From NCBI GenBank assembly GCA_039930645.1, contig JBDTTJ010000001.1, positions 2,554 through 66,553 on the forward strand: a stretch of DNA of 64,000 nt. Reading direction: 5' to 3'. Under the pieces are notes generated by a model. That model had not been told where the DNA came from, searched no databases, and was given only the letters and a program-made list of their open reading frames with translations. Shown here piece by piece: positions 1 through 64,000 of the stretch; within the stretch, counting starts at the first letter, position 1, and every line of letters begins with the position of its first letter. Both the position numbers and the translations under genes were made by a program. Source of the stretch: Acidobacteriota bacterium (GTDB lineage: Bacteria > Acidobacteriota > Thermoanaerobaculia > UBA5066).

Positions 1-6
1 GCCTCG

Positions 7-501
7 ATGGCGCCGGGTCCGGAATCCCAGAAGCTGAAGGCGATCGACGGGATCCGCCGGGCGGGGCTCCTCGGGCGGATCGGGCGCACGGCCGAGGCCG
101 AGCAGGCCCTTGCCGCCCTGGATCTCAAGGTGCTCGCGGACCCGAAGGAGCCGAAGTCCCAGGAGATGGTCGACCGCCAGATCAACCTCATCCGCGGCAT
201 CATCGCGATGGGCGCCGGGCGCGACGCCGAGGCCGTGACGCTCCTCAAGAACTCGCTCGAGCAGAAGCAGGACAAGGGTTTCGCGTCCTCGGATTATTAC
301 CCGGCGAACACGTTGACGCGCCTCGCGCTCGCAACGTCCCTCGGCCGCCTGGGCCGCACGGACGAGGCCGCGCAGGCGCTCGCGCCGATTCTCGAGAAGA
401 ACCCCCGCTTTTTCCCCGCGCTGCAGTCCCTCGCGCGCGCCCAGGGCAAGGAGCCACCGGCCCCGATCGCGCCCGCGGCGCGCGCCGAGAACGCGTCCTG
501 A
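7..501 (+). CDS. hypothetical helical-repeat (TPR-like) protein, C-terminal fragment; 5' end lies outside the window
   Basis: ORF runs from the window edge to a TGA at 499-501. Ala/Leu-rich helical-repeat composition. No catalytic motif recognised. Confidence 0.35.
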   Translation: MAPGPESQKLKAIDGIRRAGLLGRIGRTAEAEQALAALDLKVLADPKEPKSQEMVDRQINLIRGIIAMGAGRDAEAVTLLKNSLEQKQDKGFASSDYYPANTLTRLALATSLGRLGRTDEAAQALAPILEKNPRFFPALQSLARAQGKEPPAPIAPAARAENAS

Positions 502-505
502 CCCC

Positions 506-2017
506 GTGAGCGGCACGCGGCCACCCGCGCGCGACCTCGAGGCCTTCGCGCTCAAGAAGAAGGTCTTGCGGCTCGAGACGCTCTATGACGTCAGCCGGTC
601 GCTCACGTCGGCGTCCGACGAGCGGGCGCTCCTCGAGGAGATCCTCGCGCGCGCCGTCCCCGTGCTCGACGCCGGCCGCGGGTTCGCGGCGGCGTTCGAG
701 GACGCCGCGGGCGCCGGAGCCGTCGCGTCGGTCGGGCTCGAACCCGCCCCCACGCCGCTCGACGTCGCGTCCGATCCGTTCGTCCTCGACCTTGCGCGTG
801 CGAAGGCGCCGCTGGCGCGGGCGGGGGAGACCCTCTTCGGCCGCCCGGCCGGCAGCGTCGCGGGCGTCCCTCTCGTCTCCGGCGGCCGCGTGCTCGGCGT
901 CCTCGTCGTCCTCGAGCGCGAGGCGCGCGGTGGCGACGCGCCTTCTTTCGACGAGGAGGACCGCCGGTTCCTCGGCTCGCTCGCGGCCCTCGCGGCCCCC
1001 GCGCTCGAGGGCAGTCGCCGCTTCCGGGCCCTCGCCGCCGACCTCGACCGCCTGCGTGAGGAGAACCGCTCGCTCAAGGGCACGACCGCCGTCGACGAGC
1101 TCCTCGTCGGCGACTCGGCCGCCATGCGCCGCGCCAAGGAGCTCATCGCGCGCGCGGCGGCGTCGCGCGTCAACGTCCTCATCACGGGGGAGAGCGGCAC
1201 CGGCAAGGAGCTTGCCGCGCGGCTCCTCCACACGGGCTCCCCGCGCCGGGACGGTCCGTTCCTCGCCCTGAACTGCGCCGCGATGCCCGAAGGCCTCCTC
1301 GAGAGCGAGCTCTTCGGCATCGAGAAAGGCGTCGCAACGGGCGTCGACGGGCGGCCGGGAAAGTTCGAGCTCGCGAGCGCCGGCACGGTGTTCCTGGACG
1401 AGATCGGCGACACGCCGCTCGCGATCCAGGCGAAACTCCTGCGCGTCCTGCAGGAGCGCGAGATCGAGCGTGTGGGCGGGCGCGCGCGCATTCCCGTGGA
1501 CGTGCGCGTCCTGTCCGCGACTCACCAGAGCCTGCCGGACCTGATCCGCCAGGGCCGCTTCCGCGAGGACCTCTTCTACCGTCTGCGCGTCGTCGAAATC
1601 GCGATGCCCGCGCTGCGCGAGAGGCGCGAGGACATCCCGCGGCTCGCGGGCCACTTCCTCGCGCGCATCGCCGCGCGCGACGGCCGCCGGGCGCCCACGC
1701 TCTCGCGCGACGCCGTGAAGGCGCTCCTCGACTACGAGTTTCCAGGCAACGTGCGCGAGCTCGAGAACCTGCTCGAGGGCGCCGCGGCGCTCGTCGCGGG
1801 CGACGCGATCGAGGCGGCCGACCTGCAGTTTGGCATCGCGCGCGGCGCTGCGGGCGCGGGGACGCTCGGGGACGACGCGAAGGCGGGCGGCGTGAGCCTG
1901 AGGCACGTCGAGAACGCGCACATCAGTCGTGTCCTCGCGCAGGTGAAGGGCAACAAGAGCCGCGCCGCCAAGCTCCTCGGCGTCAGCCGCCGGACCCTGT
2001 ACCGAAAGCGGGTTTGA
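506..2017 (+). CDS. sigma-54-dependent transcriptional activator (enhancer-binding protein) with GAF domain, AAA+ sigma54-activator domain and Fis-type HTH
   Basis: Walker A 'GESGTGKELAARLLH', 'ELFGIEKG', 'GNVRELENLLEGA', a GAFTGA-region equivalent, and a C-terminal 'AAKLLGVSRRTLYRKR' HTH. GTG start. Confidence 0.85.
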   Translation: MSGTRPPARDLEAFALKKKVLRLETLYDVSRSLTSASDERALLEEILARAVPVLDAGRGFAAAFEDAAGAGAVASVGLEPAPTPLDVASDPFVLDLARAKAPLARAGETLFGRPAGSVAGVPLVSGGRVLGVLVVLEREARGGDAPSFDEEDRRFLGSLAALAAPALEGSRRFRALAADLDRLREENRSLKGTTAVDELLVGDSAAMRRAKELIARAAASRVNVLITGESGTGKELAARLLHTGSPRRDGPFLALNCAAMPEGLLESELFGIEKGVATGVDGRPGKFELASAGTVFLDEIGDTPLAIQAKLLRVLQEREIERVGGRARIPVDVRVLSATHQSLPDLIRQGRFREDLFYRLRVVEIAMPALRERREDIPRLAGHFLARIAARDGRRAPTLSRDAVKALLDYEFPGNVRELENLLEGAAALVAGDAIEAADLQFGIARGAAGAGTLGDDAKAGGVSLRHVENAHISRVLAQVKGNKSRAAKLLGVSRRTLYRKRV

Positions 2018-2154
2018 GCCCGGAGAAGGTCTTCTTGTTCTCTCTCATTTGTGGGGACAATTCGCCACAATGTAGCGTTGTGACGCACTCGCGCTAAGTA
2101 GTTTTCGCAGAATGGTTAATGCATTTATTAGTCGCGAGACCGCAATAGTGTGAC

Positions 2155-2178
2155 ATAGTGGCACATCACGAGCCTTCG
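2155..2178 (+). promoter_or_regulatory. candidate sigma-54 (-24/-12) promoter: TGGCAC-N..-GC with GG-N10-GC spacing, inside an AT-rich intergenic region
   Basis: The motif 'TGGCACATCACGAGCC' gives a perfect -24 hexamer and a partial -12 (GC). It lies about 130-350 nt upstream of the partner-switching genes and directly downstream of the EBP gene. Coordinates may be off by 1-2 nt. Confidence 0.3.
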
Positions 2179-2517
2179 CGAGGCGCCCAGTCCAGCTTCC
2201 AAGAAATCTTGCTTTCTCAATACTTTACATTCTCTCTGCCGCCGCGTTCGCGGCGCCAGCGCGGGTGGCGCGTCACTTGCTCTACATGGGCCAACCGGAG
2301 CCAAGCCCATGACGAGCCGCAACGACACAAAGGTTCATGCCGCGCGATCCTTGGACGGCGTCGCGCCGTTCGCGCCTGCCGTGCCGTCCGCGCCTTCCGC
2401 CGCCTCGCGCCTCCTCGTGCCGCTCCTCTTAGCCGAGGTCGCAGCGTTCGGCGCTCTCGCCCTCTCGGGTAAGATTCCGGAGTCCCTGATCACCGCGCTT
2501 CGCGCGCTCCTGACGTT

Positions 2518-2982
2518 TTGAGGAATGAGGAACTGCCGTCCGCGATGTCATCCGTCGAGAGGCGCGAAATCCACCTGACCATTCCGGTGGCCCCGGAGAT
2601 GGAGCTTGCCGCCACCGCGCAGGTCTCTGCGCTGGGCGAGTGGATGGAGATGGGCCGGGATAAGATCGACGAGGTCAAGATGGCCGTCGCCGAGGCCTGT
2701 ATCAACGCCTTCGAGCACAGCGCGACGCCCGACCGCCAGGTCGCCCTCGCCTTCCGCATCGGCTCGGACGAAGGCGGACGCGGCGCCTATCTCGAGGTGG
2801 ACGTTTCCGACGCGGGCCGGGGCTTCGACCCCACCCGCCTCAGGACTCCCGAGATCGCGACCGCCCTGAAGTCCAGCCGCAAGCGCGGATGGGGCATCAA
2901 GATCATCGAGAGCCTGATGGACGACGTCCGGATCGAGAGCGGGGAGCACGGCACGCGCATCGTGATGCGGAAGTACCGGTAG
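2518..2982 (+). CDS. anti-sigma factor / partner-switching serine kinase (RsbW/SpoIIAB-like HATPase_c)
   Basis: 154 aa. 'AVAEACINAFEH', 'LEVDVSDAGRGFD' (N-box/G-box of GHKL kinases), 'GWGIKIIESLMDDV'. Confidence 0.7.
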   Translation: MRNEELPSAMSSVERREIHLTIPVAPEMELAATAQVSALGEWMEMGRDKIDEVKMAVAEACINAFEHSATPDRQVALAFRIGSDEGGRGAYLEVDVSDAGRGFDPTRLRTPEIATALKSSRKRGWGIKIIESLMDDVRIESGEHGTRIVMRKYR

Positions 2983-2999
2983 GATATAAAGGGAGCCGA

Positions 3000-3362
3000 A
3001 TGAGCGAGACCCTGAAAGTCGTCGTGGAGCGGCCGGACGCGGCCGTCGCGATCCTGCGGACCGACGGCTACATCAACAACACCGGCGGCGAAGAGATCGC
3101 GAAGGAAGCGTACGCGCTCCTCGGAGCCGGCGTGACGCGCCTTCTCCTCGACCTCGAGAAAACGAAGATCGTGAACTCGATCGGCATCTCGATCCTCATC
3201 GAGATCCTCGAAAAGCTGCTCGACCAGGGAGGGAAGCTCGCGTTCTGCCGCTTGACGCCGACGATCGAGAAGACGTTCCAGATCATGGGCCTCGCGCAAT
3301 ATGCACGCATCTTCCCCGCTCCCGAGCCCGCCCTTGCCTGGCTCCGGGGCGAGTCCGAGTAA
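3000..3362 (+). CDS. STAS-domain anti-sigma-factor antagonist (RsbV/SpoIIAA-like)
   Basis: 120 aa starting at MSETLKVV, with a GGAG RBS upstream. 'LLLDLEKTKIVNSIGISILIEI' is a typical STAS motif with a conserved Ser. Start derived from the ORF 2889..3362 at residue 38. Confidence 0.75.
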   Translation: MSETLKVVVERPDAAVAILRTDGYINNTGGEEIAKEAYALLGAGVTRLLLDLEKTKIVNSIGISILIEILEKLLDQGGKLAFCRLTPTIEKTFQIMGLAQYARIFPAPEPALAWLRGESE

Positions 3363-5052
3363 CGTTTCCGCCTCGCCGGCGACCGCAGCGGGCGGCCACC
3401 GGCTGCTGGCGGCGCACGCCCGGCTCGCGGCGATCGATCCCTGGAGCGGACGCGAGCGCCTCTTCGAGGAGATCCTCGCCGCGCTTCTCCTCGGCTCCGG
3501 CGCCTCGCGCGGGATTCTCCTCGATCCCGTCCAGCCCGCCCGCTCGGTGGCCATCGGCCTGGACGCGTCTTCGGCCGCCCTGCTCGCGCTCGCCGCGCGC
3601 GTCGCGGCCGCGCCTCGCTCGACGGGGCCCCTGACGGCCGTCGACCTCGCGCCCTTCTTCGGAGACGCGCGCGCGCCGTTCGCGATTCCTCTCACGGCCC
3701 AGGAGCAGACCGTGGCCTTCGTCGTCCTCGACACGCCGCCCGAGGATCCCGCGGGCTTCGCGTCGGCAACGGCCCACACGGCCTGGCTTCTCGACACCGT
3801 GCGGATGTCGGAGAAGGTCCAGAAGGCCGACTTCGAGCTGAAGTACCGCGTGTGGGAGCTGCAGAGTCTTTATGACGTCGGCCTCTCCATCGCCCGCACG
3901 CTCGACCTCGAGTCCCTCGCGGACGACGTCCTCATGACGTCCGTCTCGCTCCTGAACGCGCGCTCCGGGTCGCTCCTCGTGCGCGCGCAGGGTGACGAGG
4001 GCTTCTTCGCCAAGCACGTCGGCGAGCCGCTCCTGAGCGCGGACGCGATCTACGAGGTGCCCGCGGGGGCCGTGCTCGCGAACGCGCGCGAGAGCCGGCC
4101 CGACTTCCTGAAGGACGCGCCCGCCGAGAAGCTCCTCCTCGTTCCGATCGCGGTCGAGAACCGCGCGCTCGGCGTCCTCGTCGTCGCCGACAAGGAGACG
4201 CGCGGGGGCGGAGTGGACGACTTCACGGAGGCCGACGTGCGCGTCGCGAGCCTCTTCGCGAACCAGGCGGCGATCGCCCTCGAAAACGCGCGCCTCCACC
4301 GCGAGGCGGTCGAGAAGGAGAAGATGGAGCGCGAGATGGAGCTCGCGGCCTCCATCCAGAAGACGATTCTTCCCGACTCTCTACCCGAGGTCACGGGGCT
4401 CCTGCTCGCGGGCCGCAACCGTCCGACGAAGCAGGTCGGTGGCGATTACTTCGACGTTTACCCGCTGCCCGGCGGCCTCACGGCGCTCTGCGTGGCGGAC
4501 GTGTCCGGCAAGGGCGTCCCCGCGGCGCTCCTCGTGTCGACCGTCCACGCATGCCTCCACCTCCTCATCTCGAACCTCTCCGGCGACCTCCCGGCCCTCG
4601 TCGCCCGCGTGAACAAGCATCTCGTCCGCTTCTCCTCGACTCGTAAGTTCGCGACGCTGTTCGTCGCGGTGTTCGACCCGGCGTCGGGCCTCCTGCGCTA
4701 CGTGAACGCCGGGCACAATCCAGGCCTGTGGCTCTCACGCTCTGGCGCGACGCTCCTGCCGAGCGGCGGCGTCCCGGTCGGAATGATGCCGGCCGCCGTC
4801 CACCGCGAAGACTCCGTGACCCTCAAGCCCGGCGATACGCTTCTTCTCTACTCGGATGGAATCACGGAAGCGCTCAACCGCGACGACGAGGAATTCGGGA
4901 TGGAGCGGCTCACCGAGCTCGCGCTGGAGGGGCGCGGGGCGCCTCCCGCCGAGATCTCGCGTCGCATCTTCGGGGCCGTGAGCGACTTCACCGCGGGCGT
5001 CGCGCAGTACGACGACCAGACGGTGCTCATCGCCCGCGTCGCGGGCGCGTGA
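3301..5052 (+). CDS. GAF-domain PP2C-type (SpoIIE/RsbU-family) serine phosphatase
   Basis: 583 aa. 'GGDYFDVYPL', 'CVADVSGKGVPAALLV', 'LLLYSDGITEA' and 'QYDDQTVLIARV' are PPM/SpoIIE metal-binding motifs. The ATG start overlaps the STAS gene by 62 nt. Confidence 0.8.
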   Translation: MHASSPLPSPPLPGSGASPSNVSASPATAAGGHRLLAAHARLAAIDPWSGRERLFEEILAALLLGSGASRGILLDPVQPARSVAIGLDASSAALLALAARVAAAPRSTGPLTAVDLAPFFGDARAPFAIPLTAQEQTVAFVVLDTPPEDPAGFASATAHTAWLLDTVRMSEKVQKADFELKYRVWELQSLYDVGLSIARTLDLESLADDVLMTSVSLLNARSGSLLVRAQGDEGFFAKHVGEPLLSADAIYEVPAGAVLANARESRPDFLKDAPAEKLLLVPIAVENRALGVLVVADKETRGGGVDDFTEADVRVASLFANQAAIALENARLHREAVEKEKMEREMELAASIQKTILPDSLPEVTGLLLAGRNRPTKQVGGDYFDVYPLPGGLTALCVADVSGKGVPAALLVSTVHACLHLLISNLSGDLPALVARVNKHLVRFSSTRKFATLFVAVFDPASGLLRYVNAGHNPGLWLSRSGATLLPSGGVPVGMMPAAVHREDSVTLKPGDTLLLYSDGITEALNRDDEEFGMERLTELALEGRGAPPAEISRRIFGAVSDFTAGVAQYDDQTVLIARVAGA

Positions 5053-6410
5053 GGCGCGCCGCGGCCGTCGCCACGGCCGCTCTCGTCGCGCTCTCCTGCA
5101 CGTTCTCGGGCGAGACGACCGTGTCTCCACACCGTCTCGTCAAGCCGTTGCCGGGCGGCCTCGTGAACTCGTACAACGCGGAGGAACAGCTCGCCCGCGG
5201 GTACATCCCCGAAGTCTCGGCGTTCCTCGTGTCCTCCGGCGGGAAGTCGCTGGAGGGCGTGCGCTACGACCGGCTGCTCGGCCAGGTTCTCCTCGAGCGC
5301 GGCGACTTTCGCGGCGCGGCCCCTCACCTCGAGCGCGCGTTCGCCGGCGTCGGCCGCGCCTCCGAGCGCGCCGGGATCGCGTGGCTGCTCTCGCAGGCGG
5401 CTTACTGGGAGGGCGACTTCACGGGCGCGGGCCGCTGGGCGCGCGCCGCGCAGCGCGAAGGCAAGCTCGTGCCCGAGGGCTGGGTCGTCTTTCTCGAGTC
5501 GCCGCCGCCCCGGCCCCTCTACGCCGGCGCGGCCGCCGGCGAGAGCGTGACGCTGCCCGTCGACTTCGGACGGCCGAACCTCGTCCGCCTCTCCGTGCGC
5601 GCGAACGGGCGGCCGCCGGAGGAGATGGTCCTCGACTCGGGAGCGTCCGTCTCGCTCCTGACGGACAGCGCGGCCGAGCGCCTCGGCGTGCGTTTCACGG
5701 CGGGCGCCACGGCAGCGGCCCGCGGCCTGCACGAGACGGAGACGCCCATGCGCATGGGCTGGCTCGACTCCGTTCGCATGGGCGACCTCACCCTCACGGA
5801 CGTGCCGGTCGGCGTCCTTCCGGACGGCACGCTCACGTTCGAGACGGCGTCCCTCGGCGTCTTCCGGCTGAACGGCGTCCTCGGCGCGCACCTCATGAAG
5901 GAGTTCGACTGGCGCATCGAGTACATCGAGAAGCGCCTCTTCGCCCGACGCGTGGACCCAAGGGCGGCTCGCGGCTCGAAGGGCCAGAACATGTTCTTCC
6001 GCCGCATGAAGCCCATGGTCCGCACGTCGCTGAACGGACAGCCGTGGTCGCTGTTCCTCCTCGACACGGGCTCGGAGCCCTCGATGGTGACGCGCGGCGC
6101 CCTGCGCAAAACGCGACTCTTCGAGCCGGAGACCGCGTACCCGGTGACGCTCGAGGGCATCGGCAACTCGCGCGTGTCGTGGGGAAAGATTTCGAACGTG
6201 AGCCTCGGCGTCGACGCCTTCATGGTGCGCTTCAAGGACATCGTCGTGAAGGAGGAGAGCGAGGGGCTCGAGGACGGGATCCTCGGCGCCTCGTTCCTCT
6301 CGAACTTCGACGTCGAGATCCGCTTCGGCTCGATGGCGCTCGCGCTCGAGAACCCGGTCGAGCGGCGGCGGCGGGAGGCGCGCGCGCCCGCGCAGGAGAT
6401 CCCCCGATAG
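5049..6410 (+). CDS. lipoprotein with N-terminal TPR-like region and two retropepsin-like aspartyl protease domains
   Basis: GTG start overlaps the upstream stop (GTGA). Signal peptide and lipobox 'ALVALSC'. Two D-S/T-G-A/S motifs: 'MVLDSGASVSLLTD' and 'FLLDTGSEPSMVTRG'. Confidence 0.5.
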   Translation: MRRAAAVATAALVALSCTFSGETTVSPHRLVKPLPGGLVNSYNAEEQLARGYIPEVSAFLVSSGGKSLEGVRYDRLLGQVLLERGDFRGAAPHLERAFAGVGRASERAGIAWLLSQAAYWEGDFTGAGRWARAAQREGKLVPEGWVVFLESPPPRPLYAGAAAGESVTLPVDFGRPNLVRLSVRANGRPPEEMVLDSGASVSLLTDSAAERLGVRFTAGATAAARGLHETETPMRMGWLDSVRMGDLTLTDVPVGVLPDGTLTFETASLGVFRLNGVLGAHLMKEFDWRIEYIEKRLFARRVDPRAARGSKGQNMFFRRMKPMVRTSLNGQPWSLFLLDTGSEPSMVTRGALRKTRLFEPETAYPVTLEGIGNSRVSWGKISNVSLGVDAFMVRFKDIVVKEESEGLEDGILGASFLSNFDVEIRFGSMALALENPVERRRREARAPAQEIPR

Positions 6411-6419
6411 AATGAGGCC

Positions 6420-7163
6420 GTGAGGGGGAGTCGGACGGGGCTGGTGCCTTTGGCGGTGGGCGGAGTCGCCCTTCTCGCCGCGTGCCGCCCGCCGGCGGAT
6501 CCGATGGAAACGAAACGCGAGCAGATGGTGGAGACGCAGATCGCGGCGCGCGGCATACGCGACCCGCGCGTCCTCGCCGCGATGCGCAAGGTGCCGCGGC
6601 ACCTCTTCGTTCCGGCCGCCGAGGCGGCCTCCGCCTACGACGACCGCCCGCTTCCGATCGGGAGCGGCCAGACGATCTCGCAGCCGTACGTCGTCGCCTT
6701 CATGACCGAGCAGCTGCGGCTCACCGGCAAGGAGACGGTGCTCGAGATCGGCACCGGCTCGGGCTACCAGACCGCGATCCTCGCGGAGCTCGCCGCGAAG
6801 GTGTACTCGATCGAGATCCGCCCGGAGCTCGCGGACGCGGCGTCGGCCCGGCTCAAGGAGCTCGGCCTCAGAAACGTCGAGGTGCGCACCGCCGACGGCT
6901 ACCGCGGCTGGCCCGAGGTGGCGCCGTTCGACGGAATCCTGGTGACGGCCGCCCCCGAACGCGTCCCGCCGCCGCTTCTCGAGCAGCTCGCGTCGACCGG
7001 GCGCATGGTGATTCCCGTGGGCGCCTTCTACCAGGAGCTGAAGGTCATCGAGCGGCAGGGCGGCGGCTACACGGAGAAGAGCGTCCTGCCCGTCCGGTTC
7101 GTGCCGTTCGTCGGCGAGGCCGAGGGCGAGCCGCGCCCCGCCGCGCCCGGGACCGACCGTTGA
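6420..7163 (+). CDS. pcm: protein-L-isoaspartate O-methyltransferase
   Basis: 'GSGQTISQPYVVAFMTE', 'LEIGTGSGYQTAILAEL', 'DGILVTAAPERVP'. Confidence 0.85.
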   Translation: MRGSRTGLVPLAVGGVALLAACRPPADPMETKREQMVETQIAARGIRDPRVLAAMRKVPRHLFVPAAEAASAYDDRPLPIGSGQTISQPYVVAFMTEQLRLTGKETVLEIGTGSGYQTAILAELAAKVYSIEIRPELADAASARLKELGLRNVEVRTADGYRGWPEVAPFDGILVTAAPERVPPPLLEQLASTGRMVIPVGAFYQELKVIERQGGGYTEKSVLPVRFVPFVGEAEGEPRPAAPGTDR

Positions 7164-7480
7164 ACGGTGTGGGCGACGCTCCTCCCGTCCCGCTCCCCGG
7201 CCCCCTCGCGGGCCTCGTCGTCACGGGGACGACCCTGGGGCGCGTCGCCGCGCGGGCGCGCGACGTCGCCCACACGTTCTCGGCCTGGGCGCTCGTGGTC
7301 GACACGGCGCAGGGGCCCGGCAGGATCGTGCGTATCGAGCTGACTCCCGACGCGACCCTCTGGCGGGGCGACGGCATCTTCCTCGGATGGACGTCCGAGC
7401 GGCTCGCTGCGGCTTGGGACGCTTTGCGCGCCGCCGAGCCGGAGCTCGAAGCTTCGCCGGACTTTCAGCAGCTCGGCTAG
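7160..7480 (+). CDS. hypothetical small protein (TTG/GTG start)
   Basis: About 105 codons after pcm, in a frame with coding-like GC3. No homology recognised. Convergent with the DUF190 gene. Confidence 0.2.
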   Translation: MNGVGDAPPVPLPGPLAGLVVTGTTLGRVAARARDVAHTFSAWALVVDTAQGPGRIVRIELTPDATLWRGDGIFLGWTSERLAAAWDALRAAEPELEASPDFQQLG

Positions 7481-7830
7481 GCTTTCTTCTTCGGCGCCCA
7501 GCGCAGGACGTCGACCTTCTCCATCGTGATGAGGACGCCGCAGGCCGCCTCCTCGAGGATCGGGTCGATGCGTTCGAGGTAGCCGCGAATTTTCTCCTCG
7601 GTGTCCACGATCTCGACGACGATCGGGAGGTCCTCCGAGAGCTCGACGAGGCGGGCGCGGTGGACGACGCTCGATGCGCCGTAGGACTCGATGCCACGCA
7701 GGACGGTCGCGCCGGAGAGCCCGCCCTCCCGCGCCTCGGCGACGAGCACCTCGAAGAGCGGCCGGTGCCTCGCGCGGTCCATTTCGCCGATGTGGATCCG
7801 GAGCAGTTTCGCGATCGTGGCGTCTTTCAT
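7477..7830 (-). CDS. DUF190 / PII-like protein commonly paired with CrcB
   Basis: 117 aa, 'MKDATIAKLLRIHIGEMDRARHRPLFEVLV...'. ATGA overlap with crcB. Start derived from ORF 7477..7953 at residue 42. Confidence 0.6.
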   Translation of the reverse strand: MKDATIAKLLRIHIGEMDRARHRPLFEVLVAEAREGGLSGATVLRGIESYGASSVVHRARLVELSEDLPIVVEIVDTEEKIRGYLERIDPILEEAACGVLITMEKVDVLRWAPKKKA

Positions 7831-8210
7831 GAGCCGAGCCTCCCGATCGAACGGCCGAGCAGCGTGCCGAGGAGCCCGAGGAATACGGATCCGCCTGCGT
7901 AGAGCGTCGCGCGGAGGACGTCCTTCACGCTCAGGAGGCCGAGCGTTTCCCATGCGAACGAGGAAAACGTCGTGAACCCGCCGAGGATGCCGACCATCAG
8001 GAACGTGCGCGCCTCGGGCGACAGCGCGGCGCGCTCAAGCCCGAGCGCCCCGACGAGGCCGATGGCGAAGCACCCGGCGAGATTCACCCAGAAGGTGCCC
8101 GTTGGGAACGGCCCCGGAAAGGTCCTCTGCAGCGCGCTCGCCATCGCATACCGGCAGACGGAGCCGATCCCGCCGCCGACGAAGACGAGTGCAAGGAGGG
8201 AGAGCTTCAT
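7827..8210 (-). CDS. crcB: fluoride ion channel CrcB/Fluc
   Basis: 127 aa with four TM helices. 'GGFTTFSSF' is the signature CrcB motif. Confidence 0.85.
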   Translation of the reverse strand: MKLSLLALVFVGGGIGSVCRYAMASALQRTFPGPFPTGTFWVNLAGCFAIGLVGALGLERAALSPEARTFLMVGILGGFTTFSSFAWETLGLLSVKDVLRATLYAGGSVFLGLLGTLLGRSIGRLGS

Positions 8211-8214
8211 CCCG

Positions 8215-9024
8215 TCAGATCCCCGCCCAGCCGGGCTCGAGGCGCGTCCAGCCCTCTTCGACCGCCCAGAGGTCCATCGCGAGAGACACGAGGTCGTCCA
8301 CCTCGGGCAGCGGGCGGGCGTCGAGCGTCAGGTCGAGCGACTTCACGTAGTGCCTGCAGGTCTCGCAGGCCTCGATGCGGACCGCGGGATGGGCTTCGGT
8401 CTGGAAGGAGGGGAGCTTCGCCGGGTCCTCCTCGTGGCATGCGGCGCAGCGGATGCGCGCGAACGGCCATTCGGTGCCGCAGAGCGCGCAGACGAGGGAG
8501 CGCGCGGCGCCCATCGATTCGGGCACTTCGCGCCGCACGCTCACGACCGCGCCGCTCCCGCAGGCGGGGCAGTGCCCCTCGTGGCGCGGGCGCTCGAGCG
8601 TCACGCCGCGGGCGACAAGGACCTCGGCCCACGGCCGCAGGAACGCGCGCGCGAGGTAGTCCTCGCGAGCCTCGCGCTCGCCGCTCCAGTAGACCGCGAG
8701 ACGCGAGAGCGCCGTCTCCTCCGCGTCGGCGCGCCGCGCCTTTGCGGCCTCGGCCAGCTCCGGCGGCCCCTGCTCGGCCGCGTACGTCAGGAGCGGCGCG
8801 AAGAGATCGAGGACCTGGGGAAAGTCGGCGCTGGTTCCCGTGAAGGGAGCGTCCCCGTGGCGCGCGTGGACGGCCCCGGCGAGCCGCCCCTGCAGCCGGA
8901 AGAGGCCAGCCGCAAACGCGAGCGGCTCGGCGACGAGAAGGGCCGAGGCGGCGAGGCCGGTGGCGCGCGCCGCCCGGGCCTCGAACGCCGCCGCCGGGTC
9001 GAGTGTCTTGGTCACAGCCCGCAC
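8215..9024 (-). CDS. fdhE: formate dehydrogenase accessory protein FdhE
   Basis: Paired CxxC clusters: 'CPACGSG...CALCGTEW...CAACHEE...CETCRHY'. GTG start at residue 277 of ORF 8215..9852. Confidence 0.75.
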   Translation of the reverse strand: MRAVTKTLDPAAAFEARAARATGLAASALLVAEPLAFAAGLFRLQGRLAGAVHARHGDAPFTGTSADFPQVLDLFAPLLTYAAEQGPPELAEAAKARRADAEETALSRLAVYWSGEREAREDYLARAFLRPWAEVLVARGVTLERPRHEGHCPACGSGAVVSVRREVPESMGAARSLVCALCGTEWPFARIRCAACHEEDPAKLPSFQTEAHPAVRIEACETCRHYVKSLDLTLDARPLPEVDDLVSLAMDLWAVEEGWTRLEPGWAGI

Positions 9025-9068
9025 GTTAGCGCCGGAGCGCCGGAAACAGAAGCGGGGCCGGCGAGAAA

Positions 9069-9758
9069 TTACTTCTCGAGCCCCATGAGCTCGCGGTACC
9101 ACTTCGGGTGGTGGATGCGCGCCCACGCCTTGGAAACCGTCCCGCGCGTCATCGAGTTGAACGTGCCGGGCTCGGCGACGGTCGCAAGGTAGATGTGGAA
9201 GACGAGCGACACGGCGAAGAGGATGAAGCTGACGTTGTGGAGGATGAGGGCGGTCTCTCGCGCCCACTGGGGGAAGGACATCGGCCACCACATGACGATC
9301 CCGGAGACGAGGAGGCCGAGGGCGCCGAGCCCCGAGGTGTGGAAATAGACCTTCTGCCCGCCGTTGTACTTGCCGATCCTGTCGTGGTTCGCGGCGTCGT
9401 TGAGGTACTCGACGAGCTTGGGGCCGATCCAGCCGCGCTCCTCCTTCGTCATCTCCATCTCGCTCCACCAGTGGACCGCCATCACGAGCGACGCGAGCGC
9501 GAACGCGAGGCCGAACCACGCGTGGACGACGCGGGCGACACTGAGTCCGCCCACGAGCGTCGCCATCCACCCGAACACGGGCGTCCAGACGGGGAGCCCC
9601 GTGACGAGGCACGCGAAGAACGTGACGGCGACCGACCAGTGGATGACCCGGGACGAGAGCCGGTGGCGGACGATCTCGTTGCCGACGACGACGTCTTCCT
9701 TCTCGCGGGCGATGTAGGCGCCTTCGTCGAAGCCGATCTGACGGACGACTTTGCTCAT
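9069..9758 (-). CDS. fdnI: formate dehydrogenase-N cytochrome b556 (gamma) subunit
   Basis: 229 aa with four TM helices and conserved His ligands: 'RVIHWSVAVTF', 'HNVSFILFAVSLVFHIY'. Confidence 0.8.
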   Translation of the reverse strand: MSKVVRQIGFDEGAYIAREKEDVVVGNEIVRHRLSSRVIHWSVAVTFFACLVTGLPVWTPVFGWMATLVGGLSVARVVHAWFGLAFALASLVMAVHWWSEMEMTKEERGWIGPKLVEYLNDAANHDRIGKYNGGQKVYFHTSGLGALGLLVSGIVMWWPMSFPQWARETALILHNVSFILFAVSLVFHIYLATVAEPGTFNSMTRGTVSKAWARIHHPKWYRELMGLEK

Positions 9759-9769
9759 GCGCGCCTCCC

Positions 9770-10654
9770 TCAGCCCTTCGTCTCGTCGGGCCCGGGCGGG
9801 CCCGGATCGATGAAGCCCTTGTTGCCGTGGTAGAGGTGGTGGCCGAACGCACCCACGATGGCCCCGAGGATCGCGAGGAAGCCGATCGGCCGGAGCCACT
9901 TCTTCCAGAACTTGACCGAGAGCGGCACGCGCGGGCTCGCGGCCAGCCCGTACCACTCCGGGTGGTCCCCGAAGCCGAGGACGGTCACGACGCCCGTTCC
10001 GCCGACGCCCTTGGGGTCATAGAGCGCGGCCTGCGGGAATCCGCTGGCCTTGAGCTGTGCGACCCGCGCGTTTCCGAGCGCGACCATGTCTTCCTTGGTT
10101 CCGAAGTGGAGGCACCCGGTCGGGCAGGCCTTGATGCACGCCGGCTCGAGGCCGACGGAAACGCGGTCGACGCACAGGGTGCACTTGGCCATCTTCCCGG
10201 TCTTCGCCGAGAAGCGCGGCACGTCGAACGGGCAGCCCGTCTCGCAGTAGCCGCAGCCGATGCAGTTGTCCGGGTTCACGTCCACGATGCCGTTCGCGTA
10301 CTGGACGATCGCGCCCGGGGCGGGGCAGGCCTCGAGGCAGCCCGGCTCGGCGCAGTGCATGCACTGGTCCTTGCGCATGAGCCACTTGAGGCCGCCGTCG
10401 ACTTCGCGCTCGTCGAAGCGGATCAGGTTCCAGAATCCGGCGTCCAACGTCGGAAGCGTCTGGTACGTGCCGACCTGATGCGTCTCGACGGGTGCGAGGT
10501 CGTTCCATTCCTGGCACGCGACCTCGCAGGCCTTGCAGCCGATGCAGGTCGACGTGTCGACGTACTTGGAGACGTCGGGAAGGGAGCGCATCCCCGTGGC
10601 GCCCCCCCAGAGCGAGGCCGAGGAGCGGCGGATCTCGAGGTTCTGAACGCTCAC
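9770..10654 (-). CDS. fdnH: formate dehydrogenase-N iron-sulfur (beta) subunit
   Basis: Four ferredoxin-type Cys clusters ('CIGCKACEVAC', 'CMHCAEPGCLEACP', 'CIGCGYCETGCP', 'CTLCVDR') and a C-terminal TM anchor. GTG start with a GGGGAGGA RBS. Confidence 0.85.
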   Translation of the reverse strand: MSVQNLEIRRSSASLWGGATGMRSLPDVSKYVDTSTCIGCKACEVACQEWNDLAPVETHQVGTYQTLPTLDAGFWNLIRFDEREVDGGLKWLMRKDQCMHCAEPGCLEACPAPGAIVQYANGIVDVNPDNCIGCGYCETGCPFDVPRFSAKTGKMAKCTLCVDRVSVGLEPACIKACPTGCLHFGTKEDMVALGNARVAQLKASGFPQAALYDPKGVGGTGVVTVLGFGDHPEWYGLAASPRVPLSVKFWKKWLRPIGFLAILGAIVGAFGHHLYHGNKGFIDPGPPGPDETKG

Positions 10655-10667
10655 GATCGTCCTCCCC

Positions 10668-13600
10668 TCACGCCTTCTCGAGCTTCACGAGGAAGGTCTT
10701 GAACTCGGGGGTCCATGTGTTCGGGTCCATCGCGGACGGCGTCAGGAAGTTCGCGAGCGGCCCCGTGTGCGCCGGAATGCCCGCGAAGCCCCAGTGGAGA
10801 GGGAAGCCGATCTGCCAGAGCTCCTTCCCGTCGATCTTCATGGGCCGCAGCCGCTTCGTCACCATCGCCACGCCCTCGATCGAACCGCGCGCCGATGAGA
10901 CCCTCACCTTCGATCCGTTCGCGATGCCCTTCTGCTGGGCGAGCACGTCGGGGATCTCGACGAAGAACCCGGGCTGCAGCTGAGTCAGGACCTGCGTGTG
11001 CTGCGTCCAGTAGTGATAGTGCTCGGTCAGGCGGTAGGTCGTGCAGACGATCGGGTACTCCTCCTTCGTACCGTACTTGTCGAGCGGCGTGCTGAACTTC
11101 TTCGTCACGGGGCTGGAGGTGACCTTCGGATGAAGAAGGTTGGCGACGGGCGCTTCGACGGCCTCGTAGTGCTCGGGGAAGGGACCATCGTTGAGAGCGG
11201 GGGCGAAGAGACGCCCGACGCCCTCCGCGTTCATGATGAACGCGCCGTACTCGCCCGGCTTGCTGTCGGGCTTGATGTCCGGCACGTCGCCGACCCACTT
11301 CTCGCCGTTCCACTTGATCCCGACGCGGGTCGGGTCCCAGGGGTTGCCGTCCTTGTCGGCGGAGGCGCGGTTGTACATGACGCGTCGGTTCGCCGGCCAC
11401 GAGAACCCCCACTGGTGGAACATGCCGAGGCCCGTGGGGTCGGCCGGCGAGCGGCGCTGCGCCATGTTGCCGGCCTCGGTGTAGACGCCGAGATGGAGCC
11501 AGTTGCCGCACATCGTGGAGCCGTCGTCCTGGAGCTGTCCGAAATTCTCGAGCTGCTGCCCCGCGGCGCGAATCAGCTTCGTCTTGTCCTTCGGGTCCGC
11601 GATGTCCGTGATCGCCTTGCCGTTGATCTCCTTCAGAACCTCGCCCAGGTCCGGCGCCACCGGGTTCGTGTAGTTCCAGGCGATGTTGAGGACGTTCTCG
11701 GCGCCGGGGCCGCCCTCTTTCTTGTAGAGGTCGCGGACCGCGAGGAAGATCCGCGCGAGGATCTCCTGGTCGGTTTTCGAGCCGCCGGGCGGGTCGATGG
11801 CCTTCCATTTCCACTGCATCCAGCGGGCGGAGTTCGTGAAGGTGCCGTCCTTCTCGGCGAAGCCGGAGGCCGGAAGCTGGAAGACCTCCGTCTGGATCTT
11901 CGCCGTCTCGGGTCCGCCGTACTCCTTCGGCGCCTTCCAGAAGATCGCCGTCTCGATCTCGTAGTTCTCGACGACCACGAGCCACTTGAGCTTCGCCAGC
12001 GCGTTGACCATCTTCGAGCTGTTCGGGCCGATGCCGACCGGGTTCATCCCGAACGTGACGAGGCCCTCGGGGCCGGGCTCCTTCCCGCCCGCGCGCATCG
12101 AGCTGCCGCGGTACATGTCGTCGTAGATGTACATCCAGGAGTAGTTGCCGTCGACCTTGGGCAGCCACGCGTACCCGAAGTCGTTCTCTTTCGTGGCGTT
12201 CTTGCCGTAGGCGGACTTCAGGAGCGAGACCATGAACTTCGGGTAGTTCTGCCAGTAGTTCATGGACGCCCACGCCTGCTTGTTGAGCGTCGTCGGCGAC
12301 ACGGCCTCGAAGTACTCCTTGAGACTCTGCAGCGGGCCGGTCGGCGTTCTGAGATAGCCGGGGAGGATCTCGAACGTGCCCCCGATGTCCGTTGCTCCCT
12401 GGATGTTCGAGTGACCGCGGAGGGCGTTGACGCCCCCGCCGGGCCGGCCGACGTTCCCGAGGAGGAGCTGGAGCATCGCGGCGCAGCGGATCATCTGGAC
12501 GCCCACGGAGTGCTGCGTCCAGCCGAGCGCATACATGATCGTCCCGACCCTTTGGGCGTTGCCGGTCGACGTGACGACCTCCGCGACATTCAGGAACGTC
12601 TCCTTCGGGGTTCCGCAGATCTTCTCGACCATCTCGGGGGTGTAGCGGTCGACGTGCTTCTTCAGGAGCTGGAAGACGCAGCGCGGGTTCTGGAGAGTGG
12701 GATCGACCTCGTAGCCCTTCGTCTTCGGATCGGCCTCGTAGGCCCAGGCCGTCTTGTCGTAGTCGCCCTTGGCGGCGTCGAAGCCCGAGAAGAGACCATC
12801 GTCGAAGCCGTACCTCTCCTGGATGATGAACGGCGCGTTCGTGTGGATCTTGACGTAGTCCTCGTGGAAGCGGTTCTTCTCGATCGCGTACCGGATGATG
12901 CCGAGGAGATACGCGATGTCCGTGCCGGCCCGGATCGGCGAGTAGAGGTCCGCGACGGCTGCGGTCCGGGTGAAACGCGGGTCCACGGCGACGAGCTTCG
13001 CGTTACGGACCTTCTTCGCCTCGATGGCCCACTTGAAGCCGCAGGGGTGGTTCTCGGCGGGGTTTCCGCCCATGCAGAGGACGACGTCGGCATTCTTGAT
13101 GTCGACCCATCCGTTCGTCATCGCTCCGCGTCCGAACGTGGCGGCCAGACTGGCCACCGTGGGTCCGTGTCATACCCGGGCCTGGCTGTCCCGGTACGGC
13201 ACCCCGAGCGCCGTGATGAACTTCCACTGCAGGAAGTTGAACTCGTTCGTGTCCGTGCAGCCGCCGATCATCGCCATGCCGGGGTTGCGATTCACGACCT
13301 GGTCCTTGGCGTTCTTCACGACGAAGCACTTGTCGCGCGTCGTCTTGATGTGGCGCGCGATCTTCGCGATCGCCTCGTCCCAGGAGATGTCTTCCCACTT
13401 GTCCGAGCCCGGGCGGCGGACCTTGGGGCTCGAGATCCGGTTCGGGTTGTTGATGTCGTCCCGGAGCGTCGAGCCCTTCGGGCAGAGCGTCCCGCGATTG
13501 ATCGGGTGATCGGGATCGCCCTCGACGTGGACGACCGAGGCCGTCGCGTTCTTGGCCTTGTCGCCCAGCGTGTGGATGATCACGCCGCACGAGACGGCGC

Positions 13601-13745
13601 AGTACGGGCACGTGCTGCGCGTCTCCGTCGTGCGCGAGATCTTGAAGGCGCGCATCTCGGCGCGGGCTTCCTGCAGGTCGAAGCCCAGTGCGACGGCTCC
13701 GCCGGCGGTCCCCGCCTTCAGGAAGGTTCGTCGGGTGAGACCCAT
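10668..13745 (-). CDS. fdnG: formate dehydrogenase-N catalytic (alpha) subunit. Selenoprotein with in-frame TGA (Sec) at 13170-13172. Tat signal peptide
   Basis: The ORFs 13170..13811 and 10668..13157 are one reading frame interrupted only by TGA. The context is 'RDSQARV-U-HGPTVASLAATFGRGAMTN', which matches the conserved 'RV-U-HGPTVA' selenocysteine site of FdnG/FdoG. N-terminus 'MGLTRRTFLKAGTAGG' is a twin-arginine signal. Mo-bisPGD motifs throughout. GGAGG RBS before the ATG at 13745. Confidence 0.85.
13143..13157 (-). other. hairpin (GGCCAG-U-CUGGCC) 12-24 nt 3' of the Sec UGA: candidate SECIS apical stem-loop
   Basis: Perfect 6-bp inverted repeat read on the mRNA strand, immediately downstream of UGA. 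The position is appropriate for a bacterial SECIS. Confidence 0.3.
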
Positions 13746-13866
13746 AGAAACCCCTCCTCGCTCGAATGGCTGGATGGGCCTAGCAGATCCCCGATCGGGG
13801 GTGCGTGTCAAGACCGGATCTCGGCCGGGGACGGGCGCGCGGCGCTTCGGTCAGCGCATTCGACGC

Positions 13867-15174
13867 CTACCCGAGCCATCCTTCCCGGAATCCGGCGCGC
13901 CGGAGTCCGGCCACGAGATGCCCACAGCGCTTCGTCAGCCGCCAGAGGAGGCCCGTCCGGTGGTTTTCGATCATCAGGACGATCGGACCCTCGTTCAGGC
14001 CCAGGTATCGCGGCGCGATCCACCCCCGGCCGGCGCGCGCGGGGAACGTGGGGTTGAAGCTGCCCAGAAAGCCATAGGCGCTCTTCGTGTCTGCGTGCAC
14101 GCGTTCGAGGTGCCGAATCGTCGGCACGACGATCTCCGGGGCGAAAGGAAGGGAGGCGACCGCCGCCCACGGCGCGAGCGTGCCGTCGTCCGGTCCGTAG
14201 GGCACGCCGCGAGCCCGGTAGTCGAAGAAGCGCCGCGTCACGCCTCCGACGCGCCGCGTCGCGGGCCCCGGTCCTTCGCCCGCAGTGATTCCCCAGCAAT
14301 GCCCTCCATAGCCCTTGAACCGTTTCGGATTGCGCACGGCGTAGCGCTGCTGGACGAACGCCGCGCGGCGGCTGTTCTCGAAGTAGTCGATTCTCCTTTC
14401 GCGCATGAACGCGTCCCGGATCCCCCGGAAGTCGATCCACAGATGCGGGAACTGATGCACGAAGAGGGGCCCGGCGTAGAGGAGTCCGATTCCGTAGATC
14501 TCCTTCCAGGAGTACGTGGACGTGAACGCGCGATAGCTCTCGCGCGCGAGGGGGAAGGTGGGCGAGCCGAGGCCGAGCACGTAGAGAAGCAGCGCTTCGC
14601 TGTAGCCGCCCCACCGGTAGCGCAGGAATCCCGAGCCCGGCTTCCAGCCGTGCGTCACCGTCTCCCCGCCGTCGCAGGCCCATTTCCAGTCCGCCCGAAG
14701 GTAGAGCGCCTCGGCGAGGGAACGGATCTCCCGCTCGACGGCAGCGCCGCCGTCGAAGTACGCCGCGGCGGTGAGCGCCCCGGCGAAGAAGAGCGCGGAG
14801 TCCATCGTGGACAGCTCGCACTCCCACGCGCGCCGCCCGGTCCGCATCTCGAGGAAGTGGTAGAAGAAGCCGCGATGTCCCGCCGCATCGTGTTCGGGCC
14901 CCTGCGGGGCGTTCCAGAAGAAGCGCAGGGTCGCGGCCGTCCGTGCCGCCGCCTCGTCCCGCGTCAGGAACCCGCGCTCGACGCCGACCGGATAGGAAGA
15001 GAGAGCCAGCCCGACGACCGCGATGCTGGCGTGCGAGCCGGGGGCGGTGCTGTCGAGCACGAGCCCGCTCCCCGCGTCGGCCTCGTGGAGGAAGTAGCGG
15101 AACGTGTCGTGCTGGAGCTCGTCCAGCATGGACCGCGCGTCGTCGTCGATCAGGAAGGGCACGGCCGGAGGCAT
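13867..15174 (-). CDS. glucoamylase-like glycoside hydrolase (putative beta-1,2-glucanase family, PF10091-like)
   Basis: 435 aa. An (alpha/alpha)6-barrel-like region rich in conserved Trp/Tyr ('YSWKEIYGIGLLYAGPLFVHQFPHLWIDFRG', 'GYGGHCWGITAGEGP'). Family assignment from memory, not verified. Confidence 0.4.
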   Translation of the reverse strand: MPPAVPFLIDDDARSMLDELQHDTFRYFLHEADAGSGLVLDSTAPGSHASIAVVGLALSSYPVGVERGFLTRDEAAARTAATLRFFWNAPQGPEHDAAGHRGFFYHFLEMRTGRRAWECELSTMDSALFFAGALTAAAYFDGGAAVEREIRSLAEALYLRADWKWACDGGETVTHGWKPGSGFLRYRWGGYSEALLLYVLGLGSPTFPLARESYRAFTSTYSWKEIYGIGLLYAGPLFVHQFPHLWIDFRGIRDAFMRERRIDYFENSRRAAFVQQRYAVRNPKRFKGYGGHCWGITAGEGPGPATRRVGGVTRRFFDYRARGVPYGPDDGTLAPWAAVASLPFAPEIVVPTIRHLERVHADTKSAYGFLGSFNPTFPARAGRGWIAPRYLGLNEGPIVLMIENHRTGLLWRLTKRCGHLVAGLRRAGFREGWLG

Positions 15175-15181
15175 GCTCTCC

Positions 15182-16567
15182 TCACTCGAGGGCGAGAACG
15201 GCGCTCTGCGCCGCCTCGGCGAGCGTCGGGTGGACGTGGAGGGCGTCCCGGAGCGCCGTCCAGGGGGCCTTCGCGTTCATGAGGTCGACGTACAGGTGGA
15301 CGAGCTCGGCGCCCTCCACGGAAAGCACGGCCGCCCCGAGGATCCGGTCCGTCCTGGCGTCCACCACGACCTTGATGAAACCTCCGGTTTCGCCGAGCTC
15401 GATCGCCTTGCCGTTCGAGCGCATCGGGAAGGTCCCGACGCGGATCCTCCTCCGCGCCGCGACCGCCTCGCGCTCCGTCATCCCGACGCGCCCGAGCTCG
15501 GGGTCGGTGTAGACGGCGTACGGGACGATCCGTGCGGTCGTGCGCGAGCCGTCTCCGAGCATCTGCGATTCCAGAATCCGGAAGTCGTCCCAGGCGGCGT
15601 GGGTGAACATGGCGCCGCCCCGGATGTCGCCCGCGGCCCAGAGCCCGCGCACGGAGGTCCGCAGGCGTCGGTCCACCGGGATGGTGCCGTCTCGTCGACG
15701 CCGGAGACCCACGCTCGAGAGTCCCAGGTCGTCCGTGTTCGGCTGTCGCCCCGTCGCGACGAAAAGGTGGGTGCCGCGCACGTGGCCGCCTCCCGCGACC
15801 TCGATCGTGACCCTCTTCCCGCGCCGCGCGACTCGGGTGACGCGAGCCCCGAGGCGGAACGCGATGCCTTCGCTCTCGAGCACGGCCTGGAGCGCCGAGG
15901 TCACGTCTTCGTCCTCGCGCTTCAGGAGGCTCGTCGAACGCTCCAGGATGGTCACGCGGCTGCCCATGCGCCTGTAGAACTGGCCCATCTCGAGGGCGAT
16001 GTACCCGGCGCCGAGGAAGACGACGTGTTCGGGCAGCTCCGGCCGGTCGAGCCAGTTCCCCGCGTGGAGGAAATCGATCTGGCCCAGCCCCGGAACGTCG
16101 GGCACCAGCGTGCGCGTTCCGGTGTCGAGAACGACTGCGCGCGAGCGGAAGCGCCGGTTTCCGACGCGCACGCGAAAGCCCTGTCGGTCCCTGCCTTCGA
16201 GGCGCGCGTGCCCCTCGATGAGCCGCGGGTTCCCGGTCCGCTCCAGATCCCGGCGAAGGCCCGTGCGCGAGCGCATCAGGATGCTGCGGGCGCGGTCCAG
16301 GACCGCGGGGAAGTCGACCTCGACGGCGGGAATCCTCAAGCCGTAGAGAGCTCCGCTGCGCGCCTTGTGGGCCACGCGCGCCGAGGCGATGGCGGCCTTC
16401 GTCGGGGTACACCCGAAGTTGACGCACGATCCCCCGACGTCCTTGCGCTCCGCGAGAGCGACGCGCTTGCCGGCCTTCGCGAGCGCATGGGCCAGGGGAA
16501 TGCCGGCTTGCCCCGCTCCGATGACGAAGACGTCGTAGCCGGACTCTTCCACGCGGCCTGACGGCAT
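15182..16567 (-). CDS. FAD-dependent pyridine nucleotide-disulfide oxidoreductase (class I; dihydrolipoamide dehydrogenase / mercuric reductase-like)
   Basis: 'VFVIGAGQAGIPLAHALAKAGKRVALAE' (FAD Rossmann), redox-active 'GGSCVNFGCTPTK', and a second NAD-binding GxGxxG 'VVFLGAGYIALE'. Confidence 0.75.
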   Translation of the reverse strand: MPSGRVEESGYDVFVIGAGQAGIPLAHALAKAGKRVALAERKDVGGSCVNFGCTPTKAAIASARVAHKARSGALYGLRIPAVEVDFPAVLDRARSILMRSRTGLRRDLERTGNPRLIEGHARLEGRDRQGFRVRVGNRRFRSRAVVLDTGTRTLVPDVPGLGQIDFLHAGNWLDRPELPEHVVFLGAGYIALEMGQFYRRMGSRVTILERSTSLLKREDEDVTSALQAVLESEGIAFRLGARVTRVARRGKRVTIEVAGGGHVRGTHLFVATGRQPNTDDLGLSSVGLRRRRDGTIPVDRRLRTSVRGLWAAGDIRGGAMFTHAAWDDFRILESQMLGDGSRTTARIVPYAVYTDPELGRVGMTEREAVAARRRIRVGTFPMRSNGKAIELGETGGFIKVVVDARTDRILGAAVLSVEGAELVHLYVDLMNAKAPWTALRDALHVHPTLAEAAQSAVLALE

Positions 16568-16577
16568 CTCTTCGATT

Positions 16578-17429
16578 CTAGGTCGCGAGGCGGCCGTAGA
16601 GGTCGGGCCGCCGGTCGCGGAAGAACCCCCAGGAGGCGCGGTCGCGGCGGACCTCGGCGAGGTCGATCGTCGCGACGGCGACGCCTTCCTCCTCGCGGGA
16701 GAGTTCGGCGAGCTTCTCGCCGCGCTGGTTCGCCACGAACGACGAACCGTAGAAGACCTGACCGCCCTCGTTCCCGACGCGGTTCGCGGCGACGACCGGC
16801 GCCACGTTGCTGACGGCGTGGCCGAGCATCGCGCGCTGCCAGAGGTCGCGCGTGTCGAGCGCGGGATTCTCGGGCTCCGAGCCGATCGCGGTGGGGTAAA
16901 GGAGCGCGTCCGCCCCCGCGAGCATCATCGAGCGCGCGGCCTCGGGAAACCACTGGTCCCAGCAAATGCCGACGCCGAGGTGACCGGGCTTCGCCTCCCA
17001 GGCCTTGAAGCCGGTGTCGCCGGGGCGGAAGTAGAACTTCTCCTCGTAGCCAGGGCCGTCCGGGATGTGGCTCTTGCGGTAGATGCCCATTACGGCCCCG
17101 TCGGCGTCGATCATCGCGAGGCTGTTGTAGTAGGCGTGGCCGGCCTTCTCGAAGAAGGAGACGGGGATCGCGGCGCCGAGCTCCTTCGCGAGCGCCGAGA
17201 AGCGCGCGATCGTCGGATGGTTCTCGGCGGGCCTGGCCCATGCGAAGTAGCGGTCGCGCTCTTCGCGGCAGAAATACGGCCTCTCGAAGAGCTCGGGAGG
17301 AAGGATGACGGTCGCGCCCTTTTTCGCCGCCGCGCGGACGAGGGACTCCACCTTCGCGACGTTCTCGTCCACGGATCCGCCGAGCGCGCACTGGACAGCG
17401 GCGAAGGTGACGTTCTGGACTTCCGTCAT
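16578..17429 (-). CDS. aguB: N-carbamoylputrescine amidase (carbon-nitrogen hydrolase family)
   Basis: 284 aa with the E-K-C triad context 'ILPPELF', 'YRKSHIP' and 'GVGICWDQWFPE'. Start at residue 333 of ORF 16578..18425. Confidence 0.8.
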   Translation of the reverse strand: MTEVQNVTFAAVQCALGGSVDENVAKVESLVRAAAKKGATVILPPELFERPYFCREERDRYFAWARPAENHPTIARFSALAKELGAAIPVSFFEKAGHAYYNSLAMIDADGAVMGIYRKSHIPDGPGYEEKFYFRPGDTGFKAWEAKPGHLGVGICWDQWFPEAARSMMLAGADALLYPTAIGSEPENPALDTRDLWQRAMLGHAVSNVAPVVAANRVGNEGGQVFYGSSFVANQRGEKLAELSREEEGVAVATIDLAEVRRDRASWGFFRDRRPDLYGRLAT

Positions 17430-18493
17430 TCGGGCACCTGCTGGCTGATGCAGTGGAAGGCGCCGCCGCCCCCGAGGAGCTGGCGGGCGGGGATGGACAC
17501 GGCGCGGCGGCCGGGGAAGAGGGCGCCGACCGCCCGGCGGGCGGCCTCGTCGTTCGGAACGCCGTACGCGGGTACGACGACGGTCGTGTTCGCAATGTAG
17601 AAGTTGACGTAGCTCGCGGGCATGACCTCCCCGTCGGGATCGTTCACGAGACCCGGCGAGGGGATCGTCGTGACGTTCAGCGGCCGGCCCGCCGCGTCTC
17701 GCATCTTCGCGAGGTCGCGCACGATCTGGAGGAGCACCCGGTGGTTGGGATCGTCGTCGCCCGAGGGCGCCATGCACACGACGTCGCCGGGCGCGACGAA
17801 GCGCGCGAGCGTGTCGATGTGCCCGTCCGTGTGGTCGTTCAGGAGGCCGTCGCCGAGCCACAGGATCGTCGAGACGCCGAGCGCGTCCTTGAGGGCGTCC
17901 TCGATCGCCTTCGCGGACATCCCGGGATTGCGGTTGCGGTTCAGGAGGCATTGGCGGGTCGTCAGGCACGTGCCCTCTCCGTCCACCTCCACGGACCCGC
18001 CCTCGAGAACCCACGGGAAGCGGTACGCCGGGAGGTCGGAGGCGACCGCGACCCGTTCGGATACGGCGTCGTCGTGCGGGAGGACGTACTTGCCGCCCCA
18101 GCCGTTGAATCGGAACGAAGCTGCCGCGCGCTGGTGGCCGGGTCCGACGAGAAAGACCGGCGCCGTGTCGCGCAGCCAGATGTCGCCGAATGGGATCACG
18201 AAGTAACGCGCGCCGAGGCCCGCGAGCGCCGTCGCCGCGAGGCGGCCGTTCTCGTCGTCCGGCACGAGGACGTGGAGGCGCTCGCCCCTCGGATTCCCGG
18301 CCACGTCGCGGTCCGCGATCGCGGCCGCGAACTCGGTGAACGCGGCCCGGACGCCCGGGAGCGCGTCTTCCCAGAGGTCGGCGTGGCTCGGCCACGCGAG
18401 CCACACGGCTTCGTGGCGGTCCCACTCGGCGGGCTGGCGGAATCGAGCCGCGCGGGGTGTCGTTGCGGGATAAAGGATCGTCGCCTCGGCCAC
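17426..18493 (-). CDS. aguA: agmatine deiminase (porphyranase-type peptidyl-arginine deiminase fold)
   Basis: 'PAEWDRHEAVWLAWP', 'DIWLRDTAPVF', 'GGSVEVDGEGTCLTT', 'HIDTLARFVAPG', 'GGAFHCISQQVP' (catalytic Cys). ATGA-type overlap with aguB. Confidence 0.8.
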   Translation of the reverse strand: MAEATILYPATTPRAARFRQPAEWDRHEAVWLAWPSHADLWEDALPGVRAAFTEFAAAIADRDVAGNPRGERLHVLVPDDENGRLAATALAGLGARYFVIPFGDIWLRDTAPVFLVGPGHQRAAASFRFNGWGGKYVLPHDDAVSERVAVASDLPAYRFPWVLEGGSVEVDGEGTCLTTRQCLLNRNRNPGMSAKAIEDALKDALGVSTILWLGDGLLNDHTDGHIDTLARFVAPGDVVCMAPSGDDDPNHRVLLQIVRDLAKMRDAAGRPLNVTTIPSPGLVNDPDGEVMPASYVNFYIANTTVVVPAYGVPNDEAARRAVGALFPGRRAVSIPARQLLGGGGAFHCISQQVPE

Positions 18494-18660
18494 CGGGGAA
18501 CTATAGCGTCAGCGGCGCCACAGGCGCGGCGGGGCGCCTGCTTCGAATTGGATCCGTTTGCTAGACTGATCGCGCTCCTGGAGTCCCCATCGCAAACACT
18601 TCGAACGCGCCGCCGGAGTTCGACCAATACGCGATCTCCCGCGTCCTCGGCGAAGGGGGA

Positions 18661-20361
18661 ATGGGGCTCGTCTACCTCGCGCACGACCGGAGGACGGGCC
18701 TTCCGGTCGCGATCAAGGTCATGTCCCGTTGGTCGGTGGACGCGGAGCTCCAGGCGCGGTTCCTCAAAGAGAACCGGATCCTGTCCTCGCTGAACCACCG
18801 GAACATCGTGAGGTGCTACGAGATCACGGAGTCCCGCGAGGGAATCCCGTCGATCGTCATGGAGTACGTCGACGGCGTCGACTTCCGCGCGTTCGAGGGC
18901 CGGCCGTACCCCGAGCTCCTGCCGCTCATGATCCAGGCCCTGATGGGCCTTGGCTATCTCCGCGGCCAGAACATCCTGCACCGCGATCTCTCGTCGAACA
19001 ACATCTTCGTCACGCTCGAGAACCAGACGCGTGTGACGAAGATCCTCGACTTCGGAGTCGCGAAGGTCCTCCAGCAGCAGGCTGCGGACGGAGACGTGAA
19101 GACGAGGACGGGGCAATTCCTCGGCAAGTTCGCGTTCGCCTCGCCGGAGCATTTTCGACCGTCGACCGTCGACTGGCGGAGCGACGTGTACTCGCTCGGC
19201 GTCATCTTCCACCGGCTCTTGACGAAAACGCCGCCGATCACCGTGGCACGCAAGGCGAACTACTACGACTGGATGGTGGCGCACCAGAAGGACACCGTGT
19301 TCGAGGTCCTGGCGCCGCCCGGCGTCCCGCCGCTGCCGGAGCCGCTCCGGGCCGTCGTCCAGCGGATGCTGGCCGGGAACCCGGACGACCGCCCGCAGAG
19401 CTACGAGGAGATCATCCACGTGCTCGACCGCGTTCAGCGGGGCCTGCCGCCGGCGCTCGAGCCCGATCCGTTCGACCTCCGCACCCTTCCCCCGCCGGTG
19501 GAAGGGCGAATCGGCTCGTCGGGCAGCGGGAAGCGGTTGTCGATTCCCTCTTCGCCAGCGCGGGCGCCCGCCGCGTGGTCCGCCCCCGCGGCCCCGGAAG
19601 CGGAAAGCCCGTCCGTCGAGGAATCACAGCAAAAAAGGTGGCCCGAGCTCGATGCGCGCGAGCCGCAACACACCGAGCGCTTCCTGCCGCCGCCTTCTCT
19701 CGCCGAACCCGAGATCGCCGGGGAAACGGAGCTCCCCGCCGAGCCACCTCCGCCGGACGACTCCAGAGGCTGGGGGCCTCCTTCCGGGGCGAGTCCGGCG
19801 AGGACGGAATTGCTCCCTCCGCCGGCCTCTGCGGACGCCATGAAAACCGCCACGACCGTGACCTCGGGGAGACCGGACAGGATTCCCCAGGTTCCCGTGT
19901 GGTCGGGAGGCGCGGCAACGGACGAGCCCGGCGGGGCCGCCGGCTCGTCCTCCTCGAGGCTCCTGGAAGAGAAGACAGAGCGGCTCGACGACGTGATCGA
20001 GAAGCTGAGGCAGCAGGCGCTCCTGGAACCTCTCCCTCTGTTGAAGCTGGCGCCGACTCCCGAGGCTCCTCCCGCGCCCGCGCCCGCGCCCACGCCCGTG
20101 CGGCCCGCCTCGCGCGAGCGCGCCCCCGCCGCAGCTCCGCCGCCGACGCCCGGCCGGAGACTCGTCGTCTACGGGGAGGCGAGGCCGGCCGTCGTGGCGC
20201 AGCCGCGCGCGGCGCCGCGTCCGGCGCCGCCAGAGGCGCCGGCGCCCGCTCCGGCCGCGTCGGGGCGGGGGTTCCGCGGGATCGGCATCACGCTGATCGT
20301 CGCTGCCATTGTCGTGCTGTTCGGTGCCATCCTGTGGATCCTCATCTCCGTGCTGAAATGA
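18661..20361 (+). CDS. Hanks-type Ser/Thr protein kinase with Pro/Ala-rich linker and C-terminal TM tail anchor
   Basis: 'HRDLSSNNIFV', 'DFGVAK', 'GKFAFASPE', 'SDVYSLGVIFHRLL'. C-terminal 'IGITLIVAAIVVLFGAILWILISVL' TM. The glycine-loop residues 'ISRVLGEGG' lie upstream of the annotated ATG with no canonical start (see findings). Confidence 0.8.
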   Translation: MGLVYLAHDRRTGLPVAIKVMSRWSVDAELQARFLKENRILSSLNHRNIVRCYEITESREGIPSIVMEYVDGVDFRAFEGRPYPELLPLMIQALMGLGYLRGQNILHRDLSSNNIFVTLENQTRVTKILDFGVAKVLQQQAADGDVKTRTGQFLGKFAFASPEHFRPSTVDWRSDVYSLGVIFHRLLTKTPPITVARKANYYDWMVAHQKDTVFEVLAPPGVPPLPEPLRAVVQRMLAGNPDDRPQSYEEIIHVLDRVQRGLPPALEPDPFDLRTLPPPVEGRIGSSGSGKRLSIPSSPARAPAAWSAPAAPEAESPSVEESQQKRWPELDAREPQHTERFLPPPSLAEPEIAGETELPAEPPPPDDSRGWGPPSGASPARTELLPPPASADAMKTATTVTSGRPDRIPQVPVWSGGAATDEPGGAAGSSSSRLLEEKTERLDDVIEKLRQQALLEPLPLLKLAPTPEAPPAPAPAPTPVRPASRERAPAAAPPPTPGRRLVVYGEARPAVVAQPRAAPRPAPPEAPAPAPAASGRGFRGIGITLIVAAIVVLFGAILWILISVLK

Positions 20362-20371
20362 AGGAGCGGCC

Positions 20372-21010
20372 ATGACCGAGAACCGACCCGGACGTCCCGG
20401 CGACGTCGACGTCACCGCCTCGAGCCCGGCTGCGGGCGGATCGAGGTCCCTGAGAGAGATGCTCTCCGATGCGCGGGGACAGGCGAAGGGCCAGGGCGTG
20501 GTGCAGGGCTCCACCGTCTTCTTCAAGAACCTCGCCGAGTCGATCGGGCACTCGAACCGGAACCTGAAGATCGGGCTGGCCTTCCTGACGGCTGCGTTCG
20601 TCGTCGTGGCGGCGGCGCTGGGCACGCTCGTCTTCCAGGCCTTCCGGAGCCAGGTCGCGACGAAGACGACGCTCGAGAAACAGATCCAGTCCATGGACGC
20701 CTCGACGCGAAAGCAGATCCAGCCGATCCTCGACGCCATGACGGGCCTCGACAAGAAGCTCGCCGAGCAACAGGACGCACAGAGGCGCGAACTGGAAGGC
20801 GTCCGGCAGCTCCTGCAGGCCGACGTCGAGGCGGCCAAGCAGGACGCCGCCGCGGCGCGCAAAGAAGCGGCGGAGCTCCGCGCCTCGCTGAAGGCCGTCG
20901 AAAAATGGGCCGACGAGTTCGGGAAGACTTTCCTCCAGGACCGCAGCAACCTCGACACGCGCCTCAGGCGACTCGAAGGCGCGCCCGCCCCGGCTCCCGC
21001 GACGAAGTGA
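20372..21010 (+). CDS. hypothetical membrane-anchored coiled-coil protein
   Basis: 212 aa. One TM ('IGLAFLTAAFVVVAAALGTLVF') followed by a long heptad-like coiled coil. Sits between the two kinase genes on the same strand. Confidence 0.4.
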   Translation: MTENRPGRPGDVDVTASSPAAGGSRSLREMLSDARGQAKGQGVVQGSTVFFKNLAESIGHSNRNLKIGLAFLTAAFVVVAAALGTLVFQAFRSQVATKTTLEKQIQSMDASTRKQIQPILDAMTGLDKKLAEQQDAQRRELEGVRQLLQADVEAAKQDAAAARKEAAELRASLKAVEKWADEFGKTFLQDRSNLDTRLRRLEGAPAPAPATK

Positions 21011-21023
21011 GCGGCCCCGGCTG

Positions 21024-22181
21024 GTGACGGTGGGCTTCGGACTCGGCCTCGAGGAGGTCGAACTCGGCGCCATGGTGGGCCGGGGCGGCTCGGGCGAGGT
21101 CTTCGCCGCGCGTCATCGCGGGACCGGAGCGCGCCTGGCCGCGAAGGTTTACCCCTTCGACCGGATGGACCCCGAGTTCCGGCCGCGCGAACGCTTCCAT
21201 CGCGAGTGCCGAATCCTCTCGCGGATGGAGCACCCGGCGTTTCCGGCCCTCTACGGCTGCGGCGAGGAAGGGGACGGGTCGACCGGCTGGGCCCTGATGG
21301 AATGGATCGAGGGCGCGCCCCTGACGGCCTTTCGCGCCGCGCCCGTTCACGAGGTCGTTCGCCTCGCCTACGGCGTCGCCTCGGCCCTCGACGCGCTGCA
21401 CGTCCAGGGAATCCTCCACCGCGACATCGCATTCGACAACGTCCTCGTCGAGACGCGGCGCTTCGGCCTCAACCCGCGGCTGATCGACCTCGGCATCGCG
21501 AAGGACATCTCGTCGAACCAGGATCTGACGATGGCGGGGGCGTTTCTCGGGCGTGTTCCGTTTGCCTCGCCCGAGCTCCTGACCGGGGAGGGCGCTGCCG
21601 GGCTCGTCGATCCGCGCAGCGACGTCTTCTCGTTCGGCGTCCTCCTTTACGAGTGGCTCTCGGGGAAGCCGCCGTTCCCGGGCGAGACGCCGGAACGCGT
21701 CATGAAGGCGCAGAAGAAGCGGGCGGCGCCGAAGCTGGAGTTGCGGGAGGGGGCGGGGAAGGCCGACGCCGCCTTGTCTGCGTTCGTCGAGAGCCTCCTG
21801 GAGACCGAGATTGAAAGAAGGCCGGCGTCCGAGGCCGTCGTCAGGCGGCTCGCCGAGCTCCGGAGGACTCACCCGCCTGCGGCCCTGGAGCTCGCGCAGT
21901 CGCCAGCCGGCGTCTACCGGGCGCCCTCTCTCGGGTACGCGCTCCTGCCGAGGCGGTTCGACGCCGCGCCGGCGCTCCGCAGGTTGCGCGCGGTCGCGTT
22001 TCCCGAGCCTCCGCCCCAGCCGGCGGGCGTGGCCACACCGGCGCGCGAGAAGGCCGCGCCCACGGGCATTCCCGCTGGAGTCGCGTCGCGACCGGCATTC
22101 GGTGGGCTTGTCCTCGCCCTCGGGATCCTGGCTTTCGTGGCCGCCTGCGCGCTTGCGGCTTTCCTCGTCTTCAGGCGCTGA
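21024..22181 (+). CDS. Hanks-type Ser/Thr protein kinase, C-terminal TM anchor
   Basis: 'GRGGSGEVFAARH', 'AAKVY', 'ILHRDIAFDNVLV', 'DLGIAKD', 'SDVFSFGVLLYEWLSGKPPF'. C-terminal 'LVLALGILAFVAACALAAFLVF'. GTG start. Confidence 0.75.
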   Translation: MTVGFGLGLEEVELGAMVGRGGSGEVFAARHRGTGARLAAKVYPFDRMDPEFRPRERFHRECRILSRMEHPAFPALYGCGEEGDGSTGWALMEWIEGAPLTAFRAAPVHEVVRLAYGVASALDALHVQGILHRDIAFDNVLVETRRFGLNPRLIDLGIAKDISSNQDLTMAGAFLGRVPFASPELLTGEGAAGLVDPRSDVFSFGVLLYEWLSGKPPFPGETPERVMKAQKKRAAPKLELREGAGKADAALSAFVESLLETEIERRPASEAVVRRLAELRRTHPPAALELAQSPAGVYRAPSLGYALLPRRFDAAPALRRLRAVAFPEPPPQPAGVATPAREKAAPTGIPAGVASRPAFGGLVLALGILAFVAACALAAFLVFRR

Positions 22182-22206
22182 CGATCGCTGGAGCGCCGCC
22201 GCTGCG

Positions 22207-23649
22207 TCAGGCGCCAGCGCCGGGCGGCGGCGCCGGGCGCGGAGCGGGCGGGGGAGCGGCCGCGGCGGGCGCCTTCCCGGGCGGCGCTGACGGGGAGATC
22301 ACGGGCGTCGCCGTCTCCGTGGCGGTCGCCGTTGCGGTGTGCGTCGGGGTCGGCGTCGGCGTATCGGTCGGTGTCGGCGGGTACTCGAGGGGCTGGAGCC
22401 CGCTGAGAGCGGCCGGCGCGCGAAACGCCGGCTCCGCCGGCGCGCGCGCAGGCGGCGGAGAACGACGCGGCGCAGGCGCCGGCTGCGCGGCTCGCTCGGG
22501 GATCTCCGTCCCGCGGGGCGAGGGCGAGAGGGCGGCCGGAAGCGGCGTTGCCGCAGGCGCCGGTCCAGGAGGAGCGGTCGAGGCCGCCGGAGCGCGAGGA
22601 GCGGCAGCAGGCCCGACGGGCGGAGGCGCGGGCCGGCGCAGGAAGACGCCGATCGCCACGAGCGCCGCGACCACGACGAGCCCGGCGGCGCCGATGGCGA
22701 GCCGCCGGCCCGTGCGTGAGCGTGGCTCGATCCCGCCCGCAGGCGCGGAGGCCGCGCCCGCGACGAGCACGCCGCCGCCGTCGGCGGGCGGCGGAGACGG
22801 CGGAGCCGCGGTCTGAGCCGTGGTCTTTCCGAGGCCGAGCCGCGCGGGTGTCCCGCGCGACACGAGCGCGACGGAAACGTTGTCCTTCGTGCCGGCCTCG
22901 AAGGCGAGGCGATAGATCTCTTCGGCCGCCTCCTGAATGCTCCCGGCCGTCTCGAGAGCCGTCAGGAAGCGCTCGGCCTCGAGAACGTCGGTGACGCCGT
23001 CGGTCGTGAGGATGACGACGTCGCCGGGGCCGAGCGTCACGTCGCTCCGCACGTCGGGAACGACCCTCTTCTCCTGGCCGAGACTCCGGGTGAGGGCGTG
23101 GGCGAACGGACTACTCGCATCGTCCTCGGGGGCGACCGAGTCGGAGCCCAGGGCCCGCCGATGCTCGGCGAGGGCGGTGTGATCCACCGAAAGCTGCCGG
23201 ACCTTCAGGCCGGAGGCGAGGAAGATCTTGCTGTCACCGACGTTGGCCACGACGAGGCGGTCGTTCGCGAGCACGAGCGCGAACGCGAGCGTCGCGCCCA
23301 TCCCCTTCCTCTCGACGGACGCCTTCCCCTGCTGGAAGATCTCGCGGTTGACTTCGTCGATCCACGCGCGGATCTCGATCTCGATCGCCGCGGGCGCCAG
23401 GGAGGAAACGTCCGGGCGCGCGGCGAACGCCTGGACCTTCTTCCGGAGGATCTCGACGGTGAGGCGCGACGCGACCTCTCCCGCGTTGTGCCCGCCCATC
23501 CCGTCGCTGAGGACGGCGAACGCCCTGAGGGCGCAGGACGGCGGCAGGACCGCGAGGATTGCGGCATCCTCGTTCGCCTCCCGGCGGCCTTTCTCGGAAA
23601 GGCCGCCCGCGAGGTAGCGAGGCGCCTCCGTGCCGGCGTCGGCGATCAC
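22207..23649 (-). CDS. PP2C-family (PPM) Ser/Thr protein phosphatase with Pro/Ala-rich linker and TM segment
   Basis: 'LSDGMGGHNAGEVAS', 'VVANVGDSKIFL', 'VVILTTDGVTDVL', then a TM 'LAIGAAGLVVVAALVAIGVFL' and a Pro-rich C-terminus. PstP-like architecture. Confidence 0.8.
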   Translation of the reverse strand: MIADAGTEAPRYLAGGLSEKGRREANEDAAILAVLPPSCALRAFAVLSDGMGGHNAGEVASRLTVEILRKKVQAFAARPDVSSLAPAAIEIEIRAWIDEVNREIFQQGKASVERKGMGATLAFALVLANDRLVVANVGDSKIFLASGLKVRQLSVDHTALAEHRRALGSDSVAPEDDASSPFAHALTRSLGQEKRVVPDVRSDVTLGPGDVVILTTDGVTDVLEAERFLTALETAGSIQEAAEEIYRLAFEAGTKDNVSVALVSRGTPARLGLGKTTAQTAAPPSPPPADGGGVLVAGAASAPAGGIEPRSRTGRRLAIGAAGLVVVAALVAIGVFLRRPAPPPVGPAAAPRAPAASTAPPGPAPAATPLPAALSPSPRGTEIPERAAQPAPAPRRSPPPARAPAEPAFRAPAALSGLQPLEYPPTPTDTPTPTPTHTATATATETATPVISPSAPPGKAPAAAAPPPAPRPAPPPGAGA

Positions 23650-23658
23650 CCCTGTCCC

Positions 23659-24453
23659 TCAGTCCTCGCGATACGTCATGACGACGTCGCCAATCTCGAT
23701 GCGGTCGTTGTCGACGAGACGCCGCGAGGCGTTTTCCTCGATCTCCTCGCCGTTGACGCGGGTCGGGTTGGAGCGGGCGTAATTGATCAGCGAGTAGCTC
23801 CGCCTGTCGAAGACGAGCTTCGCGTGCTTGCCCGCGACGGAGGCCGGGAGGAGCTGGATGTGGCGATACGCCGGCCCGGGGTCACGGCCGATCGTCGTCT
23901 CGACACGATCGCCGGGCGCCGTCCGGAAGATATGGAGCTCGACCTGCTGGTCGCCGTCGTCGATGAGGAAGCGCCCCGGAAGGACGTCCAGCGGTCCCGG
24001 CGGCGGAGCGGCCGGCGCTTCCGGGATCGGCGGGGGGGTCGCGGAGCGTGACGGGACGTTGATGACGACGGGCTTCTTCAGGATCACGGTGAGGACGACG
24101 ACGAGGGTCGCGACGAGCACGAGGGCGCCGATCCCGAGGAGGATCACGACGCTCGACGGCAGGCCGCCAGAGGCTTCGGGAACCGCGGACCGTTCCGCCG
24201 GACGCGAGGGGGCGGGCGTCGCCACGGGCGCCGCCGCCGGCTGCCCGGCGGAGGGCGCGGGTGTGGACAGGGGCTCGGCCGCGGGCTGCGCGGCAGCGGG
24301 TGCCGGCGTGGCCGATTCGACTGCCGACGGGAGCGGCGGCAAAGGGGGCAGCGTGGGGATCGGGGTTTGCGCGCGGGCCGCCGACGCCATCAAGAAGGCG
24401 GCGACGACCGTCGCAAACACGACCTGCTTCCTGGAGTTGCGGCCATCTCGCAT
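23659..24453 (-). CDS. membrane protein with cleavable/anchor N-terminus, central TM helix and C-terminal FHA domain (FhaB/FipA-like)
   Basis: 264 aa. N-terminal 'VVFATVVAAFLMASAARA', Pro/Ala-rich spacer, TM 'VVILLGIGALVLVATLVVVLTVIL', then FHA motifs 'TTIGRDPGP...', 'SVAGKHAKLV', 'NGEEIE', 'IEIGDVVMTY'. Confidence 0.7.
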   Translation of the reverse strand: MRDGRNSRKQVVFATVVAAFLMASAARAQTPIPTLPPLPPLPSAVESATPAPAAAQPAAEPLSTPAPSAGQPAAAPVATPAPSRPAERSAVPEASGGLPSSVVILLGIGALVLVATLVVVLTVILKKPVVINVPSRSATPPPIPEAPAAPPPGPLDVLPGRFLIDDGDQQVELHIFRTAPGDRVETTIGRDPGPAYRHIQLLPASVAGKHAKLVFDRRSYSLINYARSNPTRVNGEEIEENASRRLVDNDRIEIGDVVMTYRED

Positions 24454-24494
24454 CGTTCTTCCCTCGATCCGTGTGTGGGTGCGTCGGGATCGTC

Positions 24495-25307
24495 TCACGC
24501 CGTTTTCACGGACGGTAGCCGGACCGTGAGGAAGTGCTCGAGGTCCGGGCGGTCTTCGGGGCGCGGGGACAAGCCGAGCCGCACGAGCTCCCTCGGCACG
24601 TCGGTCTCGACGGACGACCGGCGTGGGAACGGGAGGGCCGACAGGGCGACGGTCTTGTCGGCGTCCTCCACGGGCGAGGGGCCGGGGACGTGTCCCTCGA
24701 GAAGCACGTGAACCTGGGCGGCCAGGCGGTAGACGAGCGCCGCGCGCCGCGATCCGCCCGGCGACCCGGAGCGGCTTTCCGGGGCCAGAAAGGGCGCCCC
24801 CTCCTCCTGCGCTTCGAGTCCGGCGAGCGGGGTCGATCCGTCGTCCCGGCACGGCTCGCAGAGGAACTCGTTCAGCGGCAGGTGCCTCGCCTCGAGGCGA
24901 GCTCCTTCGCGCAGGCGCTGGAGCTCGTGGAGGGGCAGGTGGAGGCCCGCGAAGCCACATTCGAGAGCCGCGATCTGCAGCTCGGCCAGAGCGGTCATCG
25001 TGCCTCGTCGCGTCCGATGGCCTCCGCCCGCGACCGGCTCGGAGGTCTGAAACGTGATGTACGTCCGCCCGGTCACCGCCGCCGAACCGAAGTCGAGGAC
25101 GCGCGGAAGCAGCGGATGGTCGAAGTGGGCCGTGGCCGTGTAGAGCGCGTCCACCACCATCGCGGTGCGGCTCGACGACGAGTCGTAGCCGTCGACGCGG
25201 ATCCACGCCGCGGCGCCGTCCGCCTCGCGAACCGCGCGGTAACGGAAGGGGATGCCCGTCTCCTCGGGCCCATCCAGCAGCCTGTACCCCGGAATCCACG
25301 AAGGCAT
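24495..25307 (-). CDS. hypothetical protein with degenerate protein-kinase N-lobe-like segment (possible pseudokinase)
   Basis: 'YRLLDGPEETGIPFRYRAVREADGAAAWIRV' resembles a Gly-loop/beta3 region. 'HPLLPRVLDFG' resembles subdomain IV. No HRD or DFG motifs. Heads the FHA-PP2C operon. Confidence 0.3.
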   Translation of the reverse strand: MPSWIPGYRLLDGPEETGIPFRYRAVREADGAAAWIRVDGYDSSSSRTAMVVDALYTATAHFDHPLLPRVLDFGSAAVTGRTYITFQTSEPVAGGGHRTRRGTMTALAELQIAALECGFAGLHLPLHELQRLREGARLEARHLPLNEFLCEPCRDDGSTPLAGLEAQEEGAPFLAPESRSGSPGGSRRAALVYRLAAQVHVLLEGHVPGPSPVEDADKTVALSALPFPRRSSVETDVPRELVRLGLSPRPEDRPDLEHFLTVRLPSVKTA

Positions 25308-25415
25308 CGTTCCGGAATCTTAGGCCGAATCGGCGGGCCGCCCGGCCCGGACGATTTCTGTTGCGTCGCGTCGAAGGTGGCGCTACACGTTCGCGGGGGA
25401 GGGGTCTGCAATTTC

Positions 25416-26162
25416 ATGGACCACGTGAACGTCCGCGTTGCAATGAAGGTCTGGGGCGACGACGTCGAGATGGAGATGACCCTACCCGCGGGACCGGCAC
25501 GGCCCGAGTTCCTCCTGCCGGTCTTCCAGCGGATGGCGGACGGCTTCGTCGGCCTCGCCGAGAAGCGTGCGGGCGCCGAGGGTCGGACCGTCTCCTGCCG
25601 GAAGGGGTGCGGCGCGTGCTGCCGCCAGCTCGTCCCGATCGGGGAGGACGAGGCGCGGCGGATCCGCCAGCTCGTGGAAGACCTTCCCGAGCCGCGACGG
25701 GGGGAGATCCGCGCGCGTTTCGCGCGGGCCCGCGAGCGCCTGTCCGAGACGGGGCTGCTCTCGAAGCTCGAGAACCGGGGGAACTTCGCGGAGAGCGAAG
25801 TCCTCTCGTTCGGCCTCACGTACTTCCACCTCGGCATCGCGTGCCCGTTTCTCGAAGAGGAGAGCTGCTCCATCCATGCCAGCCGCCCGATCAGCTGCCG
25901 CGAGTACCTCGTCACGTCTCCGGCCGCGAACTGCGCCGACCCGAAGCCGGGAGCCATCGAGTTGGTCGAGATGCCCGCAAAGGTCTGGACGGCGGTGGCG
26001 CGTGCGGTCTCGGTGGACCCGCCCACGCGCTTCATCCCGTGGGTCCCTCTCATCCTCGCGCCGGACTGGGCGTCGACGCATCCCGACGAGTCGGAGCCGC
26101 GACCCGTCGAGGACGTGTTCCGGGGCGTCTTCGCCGAGTTGGCGGGCCGGAAAGGCGCGTGA
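25416..26162 (+). CDS. YkgJ/UPF0153-family putative Fe/Zn-binding protein (CxxCxxCC motif)
   Basis: 248 aa. 'CRKGCGACCRQLVPI' plus downstream Cys residues ('CPFLEEESCSIHASRPISCREY'). Confidence 0.55.
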   Translation: MDHVNVRVAMKVWGDDVEMEMTLPAGPARPEFLLPVFQRMADGFVGLAEKRAGAEGRTVSCRKGCGACCRQLVPIGEDEARRIRQLVEDLPEPRRGEIRARFARARERLSETGLLSKLENRGNFAESEVLSFGLTYFHLGIACPFLEEESCSIHASRPISCREYLVTSPAANCADPKPGAIELVEMPAKVWTAVARAVSVDPPTRFIPWVPLILAPDWASTHPDESEPRPVEDVFRGVFAELAGRKGA

Positions 26163-26244
26163 AAGCGCGTCAAGCCGGGCGGACGGACCCCATGGATTAC
26201 AATTCGACAGATTCAGACGGTTTGAGCGCTCCGTCGCGCCGCCC

Positions 26245-27321
26245 TTGGCGAGCCGGAGGTTTCGAAGGAGAAGGAATCTGGCGCGGAAACGTGAAACCGG
26301 GTCTGCTCCCAGGGAGGACCGCAAGGCTCCGGCGACGCCGAAGGCTGCCGTTCCGCAGGCGGGCGTCCCGCAGATTCCCGACGAGCAGCCCGTCACCCTC
26401 GCCCGCCTGCGCCACTATCGAAAGCTGACGAAGGCGGTGTCGGCGCACCTGCGTGCGCAGCTCGAGACGATTCTCGGGACGCTGACCCCCCTCTTCCATG
26501 CCGAGACCGTTTTCGGCGACTACGTGCAGCGAAGCATCCTGTCCGCGAAGCCCGAGACCGAAGCGGGCCCGCGCGCACAGCTCGCTCCGGACCGGTGGGG
26601 CCGCGGGTCGGAGCTGGCCGTCAAGCGGGACGCGGCGGCCCCTCCGACGGTGAAAGAGCTCGAGGACGCGCGGAGATACGCGAAGTCCAACATCTCCATC
26701 AAGGAAGCCATCAAGGGAGCCGATCGCGCGTTCCACGACGTCGAGAGCCTCTACGACTCCGTCGCGAAAAAGAGGCCGTACGATCTCGGCCTCGGCCTGA
26801 CCCCGCCTCTCGCGATCAACACGTCGTCTCTCGAGATCCTCCCGCTGGACTATCCGTATGTCGCCCGCTCGGAGCGGCAGACGAAACGCGTCATGGTGAC
26901 GGCCCCGATGACGTGGATCGTGACGTACGGGGGGTTCTCCCTCGCGCGCCTCCGCGCCCTCATCGCGGACCCGAACCGCTCGCGCGACGAGCTCCAGCGC
27001 GTCCTGACGCACCATCTCCTGCTGCACGTCATTCTGGAGCGCAAGAGCGGGCTCCGGGGCCTCCTCCACGCGCTGAACTTCCCCGTCCGGACCGAGACGC
27101 TGCCGGAGTTCGGTGAGCTGCCGCTGACGGTCATCACGTCGGCGGTGAAGACCGAGCGCCCTTCCGACGCGGTCATCCTGGAAAGCACCGATCTCTCGGG
27201 CGTCGACGCGACCGAGGAGATCGTGCGCGTGACGAACGTCGCCGGCATGGTCGACGGGCGCCGCGCGCGATTGCTCGAAATCGTCGAGGCCGAGAAGTCC
27301 GGCGCAAACGGAGACGCCTGA
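26245..27321 (+). CDS. hypothetical protein, paralogue A of a tandem pair. Start uncertain (TTG), with a basic low-complexity N-extension
   Basis: About 40% identity over roughly 250 aa with the next gene (motif strings in findings). No canonical start where the homology begins. Confidence 0.45.
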   Translation: MASRRFRRRRNLARKRETGSAPREDRKAPATPKAAVPQAGVPQIPDEQPVTLARLRHYRKLTKAVSAHLRAQLETILGTLTPLFHAETVFGDYVQRSILSAKPETEAGPRAQLAPDRWGRGSELAVKRDAAAPPTVKELEDARRYAKSNISIKEAIKGADRAFHDVESLYDSVAKKRPYDLGLGLTPPLAINTSSLEILPLDYPYVARSERQTKRVMVTAPMTWIVTYGGFSLARLRALIADPNRSRDELQRVLTHHLLLHVILERKSGLRGLLHALNFPVRTETLPEFGELPLTVITSAVKTERPSDAVILESTDLSGVDATEEIVRVTNVAGMVDGRRARLLEIVEAEKSGANGDA

Positions 27322-27354
27322 GCGTCCCGCGGCCGAACGGAGGATTCAACTCAG

Positions 27355-28131
27355 ATGGACGAAGGGTTCGATCTCCAGAAACTCCGGTCGCTCCGGAAGC
27401 TGACGCGGGCGATCGCGGAATCGCTCCGCTCGGAGCTGAAGGAGCATCTGGGCACGATGACGCTCCTGCTCCGCCCGCGCACGATTCTGGGCGATTTTGT
27501 AGAGGGAGGCCTCAAGGGTGAAGTCAAGGGCTCGGACACCGCCTTCCGCGACCTCCGCAGCCGTTACGAGGTGGTTGCGGGAGGGCGCCCCTATGGACTC
27601 TCGAAGGAGCTGAGTCATCCCATCGAGATCGTCAGCTCGAACGTCGAACTCGTTCCTCTCGAGTATCCGCACGTTGCGAAGGCCGGATCGGAGAGCAAGA
27701 CCGTCACCGTGACGCAGCCGCTCAAGTGGATCCTCACGTACTCGGGTCTCGCGCCAACGCGCCTGAGAGACCTCCTGGCCGCCAAGACCCCTGACGCGGC
27801 CCAGGTGAAGGACGTGATCCTGCATGCGCTGGTCCTCGACACCGTCCTCACGAGGCAGCCGGGCCTTCTCGCGGTCTTCGAAGCTCTTCGTTTTCCGATC
27901 GTCACGGAGAAGCTTCCGGGCCTCGGGGAGCTCCCGGTCACGTGCATTTCCTCGAGCGTACGGACGGTGCGGCCGCCGGACGACGTCCTCATCGAGAGCA
28001 CGGAGATCTCGGGTCTGAATGCGTTCGAGGAGGTCGTGAACGCCAAGGACATCGTGGAGATGCAGGACCCCTTCCGCGAGAAACTCCTCGAGGTCATCCG
28101 CGAGAACGCCCCGGAAGCGCTGAAGGGCTGA
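27355..28131 (+). CDS. hypothetical protein, paralogue B of the tandem pair
   Basis: 258 aa. ATG with a GGAGGA RBS. Homologous to the preceding gene. Confidence 0.55.
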   Translation: MDEGFDLQKLRSLRKLTRAIAESLRSELKEHLGTMTLLLRPRTILGDFVEGGLKGEVKGSDTAFRDLRSRYEVVAGGRPYGLSKELSHPIEIVSSNVELVPLEYPHVAKAGSESKTVTVTQPLKWILTYSGLAPTRLRDLLAAKTPDAAQVKDVILHALVLDTVLTRQPGLLAVFEALRFPIVTEKLPGLGELPVTCISSSVRTVRPPDDVLIESTEISGLNAFEEVVNAKDIVEMQDPFREKLLEVIRENAPEALKG

Positions 28132-28134
28132 CCT

Positions 28135-28956
28135 CTAGACGCCGGCGTCGCGGATGGCGGGTCCCGCGTCCATCCCTTGGCCGGTTCTCAGCGCCTGCGG
28201 AGCCGGTCGGGTCATGACCGCGGTCCAGCCACCGAAGCCGGTGTGATACCGGATCCGGTTCCGCCAGGGCCACGAGTGCCAGTGTTCCACTCGGCTTCCC
28301 AGGCCCATGAGGTCGCCTCGCTGCCACTCCTTTTCCCCGTAGCACATCACCGCGTTGCCGTCCCCCGAGCACCGCGCGCTGGCGCGGTTGACGTGCGAGA
28401 GGCCCAGGAGGTGGCCGATCTCGTGCAGCGCCGTCTCCTGAAAGTGGGCCTCCGGCTTCCCGGGTTGCGGCACGAAGACCTGGGGTGTCGTGTCGTCGGA
28501 GTCCAGCTCGCCGAGTCGTGTCTCGCGCCCCATGTCCGAACGGATTCGCTGTCCGGGCACAGGGTTGATGCAGTTGATGCCGATGCGGGCGTGCTCGGGC
28601 CGGTCGTGCAGCCAGAGCGTGAGCCCGCACTTCACGTTCGGCCGGTGGGTCGGATGGGAGTCCGGCCAGTCGAGGTCGCTGAAGCCGCGCGGCGGGACGA
28701 GCCAGAACCGGTCCCGGAAGAAGCCTCGGACGTCCCTGTAGAACGAGCGGCGGAACTCTTCCCACTGATAATCCTCCCACCGGAGGATCTGCACCACGGC
28801 GCCCGTTGCGTCCGCGTAAAGGCCGGTGGAATCCGGCTCGACGCGGTTGAGGTAGATGCTCAGGATGAAGTTGAGATCGGCGTTGCGGCCCGCGCTGCGC
28901 GCGGCCGCGTAGAGGTGCGAGTCGAGCACGGGTCCCCGGATCCATTCGCGCACCAT
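28135..28956 (-). CDS. metzincin-type zinc metallopeptidase (matrixin-like HExxHxxGxxH), no signal peptide
   Basis: 'ALHEIGHLLGLSHV' and a Met-turn candidate 'AVMCY'. The N-terminus is not hydrophobic. Confidence 0.55.
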   Translation of the reverse strand: MVREWIRGPVLDSHLYAAARSAGRNADLNFILSIYLNRVEPDSTGLYADATGAVVQILRWEDYQWEEFRRSFYRDVRGFFRDRFWLVPPRGFSDLDWPDSHPTHRPNVKCGLTLWLHDRPEHARIGINCINPVPGQRIRSDMGRETRLGELDSDDTTPQVFVPQPGKPEAHFQETALHEIGHLLGLSHVNRASARCSGDGNAVMCYGEKEWQRGDLMGLGSRVEHWHSWPWRNRIRYHTGFGGWTAVMTRPAPQALRTGQGMDAGPAIRDAGV

Positions 28957-29002
28957 GGGTGCCTCCTGGAACTCACCGGCCGAAGCCTACCGCAAGTGCG
29001 AC

Positions 29003-30562
29003 TCAGCCCTCCAGCAGGGCGAGCCGGCCCACGCGCTCAAAGTTCAGCGCGATTCCCTTCTCGACGTCCGCAGCAAGAGCCGCATTCGCGGGGTCACTCT
29101 CCCGGAGGGCCGTCGCCATCTCCGCCGCGATCGTCGCGCGATCGCGGGTGCCGTCGAGCAGAAGGAGAAACGTCCGCACGATGGGATCCTCCAGCTGGAC
29201 CTCCTGGTGCCGAAGGTTCGTCACTGGCACGCGCGACCGCGCCTGGTGCCGCGCGAGGGCGCTCACGCGAGGGCGTTCCGAGACCCTCGTGACGAAGGGG
29301 CTCGAAGAGCTTCGAAGCTCGATCACGTTCGCGCCGTAGGAGGCGAGCAGGAAGCGAAGCAGCCGCGTCTCGTCCTCGGCCGTTGCGAATTGGCCTCCGG
29401 CCGCCAGGACGCGCGCGCGGGCGGCGGCGAAAAGTTCGGGAACCGGGACCCAGCTCGGCCAGATCGTCCCGAGCTCGAGATAGGCGGCCTTCGAGAGAGG
29501 GTGCCGCGTCGTCACCTCTGCGTTGCGGTCGGTCACGAAGCAGGTCGGCGCGTCCGAGGCGGCGTCGGAGTCCTGGGATTTCGGCCGTGTGCTCGCGCCG
29601 ACGTACAGGGAGCGAAGGACTTCGGGATCGGGCGAGGCCGAGAGAGAAACGTCTTCGCGGCAGAGAAGTGTCTGCCGAAAACGGCGGAAGATCAGGAAAT
29701 CTCGGTACTGCTGCTGCAGGATGATGTTCTCGGCCCCCACCGCGAGCATGAAACGGCCGGCCGGGCTGTCGGCGTCCCAGACGGCCATGTCGCAGTAGTC
29801 GGCTTCCGACAGGAACCTGAGCCGGTGCCGGCGCGCGCGCTCGATGAAGTCGACGAACAGGAGGGGTTCGTTGATCTCGGCGAGGTCGTCGTGGAACAGC
29901 ACCGCGTCCAGCTGCTTCTTTTGGTGTTCGAGCGTCTCGTTCAGGATTGCCGAGAAGACCGGCCGCGGCGGCGCGGCCTCCGAGAGAAAGTGGATGAATC
30001 CCCGCGCCTGCCTGATCTTCTCGGCGGTGTCCTCGACGTCCCGCACGTGCCAGCGCATCATCTGACGCATCGCGTTGCGGACATGGCAGCCGGGCAGCGC
30101 GTTGTAGCTCACGTACGCGACGCCGTTCGGAGCGAGCGCCTCGGAGGCGAGCGCGAGCACGCGCTCCTGGACTGCCGGCGGGACCCACGAGTAGAGGCCG
30201 TGCGCGATGACGTAGTCGAACGTGCCGAGAGCCGAGACGTCCAGGAGGTCGGCGTGACGGAGCGCCACGTTCGTGAGGTCGAGAGCCGCGATCTGCGCGC
30301 GGCCGTCCTCGACGGCCGAGCCCGCCGCGTCAATGCCGAGGAAAGTGCTCCCCGGGAGGGCATAGGCCATCGGGATCAGGTTGCCGCCGTTGCCGCATCC
30401 CAGCTCGAGCACGCGACAGCGTTCGGGCGGAGCGGGCCTGAGGCCGTGAAGCGCCGCAATCGTCGCGAGGCGATCCGGATGGGTCTGCGGGAACGCGGAC
30501 CCCGGATACGTGACCGTGTCGTATGGAGTCGGTTCCTTTTCGGACATGTGAGAGGCAATCAT
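29003..30562 (-). CDS. class I SAM-dependent methyltransferase with C-terminal methyltransferase-regulatory domain
   Basis: 'VLELGCGNGGNLIPMA' (motif I), 'DYVIAHGLYSWV'. C-terminal region about 300 aa. Confidence 0.65.
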   Translation of the reverse strand: MIASHMSEKEPTPYDTVTYPGSAFPQTHPDRLATIAALHGLRPAPPERCRVLELGCGNGGNLIPMAYALPGSTFLGIDAAGSAVEDGRAQIAALDLTNVALRHADLLDVSALGTFDYVIAHGLYSWVPPAVQERVLALASEALAPNGVAYVSYNALPGCHVRNAMRQMMRWHVRDVEDTAEKIRQARGFIHFLSEAAPPRPVFSAILNETLEHQKKQLDAVLFHDDLAEINEPLLFVDFIERARRHRLRFLSEADYCDMAVWDADSPAGRFMLAVGAENIILQQQYRDFLIFRRFRQTLLCREDVSLSASPDPEVLRSLYVGASTRPKSQDSDAASDAPTCFVTDRNAEVTTRHPLSKAAYLELGTIWPSWVPVPELFAAARARVLAAGGQFATAEDETRLLRFLLASYGANVIELRSSSSPFVTRVSERPRVSALARHQARSRVPVTNLRHQEVQLEDPIVRTFLLLLDGTRDRATIAAEMATALRESDPANAALAADVEKGIALNFERVGRLALLEG

Positions 30563-30623
30563 AGAACGGAGACTTCGCGGAACTCTGCCGCGCTAGACTT
30601 GGCCCCTTCCCGAGGAGGCCGCG

Positions 30624-32123
30624 ATGTCCAAACGCCCGCCGTCCGGCAACGTCGACGTGAGGCTGGGAAGCGGAACCCAGGCGTCGGGGGAGCCGCTCGA
30701 TCCCGAAATGCCGTTTCGTCTGCTCGTGCTCGGCGACTTCGGCGGCGCCGGCAGTTCCCCGCTCGCGACACTCAGACTGCATGCCATCGATCGGGACGTC
30801 CTCGAAGAGGAGCTCGAAGGTCTCCAGGCAGCGATGGACGTGCCCCTCGGCGGAGGCCAAACCGCGAAGATCACACTCCGCGATCTCGACGACTTCCACC
30901 CGGACCGCCTCCTCGAGCGCGTCGACGCCCTCACGGACTTGCGCAAGACGCGCGCGCGGCTCGAGAACCCCGCGACGTTTCGCGAGGCGGCGGGCGAGGT
31001 GCGCGGGTGGGCCGGTCCTCCTCCGGCGCGACGCGAGGGAGCCGCGGCCACGGCGCCCGCCAGTGCGGAGGACGACGTCGTGGGCGAGCTCCTCGCGGGG
31101 GCCTCGCGGCGGGCGAAGGCCGCGGATTCCGCGTTCGAGGACGAGCTGAAGGCGATCGTCCGGCCCCATCTCGCCCCGGAGGAGGACGCCGACCTCCCCC
31201 GTCTGAAGGAGGCGGTGGACGAGGCGCGCGCGGGGCTGCTCCGCGCGATCCTTCGCAGCCCCCGATTCCGGGAGCTCGAAGCCGCGTGGCGCACTCTCGA
31301 CCTGCTCGTGCGCCGGGTCGGGGACGAGTCCGTTCGCGTCTTTTTCCTCGACGTGTCGCGCGCGGCGCTCGTCGAGGACATCTCGAGTCACGAGAAGCTC
31401 TCCGGCACGGGTCTCTACCGGCGCCTGGTGACCGAGACGCTCGGCACGCCGGGTGCGGAGCCGTGGGGCGCCGTCCTCGGGCTCTACGACTTCGGTCCGA
31501 CGCTCGCCGACGCGGCGCTGCTGTCGCGCATCGCCAAGATCGCCCAGGCGGCCGGGGCTCCCTTCCTCGCGGGCGCGCGGCCGGATCTCGTCGGGTGTGC
31601 ATCCCTCGCCGGGACACCGGACCCAGACGACTGGAAGAAGTCCGAGGACGACGGAGCGATCATCTGGGAGGAGCTCCGCGTCCTGCCCGAAACCAGCTGG
31701 GTTGCGCTCGCCCTGCCGCGCCTCATGTTGCGCCTCCCGTACGGCGCGAAGACCGATCCGATCGATGCCTTTCCGTTCGAAGAAATCCCGGATGCTCCGG
31801 ACCACGACGCTTACCTCTGGGGGAATGCGGCCGTCGCGTGCGCCCTCGTCCTCACGCGTGCGTTCGAGCTGGGAGGGTGGGACCTCAAGCCCGAGACGGC
31901 GGCCGAAATCCGGGGTCTGCCCGCGCACGTCTTCAAGGACGGTCTCGAAACGCGGGTCACTCCCCCGTCGGAGGTCGTCCTGACTCTCCGAGCCGCGGAG
32001 AGGATCCTCGAGGCCGGGCTCGTTCCCGTTCTGTCGCTCAAGGGCAGCGAGAGCGTGCGCGTCGCGCGCCTCCAGCCGATCGCGAGCCCCCTCCGCGCCC
32101 TCGCCGGGAGATGGCTGCGCTGA
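30624..32123 (+). CDS. TssB-TssC fusion-like sheath paralogue (single-chain, truncated)
   Basis: The N-terminal ~150 aa align with TssB/VipA of this same cluster ('PFRLLVLGDFGG...IDRDVLEE...DDFHPDRLLERVDAL' against 'PFVVGVLGDFSG...IDRDNFDQ...TDFEPDQVVQQVEPL'). Residues ~220-470 align with the TssC core ('LPRLMLRLPYGAKTDPIDAFPFEE...YLWGNAAVACALVLTRAFELGGW...GLPAHVF' against 'LPHTLMRLPYGKDTNPVESFNFEE...YLWGNAAYSYGTRLTEAFALYNW...GLPAHTF'). Confidence 0.6.
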   Translation: MSKRPPSGNVDVRLGSGTQASGEPLDPEMPFRLLVLGDFGGAGSSPLATLRLHAIDRDVLEEELEGLQAAMDVPLGGGQTAKITLRDLDDFHPDRLLERVDALTDLRKTRARLENPATFREAAGEVRGWAGPPPARREGAAATAPASAEDDVVGELLAGASRRAKAADSAFEDELKAIVRPHLAPEEDADLPRLKEAVDEARAGLLRAILRSPRFRELEAAWRTLDLLVRRVGDESVRVFFLDVSRAALVEDISSHEKLSGTGLYRRLVTETLGTPGAEPWGAVLGLYDFGPTLADAALLSRIAKIAQAAGAPFLAGARPDLVGCASLAGTPDPDDWKKSEDDGAIIWEELRVLPETSWVALALPRLMLRLPYGAKTDPIDAFPFEEIPDAPDHDAYLWGNAAVACALVLTRAFELGGWDLKPETAAEIRGLPAHVFKDGLETRVTPPSEVVLTLRAAERILEAGLVPVLSLKGSESVRVARLQPIASPLRALAGRWLR

Positions 32124-32139
32124 CGGCGCCGGCCGGCCG

Positions 32140-32691
32140 CTAGGACCAGCCCCAGAAGTGCACGTACTTCTGCGGATTCCGGCCGGCCTTGAAGGCCTCG
32201 GGAGAGGCGAAGATGAGGGGATTGCCGATGTCGAGAGTGGAGTGCCAGTCGAACACGTAGATCCTGTCGTTCGTCACGGTGACGGCCGTGGCGGTGTGAA
32301 AGTCATGCGGCGGATCGCTCGGCGTACGGTCCACCGGGCCGGCGCCGATCAGGAACTCGTAGCCCGGCTTGCCCGCGACGCCGGTCAGGACCCGCGCGGT
32401 GGCCTCGGCGACGCCGGTGCAGGCCTGTTTGGCGCCGAGCCGCTCCCAGTGGTCCTGTGTGCGCTTTCCCGCCTCCGGAAAGCCAGCCCAGCTCTGGACG
32501 GCCTTGTCCGCGCCGGCCACACTCATCGTCCAGGCGTTCGCGAAGTTCCGGGCCGTGCCGGCATGGCCGATCGGCGAGAAGAACTTGAACGCGCTCACGC
32601 TCGGCAGCAGCACGCCGCACTGCTGATCGCCCCGCACCGCTCTGACGATTGCGTCCGCCATCGCGCGGGTGAGGCCGTATTCGTTCGCCAT
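32140..32691 (-). CDS. small hypothetical protein with ordered Cys...His...Asp candidates (possible papain-like amidase / T6SS effector-like)
   Basis: 183 aa with no signal peptide. 'GDQQCGVLLP', 'HDFHTATAVTV' and 'DRIYVFDWH' occur in an order consistent with a papain-like fold. Family not recognised. Confidence 0.3.
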   Translation of the reverse strand: MANEYGLTRAMADAIVRAVRGDQQCGVLLPSVSAFKFFSPIGHAGTARNFANAWTMSVAGADKAVQSWAGFPEAGKRTQDHWERLGAKQACTGVAEATARVLTGVAGKPGYEFLIGAGPVDRTPSDPPHDFHTATAVTVTNDRIYVFDWHSTLDIGNPLIFASPEAFKAGRNPQKYVHFWGWS

Positions 32692-32720
32692 CGCAGCGCC
32701 CTCCGCCAGCCCTTGCCAGT

Positions 32721-33983
32721 CTAGTACGGCTCCCGGACGGCCGAGTGGCTCGCCGCACCCTGCGGGAAGACCTCGAGGTCCGGAGGACGGCCCTTCCAGC
32801 TCCCGTCGAGCGTGCCTCTCAAGCGCGCCTCCCAGAGAGATTCGCGGTCGAGCACGGCGAGCGCGTCGGGGGAAGGCCCTCGTGACACGTCGTGGCCGCG
32901 GCACCAGCGTGTTCCCCTCGCGGCATCCGGGCGCCGCTTCTCCCACGCCGCGCGCGCCTTCCGTTCGTCGGGCAACGGCATCTCGTCGAGGAATTCGGCC
33001 TCGAACGCGTCGGGCTCCTTTCCGTCCGCGGGCGGGACGACCGTGCGGCGGCCCGAGTCGACGTCCTCTCCGGTGATCTTCGTGAATGCCTGCCCGGCGA
33101 ACGCGGACGCCGCGAGGTCGAGTCCACCCATGGCGTGGAGGAGAGTCTCGACCCCGGCGGGATGGCCGAGGACGCCGAGGACCCGGTAGCGCTCGGGGCC
33201 GCTTCCGACGTCCTTCACCCACGCGAGGACACGCTCGAGATCTGCCGCGTCTCCCGTCGCCGCGACGAGGTACATGGAGTCCGCGTCCGCGCCGCCCGCC
33301 CCCCTCCGGCCGCGGCGGACGTCCTCGAGCGCCCAGGTCTGCCGACACCAGAGCGCCGCCTCCCGCGCGGCGGCGCGCACCCAGGCGTCCGGGTCCGAGA
33401 GGCCGCGCTCCCAGAGAGCCCGGCTCTGGGGAAGTGCGGCGAGGCTCACGACACGCCACGCCCTGCGCCGGACGACGGGCTCATCCGACGCGAGCCACGC
33501 CTCCTGGGCGCGGCTGTCGGGCGCCAGGCGGCCGCGCAGCGCGAGCGCCTCGGCGGCGGCGACGGAGCGCATCGGCGGCGCGGCGGTCACGGCTTGCTGC
33601 AGGCGCGAAAGCAGAGCATCGGCCGGGCCGTGGGCGAACGCCTCCGCCAGCCCGTCGGCGCGTGGACCCGACACGGAGGCGAAGGCCTCCCAGACGCGGT
33701 CCACGCTGCCCGGAATCCTCGAGCGCAGGAGGCCGAAGCCGGCGGCGAAGGCGGCGTCGGCGTCGTCCCCTTCCAGGCCCGGACGGACGAACGCGTCCAG
33801 CTCGTCGCCGGCGATCAAGAGACCCTGAAGATGCGCCTCGATCCGCTTTTCGAGCCGCGCGAGATCCCGGGGCATGAAACGCGGCGACCGCAGCGCCCCG
33901 CGGCGCTGCCCCCACAGGAACGCGAGCTCCTCGAAGTGCTCCTCGACGAGGTCGGGCAGGAACTTCAGCGAAGCGTCGGTCAT
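32721..33983 (-). CDS. HEAT/PBS-lyase-like repeat protein
   Basis: 420 aa. Repeated 'DxDAWVRAAAREAAL'-type HEAT units such as 'SDEPVVRRRAWRVVSL' and 'SDPDAWVRAAAREAALW'. Confidence 0.45.
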   Translation of the reverse strand: MTDASLKFLPDLVEEHFEELAFLWGQRRGALRSPRFMPRDLARLEKRIEAHLQGLLIAGDELDAFVRPGLEGDDADAAFAAGFGLLRSRIPGSVDRVWEAFASVSGPRADGLAEAFAHGPADALLSRLQQAVTAAPPMRSVAAAEALALRGRLAPDSRAQEAWLASDEPVVRRRAWRVVSLAALPQSRALWERGLSDPDAWVRAAAREAALWCRQTWALEDVRRGRRGAGGADADSMYLVAATGDAADLERVLAWVKDVGSGPERYRVLGVLGHPAGVETLLHAMGGLDLAASAFAGQAFTKITGEDVDSGRRTVVPPADGKEPDAFEAEFLDEMPLPDERKARAAWEKRRPDAARGTRWCRGHDVSRGPSPDALAVLDRESLWEARLRGTLDGSWKGRPPDLEVFPQGAASHSAVREPY

Positions 33984-34002
33984 CGCAGGGGCGCGCCGCT
34001 TC

Positions 34003-34434
34003 TCAATTGAGGGAGACGGCCCCGCCCTTGATGCGGTTCATGCGTTTGGCGTGCGACACGAGGTCCTTCCCCTTGATCAGGATTTTCCCGTCGGCGCGAA
34101 TCGTGATCGAGCCGTCGCCGACCCGGAGGACAAGGCCTTTGCGAGCCTCGATCACGAGCGTGTCGGGAATCTCTTTCGGGGGCACGGGATCTGCGCTCGG
34201 GCCGATCCGGCCGAGGACGACGCCGTCGTCGGGGCGTCCTGCGGGCAACCAGACGAGGACCCGATCGCCGACGGCCAGCCCGACCGGGACGTCGGCGGTC
34301 TGCAGTTGGCTGCATTCCGTCACGGAATTGGTCGTGCCCTCCAGTGCGACGAGGAGTCGTCCGTCGCCACGAATCTCCATGATCCTGCCGAGCACGCCTG
34401 CGGAGACGGTGAATGTGGGCGTCTCCGTCTTCAT
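34003..34434 (-). CDS. small gp5/VgrG-tip-like protein ('mini-spike')
   Basis: 143 aa. The C-terminus 'GDGSITIRADGKILIKGKDLVSHAKRMNRIKGGAVSLN' parallels the VgrG C-terminus of this locus ('GDASITLKKDGTIQIKGKDITISG...'). The N-terminus is OB-fold-like. Confidence 0.4.
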   Translation of the reverse strand: MKTETPTFTVSAGVLGRIMEIRGDGRLLVALEGTTNSVTECSQLQTADVPVGLAVGDRVLVWLPAGRPDDGVVLGRIGPSADPVPPKEIPDTLVIEARKGLVLRVGDGSITIRADGKILIKGKDLVSHAKRMNRIKGGAVSLN

Positions 34435-35387
34435 CGTTCCTCCTTCTTGGACTCCATCCCGTCGGAGACTACGACGACCGCCGAGCTCGACGCCGAAAGC
34501 AGCGTCTTTCGATCGATGACCGTCGCGCGGAGCGTGGACGTTCCGGCCGTCTTGCCAGAGAATCGGAAGACGTTGGCATCTTCATGGGCGAGGCTGAGCC
34601 GGTCGTCCGGATCTTCGACCTTGAAGAAGACCGCGTCGGGTTGCTTCGACGCCAGTCGGACCGTGACGCGAGCCTCGTCGCCCACGTGAAGCCGTGACGG
34701 GTCCACGACCAGCTCGGCGATGCGCGGGATTTCCGAGGCGACCGTTCCAAGGTGGCTCTCCATCTGTCTCTGAAGGTCCCGCGCGAAGACGAGAAGATCG
34801 ACCCCGCTGTCATCGGCGTCGACGGAAACGCAGACGTTCGCGTAGACCCAGATGAGGGTGGGAACCTTCGGATTCACGTGGGTGATCGCCAGGTCGCCCA
34901 GACCCGTCGGCCCCGCGACATAGGGGATGTCGACCGTCATCGTTCGGCCGGCCAGCTCCACGAGGCGCTCGCGCGCCGTCCGCGATCCGGAACTCGACAC
35001 ATGAATTTCGACCGTGAAGGTGCCGCGGTCGTTCCGCGCCTTCTGGACGCGATACCCCTCGCCCGGAGCGTCGGACGTGACGAAGTCCACGAGGCGGCGC
35101 CAGCCGCCGTCTCGCAGCCCGGCGCCGGTCTCGAGGTCGGGCCATTCGAAGACGACGTCACCGCGGCCCCCCCCTCCGGACGCGAGGAGCTCGAAGCCGA
35201 TGGCCTTCTTGAAACGCTCTACCCGGCTTTCTTCTCCCATCGCCTTCCTTTCCGGAGTCAGGGCGCAGCCCGGTGCGCCGAGCAAACCGACCGCGAGGAC
35301 GAGCGCGAGCCTAGACGACGTCGCGGACTCCGGCGCACCACTGCATGTCCTCCACGCGCCCCGGCCGCAAGTTCTGGTAGGCGGCAT
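34431..35387 (-). CDS. putative lipoprotein/periplasmic protein. Candidate immunity protein
   Basis: Hydrophobic 'LALVLAVGLLGAPGCA' segment after a 26-aa basic N-region. The annotated ATG overlaps the upstream gene by 77 nt, so the start is uncertain. Confidence 0.4.
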   Translation of the reverse strand: MPPTRTCGRGAWRTCSGAPESATSSRLALVLAVGLLGAPGCALTPERKAMGEESRVERFKKAIGFELLASGGGGRGDVVFEWPDLETGAGLRDGGWRRLVDFVTSDAPGEGYRVQKARNDRGTFTVEIHVSSSGSRTARERLVELAGRTMTVDIPYVAGPTGLGDLAITHVNPKVPTLIWVYANVCVSVDADDSGVDLLVFARDLQRQMESHLGTVASEIPRIAELVVDPSRLHVGDEARVTVRLASKQPDAVFFKVEDPDDRLSLAHEDANVFRFSGKTAGTSTLRATVIDRKTLLSASSSAVVVVSDGMESKKEER

Positions 35388-36456
35388 AAAGGGGGGTCAC
35401 GTCATCGATCCCGGCATCCACGTAGTCCTGGTAGCTCTCGGTCCCCGTATGCGGGCCCGCGCAGGCGTCGAGAATCCGCGGCTCGAAGGCACCGAACGCA
35501 TGATTCCCGAACGGCGTCCGGGCAGGGTCGTCTTGCGAGACGAGCTGAGCACTCCCGTTCATCCTGAAGAATGGGTTGTTGCACGGGCCGTATCCCAGAA
35601 GGCTCGTGATGTTGATGAAGCCGTAAGGATTCAGGAAGACCCAGCTGAGCTTGGCCCCGAGCGCCCCGGAAAGGGTCTGGATCGCGGCGGCCTGGTCGTA
35701 GCAGTTCGCGAACTCCTCCTGGCGGGCCAGATAGGACTCGAGCTGAAAGGTGCCGCCGCGTTGGCCGACGCCATAGTGCGACCGGCCCCCGCCCGCGCTG
35801 TCGTAGGAGAGTCTGTGTTGCCGGTGGCAATAGGCGGCGACCCGGGCGGCCGCATCCCGAGGGTCGGTCACGTTGACGACACCCGCGCGGCTGCAGAGGA
35901 AGCGGAGCGCCTCCGCCCAGACGCCCTTCTTGTCCTGAAACACCGGAATCGGCGTGTCCAGGACCGAGAACACCTCGAGCCTCGTGATGTTCAGGGCGAA
36001 ATCGTGATTCGCCGACGGAACCGTCAGGACCCACACCATGTTTCCCCAGAACCACTGGATGCCCTCGGGGAGTTCGGGGATTCGGGCCTGCAACGTATGC
36101 GTCCCCTCGCCGAGAGGGCAGTCGCCCTCGATCGTCAGGTCCCGGAGAATGCCCGTCAACTTGCCCTGTCCGGAGATCTTCTTGCTCTCGAGAATCTGGA
36201 CCTTCACCTCGACCTTCTGGACGTTGAGGCTTCCGCCCGATTTCGAGCCACGAACCACGATCGCGGCGGGCCGCTTCGAGTATCTGTTGTCTTCGATGTC
36301 CGCTCCGTCAGCCCAATGGGGCCCCTGGACCGTGCTCTTCTGCCAGGCCACCTTCACCTCGCTCAGGAACTTCACCTCGACCACCCGGGCACGCAGGACC
36401 GGGACGTCCTCGTCCATGATCATCGAAAGTGCGACCGCTTCGCCGATGTCGGTCAT
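35311..36456 (-). CDS. hypothetical 381-aa protein immediately downstream of PAAR-like gene. Candidate T6SS cargo effector
   Basis: No signal peptide. Conserved-looking 'NPYGFINITSLLGYGPCNNPFF' and 'CYDQAAAIQTL'. Positioned PAAR-like -> this gene -> lipoprotein. Confidence 0.4.
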   Translation of the reverse strand: MTDIGEAVALSMIMDEDVPVLRARVVEVKFLSEVKVAWQKSTVQGPHWADGADIEDNRYSKRPAAIVVRGSKSGGSLNVQKVEVKVQILESKKISGQGKLTGILRDLTIEGDCPLGEGTHTLQARIPELPEGIQWFWGNMVWVLTVPSANHDFALNITRLEVFSVLDTPIPVFQDKKGVWAEALRFLCSRAGVVNVTDPRDAAARVAAYCHRQHRLSYDSAGGGRSHYGVGQRGGTFQLESYLARQEEFANCYDQAAAIQTLSGALGAKLSWVFLNPYGFINITSLLGYGPCNNPFFRMNGSAQLVSQDDPARTPFGNHAFGAFEPRILDACAGPHTGTESYQDYVDAGIDDVTPLYAAYQNLRPGRVEDMQWCAGVRDVV

Positions 36457-36468
36457 CGCGCGCTTCGC

Positions 36469-36855
36469 CTACCCGAGGATGTTCTTCTTGTTGTGGAACA
36501 GCTGGTCCCCCATGCGGCACACGTTGTTGCCTTCGAATTTCACGTCGAACGAGTAGATCAGGAACTCGCAGACGCTCATGTTGATGCTGGAAAGAATGCC
36601 GCCGGCCACTCCGGCTTCGTCGCCCGACGAGCGCGAATACTGCGCGCCCTTCACCATGGGCATCTGGCCGTCCGTCGTGACGGTGTTCGGACCCTGGGTC
36701 GTGTCCGAGGACATCCCGATGTTGGGATAAGGGATCGGGACCGGACTCGGGGCCGGTGGCGCCGGCGTCTTGCAGACATCCGGAAAGACGATCGAAACGC
36801 CGTTGCTTCCCTTGTGGACGATGCCGCGGAAGTTCGCGAAGGTGGCCTGGCCCAT
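36469..36855 (-). CDS. PAAR-like DUF4150 protein (stand-alone)
   Basis: 128 aa. 'VHKGSNGVSIVFPDVCKTPAPPAPSPVPIPYPNIG' fits the DUF4150 signature 'DVCKTP...P.PY.N'. Confidence 0.6.
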   Translation of the reverse strand: MGQATFANFRGIVHKGSNGVSIVFPDVCKTPAPPAPSPVPIPYPNIGMSSDTTQGPNTVTTDGQMPMVKGAQYSRSSGDEAGVAGGILSSINMSVCEFLIYSFDVKFEGNNVCRMGDQLFHNKKNILG

Positions 36856-36857
36856 TC

Positions 36858-37916
36858 TCAGTTCGCTCCCGGCGGGAGAATCGAAAGGGACGCGCGCGGT
36901 CCATCGTCCGACGAGGCGTAGACGAGCGCCGGTCCGCGCGATGCGTCGAGGCAGGCGAGACCCGCCAGGAGCGTTCCGGCGGCGGCCCCGGCGTCGCCGA
37001 AGCAGTCAGCAGGATGGTTCATCGCGCAGGACTCGTCGAAGGCGTCGCGTGAGCGCAGGAAGGCAACGCCCCACTCCTTCGCCCAGTGGCTCTCGCCGTT
37101 CATCGAGGACCAGACCGAGACGAAAGGCCGTGGCGGCGGCGCCGCCTGGACGAGGGCCTTGAGCGTTGTCGCCAGCCCCTCTCCGAGGTACGTCTCCTTG
37201 CTTCTGAGGTGACCCTGCTCGAACCCCTCCGAGGCCTCGGAGACGACCGCGAGGCTCGGGAGGCCGGCGGCGGCGGCGGCGGCGGGAGTCGCGAGCAGAA
37301 GAAAGGCCGCTCCCTCGCCCGGGATGAACCCATCGAGATGGGCGTCCGACTTCACCCGCTTCTCGAGATCGAGGGCCGCGAGCGTGGGCTGATCGACGTA
37401 CGAATCCAGTCCGCCCGCCACGGCGAACCGGGTCCTTCCCGAGCGGATCATCTCTGCGGCGCGTCCAAGCGCCATGAGGCCGCCGGCGCGGCCGGCCGCG
37501 AGGGTCGCGCTTCGGGCGAGATCGAAGAGCCCGCCGGCCTGGCCGGCCAGGAGCTTCAGAAAGCGTCCCGGGTCGGAACCCTGTCTCTCCGGACCGGGAA
37601 GGGCCAGAACCAGCGGCGGCTTCTCGGCGCCACGCCCCACGCCGCGGAGGCACTCGGCGAGAGCCCTCCCGCCGATCCGGAGGAGGCGCGCATCGCGTGC
37701 GCCGAGGCCCTCTGTCCGGCCGGCCTCGAACGACAACTCCGGAAGCCCGGCATCCGGCACCGCGGCCACCGTGAAGGGCTGGGACCGCCGGTCGAGCCAG
37801 TCGACCTGGCCGAAGCGCATCGTGGCGGCGCGAACGGAGGCGGCTGTCTCGGGCGCCGACAGGCCGACGGCCGTGACCATGCCGACCCGGGTGATGACGA
37901 TGTCTGAACCCGCCAT
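36858..37916 (-). CDS. beta-ketoacyl synthase-like (thiolase-fold) protein with degenerate active site
   Basis: 352 aa. The N-terminus 'IVITRVGMVTAVGLSAPETAASVRA' matches the KAS I/II N-terminus. The active-site Cys region reads 'TLAAGRAGGLMALGRAAEMIRSG' with no Cys, and the His motifs are replaced ('NGESHWAKE', 'CFGDAGAAAG'). Confidence 0.45.
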   Translation of the reverse strand: MAGSDIVITRVGMVTAVGLSAPETAASVRAATMRFGQVDWLDRRSQPFTVAAVPDAGLPELSFEAGRTEGLGARDARLLRIGGRALAECLRGVGRGAEKPPLVLALPGPERQGSDPGRFLKLLAGQAGGLFDLARSATLAAGRAGGLMALGRAAEMIRSGRTRFAVAGGLDSYVDQPTLAALDLEKRVKSDAHLDGFIPGEGAAFLLLATPAAAAAAGLPSLAVVSEASEGFEQGHLRSKETYLGEGLATTLKALVQAAPPPRPFVSVWSSMNGESHWAKEWGVAFLRSRDAFDESCAMNHPADCFGDAGAAAGTLLAGLACLDASRGPALVYASSDDGPRASLSILPPGAN

Positions 37917-37924
37917 GACCTCCC

Positions 37925-38938
37925 CTACGCTGCCTTCGCGACGATCGGCTCGACCTCGCGGACCTTCAGGAGTCGTTTGTCGCAGGGGAGGGCCGCACGC
38001 CAAACGAGGTCGAGACGCGACTCGTCCGGGTGGAGAATCACCGTGTCGAGGTTGGCCGAGCGTCTCTCCTCGCCGGAATCCAGACGGAAGAGAACGTCCA
38101 CACGGCGCGCCGGGAGGGAGAACCTCAGGGCGCCCGAGGGCGTCGCGCCGGCGATTTCCACCGGCTCCCCGCCCTTCAGGTAGGAGGGGATCTGCTGGTC
38201 GGCGGGGGCGATCTGCAGGAAGCGCGTGTCGAAGTCCCTCGGGAGGTACGGCGCGCGGCTCTTCTGCCACTCCTCGTCGTACGTCCCGGCGTACTTCGGG
38301 CGCGGCTTCCAGTGGGGCGCGACGACGCCGAAGCCCGCCGGCGTGGGGCGGTCGCCGGGCGAGGAGATGAGCCGGAGAGGATCCTCGATGTTGGGCAGGG
38401 CGATCTCCTCGAGCTTTCGCCCGCTGACGCGTGAGCGAAAGCCGGTCCCGACCGGGTTGCGGTCGTCCGCTTCGGAGCGGGGCGGGTCGCCCGTCGGCGG
38501 CTCGGTGCCGCCGAACGCGCGTTCCCAGACGAGCGGCATCCTCTCGAACGGCTCGGGCCCGGAAATGCGGGTCAGGACCGTCCCCGCCCATCGTCGATCC
38601 CCGAAAACCACGACGTGCTTCTCGATCGAGGCGAGGCGAAGGGAGACCTCCGCCTGGCGCGTCGGCCGCCCTCCCGGCCCGTAGGCGTGGCCGAAGAGAA
38701 GGACGTCGGTGCCGGGCTTGGAGAGAGAGATGTCGCCGGGCTCCGCGATGCTCGTCCTGAGCGGGTCGCCGTGAAAGCGATCGGCCGTGACGATCGGCGT
38801 CTGTTTCTCGGCCTCCTCGACGCGCGGGCCGAGGGTGAACGTGCCCTTGACGATCGCGAAGAGCGTCTCGACTCCTCCGGGATCGGGCGACGAAAAGAGA
38901 GTCGCCGTGAATCGCGTGCGGTTCTTCAACTGGAGCAT
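37925..38938 (-). CDS. DUF2169-family T6SS adaptor protein
   Basis: 337 aa, immediately downstream of vgrG. 'LFAIVKGTFTL' N-terminus and 'ERAFGGTEP...NPVGTGF' are typical of DUF2169. Confidence 0.6.
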   Translation of the reverse strand: MLQLKNRTRFTATLFSSPDPGGVETLFAIVKGTFTLGPRVEEAEKQTPIVTADRFHGDPLRTSIAEPGDISLSKPGTDVLLFGHAYGPGGRPTRQAEVSLRLASIEKHVVVFGDRRWAGTVLTRISGPEPFERMPLVWERAFGGTEPPTGDPPRSEADDRNPVGTGFRSRVSGRKLEEIALPNIEDPLRLISSPGDRPTPAGFGVVAPHWKPRPKYAGTYDEEWQKSRAPYLPRDFDTRFLQIAPADQQIPSYLKGGEPVEIAGATPSGALRFSLPARRVDVLFRLDSGEERRSANLDTVILHPDESRLDLVWRAALPCDKRLLKVREVEPIVAKAA

Positions 38939-38954
38939 GGCTGCTTTTTCCCGC

Positions 38955-41120
38955 TCAGTTCTGCGAGATCTTCGACCCCTTCATCGTGATGTCCGAGGAC
39001 GCCTTGACGTTGATTTTGCCGGTCCCCGAGATCGTGATGTCCTTTCCCTTGATCTGGATCGTTCCATCCTTCTTCAACGTGATGCTCGCGTCACCCGTCT
39101 GGAACTGGATCTCGTCGCCCGCGACGAGGGAGTACTTCTTCCCGACAGTCGTTTCGGAGCTCTTTCCCACGCTCGTCGCCTGGCCCGTGCCGACGCTCGT
39201 GTTGAGCGCCCCACCCACGCTCAGCGACAGGGCCGCTCCGACGGCCCACGTGCCGTTTGCGCCGATCGTGACCGAACGGTTCGCTCCCACGGAGAGGGTC
39301 TCTGCCACCCCGACGGTCTCGGTCCGGTTGAGGGCGATCGTGATCGTCTCGTTCTGTCCGACGGTCTCGGTCCGGTTGCTTCCGATCGAGATGGTCTCGT
39401 TGTTGTCGACCGTCTCCGTCCGGTCGTGTTTGACGTGCGTCGTCTCGTCGTGGTCGATCGTCTTGGAGCGGTCGTGCCCCACCCAGTGCGTCTCGCTGTT
39501 CTCGACCTCGATGTCCTGGTTCTTCTCGGCGTGCAGGAAGACCTGTTCGTGACCCTTCTTGTCCTCGAAGCGGAACTCGTTGAAGTGCGACGGATTGCCG
39601 CCGAGACTGCTCCGGCTCTTGAGCCCGCTCTGCGTCTTGTTCGCGGGCAGGCTGTACGGCGGCATGCACTCGGCGTTGTAGACGCTGCCGATGACGATCG
39701 GCTGGTCCATGTCCCCCTCGAGGAAGTCGACCACGACCTCCTGTCCGATGCGGGGGATGTGGATCGCACCCCACTGCTTGCCGGCCCACGGCGTGGCCAC
39801 CCGGACCCAGCAGGAGCTGTCGCTGTTGCTCTTGCCTTCGCGGTCCCAGTGGAACTGCACCTTGATTCGCGAGTACTTGTCCGTGAAGATCTCCTCGCCC
39901 GGGGGCCCGACGACGACGGCGGTCTGCGTCCCCTTGACCGTCGGAATCGGCGTGACGCGCGGCGGCCGGAAGGGCAGCGCGGCCGGGAAGCACGTGAAGT
40001 GGTTCTCATAGGTGAACCCGCCGCCGCCGGCGCGCAGGTCGGCGGCGTCGGACGCGGAGTGCTCGACCTGGTAGACGACCCACGAACCGTCTCCGGCGAA
40101 ATGGCGCTCGAGGGTGAACTTGTGGCCCGAGACGATCTGGCGGCAGTTGCTCGCGGCGTGCACGAGGATGCTGGCGGCCGCCTGCTCTTCCATGCGCAGA
40201 CGGGCGGTCCGCTTGTTGTCGTCGAAGACCTTCTGGATGTCCGCGGGACGATCGCCGCCCCCAGGCTGGATTCCGTCGAAACGCTGCGCGTACGCGCCGG
40301 GGAAATCGTACAGCTCGAGTGGGGAATTGGCCGCGAGCTTGAGCTTGTGGCTCGTCTTTCCGGCGGCGACCGCCGCCAGGATCTCGTTCTCGGCGTCGAG
40401 GTGCTTGTGCGGCAGCTCGAAGCAGTGGTCCCACAGAACGACCTTCGAGGACTTGAGCTCCTGGGCCTTCTCCCAGGCATTGACGCGGTCCTCCGTGCGT
40501 GTTCCCCCGCCGACCGCCTCGAAGATCAGGCTGCTCGGGCCGGGAAGCGAGGCGTGGCTGCCCGGGGTGTTGGCGACGACCATCGTGTGGGAGCCGGCGC
40601 CGTGCTTGAAGAAGTAGTAGATGCCCTCTTCCTCCATCAGGCGGCTCGCGAACGCGAAGTCCGACTCGCGGTACTGGACGCAGTAGTCGCGGGTGGGAAA
40701 GACCCCCTGGATCTCCCAGGAGACGTCGAGACCGACGAGGACCTTCTTCAGGATGTCGGGAACCGAGATCTGCTGGAAGATGCGGCTCTGCGTCTTTCGG
40801 GCCAGCAGGAGAGCCTGCGGGACGAGGTCGAGCACGAAGCGCGTGAACGTGGCGTCCCGCGCTCCCTCCGCCACCCTCAGGCAGGTGCCGTTGAGGTAGC
40901 GCGGGCTTCCTCCGGGCATGGCGATCTCCGCCGTGATCTTCTGGCCGAGGAGAGCGTCGAACACGACCTGCTTCGCCTTGTCGTTCTCGGCGACGCACTC
41001 GAGCTGAAACTGGAAAGGCCGGGAGATCGCCTCGTGTCCCGAGAAGCCGTTCAGGATCAGGACGTCGGGGCCGAGCGGCGTCGTGACCTTGAGCCGGCGG
41101 CCGGACTGGGAGTAGGACAC
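38955..41120 (-). CDS. vgrG: type VI secretion spike protein VgrG (TssI)
   Basis: 'RRLKVTTPLGPDVLILNGFSGHEAISRPFQFQLE', 'DYCVQYRESDFAFASRLMEEEGIYYFF', gp27/gp5 domains and a C-terminal beta-helix. Confidence 0.9.
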   Translation of the reverse strand: MSYSQSGRRLKVTTPLGPDVLILNGFSGHEAISRPFQFQLECVAENDKAKQVVFDALLGQKITAEIAMPGGSPRYLNGTCLRVAEGARDATFTRFVLDLVPQALLLARKTQSRIFQQISVPDILKKVLVGLDVSWEIQGVFPTRDYCVQYRESDFAFASRLMEEEGIYYFFKHGAGSHTMVVANTPGSHASLPGPSSLIFEAVGGGTRTEDRVNAWEKAQELKSSKVVLWDHCFELPHKHLDAENEILAAVAAGKTSHKLKLAANSPLELYDFPGAYAQRFDGIQPGGGDRPADIQKVFDDNKRTARLRMEEQAAASILVHAASNCRQIVSGHKFTLERHFAGDGSWVVYQVEHSASDAADLRAGGGGFTYENHFTCFPAALPFRPPRVTPIPTVKGTQTAVVVGPPGEEIFTDKYSRIKVQFHWDREGKSNSDSSCWVRVATPWAGKQWGAIHIPRIGQEVVVDFLEGDMDQPIVIGSVYNAECMPPYSLPANKTQSGLKSRSSLGGNPSHFNEFRFEDKKGHEQVFLHAEKNQDIEVENSETHWVGHDRSKTIDHDETTHVKHDRTETVDNNETISIGSNRTETVGQNETITIALNRTETVGVAETLSVGANRSVTIGANGTWAVGAALSLSVGGALNTSVGTGQATSVGKSSETTVGKKYSLVAGDEIQFQTGDASITLKKDGTIQIKGKDITISGTGKINVKASSDITMKGSKISQN

Positions 41121-41203
41121 TCAGCACCTCCGGGACGGGAACGGCTGAGGGAGTTTCGTCGAAACGGTGAATGGACGCATCGGGTTCAGTATCCGGCCGT
41201 CAA

Positions 41204-43918
41204 TCAGTCGAACTCGTAACGGAAGTTTCCGCCGTCGCCGACAGAGATGCGCACGCGCGACATCGTCCGGCCTTCGGCCATCCGGGCGAGGAACTCGCCC
41301 GACATCTCGGGGAGGACGGTCCGCGTCAGGATGTGGTCCACGTTGCGCGCGCCGCTCTCGACCTCGTGGCACCGCGCCACGATTGCGGCGATGACCGCCT
41401 CGTCGTAGCTGAAGGCGGCGCCGTGATTCTCCTTCAGCCGGCTGCCGATCCGGCCGAGCTGCAGCTTGATGATCTCCCGCATGACCTTGTCGGAGATCGG
41501 GTAGTAAGGAACGATGACCATTCTCCCGAGGAGGGCCGGCTTGAAGATCTTGTTCAGCTCGGGCTTGATCGCCTCGACGAGCTTGTCGGGTTCGGGAGCC
41601 GTCTCGGGGTCGGCGCAGAGCTTCATGAGCGTGTCGGTGGCGGCGTTCGACGTCAGGAGGATGACGGTGTTCTTGAAGTCGATCTCGCGTCCTTCGCCGT
41701 CCTCGAGCATCCCCTTGTCGAAGACCTGGTAGAAGAGCTCCATGACGTCGGGGTGCGCCTTCTCGACCTCGTCGAGGAGGACGACCGAGTAGGGCCGTCT
41801 CCGCACGGCCTCGGTCAGGACGCCGCCTTCGCCGTAGCCCACGTACCCCGGAGGCGAGCCCTTGAGCGACGAGACGGTGTGCGCCTCCTGGTACTCGCTC
41901 ATGTTGATCACGATGAGATTGCGCTCGCCGCCGTAGAGCGTCTCGGCGAGGGTGATGGCCGTCTCGGTCTTGCCGACGCCGCTCGGCCCGACGAGGAGGA
42001 AGACGCCGATCGGGCGGCGCGGGTCCGTGAGGTTCGCGCGCGCGGTGCGGATGCGGCTCGCGATCGCCTCGAGGGCGTGGGTCTGGCCCATGACGCGCTG
42101 CTCGAGCCGGTCCTTCAACCCGAGGACGGTTCGGATCTCGTCGGTCAGCATTTTTCCGACCGGGACCCCCGTCCAGCCGGAAATGACCTCGGCGATCGTC
42201 TGCGACGTGACGCAGGCCTGCATGAGGGGCGATTCGCCCTGCAGCTTCTCGAGCTCTTTGTTGAGGGTGTCGAGCTCGGCCTTGAGCGCCACGGGGTCCG
42301 GGGGCGGGCCGGCCGGCGTCGCGGGAGCGGCCGGAGCGGGCGCCGCGGCCGCGGCCTTGGCGCCGGGCGCCTTCTTCTTCGGCGCTGCGAGGTTCTCCAG
42401 CGTCGATCGGATGTCGCGGACGCGGGCGATGAGCTCGCGTTCCTTGTCCCACTGCGCCGTCAGGCGGGTGAGGCTCTCCTCGGCGGCAGCCCTTCGCGCC
42501 GTGAGCTCGGTGAGACGCTCCTTGTGGTCAGCGCCGGTCGCCTCCTCGCGCGAGAGGACCTCGATCTCGGCCGAGGTGTGGTCGATCGCGCGCTGCGCGT
42601 CCTCGACCGCGGGGGGCGTCGCGGCTTGCCCGATCGCGACGCGGGCGCAGGCCGTGTCGAGAACGGAGACGGACTTGTCGGGGAGCTGGCGGCCCGAGAT
42701 GTAGCGATGCGACAGACGGACGGAGTCCTCGACGGCCTCGTCGAGAATGCGCACCTTGTGGTGGTTCTCGAGAGGCTCGGTGAGGCCGCGCATCATGATG
42801 ATGGCGGTTGCCTCGGTCGGTTCCTCGACCTTGACGACCTGGAAGCGCCGCGCGAGCGCGGCGTCCTTCTCGAAGTATTTCTTGTACTCGGCCCAGGTCG
42901 TCGCGGCGATCGTCCGCAGCTCGCCCCGCGCGAGAGCCGGCTTCAGGAGGTTCGCGGCGTCGTTCTGCCCGGCCTGGCCGCCCGCCCCGATCATCGTGTG
43001 TGCCTCGTCGATGAAGACGATGATCGGCTGCGGCGAGGACTTCACTTCCTCGATGACCGACTTCAGGCGGTTCTCGAACTCGCCCTTGATTCCGGCGCCG
43101 GCCTGGAGGAGGCCGAGGTCGAGCGTTCTCACGGCGACGTTCTTCAGCGGGCCCGGGACGTCTCCCTGGGCGATGCGGAGCGCGAATCCCTCGACGACGG
43201 CCGTCTTCCCGACGCCGGCCTCTCCGGTGAGGATCGGGTTGTTCTGCCGGCGTCGCGTGAGGATGTCGATGACCTGGCGGATCTCGAAATCCCGACCGAG
43301 GATCGGGTCGATGTGGCCGGAACGCGCGCGCGCCGTCAGGTCGACCGTGTACTGGTCCAGCGCCTTCGTCCGGCCCGGGACGCCCGCCGCTGCGCCGGCC
43401 GCGTCGCCTGCCGGCGTCTCGCCGAGCAGGGCCGCGTCGCGGTCCTCGACGGAGCCCGAGACGATCTTGTCGAATTCCTTCCGGAGCGCTTCGACCGAAA
43501 TCGCCGCGAATTCCTTGGAGATCTCGCGTGCGAGACGGGCGAACTCGTCCTTCTCGAGGAGCGCGAGGAGGATGTGCGAGGAGCGTACCCGGGAGGCGCC
43601 GAAGTCGATCGAGCCGACGAGCCAGGCTTCCTCGACGAGCTTCGGGAGGCGGGGGGAGAGCGCCGGCGTGCGCGTGTTCCCGGTCTTGAGCCGGTCGAGC
43701 GACCGTACGAGGTCTTTCGCGAGCCGGGACTCGTCGATCTCGAACCGCCGGAGAATGCGGTGGAAGTCCGTGTCCGGCGTTTCACCGAGCTTGACCAGCA
43801 GGTGCTCGACGTCGACGTCGTAGTTCGTGCGCGACAAGCAGAGCCCGGCGGCCCCCTCGAGGGCGTTTCGGCAGGTGTCGTTCATTCGGCCGATGAGGGA
43901 CTTCAGGTTCGCGCTCAT
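41204..43918 (-). CDS. clpV: T6SS AAA+ ATPase ClpV (TssH)
   Basis: 904 aa. Clp N-domain, two AAA+ modules (Walker A 'GEAGVGKTAVVEG' and 'GPSGVGKTETA') and a middle coiled-coil. Confidence 0.9.
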   Translation of the reverse strand: MSANLKSLIGRMNDTCRNALEGAAGLCLSRTNYDVDVEHLLVKLGETPDTDFHRILRRFEIDESRLAKDLVRSLDRLKTGNTRTPALSPRLPKLVEEAWLVGSIDFGASRVRSSHILLALLEKDEFARLAREISKEFAAISVEALRKEFDKIVSGSVEDRDAALLGETPAGDAAGAAAGVPGRTKALDQYTVDLTARARSGHIDPILGRDFEIRQVIDILTRRRQNNPILTGEAGVGKTAVVEGFALRIAQGDVPGPLKNVAVRTLDLGLLQAGAGIKGEFENRLKSVIEEVKSSPQPIIVFIDEAHTMIGAGGQAGQNDAANLLKPALARGELRTIAATTWAEYKKYFEKDAALARRFQVVKVEEPTEATAIIMMRGLTEPLENHHKVRILDEAVEDSVRLSHRYISGRQLPDKSVSVLDTACARVAIGQAATPPAVEDAQRAIDHTSAEIEVLSREEATGADHKERLTELTARRAAAEESLTRLTAQWDKERELIARVRDIRSTLENLAAPKKKAPGAKAAAAAPAPAAPATPAGPPPDPVALKAELDTLNKELEKLQGESPLMQACVTSQTIAEVISGWTGVPVGKMLTDEIRTVLGLKDRLEQRVMGQTHALEAIASRIRTARANLTDPRRPIGVFLLVGPSGVGKTETAITLAETLYGGERNLIVINMSEYQEAHTVSSLKGSPPGYVGYGEGGVLTEAVRRRPYSVVLLDEVEKAHPDVMELFYQVFDKGMLEDGEGREIDFKNTVILLTSNAATDTLMKLCADPETAPEPDKLVEAIKPELNKIFKPALLGRMVIVPYYPISDKVMREIIKLQLGRIGSRLKENHGAAFSYDEAVIAAIVARCHEVESGARNVDHILTRTVLPEMSGEFLARMAEGRTMSRVRISVGDGGNFRYEFD

Positions 43919-43962
43919 GGACGCTACGTTCCTCCTCTCGCGATCTGGGACGGGCCCCTATC

Positions 43963-44955
43963 CTAGTCCATGGATTCGAGAATCAGTCGCGAGGAATCTT
44001 CGAGGGAGGGAGCGCTCTTGAGCCACGTCGTCCAGCCGAGCATGGGAGGGACGGCGGCGCCGGACTCCAGATGACACGTGGGGATCTCCTCTTTCTTGAG
44101 GACGGGCTGCACGTCGAAGTCGTATTCGACGCCGACGAGGAATCTCACGAGGTCGTTCAGGGGCGTCCACGCGCTACCGCGCGGCAGAAAGAGCTGGAAG
44201 GAGGTGAAGTCGAGCGGGCCGAGCCGGACCCGGAAGCGGGACTGGTTGTTCCAGACGTGGTCGCCGCAGACGAGGTCGGCTCCGAGGCGGCTGTTGCGGG
44301 ACCCCAGCCGGGAGCGATCCTCCGGCTCGAGGTCGAGCCACTGCCCTACGAATTGCGTCGTCGCGACCGGGACCGCGAAGTAGTCGCGCAGGATGCCCTC
44401 GATCGCGCTGGCCGAGTGAGGGCGCTGCGCGATGAGGCCGGCGTAGAGGAGGAGCGCGTCGTCCGCGACGCTCTGGCGCCCGCGAAGCCCGCCCGTGCCG
44501 AGTCCGATCAGCGCAAAGAGACCATCGGTGAACGGATCGTCGCCGCCGCTCTCGTACGAGAGTGGGAACCGGTACTTCTGCCAGGCACGGTGAAAGAGCG
44601 ACAGGAAGCGATGGTTGAAGAGGTCGAGAAACTCCCAGAGCGCATGGTCCTTGTAACGGGCCCGCTCGATGAGGAGCTCCGTGTACGGTGTGGGCAGGAC
44701 TCCGAGCGGACCCGTCGTGCCCCCGATCGCGACGGTGACTTCGGGGGGGCGGTCCGGATCGGCGGGGTCGGGTCGCAGGTCGAAGATCTCGCTCGGCGGG
44801 AACTCGAGTGTGGCGCGGGTCCGGAATCGCGCGATCTCGCGCGCGGGAGGCCCGTCGTGGCCGACCGGCGTCTTCGACGGCGAGAGCCGCGACAGGAGCC
44901 GGACGGCCTGGAAGAACCCGAAGTGCTCGGGTCGCGTGCGCAGGCGTTCGGTCAT
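43963..44955 (-). CDS. tssG: T6SS baseplate protein TssG
   Basis: 'PEHFGFFQAVRLLSRL' is the hallmark TssG N-terminus. Confidence 0.8.
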   Translation of the reverse strand: MTERLRTRPEHFGFFQAVRLLSRLSPSKTPVGHDGPPAREIARFRTRATLEFPPSEIFDLRPDPADPDRPPEVTVAIGGTTGPLGVLPTPYTELLIERARYKDHALWEFLDLFNHRFLSLFHRAWQKYRFPLSYESGGDDPFTDGLFALIGLGTGGLRGRQSVADDALLLYAGLIAQRPHSASAIEGILRDYFAVPVATTQFVGQWLDLEPEDRSRLGSRNSRLGADLVCGDHVWNNQSRFRVRLGPLDFTSFQLFLPRGSAWTPLNDLVRFLVGVEYDFDVQPVLKKEEIPTCHLESGAAVPPMLGWTTWLKSAPSLEDSSRLILESMD

Positions 44956-44959
44956 TCGA

Positions 44960-46816
44960 TCAAAGGACGATCTGGTCGCCGGCGCGCGGCGCCCAGCGGC
45001 GCATGACGCCCTCGCGCTGCTTCGTCGACGCCACGAGCTGGCTGAAGGAGTTCACGGAGGCGTAGAGGGAGAGGAAACGTTCGAGCACGGACGCGAAGAG
45101 ATACACGCCCGAGCCCACGAAGTTCTGCTCGTCGAGTTCGATCGAGACCTCGAGTCCCCTCACGAATCCCGGGTGGATGTCGCGAAGCGGCCGGACGACC
45201 CGGCGCGCCGAGAGCTTCGAGATCCCGTCGATCTGCTGTCGCGTGACCGACGAATCGGCCATGTCGTAGAGCCGCAGGATCTCCCGGAGCGCCTCCGGGC
45301 CCTTCTCCCCCTCGCGCTCGACGAGAGACAGGACGTTCAGCGCGAGGTGCGAGATGAGCCGCCAGTGCGCTCCGCGCCGGAGAGGCGGACGGAGGCTTGC
45401 CGTCGGTTTCACGAGGCTGCGAATCGCCGTGAAAATGCCGGGCCCTTCAAGCTGGAAGTCCCCGTCGGGATTTCCGAACGGGAGGCGAGCCGGAAGGTCC
45501 CGGTTCGAACAGGTGACGTGAAGGGTCAGTGTTTCGGTGTCGGGCACCGTGGGATCGAAGTTCATGTCGACGAGCGTGAGGTACACCTCGGTCCCGTCGT
45601 CGTCCTTCCGCTCCGACGGGCGCCGGCTCGCGTGCCAGAAGGCCTGCTGGCCGGCCCGTTCCGCGTTGTGACGGAACGCGAAAAAAGGCTGGTACGTCCG
45701 CGCGGTCTCGAGGTCGGCGCTCGTCGACGTCACGCTGTCCACGGACCAGATCTCGTGCGCCCCCGGGCGCCTCAGGTTTGGAATCACGCGGTACTCGTGA
45801 CTGAGTTGGGTCACTCGAATGGGTTCGGCCAACTGGGAGAAGAGGTTGACGACAGGAGTCGCATGGAGACGGAACGTCTGTGCCGAGACGCTCCGTTCCG
45901 CCGCGAAGGGACGAGCCAGGAGTATCCGCACGTCGAGCGTGTCCTTGAAGCCGTGCCCCTGGAGCCGGTCGAGCCCCTCGAGGTCCACGAACAGGAACTT
46001 CTCCGGGAATGAGAAGTACTCCTGGAGGACCCGGTATCCCCGGAAGAGCCGGTCCGGTGTTGGCAGGAGCGTCTCGTCGTCGGCGAAACCGACCGGGCGA
46101 AGAGCCTCCGGCCCCAGGACGACCGCCGCTGAGTCGGGCGACGTGGCCTGCGGCCTCAGCTCGACGGCGAGCACGTCGTTGAAGAGCAGCTCGTAAAGCG
46201 CGTGGACGACCTTGCCTTCGCCCTGCAGGTAGAAGCGGAGCCCCGCGAGCGGCCGCTCGACGCCCTCGGCCGCCTTCTCCTTCAGCTCGGAGAGCGCGGC
46301 GCCTCCCAGGATCCGCAAGTCGAGGTGGAGCATGGTCCGCGCATCGCGGCCGTCGATCGTGACGGCGGGCGCCTGCTCGAAGCGTGCCGCCTTCACCTCG
46401 ACCGGCCAGATTGTGACCGGATAGGCGGTTCGGAAGCGGCACGGAATCCCGTCGACGGGTGCGGACGCGAGAGTCGAGCCCTTCGGAATCGTCTGTCCCG
46501 TCTGGAGGCTGACCTGGTCGGGGTTGAGGACGAACTGCACCACCGACATCGACGGCACGGGCGCCAGGACCGTCGGGTACAGGATCCCGAGGAGAGACTC
46601 CGTGATCTCGGGGAACTCGTCGTCGATCTTGAGCCGCACGCGCGCCGCGAGGAAGGCAAAGGCCTCGAGGAGTCGTTCGACGTGCGGGTCTTCGCACTTG
46701 TCCGGCTCGAGCTGCAGGCGGGACGCGACCTTCGGGTACTTGTCGGCGAACTCCGCCCCCATCTGGCGAAGAAAACTCAGCTCGCGTTCGTAGTACTCCA
46801 GGAGGTCGCTGCGCAT
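44960..46816 (-). CDS. tssF: T6SS baseplate protein TssF
   Basis: 618 aa. 'LLEYYERELSFLRQMGAEFADKYPKVASRLQL'. Start at residue 113 of ORF 44960..47152. Confidence 0.85.
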   Translation of the reverse strand: MRSDLLEYYERELSFLRQMGAEFADKYPKVASRLQLEPDKCEDPHVERLLEAFAFLAARVRLKIDDEFPEITESLLGILYPTVLAPVPSMSVVQFVLNPDQVSLQTGQTIPKGSTLASAPVDGIPCRFRTAYPVTIWPVEVKAARFEQAPAVTIDGRDARTMLHLDLRILGGAALSELKEKAAEGVERPLAGLRFYLQGEGKVVHALYELLFNDVLAVELRPQATSPDSAAVVLGPEALRPVGFADDETLLPTPDRLFRGYRVLQEYFSFPEKFLFVDLEGLDRLQGHGFKDTLDVRILLARPFAAERSVSAQTFRLHATPVVNLFSQLAEPIRVTQLSHEYRVIPNLRRPGAHEIWSVDSVTSTSADLETARTYQPFFAFRHNAERAGQQAFWHASRRPSERKDDDGTEVYLTLVDMNFDPTVPDTETLTLHVTCSNRDLPARLPFGNPDGDFQLEGPGIFTAIRSLVKPTASLRPPLRRGAHWRLISHLALNVLSLVEREGEKGPEALREILRLYDMADSSVTRQQIDGISKLSARRVVRPLRDIHPGFVRGLEVSIELDEQNFVGSGVYLFASVLERFLSLYASVNSFSQLVASTKQREGVMRRWAPRAGDQIVL

Positions 46817-47298
46817 CAGTCGCCCTTCACCGCGAAATTGCCGCTCCCGAGCTGGAGCGTCGTGTCGAACGAAATCGGCTCGGGGACGGGATCGATGCGA
46901 AGCCGTGCCTCGATCTTGAAGCGGAAGGCCCGCTCGAGAACGGATGCGTTCACGACGCTGACGACGATGTCCTCGAGGCGGGGCTCGAACCGCTTGAGCG
47001 CGGCCTCGAGCGCGAGGGTGAGCTCGTGCTGGTCCCCGGTGCTCTTCACGCTGAAGTTCGTGAAGTCCGGGAGGCCGTACGCGAGCATGGAGTTGGCGAG
47101 GAGCGGCAGCTCCTCGGGCACCTCGACGACGCGCCTCGTGTTGAGCAGCCACTCGAGGTCGCGTTTCAGGGCCACTTTGACCTGGCGAAGCGCCTTCGAA
47201 CGCGAACCGGAAGCTTCGGCCTTCACATCCGGCTCGAAATCGATGAGCCGGTCGAGGACCGAGAGGTCGATCCGGATCTCGTCGTCGATCCTCGACAT
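46816..47298 (-). CDS. tssE: T6SS baseplate protein TssE (gp25-like)
   Basis: 160 aa with a gp25/lysozyme-like fold signature. Start/stop overlap with tssF. Confidence 0.75.
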   Translation of the reverse strand: MSRIDDEIRIDLSVLDRLIDFEPDVKAEASGSRSKALRQVKVALKRDLEWLLNTRRVVEVPEELPLLANSMLAYGLPDFTNFSVKSTGDQHELTLALEAALKRFEPRLEDIVVSVVNASVLERAFRFKIEARLRIDPVPEPISFDTTLQLGSGNFAVKGD

Positions 47299-47359
47299 TG
47301 CGTTGGCGGGGCGGGAGCCGGGCCGGCGATGAATCGCCGGCCCTTGGCCGTCCCGTCTC

Positions 47360-48844
47360 TTACTTCCTCGTCGGAGCCGGCAGCTCGGCCACGAGGCGCA
47401 GGGAAACCGACAGCTCATCGAGCTGGAAGTGAGGCCGGAGGAAAGCGATCGCCTTGTAGACGCCGGGCTTGCCGGGAACCTCCGCCACCTCGATTCGGGC
47501 CTCGCGAAGGGGAAACTGCGCCTTGACGGAAGGCGAGGCCGTGTCGTCGGGGGTGACGTAGTTCGCGATCCACTTGTTGAGGAAGAACTCGACGTCGGCG
47601 CGCGAGGCGAAGCTGCCGATCTTGTCCCGCATGATCGCCTTGAGGAAGTGGGCGAATCGGGACACCGCGAAGATGTAGGGGAGCTGCGTCGAGAGACGCG
47701 CGTTCGCATTCGCGAAGTCGGTGTCGTACTTCTTCGCCTTCTGGGCCGACTGCCCGCCGAAGAACGCCGCGTAGTCGGTGTTCTTGCAGTGGACGAGCGA
47801 GATGAAGCCGAGGTCCGAGAACTCCTTCTCGCGGCGGTCGGTGATGGCGATCTCGGTCGGGCACTTCAGCGCCACGTCGCCTTCGTCGGTCTGGAAGGTG
47901 TGCGCCGGGAGCCCCTGCACGAGCCCGCCGCCCTCCACGCCGCGGATCGCGACGGTCCAGTTGTAGAGGGCGAAGGCCTCGGTCAGGCGCGTTCCGTAGG
48001 AGTAGGCCGCGTTTCCCCAGAGGTATTTCTTGTGGTCCTTGCCGTCCACGTCCTCTTCGAAATTGAAGCTCTCGACCGGGTTGGTGTCTTTCCCGTAGGG
48101 AAGGCGCATGAGCGTGTGGGGAAGGGTGAGCCCGACGTAGCGCGAATCCTCCGAGTCGCGGAACGAGCGCCACTTGGCGTACTCGGTCCGGTCGAAGATC
48201 TTGGCGAGGTCGCGCACCTCGGTCAGCTCGGTATACGTCTGCCAGCCGAACATCTCCGGCGAGGCGGCCGAGATGAAGGGAGCGTTCGCCGCGGCGGCGA
48301 CGCCCGAGATCTTCTCGAGGAGCGACATGTCCTGCGGGTGGTTGCCGAACTCGTAGTCCCCGATCAGAGCACCGAACGGGGCGCCGCCGAACGTTCCGTA
48401 CTCCTCTTCGTAAATCTTCTTGAAGAGCGCGGACTGGTCGAATTCCGCGGCCCGCTCGAGATCCTTCAGGAGGTCCTTCTTGGACACGTTCAGCACCCGG
48501 ATCTTGAGCATCGTCGACGTCTCGCTCTCGAACACGAGATGGTGCAGGCCGCGCCAGCTTCCCTCGAGCTTCTGGAAGTCCGGGTGGTGCATGACCTCGT
48601 TGAGCTGCGCCGAGAGGAGCTTGTCGATCGCCACGATGCGCGCGTTGATCGTGTGCTCGAGGTCCTTGGAGAGGACCACCTGCCCCTGGAGAGCCTGCTG
48701 GACGAATTCCGCCAGCATGTCCTTGGCGTTGTCCACCTGGTCCTCGCGAAGGGCCAGACGCCCGCTCTCGAGGATCTTGTTGAGGAGTCCCCCCTCCTGC
48801 TCCTGAACGACGGACTCGGCCTTTTTTTCGGGGTTCTTACTCAT
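47360..48844 (-). CDS. tssC: T6SS contractile sheath large subunit TssC (VipB)
   Basis: 494 aa. 'YLWGNAAYSYGTRLTEAFALYNWTVAIRGVEGGGLVQGLPAHTF'. Confidence 0.9.
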   Translation of the reverse strand: MSKNPEKKAESVVQEQEGGLLNKILESGRLALREDQVDNAKDMLAEFVQQALQGQVVLSKDLEHTINARIVAIDKLLSAQLNEVMHHPDFQKLEGSWRGLHHLVFESETSTMLKIRVLNVSKKDLLKDLERAAEFDQSALFKKIYEEEYGTFGGAPFGALIGDYEFGNHPQDMSLLEKISGVAAAANAPFISAASPEMFGWQTYTELTEVRDLAKIFDRTEYAKWRSFRDSEDSRYVGLTLPHTLMRLPYGKDTNPVESFNFEEDVDGKDHKKYLWGNAAYSYGTRLTEAFALYNWTVAIRGVEGGGLVQGLPAHTFQTDEGDVALKCPTEIAITDRREKEFSDLGFISLVHCKNTDYAAFFGGQSAQKAKKYDTDFANANARLSTQLPYIFAVSRFAHFLKAIMRDKIGSFASRADVEFFLNKWIANYVTPDDTASPSVKAQFPLREARIEVAEVPGKPGVYKAIAFLRPHFQLDELSVSLRLVAELPAPTRK

Positions 48845-49376
48845 GGGGTTCTTCCTTCTTCGCGTCCTCGTCCGTCACGACGCCGAGCTGCTTGCCCAGC
48901 TGCCTCTGAGCGTTCGGGTCCTTGAGGAGGTCGGTCAGCATGGCCTCGAGCTTGTCGTTCCCGTCGGTCTTCGACAGGATGTCGCGCAGCTTCTGGCGGG
49001 CTTCGACGAGCTTTCTCAGGGGTTCGACCTGCTGGACGACCTGATCGGGCTCGAAGTCCGTCATGTTGTTGAACTTCATCTCGACGTTCATCTTGCTGCC
49101 GTCGTCGGACAGCTTGTTGTCCACGCGAAGAGCGAGGCGAGGAGCCTGGGCCGCGAGGACCTGGTCGAAGTTGTCGCGGTCTATCTCGATGAGCTTCCGG
49201 TCTTTCAGCCTCGGGAGCGCCTCGACCGGCTGGCCGGAGAAGTCGCCGAGGACCCCGACCACGAACGGCAGCTCCTTCATCTCGATGGCGCCGCCGATCT
49301 CCACGTCGTACGTGATCTGCACGCGGGGAGGGCGAATCCTCTTGAGTTTTTGCTGGATGCTTTCCTTCTTCGGCAT
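48837..49376 (-). CDS. tssB: T6SS contractile sheath small subunit TssB (VipA)
   Basis: 179 aa. 'LPFVVGVLGDFSG'. Overlaps tssC by 8 nt. Confidence 0.9.
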   Translation of the reverse strand: MPKKESIQQKLKRIRPPRVQITYDVEIGGAIEMKELPFVVGVLGDFSGQPVEALPRLKDRKLIEIDRDNFDQVLAAQAPRLALRVDNKLSDDGSKMNVEMKFNNMTDFEPDQVVQQVEPLRKLVEARQKLRDILSKTDGNDKLEAMLTDLLKDPNAQRQLGKQLGVVTDEDAKKEEPHE

Positions 49377-49387
49377 GGATCCCTCCC

Positions 49388-50497
49388 TCAGGTACCAGTG
49401 CTGCCGGACTCGCCCTTGAGGCCGAGAGTTTCGCGCAGACCGGCGAGAACGTTGTTGTCCTTGATCACGTCGACGAGCCAGGCGTCGAGCGGCATCTGTC
49501 CCCAGGTGATCGCCCGCTGGACGAGGTACGAGACCGGGCTGTGCGGCTCGGTCCGACGGAAGTAGTCGGCGACCTGCGCGAGCTGGGCGAGCGCCTGGTC
49601 GCGGGCCCTGATGGCCCCGCCCGGCCCGCCCGCGGCGCCTCCCGCCGATTCGCCCTCGGCCCCTTCCGCGGCGTCGGACGGGTCGGGCTCTTCGAGCCGT
49701 TTCTCCTTGACGACCTTCTCGAGCAGGCTCCGGATCCCCTCGAGAGTCTTCGTGAGGCTGCCGAGTCCAGGGGTCTGGCGCGCGAAGCGGGCGTCCATCG
49801 CCTTGTCGAGAGCCTTCAGCGCCGCCCAGCTCTCGGCGACGTCCGAGCTGAGCTCCTCGTAAAACGCCCGGCGCGTGTCGCTCTTGGCCTTCCGGATCTC
49901 CTCTCCCGTGACCTTCCCTTCCATCTGGGCGCGCGCGCGCTTCTCTTCCAGCTGCTGAAGCGCCTCGCTGGAGAGCTTCGACGTGTCTGCCGGAAAGTCG
50001 TACTGAAGGGCGTCTTCCCACTGGAAGAAGTTGAAGTTCGCCCCGCCGCGTTTCGTCAGGGATACCTTCCTGGCGGCATCCGCGGCCTGTCGGTCCAGCC
50101 ACGCGAGCGAGTTCGCGCGCGCCTCGAGGTCGTTTCCCTCGTCGATCTCGGGATACAGAGTGTCCCAGTAGGTGTCGAGAAGGCCGGCAGCGAGCTTGAG
50201 CGAATCCCTCAGGCCCGGGAAGCCGTTCATGTTCACGGCGGCTTCGGAAAGCCAGGCCACGATCTGGAGATCCTTCGTCTTGCCGGCCAGGCTCTCACCG
50301 GATAGCTCGGCCACCTTCTCCCAGTCGGCTACTTTCAGTTCGTGAACCCAGTCCCCCTGCGAAACGTCGTCGTCGGCGCGGCGCGCCTCGCGGATCTCGT
50401 CGTGGAGCCCCGAATACTGCAGGTTCTCCCCGCTCGGGTTTTCACCGGCGATCGGCGCGAGGAGCGCGTCCAGGTTGAAAACAGGGGCTGACGGCAT
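49388..50497 (-). CDS. tssA: T6SS protein TssA (ImpA N-terminal domain)
   Basis: 369 aa with an ImpA_N-like N-terminus: 'FNLDALLAPIAGENPSGENLQYSGLHDEIREAR...WEKV'. Confidence 0.7.
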   Translation of the reverse strand: MPSAPVFNLDALLAPIAGENPSGENLQYSGLHDEIREARRADDDVSQGDWVHELKVADWEKVAELSGESLAGKTKDLQIVAWLSEAAVNMNGFPGLRDSLKLAAGLLDTYWDTLYPEIDEGNDLEARANSLAWLDRQAADAARKVSLTKRGGANFNFFQWEDALQYDFPADTSKLSSEALQQLEEKRARAQMEGKVTGEEIRKAKSDTRRAFYEELSSDVAESWAALKALDKAMDARFARQTPGLGSLTKTLEGIRSLLEKVVKEKRLEEPDPSDAAEGAEGESAGGAAGGPGGAIRARDQALAQLAQVADYFRRTEPHSPVSYLVQRAITWGQMPLDAWLVDVIKDNNVLAGLRETLGLKGESGSTGT

Positions 50498-50620
50498 CGC
50501 GACAATTTCCTCCGGTCAGAGAGAGACGCTTATGCCATTCGAAGGGCAACAGTTAGAATGCTGAAGGATAGCGACGGCGCGGACCCCGGTCAAGAGCCGG
50601 TCGAGGAGCAAGGAGAAGCC
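50498..50620. promoter_or_regulatory. divergent intergenic region between tssA (main T6SS operon, minus) and tagJ (plus). Expected promoter region
   Basis: 123 nt, relatively AT-rich for this genome. No conserved promoter motif could be assigned by eye. Confidence 0.25.
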
Positions 50621-51433
50621 ATGCCGACACCCCGAGAACTGTATCAGGCCGGTCAACTTCAGGCGGCGATCCAGGCTCTCACGGCCGAGGTCAAGGCCAA
50701 GCCCGCCGACGGGCCCACTCGGATTTTCCTCTTCGAGCTCCTCTCCTTCGCGGGCGACTGGGACCGTGCCAAGAAGCAGATCGAGGTCCTCGGACAGGCG
50801 GGCCCGAACGAGGCGCTCGCGGTGCAGGTGTACCTGGCGAACATCGAGGCCGAACGCGCGAGGGAACGCCTCTTCTCGGAGGGTCTCCATCCCCACTTCC
50901 TGAACGAGCCGCCTTCATACGTGGACCGTCACCTGGAGGCCATCAACCGGATCCGGGAGGGGAACTTCGCCGAGGCCAGGAGCGTTCTCGACGGGGCGGA
51001 AGAAGAGCGTCCCGCGCTGGCGGGGACGCTGAACGGACGGCCTTTCGCCGACTTCCGCGACTCGGACGACGTGATCGGGCCCGTCCTCGAGCTGATCGTC
51101 AAGGACAAATACACCTGGCTCCCGTTCGAGCAGGTCCGACGCATCGAAATCACCCCTCCTTCGAAGCTCCGGGACCTCGTCTGGGCCCGCGCGAAGGTCG
51201 AGGCGCTGGACGGAACCGTCGGCGACGTGTACCTGCCGGCGCTCTACGAGGGATCCTGCCGCAACGCGGACGACCGGCTCAGGCTCGGGAGGATGACGGC
51301 CTGGACTCCGCTGGCCGACGACCTGGCCCGGGGTGCGGGGCTGAAGACGTTCCAGGTGGGCGAAGACGACGTGGCGCTCTTCGAGGCCCGGCAGGTCGAG
51401 TTTCGTCCGGCGCCACCCGCCGCCGTCGCCTGA
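50621..51433 (+). CDS. tagJ: T6SS accessory protein TagJ (ImpE family)
   Basis: 270 aa from the ATG with an AAGGAGA RBS. TPR-like N-terminal half and ImpE-like C-terminal half. Family call from memory. Confidence 0.5.
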   Translation: MPTPRELYQAGQLQAAIQALTAEVKAKPADGPTRIFLFELLSFAGDWDRAKKQIEVLGQAGPNEALAVQVYLANIEAERARERLFSEGLHPHFLNEPPSYVDRHLEAINRIREGNFAEARSVLDGAEEERPALAGTLNGRPFADFRDSDDVIGPVLELIVKDKYTWLPFEQVRRIEITPPSKLRDLVWARAKVEALDGTVGDVYLPALYEGSCRNADDRLRLGRMTAWTPLADDLARGAGLKTFQVGEDDVALFEARQVEFRPAPPAAVA

Positions 51434-51502
51434 GCCGGAAAGGAAAGGCCCTCGCCGCGGGGCGAGGGCCTTCTGCACGGAACAGGAAGCGAGCCGCGGG
51501 GC

Positions 51503-51991
51503 TCAGCCGAATTCGTTCTTCTTCTGGTCGTACCACTTCCACGTCATGCCATCGAGACTGCCGTCGGGCTTCTGCTTCGCGTACCCGAACTCGATCTTGC
51601 TGAAGTTCAGCGAGATCTGATCGACGGGGAGTTCGTCGGAGTGGGAGGACCCGCCCACCTGATAGCTGGACACGATGACGTCGGAGAGCTTGATCTTCAA
51701 GTACTCCTGCTGCCCCTTGCCCGCCTTGCGGCACGTCAGGTCCGCCTTCTTGAAGTGCTGGCCGTTGGCGCACGCCTGGAAGAGAGGCGACGAAGCGTTG
51801 TTCGCCTTCATCGTGAAGTGGAAGTCGTTCATCGAGACCTTCCCGGTGCCGGCTCCCCCTCCGTGTGCAGACGAGCCCGTTTGCGCCGCCCCCCACGACC
51901 AGGAGTAAATGTCGATCTCGTCCTTGTGCTTCGAGTCACTACTCTCGCCCTTGATGTCGTCGATCTTCAGAAAAAAATCTACTGCTCCCAT
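51503..51991 (-). CDS. hcp: T6SS tube protein Hcp (TssD), copy 1
   Basis: 162 aa. 'DFFLKIDDIKGESSDSKHKDEIDIYSWSWG'. Confidence 0.9.
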   Translation of the reverse strand: MGAVDFFLKIDDIKGESSDSKHKDEIDIYSWSWGAAQTGSSAHGGGAGTGKVSMNDFHFTMKANNASSPLFQACANGQHFKKADLTCRKAGKGQQEYLKIKLSDVIVSSYQVGGSSHSDELPVDQISLNFSKIEFGYAKQKPDGSLDGMTWKWYDQKKNEFG

Positions 51992-52159
51992 AACCTGCTC
52001 CTTTCACTCGGTGCTGCTGGCTGTTCGTGCTGTTGTGCGGTATCGCTCGTCGCCGATGACGTTCGTTCTCGGACTCGTTCGCAAAGATAGGTCGCGCAGG
52101 ACCGAATTCAACCCGGTCTCGACAGTCGCGTGACGGCGGTCATCATGAGCGGGCGCCTC

Positions 52160-52642
52160 TCACTTGTTCGCCATCAGGCTGAAGTCGAACTGAAGAAAGC
52201 CCGTCCCTCCTCCCGTGCTCGTCTGACCCTGGGATTTCACGGTGAGCTTCCCGTACGAGAGGTCGAACTCGCACGGCGGGAACCCGTCACCCTCACCGGC
52301 CCCGAGGTCGCCGATCTCGACCCTCATCACGAGGACCTCGGACAGCTCCACGATGAGGAAGTCGAGCGGGACCTTGCCCGCCTTGCGGCACGTCAGGGTG
52401 GCCTTGCTGATCTTCGTGTGATTCACGGTCTTGTCGAAGAGCTTCGCGGTCGCCTGCTCGATCTTCCCGTGAATGGTCAGGGTCGACATCCGGGCCGCGC
52501 CGGCCGCGAGGTTCGTAAACGCGTCGCGCGGCGTATCGGCGTGCAGTCGAAAGCCGTCGATCTGCATCTCGACCGTGTTCTTGACGTCTTTGCTTTCGCC
52601 GAGCACTCCGTCGAGCTTCAGAAACATGTCGACGTCGGACAT
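52160..52642 (-). CDS. hcp: T6SS tube protein Hcp (TssD), copy 2 (divergent paralogue)
   Basis: 160 aa. 'DMFLKLDGVLGESKDVKNTVEMQIDGF'. Confidence 0.85.
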   Translation of the reverse strand: MSDVDMFLKLDGVLGESKDVKNTVEMQIDGFRLHADTPRDAFTNLAAGAARMSTLTIHGKIEQATAKLFDKTVNHTKISKATLTCRKAGKVPLDFLIVELSEVLVMRVEIGDLGAGEGDGFPPCEFDLSYGKLTVKSQGQTSTGGGTGFLQFDFSLMANK

Positions 52643-52751
52643 GGGCCCTTCCCTCTCAAGCGTCTTGCGTTGCGGGGCGAATCATATGCTGCTGGTCAAG
52701 TTACGCGGAAGGCTCGAGGAAAATTCCGAACCGGGCGGGCAATCCGTGGCG

Positions 52752-53855
52752 TCAGCCGGCTTCGAGGAGCGAGTTGAGCGGCAGATCCCAGCCGGCCGGC
52801 TCCTGCGGGGAAATCAGCGCGGGCGGAGGCGCCGGCGCGTCCTGGTCCCCCGAGACGGCGGGCGCGGCCGCCGCTCCGAGAAGGAGGATCTCCTCCACGA
52901 CTTGCGGAGTCTCGGCCGAGGCGGGTGGCGACGCCACGGCCCCGGCGGCCGCCTCCGGGGCTTGCGCCGGCGTCGCGCGGACGAGTGGCGGGATCTCCTC
53001 GACGAAGTCGGTCGGAATCGCCTCCGGATGAAGAAGGAGGATGTCTTCCGCCCTCACGTCGCGGAAGAACACCACGCCGCGGGGCGCATCCCCTGTGGTC
53101 CGGTAGAGAACGCCGGTTGGAGCCGAGGTCTTCGCGAGCCGGACGGTCCAGAGCTTCAGCTGATCGATCGGGGGCGTCTCTTCAGCGAGCGGAACACGGA
53201 ACGCCGCGGCTCCGGCGGCCGGCCCCCGGGCGGCCGCGTCGAGAAGGGAGAGGAGGGCGGACCACCGGGTCTCGGCGTCGCGCTCGAACAGGGCCCTCGC
53301 GAGAGGTCCGATGCGTGGGCGCGCGAGCGCCTCGGCGAGCCGCAACCGGATCTGCTCGGGCGTCCGGAGGGGAACCTCGATCCGGGCCCCGCGGAGCTCC
53401 TGGTAGACGTCTGCGAGCGAGCCCCCGGCGTCGTACTTCCGCGCGATCTCGCGGGCGCGGCTCTCGAAGACCGCGAGGTAATCGAGCGCCGCCAGGACGG
53501 AGGTCACCGGCCTTGAGGCAGGCAGGATCGTGAAGAGCGCGAAGGGGAACTTCCGGAGACCGCCCTGGTCCGTGCTCCCCCAGAGGGCGCCCGCGGCCAT
53601 CCTGCGGCTCGCGGGCAGGCGGAGCAGGAACGCGTGGAGCGGGATCTCGGCCGAACGGCAGTCGTCGCGCGCGGACCAGAGCTTGCTGAACCCGTCGGAC
53701 AGCCAGTCACGAAACTCGCGCGACGCGTCGTCGGTGAGTCCGGCCGAGATGAAGTCCTTGTAGACGGGGAGCTTCCCGAATGCGAAGAGCGGCCACGATT
53801 CGGTCGGCGGTGGGTCGTCCGCCGACGGCTTCCGGAAAGAGGAGAGGAAACCCAC
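52752..53855 (-). CDS. tagF: T6SS-associated protein TagF (DUF2094)
   Basis: 'LFAFGKLPVYKDFISAG' N-terminus is typical of TagF. Pro/Ala-rich C-terminal tail. Confidence 0.6.
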   Translation of the reverse strand: MGFLSSFRKPSADDPPPTESWPLFAFGKLPVYKDFISAGLTDDASREFRDWLSDGFSKLWSARDDCRSAEIPLHAFLLRLPASRRMAAGALWGSTDQGGLRKFPFALFTILPASRPVTSVLAALDYLAVFESRAREIARKYDAGGSLADVYQELRGARIEVPLRTPEQIRLRLAEALARPRIGPLARALFERDAETRWSALLSLLDAAARGPAAGAAAFRVPLAEETPPIDQLKLWTVRLAKTSAPTGVLYRTTGDAPRGVVFFRDVRAEDILLLHPEAIPTDFVEEIPPLVRATPAQAPEAAAGAVASPPASAETPQVVEEILLLGAAAAPAVSGDQDAPAPPPALISPQEPAGWDLPLNSLLEAG

Positions 53856-53871
53856 GCGGCGCCTCGCGACC

Positions 53872-56800
53872 TCAGTTCGGGAGGATGGGCGGCAGCGGTT
53901 CGTCGAGCCGGACCTCGAACGCGCCCTCGAGAATGTCCCGCGGGTTTTTCCCGTCCGGAATCTGGACGCGGATGGTCCATACCTTCGGGTCCGAGAGCTC
54001 CGAACGGTTCTCGCTGGCGAGGCGGATGAAGTAGAAGAGCTTCAGCGGCCCGCCGGTGACTTCGTAAGTGCTCGTCCATCCTCCCTCGCCGGACTGCTCG
54101 TTCCGGCCGCTGATCGTGAGAAGCGCGTCGGCGGAGCTGAGACGCCAGACGAACGGGGGCGGAATTCGCTGGGATTTGATGTCCGTCGAGGGGCGCAGGA
54201 TCACGCCCCGGTCGAAGAGCGTGATCTGCGAGACGCGGTCCTTCAGCGGACGGCGGCCGGCGCCGGGCTCCCGGTCGAGCGCGAGCACCTTGATCTCGCG
54301 CCCCCCGGGGCCTCCCGCGCTGCCCGCGAGAGAGGCGGAGGCTCCTGACGCGGCGCCGCTGATGAAGCGCTGCCAGAGGCGCGCCACGGCGAGCGAGCCA
54401 CGGTTTTGCTGGATGAAGTCGAAGGACGGCTCGGTGCCGCCGAGAAGCGGGTCCACGGCGTACTCGTCCGAGAGGACGCCGACCTCGGTCAGGACGCCGA
54501 GGACGTCGGCCTGCCCGATCGTCGCCAGGTTCCGGCGCATCGAGAGGCCCCCCGTCGCGAGCTCGGCGGTGTACTCGGCCCGCTGCTGCTTCATGCGGCT
54601 CTCGGTGACGAACGGAAACTGTCCGGAGCAGCAGGAGGCGAGGCGCTGGTACAGCGTGTCCCACTTGGGATTGAAGAGAGGCTCGACCGCGGTCTTGATG
54701 AGGTTGCCGCCGCGGTCCTCGAGGCTCTTCAGCGACCGCCCGTAAGGCCCGGCCTTGACCCGCAGGTCGCCCGTGAACGCATGCCAGCCTTTCAGCGTGG
54801 CCCCTTCGGCTCCCGTCGCGAGCTGCTTCCACGACTTCAGCTCGTCCTTGTCGCCGAGAGCGCCGACGGTCCGCTTGAAGGTCTCGGCGGCGGCGAGGAG
54901 GTAGTCGGGGACCGCGGCCGGCTTGGCGGAGACGCGGGCCTCGAAGCGGTTCTTGTAGTACCCGATGACGGGGTTGAGGTTTGCGTTCGTCTGCACGAAC
55001 CCCTGCAGGTCGGCGAGCGTCAGCTGGCCGGCCTGGTCGGGCGCGCCGCCGCCGCCCCCTCCGCCGGCGGGGGTCCACGTCCCGACGGCGATCTGGTAGG
55101 CGCGCCAGCTGCGGGCCGTCAGGGCCGAGGCGGGGATCGAGAATCCGCCGCCTCCGGACCGCACCGGGGCGCCCGTGGCGTCGAGGAAGCGCTGCAGGTA
55201 GTCGATCTCGCCCTGCGAGAGCGCCTTGACGTCGCTCTTCGCGTCGTCGCGCGCGAGCGCGTTGGTCTGCCGCTCGGCGAGCGAAACGACGCCATTGCCG
55301 TAGGGAATCATCATCTGCGTGAACGGCTTCTGAAAGCAGATGGCGGGGTTGCAGCCCGGGCCGATGGACGCAGTCAGGAATTCCTGCACGGGGGGCAGCA
55401 CGCGCGCGAGGAGCGCGAGCTCGGCGGTCCGCCGCGCGAAGGGGCCCACGTCGCTCCAGCGGAAGCGTCCGTCCGGAACGGTCTTCTCGAACTCCGTCCC
55501 CTTGGCGACGGACGCGTTCTTCAGGTCCTCCTGCCGCTTCTGCCACTCCTCGAGCTTCTGCTTCTTGCCGTCCAGGGACGAGATCGTGTTCACCTGGGCG
55601 AGGATCTTCCCGTCGTCGCTCGCCCGGAACGCGTCGACGTCCGCGTACGCGCCGACGTCGGCGAGGAGACCGCTGACGAGGACGGTCCCGTTCGCGAGCT
55701 TTGTCTTTCCGGGCGTCGTCGTCTCGTCGAGCAGGAACGCGAAGCCGCTCTTCTGAGCGCCGAGGTTCGCGGAATCGACCTGGAGGCGCCCGATCAGCTC
55801 CTGGAGCCTCGACGTATTGACGCGCGTCTGCGCCGCCGGGTGGAAGGTCGGCGCGATGCTCGCGCCGGGAAGCGAGGGCGGAGCCAGCGCCGGGAGGGGC
55901 GGCGGCGGGGCGGCGCCGGCGGCCGTGGCAGCGGCGGAGGCGGCCGGAGCCGGAGGCGCGGATGCGGCGGGCGGCCCGACCGTGAGGAGCTGCGCGTAGG
56001 ACTCGTTCAGGTAGCGCTGCCACTGTTCGACGCTCGCCCCGGGGAAGCCCCTCTCGCCGGGACGCGGCGTCTCGAGGTGCTTGGCGAGCGCGTCGAAGTT
56101 CGCCTTGAACGGTTTCGCGGTGTCCGCGGCGCGCTTGAGGTAGCTCGCCTGCTGCGGATCGACGATGCCCGTGAGCGCCGTGTAGAGACGGACCCACTCC
56201 TCCAGTCCCTTCATGAGCTTCCAGTCCCAGCGGGCGAGGTTTGCGACCGTCCAGTAGCGCTCGAACGCGTCGACGGGGCGGCTCGGGTCGGGGACGGCCG
56301 CCTTCAGGTCGCCCGCCGTTCGTCCGCGGGCGAGCTGCGTGACGAACGCATCCGGCCGGGGGTCCGCCGGCGTGATCTGGGCGGCCCACTCGTCGATCTC
56401 GGCGGCGAACTCGCTCCCCGCGATCCCCTTCGTCTTCTGGGCGAAGGTGACGAGGCCGAGGAGGCGAAGGTCTTCCGCGCGGAACGCGTCCGTTCCGTCC
56501 GCTTTCTTGAGGGACTGGTCGAAGCCGCGCCACCCGAGGAAGCTCTGGAGAGCGCCGAAAAACGCGGGGTAGTCGGAGAAGGTCTCCCAGTTCACCCCGG
56601 CCATCCGCGCCTCGGATTCCTTCAGGAGCGGCCGGACCACGCCCTCGAAGAAGAGCTTCTGCTGGACGGTCGCGAGGAGGGTGTGGATCTCGTTCGACTT
56701 CGCGCCTCGCAGGAAGAGGCCGAGAAGGAAGGGGTGCTGGCCGAGGCTGACGCGGTCTTCGTAGAGCAGCCGGGTCAGCTCGTACTTCTGGGCGATCGTG

Positions 56801-58251
56801 CAGGGAACCTTCATGCACGCCTGCGCCTGCGCGGCGTGCGTGCGGATCGGGTTCAGGATGCGCCGGAGCGAGAGGAACGCCGGAATCATCGTGAGGATGA
56901 TCAGCGGCAGGATCGCCCACGTCAGGATCCGGAACGCGAGCGTGGTCTTCTTCTCGCGCTCGGCGGCCGCGCGGGTCCTCGCCACGAGCCCCTGCTCCGG
57001 GAAGACCTTCTTCTCGTAGAAGTCCTTGATGAAGAACGCGCGCGATTTCTTGAAGATGTTCTCGAGGCTTTCGATGACGTCGCCGGCGGAGCCCGAGGGA
57101 CCCTTCAGGAGATCGCGCGTGGCCTGTGCGATCGGCTTGCCCTGCTGCACGCCGCTCGAGATGTAGAACCCGCGGAAGACGAACGGCTCGTCGTAGCGGC
57201 TCTGCGTGAGGATGCCGTCGAGGTAGCGCCTTACCGGCTCCTTCAGGGCGCGGAGCTCCTCGGGAAACACGATGAACCGGTCGGCGTTCGCGACGTTCTC
57301 CTCGGCCGAGAGGAACTTCAGCCGGAGCTTGTGCACGCGCGTGACGATCTGGTCCCACGCCGCGTCCACGATGTTCGGGTCGTAGGGCTTCTCGGGACCG
57401 GCGGGATTCGACCAGCCGAACAACTGCCGCTGCTCGACCGGGTCGAGCTTCGTGAAGAACTCCGAGAAGCCGAGCGCGCGGTCGGCCTTCGTGATCAGGA
57501 AAAAGATCGGGAACCGGATGTCGAGGAGGCGCTGGATGTGGATCAGCTTCGCCCGGATGTTCTGGGCCTTCTTGTCCTGCTCCTCCGGGGTGTCCTCGAG
57601 GAGTGACGTCGCCGGGATGACGACGAGAACCCCGTTGATGGGGCAGTAGCCCCGATGCTTCCTCAGGAGCTTGAGGAAGCTCGACCACTCCGACGCGTCG
57701 GGAGCCGCTTCCTCCTGAAACGTGAAGCGTCCCGCCGTGTCGAGGATGACGGCCTCGTTCGCGAACCACCAGTCGCAGTTGCGCGTGCCGCCCGCGCCCG
57801 AGAGGGCGTCGCCCCCCACCGGGAACTCCAGCCCCGAGTTCTTGAGGGTCGTGCTCTTTCCCGACTGCGGCTCCCCGATGAGGAGGTACCAGGGCAGCGA
57901 ATAGATGTCGAGCCCGGCTCCCTTCAGGTTCTGGACGGCCTCCAGCCACTTGGCCGAGAGGTCCTTGAGCGCCTCGCGCACCTCTTCCTTCGACGCGCCG
58001 GCGGCCTGCGAGTCCTTGCGGAGCTCGCCTTCGAAGGCCCGGCCCTTCTGCGCCTCGCGGCCCTTGCGCAGGAACTCGAAGAGGACGACGGCCCCCACGA
58101 CGACGAGCAGGCCGAGCAGGAAGAGCCACCAGTATTTCTGGAGCCCGAGAAGGTTGATCAGGAAGTAGCCGAGGGGAATGAAGAGAACGACGCCGGCGAG
58201 GTACTTGAGCGGCTTGGGAAGCCCCTGGATGAGAGAAAGGAATTCCTGCAT
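53872..58251 (-). CDS. tssM: T6SS membrane complex protein TssM (IcmF), 1459 aa
   Basis: N-terminal TM helices, Walker A 'GEPQSGKSTTLKNSG' and IcmF-related domains. Confidence 0.9.
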   Translation of the reverse strand: MQEFLSLIQGLPKPLKYLAGVVLFIPLGYFLINLLGLQKYWWLFLLGLLVVVGAVVLFEFLRKGREAQKGRAFEGELRKDSQAAGASKEEVREALKDLSAKWLEAVQNLKGAGLDIYSLPWYLLIGEPQSGKSTTLKNSGLEFPVGGDALSGAGGTRNCDWWFANEAVILDTAGRFTFQEEAAPDASEWSSFLKLLRKHRGYCPINGVLVVIPATSLLEDTPEEQDKKAQNIRAKLIHIQRLLDIRFPIFFLITKADRALGFSEFFTKLDPVEQRQLFGWSNPAGPEKPYDPNIVDAAWDQIVTRVHKLRLKFLSAEENVANADRFIVFPEELRALKEPVRRYLDGILTQSRYDEPFVFRGFYISSGVQQGKPIAQATRDLLKGPSGSAGDVIESLENIFKKSRAFFIKDFYEKKVFPEQGLVARTRAAAEREKKTTLAFRILTWAILPLIILTMIPAFLSLRRILNPIRTHAAQAQACMKVPCTIAQKYELTRLLYEDRVSLGQHPFLLGLFLRGAKSNEIHTLLATVQQKLFFEGVVRPLLKESEARMAGVNWETFSDYPAFFGALQSFLGWRGFDQSLKKADGTDAFRAEDLRLLGLVTFAQKTKGIAGSEFAAEIDEWAAQITPADPRPDAFVTQLARGRTAGDLKAAVPDPSRPVDAFERYWTVANLARWDWKLMKGLEEWVRLYTALTGIVDPQQASYLKRAADTAKPFKANFDALAKHLETPRPGERGFPGASVEQWQRYLNESYAQLLTVGPPAASAPPAPAASAAATAAGAAPPPPLPALAPPSLPGASIAPTFHPAAQTRVNTSRLQELIGRLQVDSANLGAQKSGFAFLLDETTTPGKTKLANGTVLVSGLLADVGAYADVDAFRASDDGKILAQVNTISSLDGKKQKLEEWQKRQEDLKNASVAKGTEFEKTVPDGRFRWSDVGPFARRTAELALLARVLPPVQEFLTASIGPGCNPAICFQKPFTQMMIPYGNGVVSLAERQTNALARDDAKSDVKALSQGEIDYLQRFLDATGAPVRSGGGGFSIPASALTARSWRAYQIAVGTWTPAGGGGGGGAPDQAGQLTLADLQGFVQTNANLNPVIGYYKNRFEARVSAKPAAVPDYLLAAAETFKRTVGALGDKDELKSWKQLATGAEGATLKGWHAFTGDLRVKAGPYGRSLKSLEDRGGNLIKTAVEPLFNPKWDTLYQRLASCCSGQFPFVTESRMKQQRAEYTAELATGGLSMRRNLATIGQADVLGVLTEVGVLSDEYAVDPLLGGTEPSFDFIQQNRGSLAVARLWQRFISGAASGASASLAGSAGGPGGREIKVLALDREPGAGRRPLKDRVSQITLFDRGVILRPSTDIKSQRIPPPFVWRLSSADALLTISGRNEQSGEGGWTSTYEVTGGPLKLFYFIRLASENRSELSDPKVWTIRVQIPDGKNPRDILEGAFEVRLDEPLPPILPN

Positions 58252-58257
58252 GGCCGC

Positions 58258-58941
58258 CTACGCCAGCCCCATCGTCTGCACGACGGTCCTCAGGTCGTCG
58301 ACCGAGCGGGCCCACATGAGCCACGTGATCGCGTAGTAGAGAAAGAGGATGCCGACGCCGACGATCGCGACGCGCGCGAGGGTGACCGCGGGGGAGAGCT
58401 TGCGCGCCGGCGCCGCCGTGACGTGGTACGCCTCGGGCGTGATCCTGTCGCCCACGTCCGCGAGGTACTCGGCGAGGAGACGGTAGACGCGGTTCTTGAC
58501 TTCCACCGCCTTCTCGGGGCGTTCGCGGTACTTGCCGCGGAAGCCGAGCGCCAGCCCGGTGAAGACGATTGCCGCGAGCTCCACGTCGTCGGGACGGAGG
58601 TCCTTGGCGATCGAGAAGTACTGGTCGCCGCCGATGTTCGTCTTGAAGTACTTCTCCTCGAAGAGGTGCTGTTCCCACTCCGCGCTGCGATCCCAGCCGG
58701 AGTGGAGGAGGATCTCGTCCGCGAGGACGACGAGCGGGTACCGTGCCTTCTCGTAGAGCGCGTCGAGGCGCGGATCGCCGCGGACGGCGCGCGCCTGGTC
58801 GTCGAAGATCTCCTGGAGGTCGGCGGCGACGGCGTCGGGCTCGAGCCGAACGTTGCGGCGGACCTTCTGCCGGAAGGAGCTGAGGAAAAGGAAGAGGCGC
58901 GAGGAGACCCCGAAGAGGTCGGTGGTGCTCGTGCTATCCAC
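58258..58941 (-). CDS. tssL: T6SS membrane complex protein TssL (DotU)
   Basis: 227 aa with a DotU fold and a C-terminal TM 'VAIVGVGILFLYYAITWLMWA'. Confidence 0.8.
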   Translation of the reverse strand: MDSTSTTDLFGVSSRLFLFLSSFRQKVRRNVRLEPDAVAADLQEIFDDQARAVRGDPRLDALYEKARYPLVVLADEILLHSGWDRSAEWEQHLFEEKYFKTNIGGDQYFSIAKDLRPDDVELAAIVFTGLALGFRGKYRERPEKAVEVKNRVYRLLAEYLADVGDRITPEAYHVTAAPARKLSPAVTLARVAIVGVGILFLYYAITWLMWARSVDDLRTVVQTMGLA

Positions 58942-60304
58942 GGGTCGCGCTCAGCGGCTTCGAGACGACGTACAGGAAGAACTTGAGCTTCGGGTCGAGC
59001 ATCCCCGAGACCGCCATCGCGTGGTCCTTCACGACGTTGCCCCAGTAAATGCCTTCCTTCTCGATCGTGAAGTAGTAGTGGTCGTCCCCGGCCGGAAGCC
59101 CGGACGGGATGCGCTTGAGCATCTCGAGGTCGAGGCCGAACAGGCGCCGCTGCCGGAGCAGCGGAATGTCGTGCACGGCGCCGACCTTCATCGTGTTGAG
59201 CCGCTCTTTGAGGTCGCGCTCGGGGAGATCCGTCTCCACCGAAAGGTAGAACTCGGCCTCGCTCGTGAACCACTCGGGCTTCAGGTCCGCCACGAGGAGG
59301 TCCTCCCTCAGGACGAACTCGACCCGGATGAAGCGCGACGCGACCACCTTTTCGGTCAGGAGCTCGATGTTCTGGCAGATGTCGAAGAAGCAGGGGCCGA
59401 GACGGTCGTGGTCGTAGAGGGGCACCTTGATGGGCCGGAGCCCCTCGTCGAAGATGGCGAGGTCGCCGAGAAGCCGCGCGAACTCGCAGTAGACCGGGAA
59501 CGGATGCACGCGCGGGATCCGCGTGAGCTGCTGCAGGATGTAGACGAAGCTGCCGAGGATCTTCAGCTTCATGAGCGTCTGCCAGCCCGACGTGCCTTCC
59601 GACGCGATCGCGAGGCGTCCCGAGGCGACCTCGGTCAGAACGAGACGGTGCTTGGCTTCGAGCCGGTTCGTGACCGACTCGCAGAGCGCCTGCAGGGTCG
59701 CGGAGGCCCCGATCTCCGTGACCGGCGGAATGAAGTCCTTCGAGAGGACGGGGAAGTTCTTCCCCTGGCCCGAGCGCTCCACGATCGCGAGAGGCAGGCA
59801 CTCGTAGCCGTCCCGGTTCTCGTTCCCGAAGAAGAGCCGTCCGTTCACGAGGCGCGTCTCCACGGGCTGGCGGTTCGCCCCGGTGTTCTCGTCCGGGAGC
59901 TCGAGGACCTCGGACGTCAACCGCCGGTCCTGGCCGCGGCGGTCCTCGCCGGGGAAGAACGTGTTCGGAGCGTCCTCGCGCAGGACGGGCACCCCGAGAA
60001 ATACGTCCATCCGCCCGCCGGCCTGTTCGATCTCGGCCTTGAACGGACGCGGGAAGATCCGGAGGTTGGCGCCGGCCGAAAGGACGGACCCGTCCTTCAG
60101 CTTCGCCTCGATGTCGCGCAGCTCGAAGATGTGGTTCTCGAGCTGGTCCGCGGCGACCTCCATCCGCGTGACGCCCCAGAAAAAGGGCTGGATGCGCCGC
60201 ACCTCCTCGTGGAGCGACTCCTCGCGGAATCGCTCCGCCGCCTGCAGATGGTGCGGCCGGAGGAACATTCCCTCGGCCCAGAGGACGGGGCGGTTTTTTT
60301 TCAC
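58934..60304 (-). CDS. tssK: T6SS baseplate protein TssK
   Basis: GTG start giving 'VKKNRPVLWAEGMFLRPHHLQAAERF', the conserved TssK N-terminus. GTGA overlap with the tssJ stop. Confidence 0.8.
   Translation of the reverse strand: MKKNRPVLWAEGMFLRPHHLQAAERFREESLHEEVRRIQPFFWGVTRMEVAADQLENHIFELRDIEAKLKDGSVLSAGANLRIFPRPFKAEIEQAGGRMDVFLGVPVLREDAPNTFFPGEDRRGQDRRLTSEVLELPDENTGANRQPVETRLVNGRLFFGNENRDGYECLPLAIVERSGQGKNFPVLSKDFIPPVTEIGASATLQALCESVTNRLEAKHRLVLTEVASGRLAIASEGTSGWQTLMKLKILGSFVYILQQLTRIPRVHPFPVYCEFARLLGDLAIFDEGLRPIKVPLYDHDRLGPCFFDICQNIELLTEKVVASRFIRVEFVLREDLLVADLKPEWFTSEAEFYLSVETDLPERDLKERLNTMKVGAVHDIPLLRQRRLFGLDLEMLKRIPSGLPAGDDHYYFTIEKEGIYWGNVVKDHAMAVSGMLDPKLKFFLYVVSKPLSATRG
60294..60301 (-). 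repeat. A8 homopolymer (T8 on the plus strand) in codons 2-4 of tssK
   Basis: 'GTG AAA AAA AAC' immediately after the start codon. An 8-nt A/T run in an otherwise ~70% GC coding region. Confidence 0.5.
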
Positions 60305-60774
60305 GGCTGGACGATCGAGAATTCCCGGTCGCGGACCTGGATCCGGATCGTCCGGCCCTTCCATTGATCCTTGCGAAGGACGACGAGATGGCGGCCCGGG
60401 TCGGCGCTCTGGAAGCGGTAGTCCGCGACGATTACGAGGAACTTGTCGTCCTTGCTCGCCTGGACGGTCAGCTCCTTCTCGCAGCGCCCCTCGGCCTGCG
60501 AGAACGTCGCGGTCCGCGTCCGGTCCCGGAGGGACTCGCGGAGCGGGTCGTAGAACCACTTCTCGCCGAGGGCGCGGATTCTCTCGACTTCGGGCTCGGT
60601 CGCGCGAACGACGTCGACCGTGAGGAGCGTCCCGCCGTTGATCTCGGGCGCGCAGCGGAAGGCGACCGTGGCCGCCGAAGATCCGCAGCCACCGGCAAGC
60701 GTGGCGCAGGCGACGGCGAGGAGGAGCGTGGCGAGTCGGCAGGACCGGACGGGCGTGCCCGCGAAGGTCGGCAT
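60301..60774 (-). CDS. tssJ: T6SS outer-membrane lipoprotein TssJ
   Basis: 157 aa. Signal peptide with lipobox 'ATLAGGC'. Size and position between fha and tssK fit TssJ. Confidence 0.65.
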   Translation of the reverse strand: MPTFAGTPVRSCRLATLLLAVACATLAGGCGSSAATVAFRCAPEINGGTLLTVDVVRATEPEVERIRALGEKWFYDPLRESLRDRTRTATFSQAEGRCEKELTVQASKDDKFLVIVADYRFQSADPGRHLVVLRKDQWKGRTIRIQVRDREFSIVQP

Positions 60775-60779
60775 GGCGT

Positions 60780-62630
60780 CTACTTCCTCTTGTTGAGCTT
60801 CTGGAATTCTGTCTGCGAGAGGTGCGCCGCCGCCTGGAGAACCTGATCCTGCACGAGATCGGGGTTCAAGTCCTTCACGAGGTCCCGATACTGGTCCCAC
60901 CATTCCGCCGTCTCCCCGCGGAGCTTCCACCCCGCTCCCGCTTTCCCCGCCTCGATGACTGAGGGGCTGATTCTCTTCCAGAGCCTCGTGAACCACAACT
61001 TCGGCGCCTCGTGGTGCCCCGCCGAAATGGCGACCTGCCATCGGCGAAGCTCCCCGAGGTAGTCCCTCACGTCGTCCGGATTCACGTCCTTGCCCTCGGC
61101 GGCCGCGGCCAGAAAACCGCTCAGCCGGTCGCGGAAGTTGGGCAGGCGAAAGCTCGCCGTCTCGGCGCCCGGCATCGTCATCGCCTCGACGAGGCCGAGC
61201 GTGAACGTCTCCACGTCCTGGGCGAACCGCAGGACGTCGCGGAGCACGGCGAGACGGGGCTCGAGGGCGGGGGCCTTGCCGTCTTCGGGCGTCAGCAGCG
61301 CCTTCCACGGCAGAGCCGCCGGGGCGGCCGTCTTCGGAGCGGGCGCCGGCGGCTGCGAGGCCGTCTCGGCGAGGCGCCGCTCCAGCTCCGCCACGCGGCG
61401 CCGGAGTCTCGCCTCCTCCAGGTTCGGAACATCGCCGGCCAGGGCGACGGGAAACTGCAGCCGGAGCTGCTCGAGGACGCGCGGCCTCCTGGCGGGCGCG
61501 AGAGCGTGAAGCTCCTTCACGACGAGCGACTTGAGCGCCTCGCGCCGGTCGGCCGGCGTCGAGAAGCGGTACGCGGCGGCCTCGCGAAGCAGGTCGTCGG
61601 CCAGTTCGCGCGCCTTCCGGTCGAGGGCGATCTCGTCGTGCGTGAGCGGAGCGCTTGCGATTCCCGCTCCGCGAGCGGCGGGCTCCGGTGCGCTTTCGCG
61701 CCGGGGCGCTTCCGGGCGGCGCGCGGGAGCCGCCTTCGGGACCGGCTGGGGCGCGGGAGGAGCGGCCGCCGGCGCCGGCCGCGGCGGCTCTTCGCGGGGC
61801 GCGAAATCCGGAAGCCGCCGGGCGAGCCACGAGCCGACGGCGCTCTCCTCGTCCTGACGCAGCAGCTTGAGCAGCTCGTGGCGGAGCGTCGTCTCGAGGT
61901 CCATCGCCGAGGACTCGATGGTCCGGCGCTGGCACTCCTCGAGAAGGAAGCCGACTTTCGGCGACAGGATGAGCTCGTCGGAGCCGGTCTTGAGGCCGAG
62001 CGGCTGCAGGAAGAGGTCGTTCAGCCACTCGTAGGATCCCGCGAAGAGACGTCCTTCCCAGAGCTCCGCGAGCGCCTGCTCCCGGGACCAGTTCGCGTCC
62101 CTCAGGATCCGCTGGATGGTCGCGCTGCGCGAACGGAGGAGCGCGTCGCAGAGATGGCGCGTGTCCGCGAAGAGCTCACCGCGTTGCGTCGCGGCTTCGC
62201 GGGCGCCGCGGACGATGCTCTGGACCGCGGGGTCCGGGTACGCCTCGCCCCTCAGAACGCGCGGGAAGGGCATCTCCGGAAGCGTCGCATCGACCAGCCG
62301 CACCCGGACCGGCGTCGAGGAGACGAGGAAGACGTCGCCCGAGTGGATCTCGACCTCCCCGCTGACCTGCCCGGACTGGACGGAGGTTCCGTTCGTACTT
62401 CCGTTGTCCTTCAGGAAGAGCCGCCCCTTCTCGAAGCGAACCTCCGCGTGGGCCGAGGAAACGCCGTAGCCGTACGAGAGGACGAATTCGTTCCTCGTGC
62501 TCGTCTTCTTGTCCACCGACACGCGCCCGATGTGGACCGTGGCGCGCGCATCCGGGGCGGGCGTCACGTGGCGCAGCCCTTCCATCGGCCCGAGCCAGAC
62601 TTCGACGGCGACGAAGACCGAGCCGCTCAC
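60780..62630 (-). CDS. T6SS FHA-domain protein (TagH/Fha)
   Basis: N-terminal FHA ('HIGRVSVD...NEFVLSYGYGVSSAHAEVRFEKGRLFLKDNGSTNGT') and a long Pro/Ala-rich C-terminal region. Confidence 0.75.
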   Translation of the reverse strand: MSGSVFVAVEVWLGPMEGLRHVTPAPDARATVHIGRVSVDKKTSTRNEFVLSYGYGVSSAHAEVRFEKGRLFLKDNGSTNGTSVQSGQVSGEVEIHSGDVFLVSSTPVRVRLVDATLPEMPFPRVLRGEAYPDPAVQSIVRGAREAATQRGELFADTRHLCDALLRSRSATIQRILRDANWSREQALAELWEGRLFAGSYEWLNDLFLQPLGLKTGSDELILSPKVGFLLEECQRRTIESSAMDLETTLRHELLKLLRQDEESAVGSWLARRLPDFAPREEPPRPAPAAAPPAPQPVPKAAPARRPEAPRRESAPEPAARGAGIASAPLTHDEIALDRKARELADDLLREAAAYRFSTPADRREALKSLVVKELHALAPARRPRVLEQLRLQFPVALAGDVPNLEEARLRRRVAELERRLAETASQPPAPAPKTAAPAALPWKALLTPEDGKAPALEPRLAVLRDVLRFAQDVETFTLGLVEAMTMPGAETASFRLPNFRDRLSGFLAAAAEGKDVNPDDVRDYLGELRRWQVAISAGHHEAPKLWFTRLWKRISPSVIEAGKAGAGWKLRGETAEWWDQYRDLVKDLNPDLVQDQVLQAAAHLSQTEFQKLNKRK

Positions 62631-64000
62631 GGCCGTCCCCCGGACGAGCGCTCGTCCTCGCGGATCTCGGCGAGAATCTGCTGGATCTCGAGGTGGATCG
62701 GCTGCCGGTCGAAGAGGAGCGATTGCAGCTCGGCGAGGATCTCGACGACCTCGGGCAGAATCCGCTCGAGCTTCTCTTCCCGGAAGAGCGGATCGAAATC
62801 GGCGGGACCGGCCGCGACCGAGAATCCCGGTACGCGTGTGACGAGACGGAGGGCGAGGAGAAGCGCCCGCTCCCAGAGTCCGTCCGGAACGGCGTTCGGC
62901 CGGCCGGGGCGGCGGTCATCCCGTCCCCAGAAAATCTGCGTCTTCGCGAAGGCCGGCGCCGCGTCGGGGGCGCGCTTGAGCAGGGTGGCGAGTCTCACGT
63001 CCCGCCGGGCCTCCGGCGGCGCCGTCGCCAGCTCCCGCCCGAGCCGGTCGGCCGCCTTGAGCGCTGCGCCGAGATCCTGCTCGTCGTTCCGGAGCAGCAC
63101 GCGAAGGAGGGAAACACCCAGCGCGTGGAGGTCGGTGGGCGTCCCGAAATCAGGGAAGACCCGGTAGCGGGCGCCGGGGAGCTTCGTGCCGAGCGCGAGG
63201 CGGAGGCGCTTGAGGCCGCTCTCCTCGAGCTCGAGCAGGTCGCTCGCGAACGCCGCCTCGTCCGAGCGCGTCTCTCCGGGCGTCGCCCGGACGGCCAGAC
63301 CCGTGAAGCCGAAGGCGAGAGTCGGGTCCGGCAGCGACACGAAGATCGTGTCGCGCGGCCGGGGCGAAGGGTAGAGGCCGTAGGGGTCCGAGAGGCGGCC
63401 GCGGAGCCGGAAGCGCCGCGCGGCGGTGCCTTCCTCGTCGATGTCGGTGAAGACGAACTCGCCCGGCCGGTAACCGGCGAGGCGGAACTCCTGCACTTCG
63501 GGGGCCGCGTACGGGACCGCGAGCCCCTGTCCGGGAAGGACGACCGTCGGGGATCCCGGCGCCGGGAGCGGCATCGCGGCGGCGGCGAGTCCGTGGATCC
63601 GGACCTGAAACGTCCAGAAGACCGGAAGTCCGTCTCCGGCTCCCGAGAGGTCGAACAGCAGGTGGCGCGGGTGGAGGTCGAGGTGCGGCCGGCCCGTGGC
63701 CCGGGTGTAGTCGATGAGCCCGTCGAGGACCTGCCGGAACACGGTCATCTTCAGGTAGAAGACCTCGACCGCGTCGAGGCCCGCGCTCTCGGAGGAAAAG
63801 AGCAGCCGCCGCGTCGGAGCCGGCGGCCGGACGAGCCACGCCCAGCGCGGGGGGAAGGCAGCGCCCGGCGTCGGGCCCTGAGCCCCGAGCTCCTCCCACG
63901 GCCTGCCGCCGAGAGCGTCCGCGAGCGCTTCGAGATCGAACGGCGCCGCCACGGTCAGGAGGAGCGGCGACCCGAAGAAGGTCAGGAACGCGAAAAGGTC
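62627..64000 (-). CDS. protein-kinase-like protein with degenerate catalytic loop (possible PpkA-like pseudokinase). 5' end beyond the window
   Basis: 'HLDLHPRHLLFD' (compare HRDLKPENILLD) and 'TDLHALGVSLLRVLL' (subdomain IX-like). The reading frame stays open to the window edge. Confidence 0.4.
   Translation of the reverse strand, partial: DLFAFLTFFGSPLLLTVAAPFDLEALADALGGRPWEELGAQGPTPGAAFPPRWAWLVRPPAPTRRLLFSSESAGLDAVEVFYLKMTVFRQVLDGLIDYTRATGRPHLDLHPRHLLFDLSGAGDGLPVFWTFQVRIHGLAAAAMPLPAPGSPTVVLPGQGLAVPYAAPEVQEFRLAGYRPGEFVFTDIDEEGTAARRFRLRGRLSDPYGLYPSPRPRDTIFVSLPDPTLAFGFTGLAVRATPGETRSDEAAFASDLLELEESGLKRLRLALGTKLPGARYRVFPDFGTPTDLHALGVSLLRVLLRNDEQDLGAALKAADRLGRELATAPPEARRDVRLATLLKRAPDAAPAFAKTQIFWGRDDRRPGRPNAVPDGLWERALLLALRLVTRVPGFSVAAGPADFDPLFREEKLERILPEVVEILAELQSLLFDRQPIHLEIQQILAEIREDERSSGGRP

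Follow-up and report, generated by a model that had tools for sequence, protein, structure and literature searches.

Gene content of the locus and the paralogues A and B

The window (the whole 64,000-nt stretch of DNA that was analysed) carries a group of Ser/Thr signalling genes, a row of three co-oriented genes and a T6SS cluster. The signalling genes (18661..24450) comprise two Ser/Thr kinases with NCBIfam kinase matches (18661-20361 and 21024-22181, both + strand), an unknown gene between them (20372-21010, + strand), a PP2C phosphatase (22207-23649, − strand) and an FHA protein (23659 to about 24450, − strand). The PP2C, FHA and Pkinase calls come from Pfam searches with the proteins of two syntenic loci (L005 and L006); tblastn matches between these proteins and the window genes are at 72-91%. 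The kinase/PP2C/FHA gene order is kept in all close relatives. A 270-aa protein on the − strand (24495..25307), also kept in the close clade, is head-to-head with the three + strand genes: a 248-aa YkgJ-like CxxCxxCC protein (25416..26162), paralogue A (26278..27321, 347 aa from a conserved CTG) and paralogue B (27355..28131, 258 aa, with GGAGG ~10 nt 5′ of its ATG). They are followed by a 519-aa PKMT-like SAM-dependent methyltransferase (29003..30562, − strand) and a 499-aa fused, truncated TssB-TssC sheath paralogue (30624..32123, + strand).

The canonical T6SS cluster (36469..62630, − strand except for TagJ on the + strand) was identified by Pfam matches and encodes PAAR-like, DUF2169, VgrG, ClpV, TssG, TssF, TssE, TssC, TssB, TssA, TagJ, two Hcp, TagF, TssM, TssL, TssK and Fha proteins, with TssB and TssE recognised by characteristic sequences in the ORF translations rather than by a profile scan. 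Besides the FHA domain at 23659-24450, the window has a further one at 60780-62630. The position of the three-gene row between the kinase/PP2C/FHA group and the T6SS, as the first-pass annotation had it, is borne out by these Pfam and NCBIfam assignments.

A and B had been called paralogues from shared motif strings, every one of which is present in the BLASTP alignment of 26245..27321 with 27355..28131 (107/296 identities or 36%, 55% positives, E 5e-62). The alignment has a single gap of 42 residues at an insertion in A. Neither protein had been placed in a known family, and searches of Pfam, NCBIfam, PADLOC and PDB sequences, both with the single sequences and with a 72-member profile, gave no family match. 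A Foldseek search of the two models against the PDB, and of B also against BFVD, returned no significant match, and literature searches found no published description of the family. A and B thus represent a protein family so far undescribed and without a recognisable fold.

B is a soluble cytoplasmic alpha/beta protein of ~255 aa whose AF2 model has a pLDDT of 90.7 and a pTM of 0.86. No signal peptide, transmembrane segment, toxin domain or adaptor domain was detected in it. Across 72 sequences of the B family, seven residues (R14, T17, Y104, T204, D209, E225 and E226) never vary, and the family also has a conserved basic N-terminal helix, LRKLTRAI. T17 lies within a helix of the AF2 model and would for that reason be an atypical phospho-acceptor site. 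Relative to B, A is extended at the N terminus by a disordered basic tail and has an insertion, largely disordered, of some 42-55 aa; in its AF2 model the core has a pLDDT >90, and residues 1-35 and 88-142 score low. Orthologues of A, at ≥66% identity, were confined to close relatives within the Thermoanaerobaculia. Of the two, B is ancestral and A a recent lineage-specific duplicate that gained disordered basic segments.

The start of A was examined in an alignment of 15 orthologous regions. A non-coding leader (26163..26277, + strand) precedes the gene, in which 1-2 nt indels stand alongside blocks of full identity. The orthologous loci vary by 1-2 nt indels 5′ of about 26240, and L017 has a 1-nt deletion within the Shine-Dalgarno block, which argues that the stretch 5′ of about 26240 is non-coding. 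From CTG 26278 onward, every indel in the 15 loci is a multiple of 3, and past this codon the substitutions between the window and L005 fall mainly at frame-1 third codon positions. The CTG itself is invariant and lies 7 nt past an invariant Shine-Dalgarno sequence, GAAGGAG (26264-26270); it is probably the non-canonical start of A. An in-frame TTG at 26245, which would give 358 aa, was found in the window and L010 only. GTG 26291 and ATG 26192 were both rejected as starts of A since they are out of frame, and the GTG used as the start in L005 is ATT in the window, most orthologues having no start codon there.

Start and ORF analysis agreed with the earlier observations that A has an N-terminal extension, that there is no canonical start where homology to B begins, and that ATG 26192 opens an out-of-frame ORF (end 26428). 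The frameshift suspected at 26.15-26.30 kb is contradicted by the alignment: because the layout is kept in all 15 orthologous loci, we rejected the idea that A is a frameshifted gene or pseudogene. ATG 26192 overlaps an invariant block, GGATTACAATTC (26194-26205), which includes TACAAT and looks like a −10 element, and a strict sigma-70 promoter scan of the leader found no site. The sequence at the start codon of A could fold into a hairpin, GGCUCGG-N10-CCGGGUC; no compensatory changes and hence no covariation support were seen for it.

Distribution of the B family and its linkage to T6SS genes

Homologues of B number 231 at 90% clustering, all of ~255-260 aa and all named hypothetical, and the family forms at least 524 clusters at 50% identity, mostly from Acidobacteriota. 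Nearly all of the sequences come from metagenome bins. We also collected 80 genome loci with B, nearly all from Acidobacteriota and a few from Planctomycetota; because the scan for these loci relied on two peptide patterns characteristic of Acidobacteria, both this taxonomic range and the statistics on gene context carry a bias. A Luteitalea MAG is among the carriers of B (L071), and a published sheath table (PMC9230969) shows a T6SS for Luteitalea pratensis DSM 100886. ORFs in the surroundings of B were clustered after six-frame translation with a codon-bias filter for high-GC DNA.

T6SS genes lie ≤10 kb from B in 33 of the 42 non-redundant distant loci of ≥15 kb, 29 of these 33 having two or more T6SS markers; the remaining 9/42 have no T6SS marker within 10 kb. 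When all loci with any marker are considered, the nearest one is downstream of B in 38/42 and convergent with B in 30/42, the median distance being 2.8 kb. Among the T6SS genes, VgrG, PAAR-like and DUF2169 are the usual nearest neighbours. B typically forms its own short transcription unit at one border of the T6SS cluster, just past the VgrG, effector and PAAR genes, with which it is convergent in most loci. Across classes the identity of B is 40-55%, whereas the neighbouring effectors change completely. The B family is therefore linked to T6SS genes across divergent lineages, in the manner of a Tag-type accessory gene.

The window T6SS already has every recognised core part, which argues against A or B being the replacement of a core subunit. 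Comparison with profiles of every T6SS cluster protein gave hhalign probabilities of at most 1.2% for A and B, Pfam and NCBIfam showed no T6SS core similarity for A, B or the 72 relatives, and there was no fold match of A or B to T6SS or phage-tail structures. The hhalign comparison, and a Foldseek search in which no sheath structure came up, led us to reject the ideas that B derives from a T6SS part by divergence or makes up for the domain that the sheath fusion lacks.

Kinase, sheath-fusion and methyltransferase neighbours

A kinase domain is encoded ≤3 kb upstream of B in 14/58 loci. In 12 of these 14 loci the kinase and B genes stand head-to-head, 100-1650 bp apart and in 11 cases less than 1 kb apart, an arrangement also seen with a very distant B member (P0310/L091), and in L090 a kinase remnant is fused in frame to the B domain. 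In the window, the head-to-head neighbour of the YkgJ-A-B row is the 270-aa protein (24495..25307), for which Pfam gave no match. When it was compared by hhalign with an alignment of the B-neighbour kinases, it matched over 188 colinear columns (P 2.6e-4, probability 42%), and the HPxxxxxxDxG, APE and subdomain IX/XI positions corresponded. The HRD, DFG and ATP-binding lysine positions are not conserved, so that the protein, if it has a kinase fold, is a pseudokinase. On this alignment we regard it as a probable degenerate pseudokinase.

The second recurrent neighbour is the sheath paralogue (30624..32123). It has only the VipA and VipB N-terminal domains (PF05591, E 5.9e-10; PF05943, E 6e-61), a TssB-like part (residues 22-149) being joined to the middle of TssC (TssC residues about 36-340), and it aligns over its whole length to HsiB1 and TssC structures (5n8n, 5urw and 4uqz). 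Its TIGR03355 score of 194.6 is below the cut-off of 271.5. Canonical TssB and TssC (VipA/VipB) are separate chains, and a complete pair is present in the window beside the fusion; in the fused protein the ends are missing. Absent are the first ~35-70 TssC residues, where the ClpV-binding helix is located, and, at the C terminus, the VipB_2 domain (PF18945, gp25-like), which the canonical TssC (47360-48844) has. The TssC C-terminal domain contributes inter-subunit 'handshake' strands.

The fusion lies directly 3′ of B in seven loci from at least four separately labelled groups (L003, L032, L033, L035, L055, L061 and L075), several of which have a gap of 25-50 nt between the two genes. The fusion family comprises at least 541 clusters and also occurs without B, in Methylomirabilis-type and other loci. 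An obligatory pairing of B with the fusion was ruled out, since each occurs without the other. The kinase is found at about a quarter of B loci and the fusion at about a sixth, and neither is thus an obligatory partner. We found no description of a TssB-TssC fusion of this type in the literature.

The 248-aa protein (25416..26162) scored above the Pfam gathering threshold for the CxxCxxCC family PF03692 (33.8 bits against 23, E 5.7e-8), in agreement with its earlier assignment as a YkgJ-type protein, and no NCBIfam family, FliB included, matched it at E up to 1. The YkgJ/UPF0153 family (PF03692) includes the flagellin lysine methylase FliB. Seven relatives, with identities down to 37%, all keep the motifs SC-xx-GCGACCRQ and CPFL..ESCSI..RP.SCRE unchanged, together with the eight cysteines C61, C65, C68, C69, C143, C151, C161 and C173, which form the clusters C-x3-C-x2-CC and CPF..C..C. 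The protein therefore resembles the YkgJ/UPF0153 family in its Pfam score and Cys motifs but differs in the context of its subfamily, which occurs within T6SS operons alongside a PKMT-like methyltransferase. Metagenomic relatives are encoded in TagJ-YkgJ-methyltransferase-TssF-TssG arrays, and T6SS markers were present on 12 of 35 contig stretches of ≥6 kb carrying YkgJ-like genes.

In the window the methyltransferase (29003..30562) combines a SAM-methyltransferase domain (PF08242/PF13649, E 4e-14) with the regulatory domain PF10119 (E 8e-18) and the winged helix PF21782 (E 1.2e-13). In all members of the close clade it is encoded between B and the sheath fusion, and in other genomes PKMT-like methyltransferase genes adjoin YkgJ-like genes inside T6SS operons. 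We did not find this T6SS-embedded pairing in the published literature. The YkgJ-like protein and the methyltransferase may form a second T6SS-linked accessory pair, possibly acting in protein modification, that was brought together with B in the lineage of the window. YkgJ lies beside B only in the close clade and in L033, L061 and L135; in L057 it is ~4 kb from B in the same T6SS cluster. The three genes had been described as a module, and this did not hold for a conserved unit: B alone is widespread, and A and the triad are confined to the close clade.

A possible role in the control of T6SS assembly

A and B are probably regulators of the T6SS encoded at the cluster edge rather than a separate system, because the family is found at T6SS edges, usually by a Ser/Thr kinase or a truncated sheath-like protein. 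In the best reading of the locus, YkgJ-A-B and their neighbours are a regulatory and modification wing of the T6SS cluster. From this setting we infer T6SS regulation, an involvement of phosphorylation and the identity of a target. With somewhat better than even confidence, we propose that B belongs to a T6SS-linked family that works with a Hanks-type Ser/Thr kinase to control T6SS assembly post-translationally. The kinase partner would be the head-to-head neighbour in many lineages and, in the window, the putative pseudokinase with the nearby kinase/PP2C/FHA set. The target could be the sheath, or the truncated TssB-TssC fusion often co-transcribed directly downstream. B may be a kinase substrate or adaptor, as suggested by the invariance of Thr17 and Thr204, or alternatively a sensor that sets kinase activity. 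The invariant threonines of B could also be structural. A bolder version, in which B and the sheath fusion would constitute a new device controlling T6SS sheath length or firing, seems unlikely to us; here the fusion, without the TssC C-terminal domain, could cap or nucleate a sheath but not extend it, and B would hold or release the fusion under Ser/Thr phosphorylation, possibly with lysine methylation by the YkgJ/PKMT-like pair.

Several other roles for B were weighed. The models of A and B each retrieve Bet3/TRAPPC3, H-NOX and the MopR/PoxR V4R domain, which share one fold, as their weak top matches, and the head-to-head kinase pairing resembles sensor-kinase gene pairs, so that B might be a small-molecule or signal sensor upstream of the kinase, comparable to H-NOX or V4R, and not a substrate or sheath partner. 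However, these fold matches are far from significant (E at least 0.12, probability at most 0.11, TM-score at most 0.19), no residues can be pointed to as ligand-binding, and most B loci lack an adjacent kinase; we assign this role a low probability. It is similarly doubtful that B belongs functionally to the flanking VgrG/PAAR island, whether as an adaptor or chaperone for effector loading or as a conserved effector or immunity protein. That the nearest T6SS genes are usually those of this island would fit such a role, as would a CHAP/cysteine-peptidase protein, a probable effector, encoded directly 3′ of B in 11 loci and a noise-level match of one B member to the adaptor family DUF4123. Yet B is convergent with the effector genes rather than co-oriented, it is conserved across classes while they are exchanged, it has none of the signals or domains expected of such proteins, and in L042, L046 and L057 it adjoins core T6SS genes with no effector between.

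Regulation at the level of transcription is distinctly less probable. B is a single-gene unit at the cluster boundary, shares divergent promoters with the kinase and has the conserved basic LRKLTRAI helix, but neither Pfam nor the fold search gave a helix-turn-helix or other DNA-binding domain, and operon coupling with a sheath-like structural protein better fits a protein partner. We consider it very improbable that YkgJ, A and B are a self-contained signalling or redox accessory system that lies near the T6SS by chance. The three genes are co-oriented and adjacent in the window and in all close relatives, and PF03692 proteins carry a putative metal-binding Cys motif; against this, only one clade has the arrangement, B elsewhere generally occurs without YkgJ or A, and B and the YkgJ-like subfamily are each independently linked to T6SS genes. 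Thus, of the signalling-linked accessory role proposed in the first-pass annotation, the role itself stands as the best reading, whereas a separate system merely adjacent to the T6SS does not, since in unrelated lineages a link to the T6SS is seen for each of B, the YkgJ-like subfamily and the methyltransferase. The redox link found no support beyond the PF03692 Cys motif.

Post-translational control of assembly by B would resemble the threonine phosphorylation pathway of the P. aeruginosa H1-T6SS, which comprises the PpkA kinase, the PppA phosphatase, Fha1, TagQRST and TagF. In both cases a Hanks-type kinase, a PP2C phosphatase and an FHA protein are encoded with the T6SS along with accessory proteins (in the H1-T6SS, ones that time assembly), and B is likewise recurrently paired with a Hanks-type kinase. 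Unlike in the H1-T6SS, the direct neighbour of B in the window is a probable pseudokinase and not an active kinase. A and B are unrelated to TagF by profile comparison and match no Fha or TagQRST models, as they match no Pfam or NCBIfam family at all; it is the gene neighbourhood that suggests a role for them in such a pathway. TagJ/ImpE and the TssA family are, like B, soluble cytoplasmic accessory proteins encoded in T6SS clusters. They bind the sheath, and the B gene is often in tandem, and putatively co-transcribed, with that of a sheath-derived protein. The window already has a TagJ (50558-51433) and a TssA (49388-50497), and B has no profile similarity to them. Only the H-NOX, V4R (the MopR/PoxR sensor domain) and Bet3 families recur among the leading hits of both fold searches; all are small ligand-binding alpha/beta domains, some of which control partner kinases, and B is larger.

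T6SS biology is, to our knowledge, based almost wholly on Proteobacteria and Bacteroidota, and Acidobacteriota are abundant in soil. A conserved T6SS-linked family without a recognisable fold is now defined in this phylum, recurrently paired with Ser/Thr kinases and with a widespread fused, truncated sheath paralogue, and a YkgJ-like protein and a PKMT-like methyltransferase are set as a pair in core T6SS operons. Annotators thereby gain a concrete label for hundreds of 'hypothetical proteins'. If A, B and their neighbours do regulate T6SS assembly, they would offer new handles on the control of firing and may reveal a role for protein methylation in a secretion machine. Should B and the fusion act as a device on the sheath, they would add a new level of control over the T6SS, in which a sheath subunit has been domesticated and combined with a protein of novel fold.

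Gene order and the paralogous pair

Two Ser/Thr kinase genes (18661-20361 and 21024-22181, both +), separated by an unknown gene (20372-21010, +), open this region of the window, whose DNA is ~70% G+C. They are followed by genes for a PP2C phosphatase (22207-23649, -), a membrane FHA protein (23659 to about 24450, -) and a 270-aa unknown protein (24495-25307, -), the last lying head-to-head with a YkgJ-like gene (25416-26162, +), paralogue A (to 27321, +) and paralogue B (27355-28131, +). The YkgJ assignment made in the first-pass annotation scored above the Pfam threshold. Further downstream are a PKMT-like methyltransferase gene (29003-30562, -) and a gene for a 499-aa protein with both VipA (TssB) and VipB (TssC) domains (30624-32123, +), here termed the sheath fusion. 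A metzincin-like gene between B and the methyltransferase (28135-28956, -; HEIGHLLGLSH, weak Peptidase_M10 match) was present, among the loci fetched from other genomes and metagenome contigs (L numbers), only in the window and L015.

Beyond the sheath fusion lies a complete T6SS cluster, mostly on the minus strand, with PAAR-like, DUF2169, VgrG, ClpV, TssG, TssF, TssE, TssC, TssB, TssA, TagJ, two Hcp, TagF, TssM, TssL, TssK and Fha. Between the PAAR-like/DUF2169/VgrG genes and the sheath fusion (32721-33983, 34431-36456, 36469-36855 and 37925-38938, -), one gene encodes a TIGR02270-family protein and two encode unknown proteins; these are probably effector-loading or effector genes, and a TIGR02270-like gene is also found near B in L007, L010, L011, L016, L051, L053, L085, L086 and L090. 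The longest TssF ORF (44960-47152, -) extends ~112 residues ahead of the TssF profile start and overlaps the TssE reading frame (46816-47709, -), and the real start is probably internal, at MRSDLLEYYE....

A and B had been proposed as paralogues of no recognizable family, and both points held: they align at 36% identity across 296 columns (E 5e-62), the single 42-residue gap being an insertion in A, and neither single sequences nor a 72-sequence profile matched Pfam, NCBIfam, PADLOC or PDB sequences. AlphaFold predicted B confidently as one alpha/beta domain (pLDDT 90.7, pTM 0.86) and A with the same core, a low-confidence N-terminus of 35 residues and a low-confidence insertion (residues 88-142) containing one helix. 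Foldseek searches of PDB and BFVD gave no significant match (best E 0.12, 0.28 and 0.18). Bet3, H-NOX and MopR/PoxR sensor domains, which have one common fold, top the lists for both models; as TM-scores are 0.19 or less, this fold is no more than a lead.

An Acidobacteriota metagenome bin encodes a hypothetical protein identical to B, and the nearest relatives of B are labelled Thermoanaerobaculia. We collected 231 B-type proteins of about 250-265 aa (90% clustering), and an exhaustive profile search gave 524 clusters at 50% identity, 371 with E < 1e-10, to which no taxonomy is attached. R14, T17, Y104, P122, P194, T204, D209, G220, E225 and E226 are invariant across 72 sequences. A-type proteins (identity >=66%) are confined to organisms closely related to that of the window, so A is a lineage-specific duplicate. 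Nearly all sequences compared derive from metagenome bins.

The start region of paralogue A

We aligned 15 orthologous loci from the YkgJ stop to the first conserved residues of A. A frameshift had been suspected here, but the gene is intact: from CTG 26278 onward all indels are multiples of three (3, 15, 27 and 33 nt). Between the window and L005, most substitutions fall in third positions of frame 1. The reading frame is not kept 5' of about 26240, because 1-2 nt indels distinguish the loci there and L017 has a 1-nt deletion within the GGAAGGAG block. An invariant GAAGGAG precedes CTG 26278 by 7 nt, and this CTG is invariant as well; the alternative TTG 26245 is absent or CTG in most relatives. 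ATG 26192 is indeed out of frame with A; it sits in the invariant GGATTACAATTC block, which holds a -10-like TACAAT. Gene callers in public data place the start variously, giving lengths of 291-390 aa.

Within the leader (26163-26300), the GGATTACAATTC, GAAGGAG and CTGGCTCGGAAACGTGAAACCGGGTC blocks are fully identical in the 15 loci. The simplest reading is that translation starts at a non-canonical CTG behind a strong ribosome-binding site, in a conserved leader that also carries a putative promoter element. In the CTGGCTCGGAAACGTGAAACCGGGTC block third codon positions are invariant too, and the sequence can fold into a 7-bp hairpin of which the CTG start is part; this invariance and the potential hairpin suggest translational control. 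No compensatory changes for the hairpin were seen in the 15 loci.

Neighbourhoods of B, the YkgJ-like gene and the sheath fusion

Scanning one genome per species with two peptide patterns typical of Acidobacteria gave 80 loci, nearly all from Acidobacteriota (Thermoanaerobaculia, Blastocatellia, Pyrinomonadaceae, Vicinamibacterales, Terriglobia, Bryobacterales and Holophagales), with three Planctomycetota bins. These were queried with window proteins and iterated profiles, and 67 were left once duplicates and the close clade (near Thermoanaerobaculia relatives) were dropped. At least one T6SS marker lay within 10 kb of B in 33 of the 42 loci of >=15 kb, and at least two in 29, counts that may miss distant T6SS genes since the marker profiles were seeded from the window. 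In 38 of 42 marker-bearing loci the nearest marker was downstream of B, and in 30 its strand was opposite to that of B (median distance 2.8 kb), which places B at one cluster edge, just outside the VgrG/PAAR/effector genes (e.g., B followed by VgrG, ClpV, TssG and TssF, all minus, in L033, L037, L043 and L046).

A Ser/Thr kinase domain was encoded <=3 kb upstream of B in 14 of 58 loci, 12 of them head-to-head, a layout also seen at a very divergent B member. The 270-aa protein, conserved only in the close clade, is colinear with these kinases (hhalign P 2.6e-4, probability 42%); HPxxxxxxDxG, APE and subdomains IX and XI align and the catalytic HRD and DFG positions are lost, making it a probable pseudokinase. 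L090 (1-1338, a short contig) encodes a kinase N-terminus with G-loop, a kinase C-lobe in a different frame and an in-frame B domain; this evidence is ambiguous, since the contig may carry a degenerate kinase joined to B or may be misassembled. L019, from a bin labelled Acidithiobacillales, shows the full synteny of the 270-aa gene, YkgJ, A, B and methyltransferase at 56-75% identity to the window; misbinning is a more probable cause of this label than gene transfer.

The YkgJ-like gene adjoins B in L033, L061 and L135; in L057 it lies within the T6SS cluster, ~4 kb from B. When this subfamily was scanned in metagenome contigs, T6SS markers were found in 12 of 35 stretches of >=6 kb, often with the gene inside core operons (TagJ-YkgJ-PKMT-like methyltransferase-TssF-TssG-ClpV). 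YkgJ-like and methyltransferase genes are neighbours in core operons of L099, L101, L103, L106, L111, L112, L123, L141, L145 and L146. Their joint place there, with the 12 marker-bearing stretches, identifies them as a B-independent T6SS accessory pair, and the recurring pairing hints at T6SS-linked protein methylation. Three methyltransferase copies occur in a row in L013 (11967-16655) and L110 (2904-7950), and L169 has up to six consecutive YkgJ-like hits.

The sheath fusion joins a TssB-like part (residues 22-149) to TssC residues about 36-340, with neither the C-terminal VipB_2 domain nor the first ~35-70 TssC residues, which hold the ClpV-binding helix. A complete TssB/TssC pair is present alongside it in the window, L003, L032, L033 and L087-L089. 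Its gene is directly 3' of B and co-oriented with it in L003, L032, L033, L035, L055, L061 and L075, with a gap of 25-50 nt where checked (L003, L033, L055, L061), and is near B in L078, L082 and L086. Close-clade loci carry the methyltransferase between the two. The family comprises at least 541 clusters from several phyla, including Methylomirabilis and Phycisphaerae bins, and has members in T6SS clusters that lack a B relative. The gene sometimes lies between ClpV and VgrG. In the open-access literature we found no description of a fused, truncated TssB-TssC, of the YkgJ/methyltransferase pairing or of the B family.

A possible role in sheath control

The canonical T6SS of the window contains each core part recognized, none of which shows profile similarity to B, so A and B are additions rather than replacements. 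B could be an effector, immunity or adaptor protein, as its place beside effector genes might imply, but three features argue against this: B is strongly conserved while the adjacent effectors change, it is oriented differently from what such a role would suggest, and secretion or toxin features are absent from it. Because kinase and sheath-fusion neighbours recur, we propose that B would act in post-translational control of sheath assembly. Such control would be analogous, but not homologous, to the PpkA/PppA/Fha pathway known from Pseudomonas. Whether B would serve as substrate, adaptor or sensor is speculative, as is any specific mechanism. The B family is very likely T6SS-associated, and its role is likely regulatory.

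Follow-up and report, generated by a model that had tools for sequence, protein, structure and literature searches.

The window, the whole 64,000-nucleotide stretch of DNA analysed here, carries on its forward strand an open reading frame of 499 amino acids that joins a TssB-like and a TssC-like region of the T6SS sheath in a single chain. The earlier note had the gene divergently placed at the edge of the T6SS cluster. It does lie at the edge of a complete cluster, but it is convergent with the minus-strand cluster that begins at 32.1 kb; its sole divergent neighbour is a methyltransferase gene on the other side (29003-30562, minus strand). The ribosome-binding site of the fusion gene sits inside the 61-bp intergenic region that is common to these two genes; a simple scan of the upstream sequence found no sigma-70-like promoter. 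The features are as follows.

29003..30562, minus strand: PKMT-like protein methyltransferase (Methyltransf_12 + MethyTransf_Reg + PKMT_2nd), a divergent neighbour that recurs beside the fusion in other genomes
30612..30618, plus strand: Shine-Dalgarno sequence GAGGAGG, read from the sequence, with a 5-nt spacer to the ATG at 30624
30624..32123, plus strand: whole gene, encoding the 499-aa TssB-TssC(deltaC) fusion, which belongs to a conserved family linked with the T6SS
30624..30710, plus strand: aa 1-29, N-terminal arm, flexible and corresponding in degenerate form to the donor strand beta1 of TssB (pLDDT <50 for residues 1-19; mean conservation 0.42)
30711..31010, plus strand: aa 30-129, TssB/VipA-like body (PF05591; pLDDT ~90 or higher)
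31011..31073, plus strand: aa 130-150, Pro/Ala/Ser linker of ~20 aa between the TssB-like and TssC-like parts (variable and gap-rich; mean conservation 0.29; pLDDT <50 at 139-150)
31074..31112, plus strand: aa 151-163, counterpart of the N-terminal ClpV-binding helix of TssC, here DVVGELLAGASRR (aligned to SLLDEIM of VipB and SLLDEIL of M. xanthus)
31113..31211, plus strand: aa 164-196, rest of the TssC N-terminal helices of domain 3 (profile alignment; model helices 169-182 and 191-210)
31212..32063, plus strand: aa 197-480, core of the TssC/VipB N-terminal domain, sheath domain 2 (PF05943; PDB sequence matches 5n8n_B, 5urw and 3j9g; Foldseek)
32064..32123, plus strand: aa 481-499 and stop codon, C-terminal tail of ~17 aa specific to the family, (R)FQSIAxPLxxLAGRW (mean conservation 0.75)
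41204..43918, minus strand: cognate ClpV (TssH), with Leu5/Ala86 in the N-domain groove, that is, an open helix-binding groove of the V. cholerae type
47360..48844, minus strand: canonical tssC (VipB + VipB_2), N-terminal helix GLLNKILESGR
48837..49376, minus strand: canonical tssB, 179 aa

Both regions exceed their Pfam thresholds, which bears out the single-chain paralogue proposed in the earlier note. T6SS_VipA (PF05591) matches aa 22-115 with 39.6 bits against a gathering cutoff of 24, and the N-terminal domain of VipB (PF05943) matches aa 197-478 (E 6e-61, profile positions 6-292 of 301). The LVLGDFGG motif was found at aa 34-41, as had been noted. By BLASTP, aa 4-113 are 30% identical to residues 15-130 of the local TssB (E 3e-9) and aa 197-476 are 32% identical to residues 71-356 of the local TssC (E 4e-52). 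The fusion remains below the equivalog cut-offs of NCBIfam for both subunits, with 194.6 versus 271.5 bits for TssC (TIGR03355, profile 55-342 of 473) and 31.9 versus 97.25 bits for TssB (TIGR03358); the TssB reference is a stand-alone protein of ~170 aa, whereas here the TssB-like domain makes up the N-terminal part of a chain of 499 aa. A chimera of tssB and tssC from misassembly, a frameshifted copy or a decaying pseudogene, for which nothing speaks except the odd architecture, has practically no probability left and is refuted by the conservation of the family: ~30% identity to the local genes is not that of a chimera, an identical protein exists in an independent database record, the same co-linear architecture of ~500 aa recurs in hundreds of independent assemblies, as equal-length orthologues with residues invariant across phyla, and the reading frame has a coding-type GC pattern across codon positions (GC3 = 0.86) and a good ribosome-binding site.

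The chain can be followed segment by segment along the two canonical subunits. In the N-terminal arm, RPPSGNV--DVRLGSG aligns to RPPRVQITYDVEIGG of TssB, and the family motif is K-P-phi-x-F-G-x-phi-x-phi. The TssB-like body holds the interlacing beta strands of domain 2 (PFRLLVLGDFGG, LDDFHPDR) together with the C-terminal helices that form part of domain 3; the family profile matched residues 18-154 of the 172 residues of HsiB1 and hit TssB chains with E values of 1e-12 to 1e-15. On the far side of the linker, the same profile aligned to solved TssC chains from residues 2-6 to ~360, and PDB TssC chains match the fusion by sequence at E 1e-38 to 1e-44. The three-helix bundle of domain 3 is complete and includes the helix that adjacent protomers swap in real sheaths. 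No segment is better conserved than the C-terminal tail, which is nearly invariant and modelled with high pLDDT but no secondary structure; it is confined to the fusion family and stands in place of the whole gp25-like domain 1 of TssC. An AlphaFold2 (AF2) model of the fusion has a pLDDT of 84.9 and a pTM of 0.83, and its top Foldseek matches are T6SS TssC chains (E ~1e-20, rmsd ~3.0 Å over ~306 columns).

Domain 1 is the part that has been lost. Pfam VipB_2 (PF18945, the gp25-like domain 1) gives no match in the fusion and matches the local TssC at E 1e-45; residues ~357-494 of the local TssC, ~135 aa, have no counterpart, and the C-terminal loss reported in the earlier note is real. No remnant of domain 1 was found downstream of the fusion stop codon. 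The truncation is also a property of the family: the chain continues for ~289 aa after the EAAWR motif in fusions versus ~407 aa in canonical TssC, and in a search for full-length fusions even two long members, P0132 with 634 aa and P0126 with 590 aa, lacked VipB_2. In assembled sheaths, a handshake in domain 1 is formed by TssC beta11/12, the donor strand beta13 and TssB beta1 (PMC5807055). HsiC1 without its C terminus keeps HsiB1 binding and does not form tubules, and gp18 without its C terminus is monomeric (PMC3597794). As the fusion lacks all of the acceptor elements of the handshake as well as the C-terminal donor strand, these published experiments indicate that it should be a soluble, non-polymerising copy of the outer layers (domains 2 and 3) of the sheath protomer. 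Essentially the same design has been engineered, as HsiB1 with HsiC1(1-212) and as gp18M (gp18 residues 1-510, without the C terminus), in which loss of the large-subunit C terminus leaves a stable, soluble complex and no tubules (PMC3597794); those are laboratory constructs, whereas the fusion is natural, widespread, covalently joined and under purifying selection, and has added a conserved tail.

These data contradict a polymerising single-chain sheath subunit, as well as the relic of a single-chain phage/PVC-type ancestor suggested in the earlier note, and we consider either very improbable. The order of TssB before TssC does superficially resemble single-chain sheaths of the gp18 type, and gene fusion or splitting during sheath evolution has been the subject of speculation (Lossi et al. 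2013; PMC3597794). However, the fusion is missing precisely domain 1, the sole part common to all contractile sheaths and the one needed for tubules, and has kept the T6SS-specific domain 3 and the ClpV helix. Phage and eCIS sheaths match the model only at Foldseek E > 1e-3 (TM ~0.3), in contrast to the TssC chains. Separate, complete tssB and tssC genes are moreover present at every locus at which a cluster is visible.

The fusion family is large and unnamed. One search gave 541 matches, 503 representative clusters passed E<=1e-10, which puts the family at ~500 clusters at 50% identity, and members occur in at least 407 species genomes, mostly of Acidobacteriota, Planctomycetota and Desulfobacterota. 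Its genes usually lie within or beside T6SS clusters that hold normal tssB and tssC genes, and at four loci (L001-L004) the fusion gene is embedded in the T6SS operon beside them. Within the flanks at hand, at least one core T6SS gene was present at 64 of the 107 loci and at least two at 58, and ~40% of the loci had none; the only recurrent neighbours at these last loci are two methyltransferases and an unrelated ABC ATPase. The fusion gene adjoins vgrG at 16 of the 107 loci and is directly upstream of tssB at 14. By genomic association, the fusion would thus be classed as an accessory (‘Tag’-type) component of the T6SS, outside the 13 core components. Compared with canonical TssB/TssC (VipA/VipB, HsiB/HsiC) of T6SS-i, with which it is homologous over nearly all of TssB and TssC residues ~2-360 and shares the domain-2 fold, the domain-3 helices and the gene clusters, it is one chain instead of two, lacks the tube-contacting layer together with the rest of domain 1, and evolves at roughly double the rate (mean distance 0.51 versus 0.25).

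The earlier note was not aware of such a fusion having been described. This stands for a functional description, of which the literature searched gave none; the domain combination itself had already been noted in passing from Pfam, as proteins that combine DUF770 and DUF877 (Lossi et al. 2013; PMC3597794). That remark is a single sentence, read as support for gene fusion or splitting, with no analysis of the missing domain, the ClpV helix, distribution or function, and it was the only result of a literature search on naturally fused TssB and TssC, on TssC in truncated or orphan form, on DUF770/DUF877 and on the T6SS of Acidobacteria and Planctomycetes. The protein named there, of 622 aa from gamma proteobacterium HdN1, probably belongs to the same family, as judged from the description in that paper only; family members of 590-634 aa owe their length to insertions or extensions, yet are without VipB_2.

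The N-terminal ~90 aa of TssC, with the helix recognised by ClpV, had been described as absent. This proved incorrect, because the family profile reaches TssC residues 2-6 and places the helix at fusion aa 151-163. The family consensus DLLDE(L/M)L falls at aa 151-157 of the query, at the same position as 19-LLDEIM-24 of VipB, and corresponds to the LLDEII motif defined for ClpV recognition (PMC4239648); in the window copy it is degenerate (DVVGELL) and modelled with low confidence (pLDDT ~58). Fusion helices fall into the same two classes as those of canonical TssC (LLDEII versus H1 type). With the diagnostic groove residues of ClpV taken from PMC4239648, the class of the fusion helix agreed with that of the ClpV groove at 26 of 26 loci (raw counts, ignoring kinship), 21 with an LLDEII-type helix and an open aliphatic groove and 5 with an ERLLG-type helix and an Arg6/Asp87 groove; the contigs of three further ERLLG-class proteins carry no ClpV. 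The fusion helix likewise parallels that of the cognate TssC at all 29 loci compared (again raw counts). In a crude neighbour-joining (NJ) tree, the fusions form one group that a single split sets apart from canonical TssC, itself monophyletic; ERLLG members occur dispersed through the fusion group and are no closer to H1-type TssC, so the concordance holds despite a single origin of the family. This tree does not support a separate origin for each helix class. We also discarded the idea that the fusion supplies a ClpV helix missing from canonical TssC, as canonical TssC in those clusters has a helix of its own. The earlier suggestion of a ClpV-resistant regulator survives in so far as the fusion is plausibly a regulator and not a sheath subunit; resistance is the opposite of what a retained helix that co-varies with the ClpV groove suggests.

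In a real sheath, the ClpV-binding helix becomes accessible only after contraction. The fusion, in which TssB is followed by a short flexible linker and then by TssC from this helix to the end of domain 2, copies the outer two layers, or about two thirds, of the protomer, and a TssC-type helix on such a linker would be exposed at all times. From the sequence evidence, we consider it about evenly balanced whether the fusion is a soluble, non-polymerising mimic of sheath domains 2 and 3 that adjusts the sheath cycle by engaging ClpV. Its helix, judging by the co-variation, would be a ligand of the N-domain of the cognate ClpV, and the contracted-sheath mimic would thereby tune sheath disassembly and recycling; its role may be that of a competitor or buffer, or else of an adaptor or a factor that ClpV can remove, with an effect in either direction. 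Isolated TssC helices bind ClpV-N weakly, with a KD of 26-39 µM (PMC5048182), so a monomeric decoy would need a high copy number or extra contacts. That the tail and not the helix is the most conserved segment points to a second interaction outside the ClpV model.

The methyltransferase neighbours raise the possibility that the fusion is a substrate of, or a targeting subunit for, adjacent protein methyltransferases and forms part of a post-translational switch on the sheath or T6SS cycle. Two unrelated families, one PKMT-like and the other MTS/PrmA-like with DUF7059, occur within 4 kb of the fusion at 18 of 85 and 20 of 107 loci and in several phyla; six loci share the order fusion, PKMT, MTS, and in the window 61 bp separate the starts of the fusion and the divergent PKMT-like gene. 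However, linkage at only about one fifth of the loci is too rare for methylation to be what the family does in general, we know of no methyl-acceptor site in the fusion, and a literature search gave no link between protein methylation and T6SS sheaths. As an explanation of the fusion we regard methylation as improbable, although it is compatible with engagement of ClpV and does not exclude it. A composite of the two we put forward tentatively, as somewhat less likely than not: the fusion may represent an unrecognised class of T6SS regulator, a contracted-sheath mimic that displays a ClpV docking helix constitutively and so determines how available or how active ClpV is (as a buffer against ClpV or an adaptor); in some members, coupling to dedicated protein methyltransferases would provide a switch. 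Such a class would be ancient, would have co-evolved with the ClpV of Acidobacteriota, Planctomycetota, Desulfobacterota and further groups, and would have been missed by proteobacterial models.

A structural role at the end of the sheath, a modified form of the cap proposed in the earlier note, is an alternative. The protein would use its beta1-like arm, its C-terminal tail or both to dock on the sheath end, on TssE or on the TssA cap, and would cap, terminate or template the sheath by supplying domain-2/3 contacts while offering no acceptor site. It has kept an N-terminal arm homologous to TssB beta1 and the full three-helix bundle of domain 3, with the helix that is swapped between protomers; no known partner accounts for its highly conserved tail; and the proximity to vgrG and tssB at some loci fits an end-piece. 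Against this, the arm is only moderately conserved and is shortened in the window copy, and TssB beta1 is exchanged within one disc (PMC5807055), so that an open slot for this strand is not necessarily exposed at the ends of a sheath. An end-piece alone does not explain why the helix tracks the class of the ClpV groove, and no T6SS structure contains such a component. We consider this role rather unlikely.

Two known components provide partial parallels to a sheath mimic that engages ClpV. TagJ/HsiE1 (ImpE family), encoded at 50558-51433 in the same cluster of the window, is, like the fusion, a non-core accessory of some T6SS lineages, is implicated at the ClpV-sheath interface and co-evolves with ClpV, TssB and TssC. 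Its fold (TPR + ImpE) is unrelated, and it binds the TssB N terminus and ClpV, whereas the fusion is itself a copy of sheath subunits; the TagJ-binding motif (Lys9/Phe10/Arg18 of HsiB1) finds only a vague resemblance in the fusion N terminus, as S-S-E-K-M in some members from Planctomycetota. TssE, as phage T4 gp25 (the sheath initiator), is also a partial copy of the protomer, and TssE works as a non-polymerising sheath accessory; it consists of domain 1 only, and the fusion, with domains 2 and 3, is its exact complement.

The firing rate of the T6SS is set by sheath assembly, contraction and ClpV-driven recycling, and the modulators of this cycle that are known to us (TagJ, TssA/TagA/TagB) come almost all from Proteobacteria. 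A large, phylogenetically broad family that still carries the sheath surface recognised by ClpV, having lost the capacity to polymerise, would be a natural tool, and offers a testable hypothesis, for how ClpV discriminates between contracted sheaths, extended sheaths and free subunits, and for how recycling is tuned in environmental phyla. Members are currently labelled ‘sheath large subunit’ or ‘sheath domain-containing protein’ in databases, and the label ‘contractile sheath large subunit / ImpC’ can make the sheath genes of the T6SS seem more numerous than they are and lead the typing of these systems in MAGs astray.

The fusion gene (30624..32123, plus strand) encodes 499 amino acids from an ATG with GAGGAGG 5 nt 5′ of it, and its codon-position GC follows a coding-type pattern. 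As the earlier note had claimed, one ORF joins TssB-like and TssC-like regions: Pfam places T6SS_VipA (PF05591) at residues 22–115 (39.6 bits; cut-off 24) and the VipB N-terminal domain (PF05943) at residues 197–478 (E = 6e-61), with no match to VipB_2 (PF18945), and the cited LVLGDFGG motif is at residues 34–41. The NCBIfam models of TssC and TssB match below their equivalog cut-offs, and no dedicated NCBIfam model was matched. Residues 4–113 are 30% identical to local TssB (15–130) and residues 197–476 are 32% identical to local TssC (71–356). Such low identities rule out a chimera of the neighbouring tssB and tssC, and point instead to an old paralogue of the sheath genes.

The window (G+C of around 70%) contains a complete T6SS on the minus strand. 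The fusion gene lies 6.8 kb past vgrG, in convergent orientation to the cluster rather than divergently placed as previously described; the gene that is divergent from it is a PKMT-like methyltransferase gene, with 61 bp separating both starts.

Genes of the T6SS cluster and its flank in the window
29003–30562, minus: PKMT-like methyltransferase gene (Methyltransf_12, MethyTransf_Reg and PKMT_2nd)
30624..32123, plus: fusion gene
32140–32700, minus: ORF without Pfam match, ~183 amino acids
32721–33983, minus: ORF without Pfam match, 420 amino acids
within 32140–36456, minus: three further ORFs without Pfam match, 143, 318 and 381 amino acids
36469–36855, minus: PAAR-like gene
37925–38938, minus: DUF2169 gene
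38955–41120, minus: vgrG
41204–43918, minus: clpV
43963–44955, minus: tssG
from 44960, inside ORF 44960–47152, minus: tssF
about 46816–47300, minus: tssE
47360–48844, minus: tssC
48837–49376, minus: tssB
49388–50497, minus: tssA
50558–51433, plus: tagJ
51503–51991 and 52160–52642, minus: two tandem hcp genes
52752–53855, minus: tagF (TagF-like)
53872–58251, minus: tssM
58258–58941, minus: tssL
58934–60559, minus: tssK
60780–62630, minus: fha (FHA-domain gene), far end of the cluster

A search of 5.8 billion proteins returned 541 matches; nearly all of the best 120 are ~500 amino acids in length and carry PF05591 and PF05943 without PF18945. An identical protein has been deposited from an Acidobacteriota MAG. 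With each species represented by a single genome, a scan placed relatives in at least 407 genomes, mainly of Acidobacteriota, with others in Desulfobacterota, Planctomycetota, Nitrospirota, Verrucomicrobiota, Gemmatimonadota, Binatia and Gammaproteobacteria; all of the top 80 carrier genomes are MAGs. The fusion-specific first 200 residues match 503 representative clusters (50% identity, E ≤ 1e-10), those listed being mostly ~500-amino-acid proteins aligned at the N terminus, and more than 537 further relatives came from a metagenome scan. The size and conservation of this family rule out both assembly error and pseudogene decay. Two longer members, P0126 (590 amino acids, with an N-terminal extension of ~214) and P0132 (634 amino acids, its VipB domain split by an insertion), also lack VipB_2 and may be counterparts of the 622-amino-acid HdN1 protein that Lossi et al. 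2013 mention.

On all four contigs read gene by gene, the fusion gene is in or beside a T6SS cluster that has separate, complete tssB and tssC; on a Methylomirabilis contig the order is tssA-tssB-tssC-hcp-tssE-tssF-tssG-clpV-fusion-vgrG. Among the 107 loci whose flanks extend 10 kb or more, tblastn with the window’s proteins found at least one core T6SS gene in 64 and at least two in 58; around 40% have none near the fusion within the available flanks. Three arrangements recur: clpV, fusion, vgrG; fusion (then methyltransferases), tssB, tssC, hcp, tagJ, tssA; and tssK divergent from the fusion. Some copies are orphaned among metabolic genes. One such orphan, P0128 (locus L086, 10001–11488), which has an ERLLG-class helix (see below), sits amid P450, aminotransferase and HxlR regulator genes, with no T6SS genes in the 10 kb upstream or the ~3 kb downstream to the contig end.

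The sheath structure of P. aeruginosa has three domains: domain 1, the inner layer plus a ‘handshake’ sheet (TssC β11/12 together with two donor strands, one from the C terminus of TssC and one from the N terminus of TssB); domain 2, in which TssB β2/3 interlace with TssC strands; and domain 3, a three-helix bundle to which TssB contributes one helix and the TssC N terminus two (PMC5807055). We compared a profile of 58 family members with solved chains. It spans residues 4–365 of M. xanthus TssC, 6–358 of A. vinelandii TssC, 2–352 of V. cholerae TssC and 18–154 of the 172 residues of the TssB HsiB1. The TssC matches begin at residues 2–6, and the supposed linker therefore holds the TssC N terminus, including a family consensus D-L-L-D-E-(L/M)-L at residues 151–157 (DVVGELL in the window) that lines up with SLLDEIM of VipB and SLLDEIL of M. 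xanthus. The TssC N terminus and ClpV helix, earlier thought absent, are thus retained; the linker proper runs over residues 130–150, a Pro/Ala stretch that varies and has many gaps. The reported loss of the TssC C terminus holds: domain 1 (VipB_2) is wholly missing, a 17-amino-acid tail, (R)FQSIAxPLxxLAGRW, stands in its place, and no domain-1 remnant was found 3′ of the stop codon. The N terminus keeps a degenerate TssB β1 arm, K-P-φ-x-F-G-x-φ-x-φ (RPPSGNV--DVRLGSG in the window, aligned with TssB RPPRVQITYDVEIGG). Whereas the canonical protomer comprises two chains with domain 1, the fusion is therefore domains 2 and 3 in one chain.

The AlphaFold model (pLDDT 84.9, pTM 0.83) has low confidence only at residues 1–19, 139–150 and 377–389. 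The structures that it matches best are T6SS TssC chains (E about 1e-20; ~306 columns at an rmsd of ~3 Å); the matches to phage and eCIS sheaths are only marginal.

HsiC1(1–212) still binds HsiB1, the HsiC1 C terminus is essential for cogwheel and tubule formation, and C-terminally truncated gp18 is soluble and monomeric (Lossi et al., PMC3597794). A protein without domain 1 would neither accept handshake strands nor touch the Hcp tube, so the fusion should be unable to polymerise as a sheath. We therefore reject a single-chain sheath and, with it, the suggestion that the protein is a relic of a phage/PVC-type ancestor.

The TssC N-terminal helix recruits ClpV to contracted sheaths, binds as an isolated peptide with a KD of 26–39 μM and is presumed to lie buried while the sheath is extended (PMC5048182). 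Its ‘LLDEII motif’ is VipB 19-LLDEIM-24; TssC of this type is paired with an open, aliphatic ClpV groove (V. cholerae Leu6/Ala86), and EFASLL-type TssC with a blocked, charged groove (ClpV1 Arg6/Asp87) (Förster et al., PMC4239648). The window’s ClpV has the open groove (Leu5/Ala86). Among 148 fusion proteins from all fetched loci, 103 are LLDEII-like, 26 are (I/V/F)ERLLG(K/R) and 19 are unclassified. Where the locus includes a ClpV N-domain, LLDEII-type fusions accompany an uncharged groove (21/21) and ERLLG-type fusions accompany exactly R6/F10/I85/D87/L88 (5/5), with no mismatch among these pairs. The fusion helix also parallels that of its cognate TssC in 29/29 loci, the sole H1-type pair being IERLLGRPPTR in the fusion and EFASLLQKEFRPR in TssC. 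Neighbour-joining trees built on the domain-2 core recover canonical TssC as monophyletic, and one split separates it from all fusions (each is monophyletic in a smaller tree; mean distances are 0.51 among fusions, 0.25 among canonical TssC and 0.71 between them), and ERLLG members are scattered among the fusions, not nearer to H1-type TssC. On these crude trees, and on counts that are not phylogenetically corrected, helix class therefore appears to have shifted in step with ClpV inside a family of single origin, which argues for a functional helix with the same partner as that of TssC. A caveat is that the P. aeruginosa H1-type helix is not itself needed for ClpV1 binding.

TagJ was described as mutually exclusive with the LLDEII-type helix and open groove, with one exception, Solibacter usitatus (Förster et al. 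2014, PMC4239648). Acidobacterial clusters (the window, L002, L004, L012, L016, L022, L032 and others) routinely have TagJ together with a ClpV groove that is uncharged and a TssC helix of the LLD(E/Q)I(V/L) type, so this exception looks like the rule for the phylum.

We infer that the fusion is soluble, does not polymerise and mimics the outer surface of the sheath protomer. Its ClpV-type helix, on a linker modelled as flexible (pLDDT ~58 or lower), should be permanently accessible, and the fusion would thus be expected to engage ClpV regardless of contraction. Possible roles are those of a competitor or buffer, which would delay disassembly, of an adaptor, or of a factor that ClpV can remove. 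Architecture, conservation, T6SS linkage and co-variation are observed directly, whereas the lack of polymerisation, the binding of ClpV and any physiological effect are inferred. Three features fall outside this model: the conserved tail, the β1-like arm and the flanking methyltransferases. The retained β1-like arm leaves room for an alternative, in which the fusion docks on or caps TssE or sheath ends. The tail (32064–32120, residues 481–499) is the most conserved segment (mean 0.75, versus 0.67 for the domain-2 core and 0.45 for the helix); Gly495 is invariant, and Arg496 and Trp497 are at least 90% conserved. Modelled at high confidence without secondary structure, it may cover the surface bared by domain-1 loss or bind a further partner.

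Of earlier mentions we found only a single sentence, by Lossi et al. (PMC3597794); database entries for members read ‘sheath large subunit’, ‘ImpC’ or ‘sheath domain-containing protein’. The searchable literature holds neither the defining architecture (domains 2 and 3 with the ClpV helix kept and domain 1 replaced by a conserved tail) nor the breadth of the family or its co-variation with ClpV.

Other genomes also have a second methyltransferase gene (MTS/PrmA-like with DUF7059) beside the fusion. One or both of the families lie 4 kb or less from the fusion gene in 18/85 and 20/107 loci from several phyla (the window, L005, L006, L015, L021, L022, L034, L035, L053, L054, L057 and others), and six loci share the order fusion, PKMT, MTS. 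This flanking, in about one-fifth of loci across phyla, suggests a post-translational layer, and the methyltransferases may form a T6SS-linked protein-methylation module; the literature searched contained nothing tying protein methylation to T6SS sheaths.

To judge from where they lie, downstream of vgrG-DUF2169-PAAR, the five Pfam-less ORFs (32140–36456) may encode effectors, immunity proteins or adaptors; the 420-amino-acid protein has a homologue near vgrG in five other loci (L011, L018, L025, L050 and L082). The second hcp gene is far more divergent from the Pfam model than the first (E = 1.6e-17 versus 4.9e-42). Two Ser/Thr protein kinase genes lie upstream (18661–22181, plus strand) and, with the FHA gene (60780–62630) and the TagF-like gene, are the ingredients of T6SS threonine-phosphorylation control.

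Follow-up and report, generated by a model that had tools for sequence, protein, structure and literature searches.

A 64,000-nucleotide stretch of an Acidobacteriota MAG (the window) carries, on its minus strand and within a complete T6SS cluster, a locus that by gene content is the published "synteny type A" or Tvp class II module. On balance we favor a joint reading in which the cargo end of this module encodes a transglutaminase-like, wall-acting effector together with an exported immunity protein that has a second start at Met50. The genes are listed below in minus-strand order, with window coordinates and the matches on which each assignment rests.

38955–41120, minus strand: VgrG spike, 721 aa (Phage_GPD, Gp5_trimer_C, Phage_base_V; TIGR03361 E = 5e-169).
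37925–38938, minus strand: DUF2169 chaperone (TvpA), 337 aa (PF09937 E = 3e-98, full profile).
36858–37916, minus strand: thiolase/KAS-like PRK06147 protein (TvpD-like co-chaperone), 352 aa (NF004798 E = 5.5e-47; PF00109 E = 5e-07).
36469–36855, minus strand: stand-alone PAAR-like DUF4150/PIPY spike-tip protein, 128 aa (PF13665 E = 3e-39, full profile).
35311–36456, minus strand: putative cargo effector, 381 aa, with an N-terminal beta-sandwich (residues ~20–165) and a predicted transglutaminase-like Cys-His-Asp core (~170–381) (homologues, AF2, Foldseek).
34431–35387, minus strand: immunity gene, long form of 318 aa from ATG 35387 (269 aa from Met50), the mature part comprising an N-terminal alpha/beta domain and a C-terminal Ig-like domain (linkage, AF2).
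34003–34434, minus strand: OB-fold protein, 143 aa, probable TvpC (DUF6484-type) (weak matches, size, position).
32721–33983, minus strand: ARM/HEAT-repeat protein of the TIGR02270 family, 420 aa, the fourth of the accessory genes conserved in synteny type A (TIGR02270 E = 6e-40).

Homologues of the PAAR-like, 381-aa and downstream ORFs were all strongly conserved with synteny kept, and the three ORFs are therefore not chance. The VgrG and DUF2169 genes adjoin each other, and the chaperone role of DUF2169 (TvpA) is taken from published work (PMC11883445; PMC13373197). The match of the next protein to NF004798 (PRK06147, the family of TvpD; PMC13373197) covered 326 of 349 profile positions and scored 160.7 bits against an equivalog cut-off of 342 bits, and is thus a family-level match, not an equivalog; its gene starts at ATG 37916 with a Shine-Dalgarno (SD) value of -6.1, and orthologues are 353 aa long. 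The 143-aa protein matched DUF6484 at E = 0.065 (14.4 bits, cut-off 27.6) and, also weakly, the OB region of phage gpV and VgrG; its size, its conserved position and its 59%–68% identity in orthologous loci fit TvpC, which in the class II definition is DUF6484-type (PMC13373197). The 420-aa protein, 78%–86% identical across orthologous loci, scored 137.5 bits with TIGR02270, below the curated cut-off of 206.8, and weakly with HEAT_2; synteny type A has an armadillo-like member (PMC11883445). An earlier sequence-only reading of the window had missed both this framework and the conserved internal start at Met50.

The DUF4150 protein carries a VPIPYP motif within APSPVPIPYPNIG (read from the translation), corresponding to the PIPY motif, P(I/V)P(Y/F), that replaces PAAR motifs (PMC11883445). 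In agreement with the sequence-only reading, DUF4150 here is a 128-aa gene of its own, and the cargo effector is encoded separately behind it; the gap to the effector ATG, given there as 13 nt, is 12 nt, and 2 nt separate the PIPY gene from the TvpD-like stop. It had also been proposed that DUF4150–effector fusions in homologues would indicate a split gene. Such fusions were found (P0092 and P0120, Pfam-confirmed; loci L023, L026 and L030), about 12 of the top 120 effector homologues carrying a fused DUF4150, but the split-gene part did not hold. A single DUF4150-toxin gene broken by a recent split or by an assembly or frameshift artefact would agree with the existence of fused homologues of ~525 aa and with a break exactly at the inter-domain linker. 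It is nevertheless highly improbable, and conservation effectively refutes it: separate, intact PIPY and effector genes recur in at least 12 loci, including Acidobacteriota, Myxococcota, Eisenbacteria and Planctomycetota; the PIPY protein is 93%–95% identical among orthologous loci and the effector 74%–76%; the 12-nt gap leads to an effector ATG with an SD value of -6.3; and stand-alone DUF4150 proteins have been documented previously (PMC11883445). The two-gene layout is a stable alternative architecture, for which 'split gene' is misleading.

The 381-aa protein had been described as lacking both a signal peptide and a recognizable family, and this was upheld: its N-terminus is acidic and without signal peptide, no Pfam or NCBIfam profile (Transglut_core included) matched at E ≤ 0.1, and PDB sequence and profile searches gave no match. 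More than 290 homologues place it in a large, unnamed family. The AF2 model (pLDDT 94.2, pTM 0.90) was compared with the PDB using Foldseek, and the top 37 matches were all of the transglutaminase family (TG2, TG3, FXIIIa, fish TGase, band 4.2), with E values of 2.7e-6 to 1e-3, probabilities of 0.98–1.0, TM scores of ~0.35–0.45 and both domains covered. At ~10% identity and a TM score of ~0.40 the match is moderate, and only the modeled fold, not the sequence, reveals the relationship. The predicted catalytic residues are encoded as follows.

35701–35703, minus strand: Cys252 (N-C-Y-D-Q-A, at the N-terminus of helix 252–265; conservation and model DSSP).
35500–35502, minus strand: His319 (F-G-N-H-A-F, in strand 319–324; invariant, strand position from the model).
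35467–35469, minus strand: Asp330 (D-A-C-A-G-P-H, at the end of strand 327–330; conservation and model).

Cys252 was invariant in a 100-sequence alignment and in 19 fusion proteins. Asp330 was invariant in a 28-sequence alignment and in each of the 19 fusions, and at least 90% of the 100 aligned sequences had it. Cys332 was also invariant. Together, Cys252, His319 and Asp330 are predicted to form a transglutaminase-like core with the Cys at a helix N-terminus and the His and Asp on adjacent strands. In animal transglutaminases (TG2, TG3, factor XIIIa, band 4.2) an N-terminal beta-sandwich likewise precedes a Cys-His-Asp core, with Foldseek E values as low as 2.7e-6 at a probability of 1.0, whereas the effector is without their C-terminal beta-barrels and has an invariant Tyr directly after its Cys. 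A fold match of this kind does not discriminate among hydrolase, transamidase, deamidase and protease; no NlpC/P60 entries were among the top 50 Foldseek matches.

Besides PIPY, the effector domain was found fused to VgrG (L008), to LysM (P0084, P0100) and to OmpA-like plus PG_binding_1 modules (L041, L043), and these fusions together make it probable that the effector is a cell-wall-directed periplasmic toxin. It probably acts in the target periplasm on peptidoglycan or wall-linked substrates, most likely hydrolyzing or transamidating amide bonds of the gamma-glutamyl/diamino-acid type; the cell-wall target is one that we infer from guilt by association only. Leaderless immunity genes adjoin even LysM (L021) and OmpA/PG_binding (L043) fusions. 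Further, the seven loci with effector–immunity fusions and the 19 fusion proteins from the database (archaea, Clostridia, Aminicenantes) were mostly without signal peptides, an argument that the cytoplasm is another place where the family can act or has to be restrained. A possible, if doubtful, alternative is that the toxin modifies proteins, as a deamidase, a transglutaminase/cross-linker or a protease, and acts on conserved proteins instead of peptidoglycan, perhaps in both compartments, with the peptidoglycan-binding fusions serving only to retain or localize it. Three independent types of peptidoglycan-binding module fused to the domain argue against it, as do the export of the majority of immunity proteins and the fact that many gamma-glutamyl-diamino-acid peptidases of the cell wall belong to the papain/NlpC-P60/transglutaminase superfamily. 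A protein target would, on the other hand, suit the nearest structures, which are protein transglutaminases, the leaderless immunity genes, the conserved internal start and the cytoplasmic single-chain fusions with intact triads in Methanosarcina (which is without murein) and Clostridia; Tox-TGase toxins are likewise predicted to target proteins (PMC3482391).

The gene immediately downstream of the effector is, by linkage, the cognate immunity gene. HMM matches placed its family (199 representative homologues) next to the effector in ~50 non-redundant loci, and adjoining or fused to it in ~57. The AF2 model of the immunity protein had a pLDDT of 94.5 and a pTM of 0.90, and the immunity stop overlaps the ATG of the next gene (ATGA). 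The immunity protein and the C-terminal barrels of transglutaminases are not homologous. Hydrophobic Sec or lipoprotein leaders were present in 35 of 50 family members, low-GC genomes included, many with canonical lipoboxes; the other 15 were truly leaderless. An identical protein exists in NCBI (MAG Acidobacteriota ABI768_00180), and the calls of this protein and of all four close homologues found give 264–269 aa starting from Met50 (window 35240). Public gene calls thus omit the export leader. The relevant elements of the window are the following.

35241–35387, minus strand: leader-coding segment, with n-region residues 1–26 inside the effector 3′ end, hydrophobic core L27–A38 (35274–35309) and a lipobox-like L-G-A-P-G-C41 (Cys codon 35265–35267).
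35244–35252, minus strand: purine-rich, SD-like motif GAAAGGAAG, 3 nt upstream of Met50.
35238–35240, minus strand: Met50, start of the public gene calls and, family-wide, a conserved position for an internal start.

The downstream ORF has its first ATG 77 nt within the effector gene (overlap 35311–35387). The overlap of this length in the sequence-only reading is thus correct for the longest-ORF start, but not, as stated there, for the annotated start, public calls using Met50. The effector stop TAG (35311–35313) shares nucleotides with the codon for Arg26 in the downstream frame, and the hydrophobic run starts at 35309, in agreement with the earlier observation that the core begins exactly after the stop. 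In six orthologues the immunity frame of the spacer between the effector stop and Met50 encodes an uncharged run of 13–19 residues (P ≤ 0.008 each, dinucleotide shuffles), and the remaining frames in the same comparison were Arg-rich. All orthologues have a spacer of exactly 70 nt, with no indels at ~65% nucleotide identity, and the hydrophobic core differs from that of the 84% identical orthologue (L073) by synonymous changes only. By these criteria the 70-nt spacer codes for the hydrophobic core and lipobox-like Cys of an export leader whose n-region and start codon lie inside the effector 3′ end in the +1 frame.

Lipoboxes were judged against the consensus [LVI][ASTVI][GAS]C after a positively charged n-region and a hydrophobic core. 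The window leader consists of Arg26, the core LALVLAVGLLGA and A-P-G-C41, and resembles the coupled lipoprotein signal MWRLAIVLYLLGGC of L013; the lipoprotein-like signal described earlier is therefore real as a leader, since the spacer is coding in six orthologues, but its lipobox is off-consensus (Pro at -2). Canonical lipoboxes were found in L075, L013, L011 and L039; that of L073, LLGASSC, is acceptable (G-A-S-S-C); and the Cys has been lost in the L001/L002/L074 subclade. As had been stated, the core has a single canonical start upstream of it, ATG 35387, whose SD pairing is weak (-3.3, background level); the one other, a TTG, lies within the core. In every orthologue the effector 3′ end contains a canonical start in the immunity frame (in the window an ATG at -49 codons, in relatives a GTG at -31 or a TTG at -29), so the non-canonical start or programmed coupling suggested previously is not needed. 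The earlier effector to periplasmic-immunity arrangement, by contrast, fits the coding spacer, the 35 of 50 leaders and the three kinds of fused peptidoglycan-binding module taken together.

Two simpler accounts of the immunity gene were weighed against dual starts. If only the short form were made from Met50 (269 aa, cytoplasmic), the hydrophobic stretch ahead of it would be a decaying signal-peptide relic or non-coding spacer, and the relevant target of the effector would be cytoplasmic. All public gene calls use Met50, the conserved ATG is preceded by GAAAGGA (kept in the window, L073, L001, L002, L005 and L074), and the position of the upstream start is not conserved, the 84% orthologue having ACG in place of the window ATG and others a stop before it; the missing or off-consensus lipoboxes and the 15 leaderless members point the same way. 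The uncharged run beside Arg-rich frames, the lack of indels, the synonymous core changes and the clear leaders of 35 members speak against decay, as does the retention of some canonical upstream start in every orthologue, the window ATG and the GTG of its relative being mutually exclusive; we regard this account as quite improbable. Less improbable, though still unlikely, is production of the long form only, with no start role for the conserved Met: a coding leader is widespread, good SD pairing (mean -5.57) precedes many of the upstream starts, and that of Met50 in the window (dG -4.1) is mid-range among the genes of the window.

Three family-wide patterns and a precedent stand against a long form only. 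A Met 7–13 residues before the FKxxIGF motif was present in 27 of 38 leader-bearing database members (P = 1.5e-16) and in 24 of 35 loci (P = 2.6e-14), exactly where the leaderless members begin. In fusion proteins this Met is dispensable, being absent from most. SD-like pairing before the post-leader Met was enriched across the family (mean -4.64 against -2.74 in controls, P = 2e-6 to 3e-5; P = 2e-6 against other internal Met). Lastly, in Tli of the E. cloacae Tle-Tli pair, a lipoprotein signal is followed closely by one or more alternative starts, giving one form that protects in the periplasm and another, in the cytosol, that acts on the effector ahead of its export (PMC11470151; bioRxiv 10.1101/2023.03.28.534661). 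A leader followed by an in-frame alternative start is likewise present in the window (Met50). The two forms of Tli were shown experimentally, whereas the second start of the window family is deduced from conservation and SD enrichment; the protein families are unrelated (lipase and transglutaminase-fold), and part of the window family has the short form only. A long periplasmic and a short cytosolic immunity form are thus plausible on sequence grounds.

Among known systems, the gene set (VgrG, TvpA, TvpD, DUF4150/PIPY, a probable DUF6484-type OB protein, ARM/HEAT-like protein) is like that of the class II clusters of P. aeruginosa (VgrG1b-PA0096-PA0097-PA0098-Tse7) and P. mirabilis (PefE). In Tse7 and PefE, however, PIPY forms the N-terminus of the toxin, whereas in the window it is a separate protein and the toxin has its own cargo gene; further, the effector–immunity pair lies upstream of the genes for the TvpC-like and ARM-like proteins, the toxin domain differs in being transglutaminase-fold, and the host is an Acidobacteriota. 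The class III cluster VgrG1-Paar1 of S. marcescens likewise combines a small DUF4150-type tip with an independent cargo effector and an immunity gene, but has a pentapeptide-repeat TvpB, a DUF3540-type TvpC and a membrane-targeting effector. The Tae/Tai pairs (Tse1/Tsi1, Ssp1/Rap1a, Tae4/Tai4) would work similarly if the proposed function holds, being Cys-His hydrolases of the papain-like superfamily that the T6SS injects into the periplasm, where an exported immunity protein, encoded immediately downstream, neutralizes them. The 381-aa protein does not belong to Tae1-4 (NlpC/P60/CHAP-type, ~150 aa) by Pfam, NCBIfam or sequence match; it is ~2.5 times larger, has an N-terminal beta-sandwich, and its nearest folds are animal transglutaminases rather than NlpC/P60/CHAP, and the Tai fold is unrelated to that of the window immunity protein. 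Tox-TGase and papain-like toxin domains, compared by description only, are transglutaminase-fold Cys-His-Asp modules swapped among delivery domains, with an immunity gene adjoining (Zhang et al., 2012; PMC3482391); Tox-TGase is mainly tied to T3SS, RTX and host-directed toxins (PMC3482391).

By analogy with published homologous systems, the PIPY protein would cap the VgrG trimer, the DUF2169 (TvpA) and thiolase-like (TvpD) proteins would chaperone this tip, and the DUF6484-like protein may serve as the pre-complex template. The 381-aa protein would travel as a separate cargo effector of the spike and act on the peptidoglycan or wall-linked substrates of the target periplasm. The long immunity form, exported as a lipoprotein or Sec substrate, would neutralize incoming toxin, and a cytosolic form initiated at Met50 may bind newly made effector, as in the E. 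cloacae Tli parallel. The locus thus holds a new effector–immunity family inside an already known kind of system.

The DNA has a G+C content of 69% and carries the T6SS core genes ClpV, TssG, TssF, TssC, TssB, TssM and TagJ in the same window as the genes listed below, whose coordinates are those of the window.

38955–41120, minus strand, VgrG (domain and profile matches)
37925–38938, minus strand, DUF2169 protein, TvpA (E = 3e-98)
36858–37916, minus strand, KAS/thiolase-like PRK06147 protein, TvpD (E = 5.5e-47)
36469–36855, minus strand, PIPY tip protein, 128 aa (PF13665, E = 3e-39; contains VPIPYP)
35311–36456, minus strand, effector, 381 aa (ORF with no match in Pfam or NCBIfam)
34431–35387, minus strand, immunity protein, 318 aa from the first ATG (homologues and HMM linkage to the effector)
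34003–34434, minus strand, OB-fold protein, 143 aa (weak DUF6484 and gpV matches)
32721–33983, minus strand, HEAT/ARM protein, TIGR02270 (E = 6e-40)
32140–32691, minus strand, 183-aa ORF (MANEYGL...HFWGWS) of no family, between the HEAT/ARM and sheath-like genes
30624–32123, plus strand, 499-aa protein with VipA/TssB-like (residues 22–115) and VipB/TssC-like (residues 197–478) regions (domain matches)
29003–30562, minus strand, protein-lysine-methyltransferase-like gene (Methyltransf_12/25, MethyTransf_Reg and PKMT winged-helix domains)

The PIPY motif is the defining mark of DUF4150 domains, which occur as stand-alone proteins or as toxin N-termini (PMC11883445, PMC13373197). A DUF2169 cluster of synteny type A consists of DUF2169, thiolase-like, DUF6484, armadillo-like and DUF4150 genes (Sachar et al. 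2025, PMC11883445), and in Tvp class II systems TvpA is DUF2169, TvpD is PRK06147 and TvpC is DUF6484 (Monlezun et al. 2026, PMC13373197). The locus is of this known kind, a synteny type A cluster or T6SS Tvp class II module, carrying an effector-immunity pair. Gene order was kept in five orthologous loci from metagenomes or MAGs, with 93–95% identity to the window for the PIPY protein and 74–76% for the effector; the immunity protein was 62–64% identical to its database homologues P0123 and P0124. The sequence-only reading described these three genes accurately apart from the gap between the PIPY and effector genes, which is 12 nt and not 13; it had the arrangement largely right, did not place it in the Tvp framework and was mistaken in calling for an unusual immunity start.

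Three further genes lie beside the cluster. The 499-aa protein is a fused sheath-like paralogue, additional to the canonical TssB (48837–50102) and TssC (47360–48844), and has a 502-aa equivalent at the matching place in orthologous locus L002. The methyltransferase-like gene flanks the T6SS cluster and occupies the same position in L002, where it encodes 513 aa. The 183-aa ORF has a QQC...H pattern and a non-significant match to a herpesvirus papain-like tegument protease region (E = 0.071); its slot is variable, being filled in L002 by an unrelated 226-aa gene on the opposite strand, and the ORF could encode a second variable cargo.

More than 290 homologues of the effector, whose acidic N-terminus has no signal peptide, were found in Acidobacteriota, Desulfobacterota, Burkholderia, Lysobacter, Variovorax, Gilliamella, Planctomycetota and Myxococcota (M. 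xanthus, Pyxidicoccus, Nannocystis, Archangium), with more distant ones in Methanosarcina and Clostridia. In at least 12 loci a DUF2169-KAS-PIPY module has a stand-alone PIPY gene with the effector gene immediately after it; elsewhere the domain is fused to PIPY (L023, L026, L030 and about a dozen database proteins), forms the C-terminus of a VgrG (L008), or is joined to LysM (P0084, P0100/L021) or to OmpA-like and PG_binding_1 domains (L041, L043). The effector thus appears to behave as an exchangeable toxin module. Because homologues travel with T6SS delivery modules and immunity genes, the 381-aa protein is probably an effector, as had been proposed, and a housekeeping role is rejected. The PIPY fusions that a split gene had been expected to show do exist; the conserved two-gene arrangement rules out a split as an artefact.

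Alignments contained invariant N-C252-Y-D-Q-A, F-G-N-H319-A-F and D330-A-C332-A-G-P-H motifs, with D330 in at least 90% of sequences. The AF2 model was confident (pLDDT 94.2, pTM 0.90) and consisted of a beta-sandwich (about residues 20–165) and an alpha/beta core, with Cys252 at the start of a helix and the other two residues, His319 and Asp330, on adjacent strands. In a Foldseek search of the PDB the top 37 matches were all of the transglutaminase family (TG3, FXIIIa, TG2, fish TGase, band 4.2), with E down to 2.7e-6, TM of about 0.4 and both domains covered. Together with the confidence of the model, these matches make the predicted transglutaminase-like assignment solid at the level of the fold, which does not discriminate between hydrolase, transamidase, deamidase and protease chemistry. 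Two further cysteines are conserved, one in G-x-C292-N-N-P-F-F (at least 90%) and the other, C332, invariant in effector alignments; in fusion proteins they co-vary, C292 being absent also from both sequences that lack C332, which hints at a disulfide or a metal site.

The viral fold library gave nothing for the effector at E ≤ 0.001, PDB sequence and profile searches gave no meaningful matches for the effector or immunity family, and no characterised T6SS transglutaminase-like cell-wall effector was found in the literature searched. Both families appear uncharacterised in the libraries and literature covered. The eCIS toxin EAT14 is transglutaminase-like (PMC11297309), with an N-terminal DUF4157 and thus a different architecture, and was set aside as having no demonstrated relation to the effector.

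The best available clue to the substrate is the set of fusions to peptidoglycan modules: because three independent peptidoglycan-binding modules occur on one catalytic domain, the target is probably the cell wall. Transglutaminase-fold and NlpC/P60 enzymes act on gamma-glutamyl amide bonds, so the most likely reaction would be that of an amidase, endopeptidase or transamidase on stem peptides. A target other than the wall is an unlikely alternative that would account for two observations: 15 of 50 separate immunity genes are leaderless, among them the ones next to the LysM and OmpA/PG_binding fusions, and the archaeal and Clostridial effector-immunity fusions are predicted to be cytoplasmic. 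From these, either the enzyme is dangerous in the cytoplasm too or the wall is not its target. Speculatively, in the first case a gamma-glutamyl-mDAP amidase could attack cytoplasmic peptidoglycan precursors.

An exhaustive search of representatives, used in place of a profile search of the word-indexed protein database that recovered only 7 proteins, yielded 199 immunity homologues. The immunity HMM placed the domain beside an effector gene in about 50 non-redundant loci, with tandem copies in some; these associations identify the downstream gene as encoding the putative cognate immunity protein and bear out the partnership originally proposed. In L008 (3859–10900) four paralogous immunity genes in tandem, each encoding a separate signal peptide, come after a 1082-aa VgrG-effector fusion. 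The model of the window protein was confident (pLDDT 94.5), with an N-terminal alpha/beta domain and a C-terminal Ig-like sandwich. The PDB structure search returned nothing for the alpha/beta domain and generic neighbours for the Ig-like part (TMq ≤ 0.28). Since some family members have no Ig-like domain, the core of the inhibitor is probably its alpha/beta domain. Homology to the C-terminal beta-barrels of animal transglutaminases, an idea prompted by the natural effector-immunity fusions, was not supported, as the confident model gave generic Ig-like matches only.

The first ATG of the immunity ORF (35387) lies 77 nt inside the effector gene. The effector TAG overlaps the Arg26 codon of the immunity frame, and from the next codon on the frame encodes the hydrophobic stretch LALVLAVGLLGA and then P-G-C41. 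In NCBI the identical protein (MAG Acidobacteriota ABI768_00180) is annotated from Met50 with 269 aa, and all close homologues are annotated likewise. At the DNA level, 35 of the 50 separate immunity genes encode a hydrophobic leader that opens at an upstream start, and canonical lipoboxes are common among them (L010 ILVAC, L011 ALAGC, L013 LLGGC, L039 FGAC). The 70-nt "intergenic" stretch is identical in length in six orthologues of the window's clade; each encodes an uncharged run of 13–19 residues in the immunity frame (P ≤ 0.008 each against dinucleotide shuffles), and the other two frames are Arg-rich. In L073, an 84% orthologue with an acceptable lipobox (LLGASSC), the core differs from that of the window by two synonymous changes only, and the window leader is similar to MWRLAIVLYLLGGC, the lipoprotein signal that is translationally coupled in L013. 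The window lipobox has Pro at −2, the lipobox Cys is lost in the L001/L002/L074 subclade, and Shine-Dalgarno (SD) pairing at ATG 35387 is weak (−3.3 kcal/mol). Substitutions in the spacer between window and L001 were 7/8/8 by codon position, a hand count that is uninformative. Taken together, comparison of the orthologues argues that the leader is real and that its n-region is encoded, in the +1 frame, inside the 3′ end of the effector gene.

Canonical in-frame starts upstream of the hydrophobic core, in codons before the conserved Met
L073, L001, L002 and L074: GTG at −31; L001, L002 and L074 also GTG at −32 and TTG at −29
L075: TTG at −29 and −33
L013: ATG at −22
Window: ATG at −49 only

Since every orthologue has such a start, the non-canonical initiation suggested by the sequence-only reading is not needed. 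The relatives' GTG arises from the effector's conserved W-C-x-G-V codons; in the window it is lost (reading GCG), and the ATG at −49 is found there alone. At 35314–35340 and in the orthologues, the effector C-terminal motif M-Q-W-C-x-G-V is the one encoding the relatives' GTG start or starts in the +1 frame, as in TGG TGT GGT GGA GT, which gives GTG GTG. Because the same codons serve both proteins, the two genes would constrain each other over the 20–77 nt of overlap. A product like the natural fusions could in principle come from programmed +1 frameshifting out of the effector frame and into that of the immunity gene. This is unlikely, as the junction reads GUC GUC UAG G in the window and GUC GAG UAG C in its relatives, which is no conserved slippery site.

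A Met follows the leader in 32/35 leader-bearing loci. It lies 7–13 residues before the FKxxIGF motif in 24 of these 35 (P = 2.6e-14) and in 27/38 leader-bearing database proteins (expected 12.6%, P = 1.5e-16), and leaderless members begin exactly at this position. Most fusion proteins lack the Met, which is therefore not structural. SD-like pairing upstream of it averaged −4.64 kcal/mol, compared with −2.74 for all codons and −2.41 for other internal Mets (P = 2e-6). Choosing the window's start by SD strength was not decisive, because the values for Met50 (−4.1) and the upstream ATG (−3.3) both fall within the range of genuine window starts (+0.4 to −13.1).

Gene callers passed over an upstream leader and picked the post-leader Met in the window (35240 instead of 35387; P0121), at about 4231 in L011 (P0161) and at about 7143 in L019 (P0178), and clear lipoprotein or Sec leaders were dropped by automatic calls in at least three loci. 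Short forms dominate the database (67 representatives, against 38 with leaders) but leaders dominate the loci at the DNA level (35/50), which suggests systematic truncation of immunity-gene annotation.

E. cloacae produces two forms of its Tli protein: a periplasmic lipoprotein and, from starts downstream of the signal sequence, a cytosolic protein that is needed for production of active Tle (PMC11470151). With this precedent, the conserved Met, its SD-like pairing and the callers' choice make an immunity protein of two forms the best reading, held tentatively and at somewhat less than even odds; the Tli case is experimental, whereas that for the window gene comes from comparative sequence.

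The immunity domain also forms the C-terminal portion of single-chain proteins (about 620–700 aa) in Methanosarcina (L046, L047, L049, L051, L069), Aminicenantes (L052) and Clostridia (L057; proteins P0216–P0271 overall), and such single-chain fusions occur in organisms without a T6SS. Among database fusions the Cys/His/Asp residues were kept in 19/19 and a signal peptide was present in only 1/19. A broader and more doubtful proposal joins these observations: effector and immunity protein would each be one half of a self-restrained enzyme of ancient origin. Bacteria that have a T6SS encode the two modules as separate genes, and there the immunity product would be sent to two compartments from two starts, one form bearing the leader and the other beginning at the Met conserved in 32/35 leader-bearing genes across phyla. 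The cytosolic form would act as restrainer or loader and the periplasmic form as shield.

In a phylum outside the proteobacteria, the locus indicates that the recently described Tvp class II module can load an effector encoded as separate cargo, the PIPY tip being a protein of its own. The effector would represent a widespread, unnamed antibacterial toxin family with animal-transglutaminase-like architecture (Acidobacteriota, Myxococcota, Desulfobacterota, Burkholderia, Lysobacter, Planctomycetota and others), and for the N-terminal domain of its cognate immunity proteins the PDB gave no structural match. The most interesting by-product is the conserved dual-start layout of the immunity gene. 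Dropped export leaders would mislead surveys that predict an effector's site of action from immunity signal peptides, and a family-wide internal start offers a way to test the generality of two-form immunity, so far known from one lipase system. If the proposal of a self-restrained enzyme is true, gene callers systematically mis-annotate such immunity genes, and dual-compartment immunity would be a family-wide design principle, not the single case of E. cloacae Tli.
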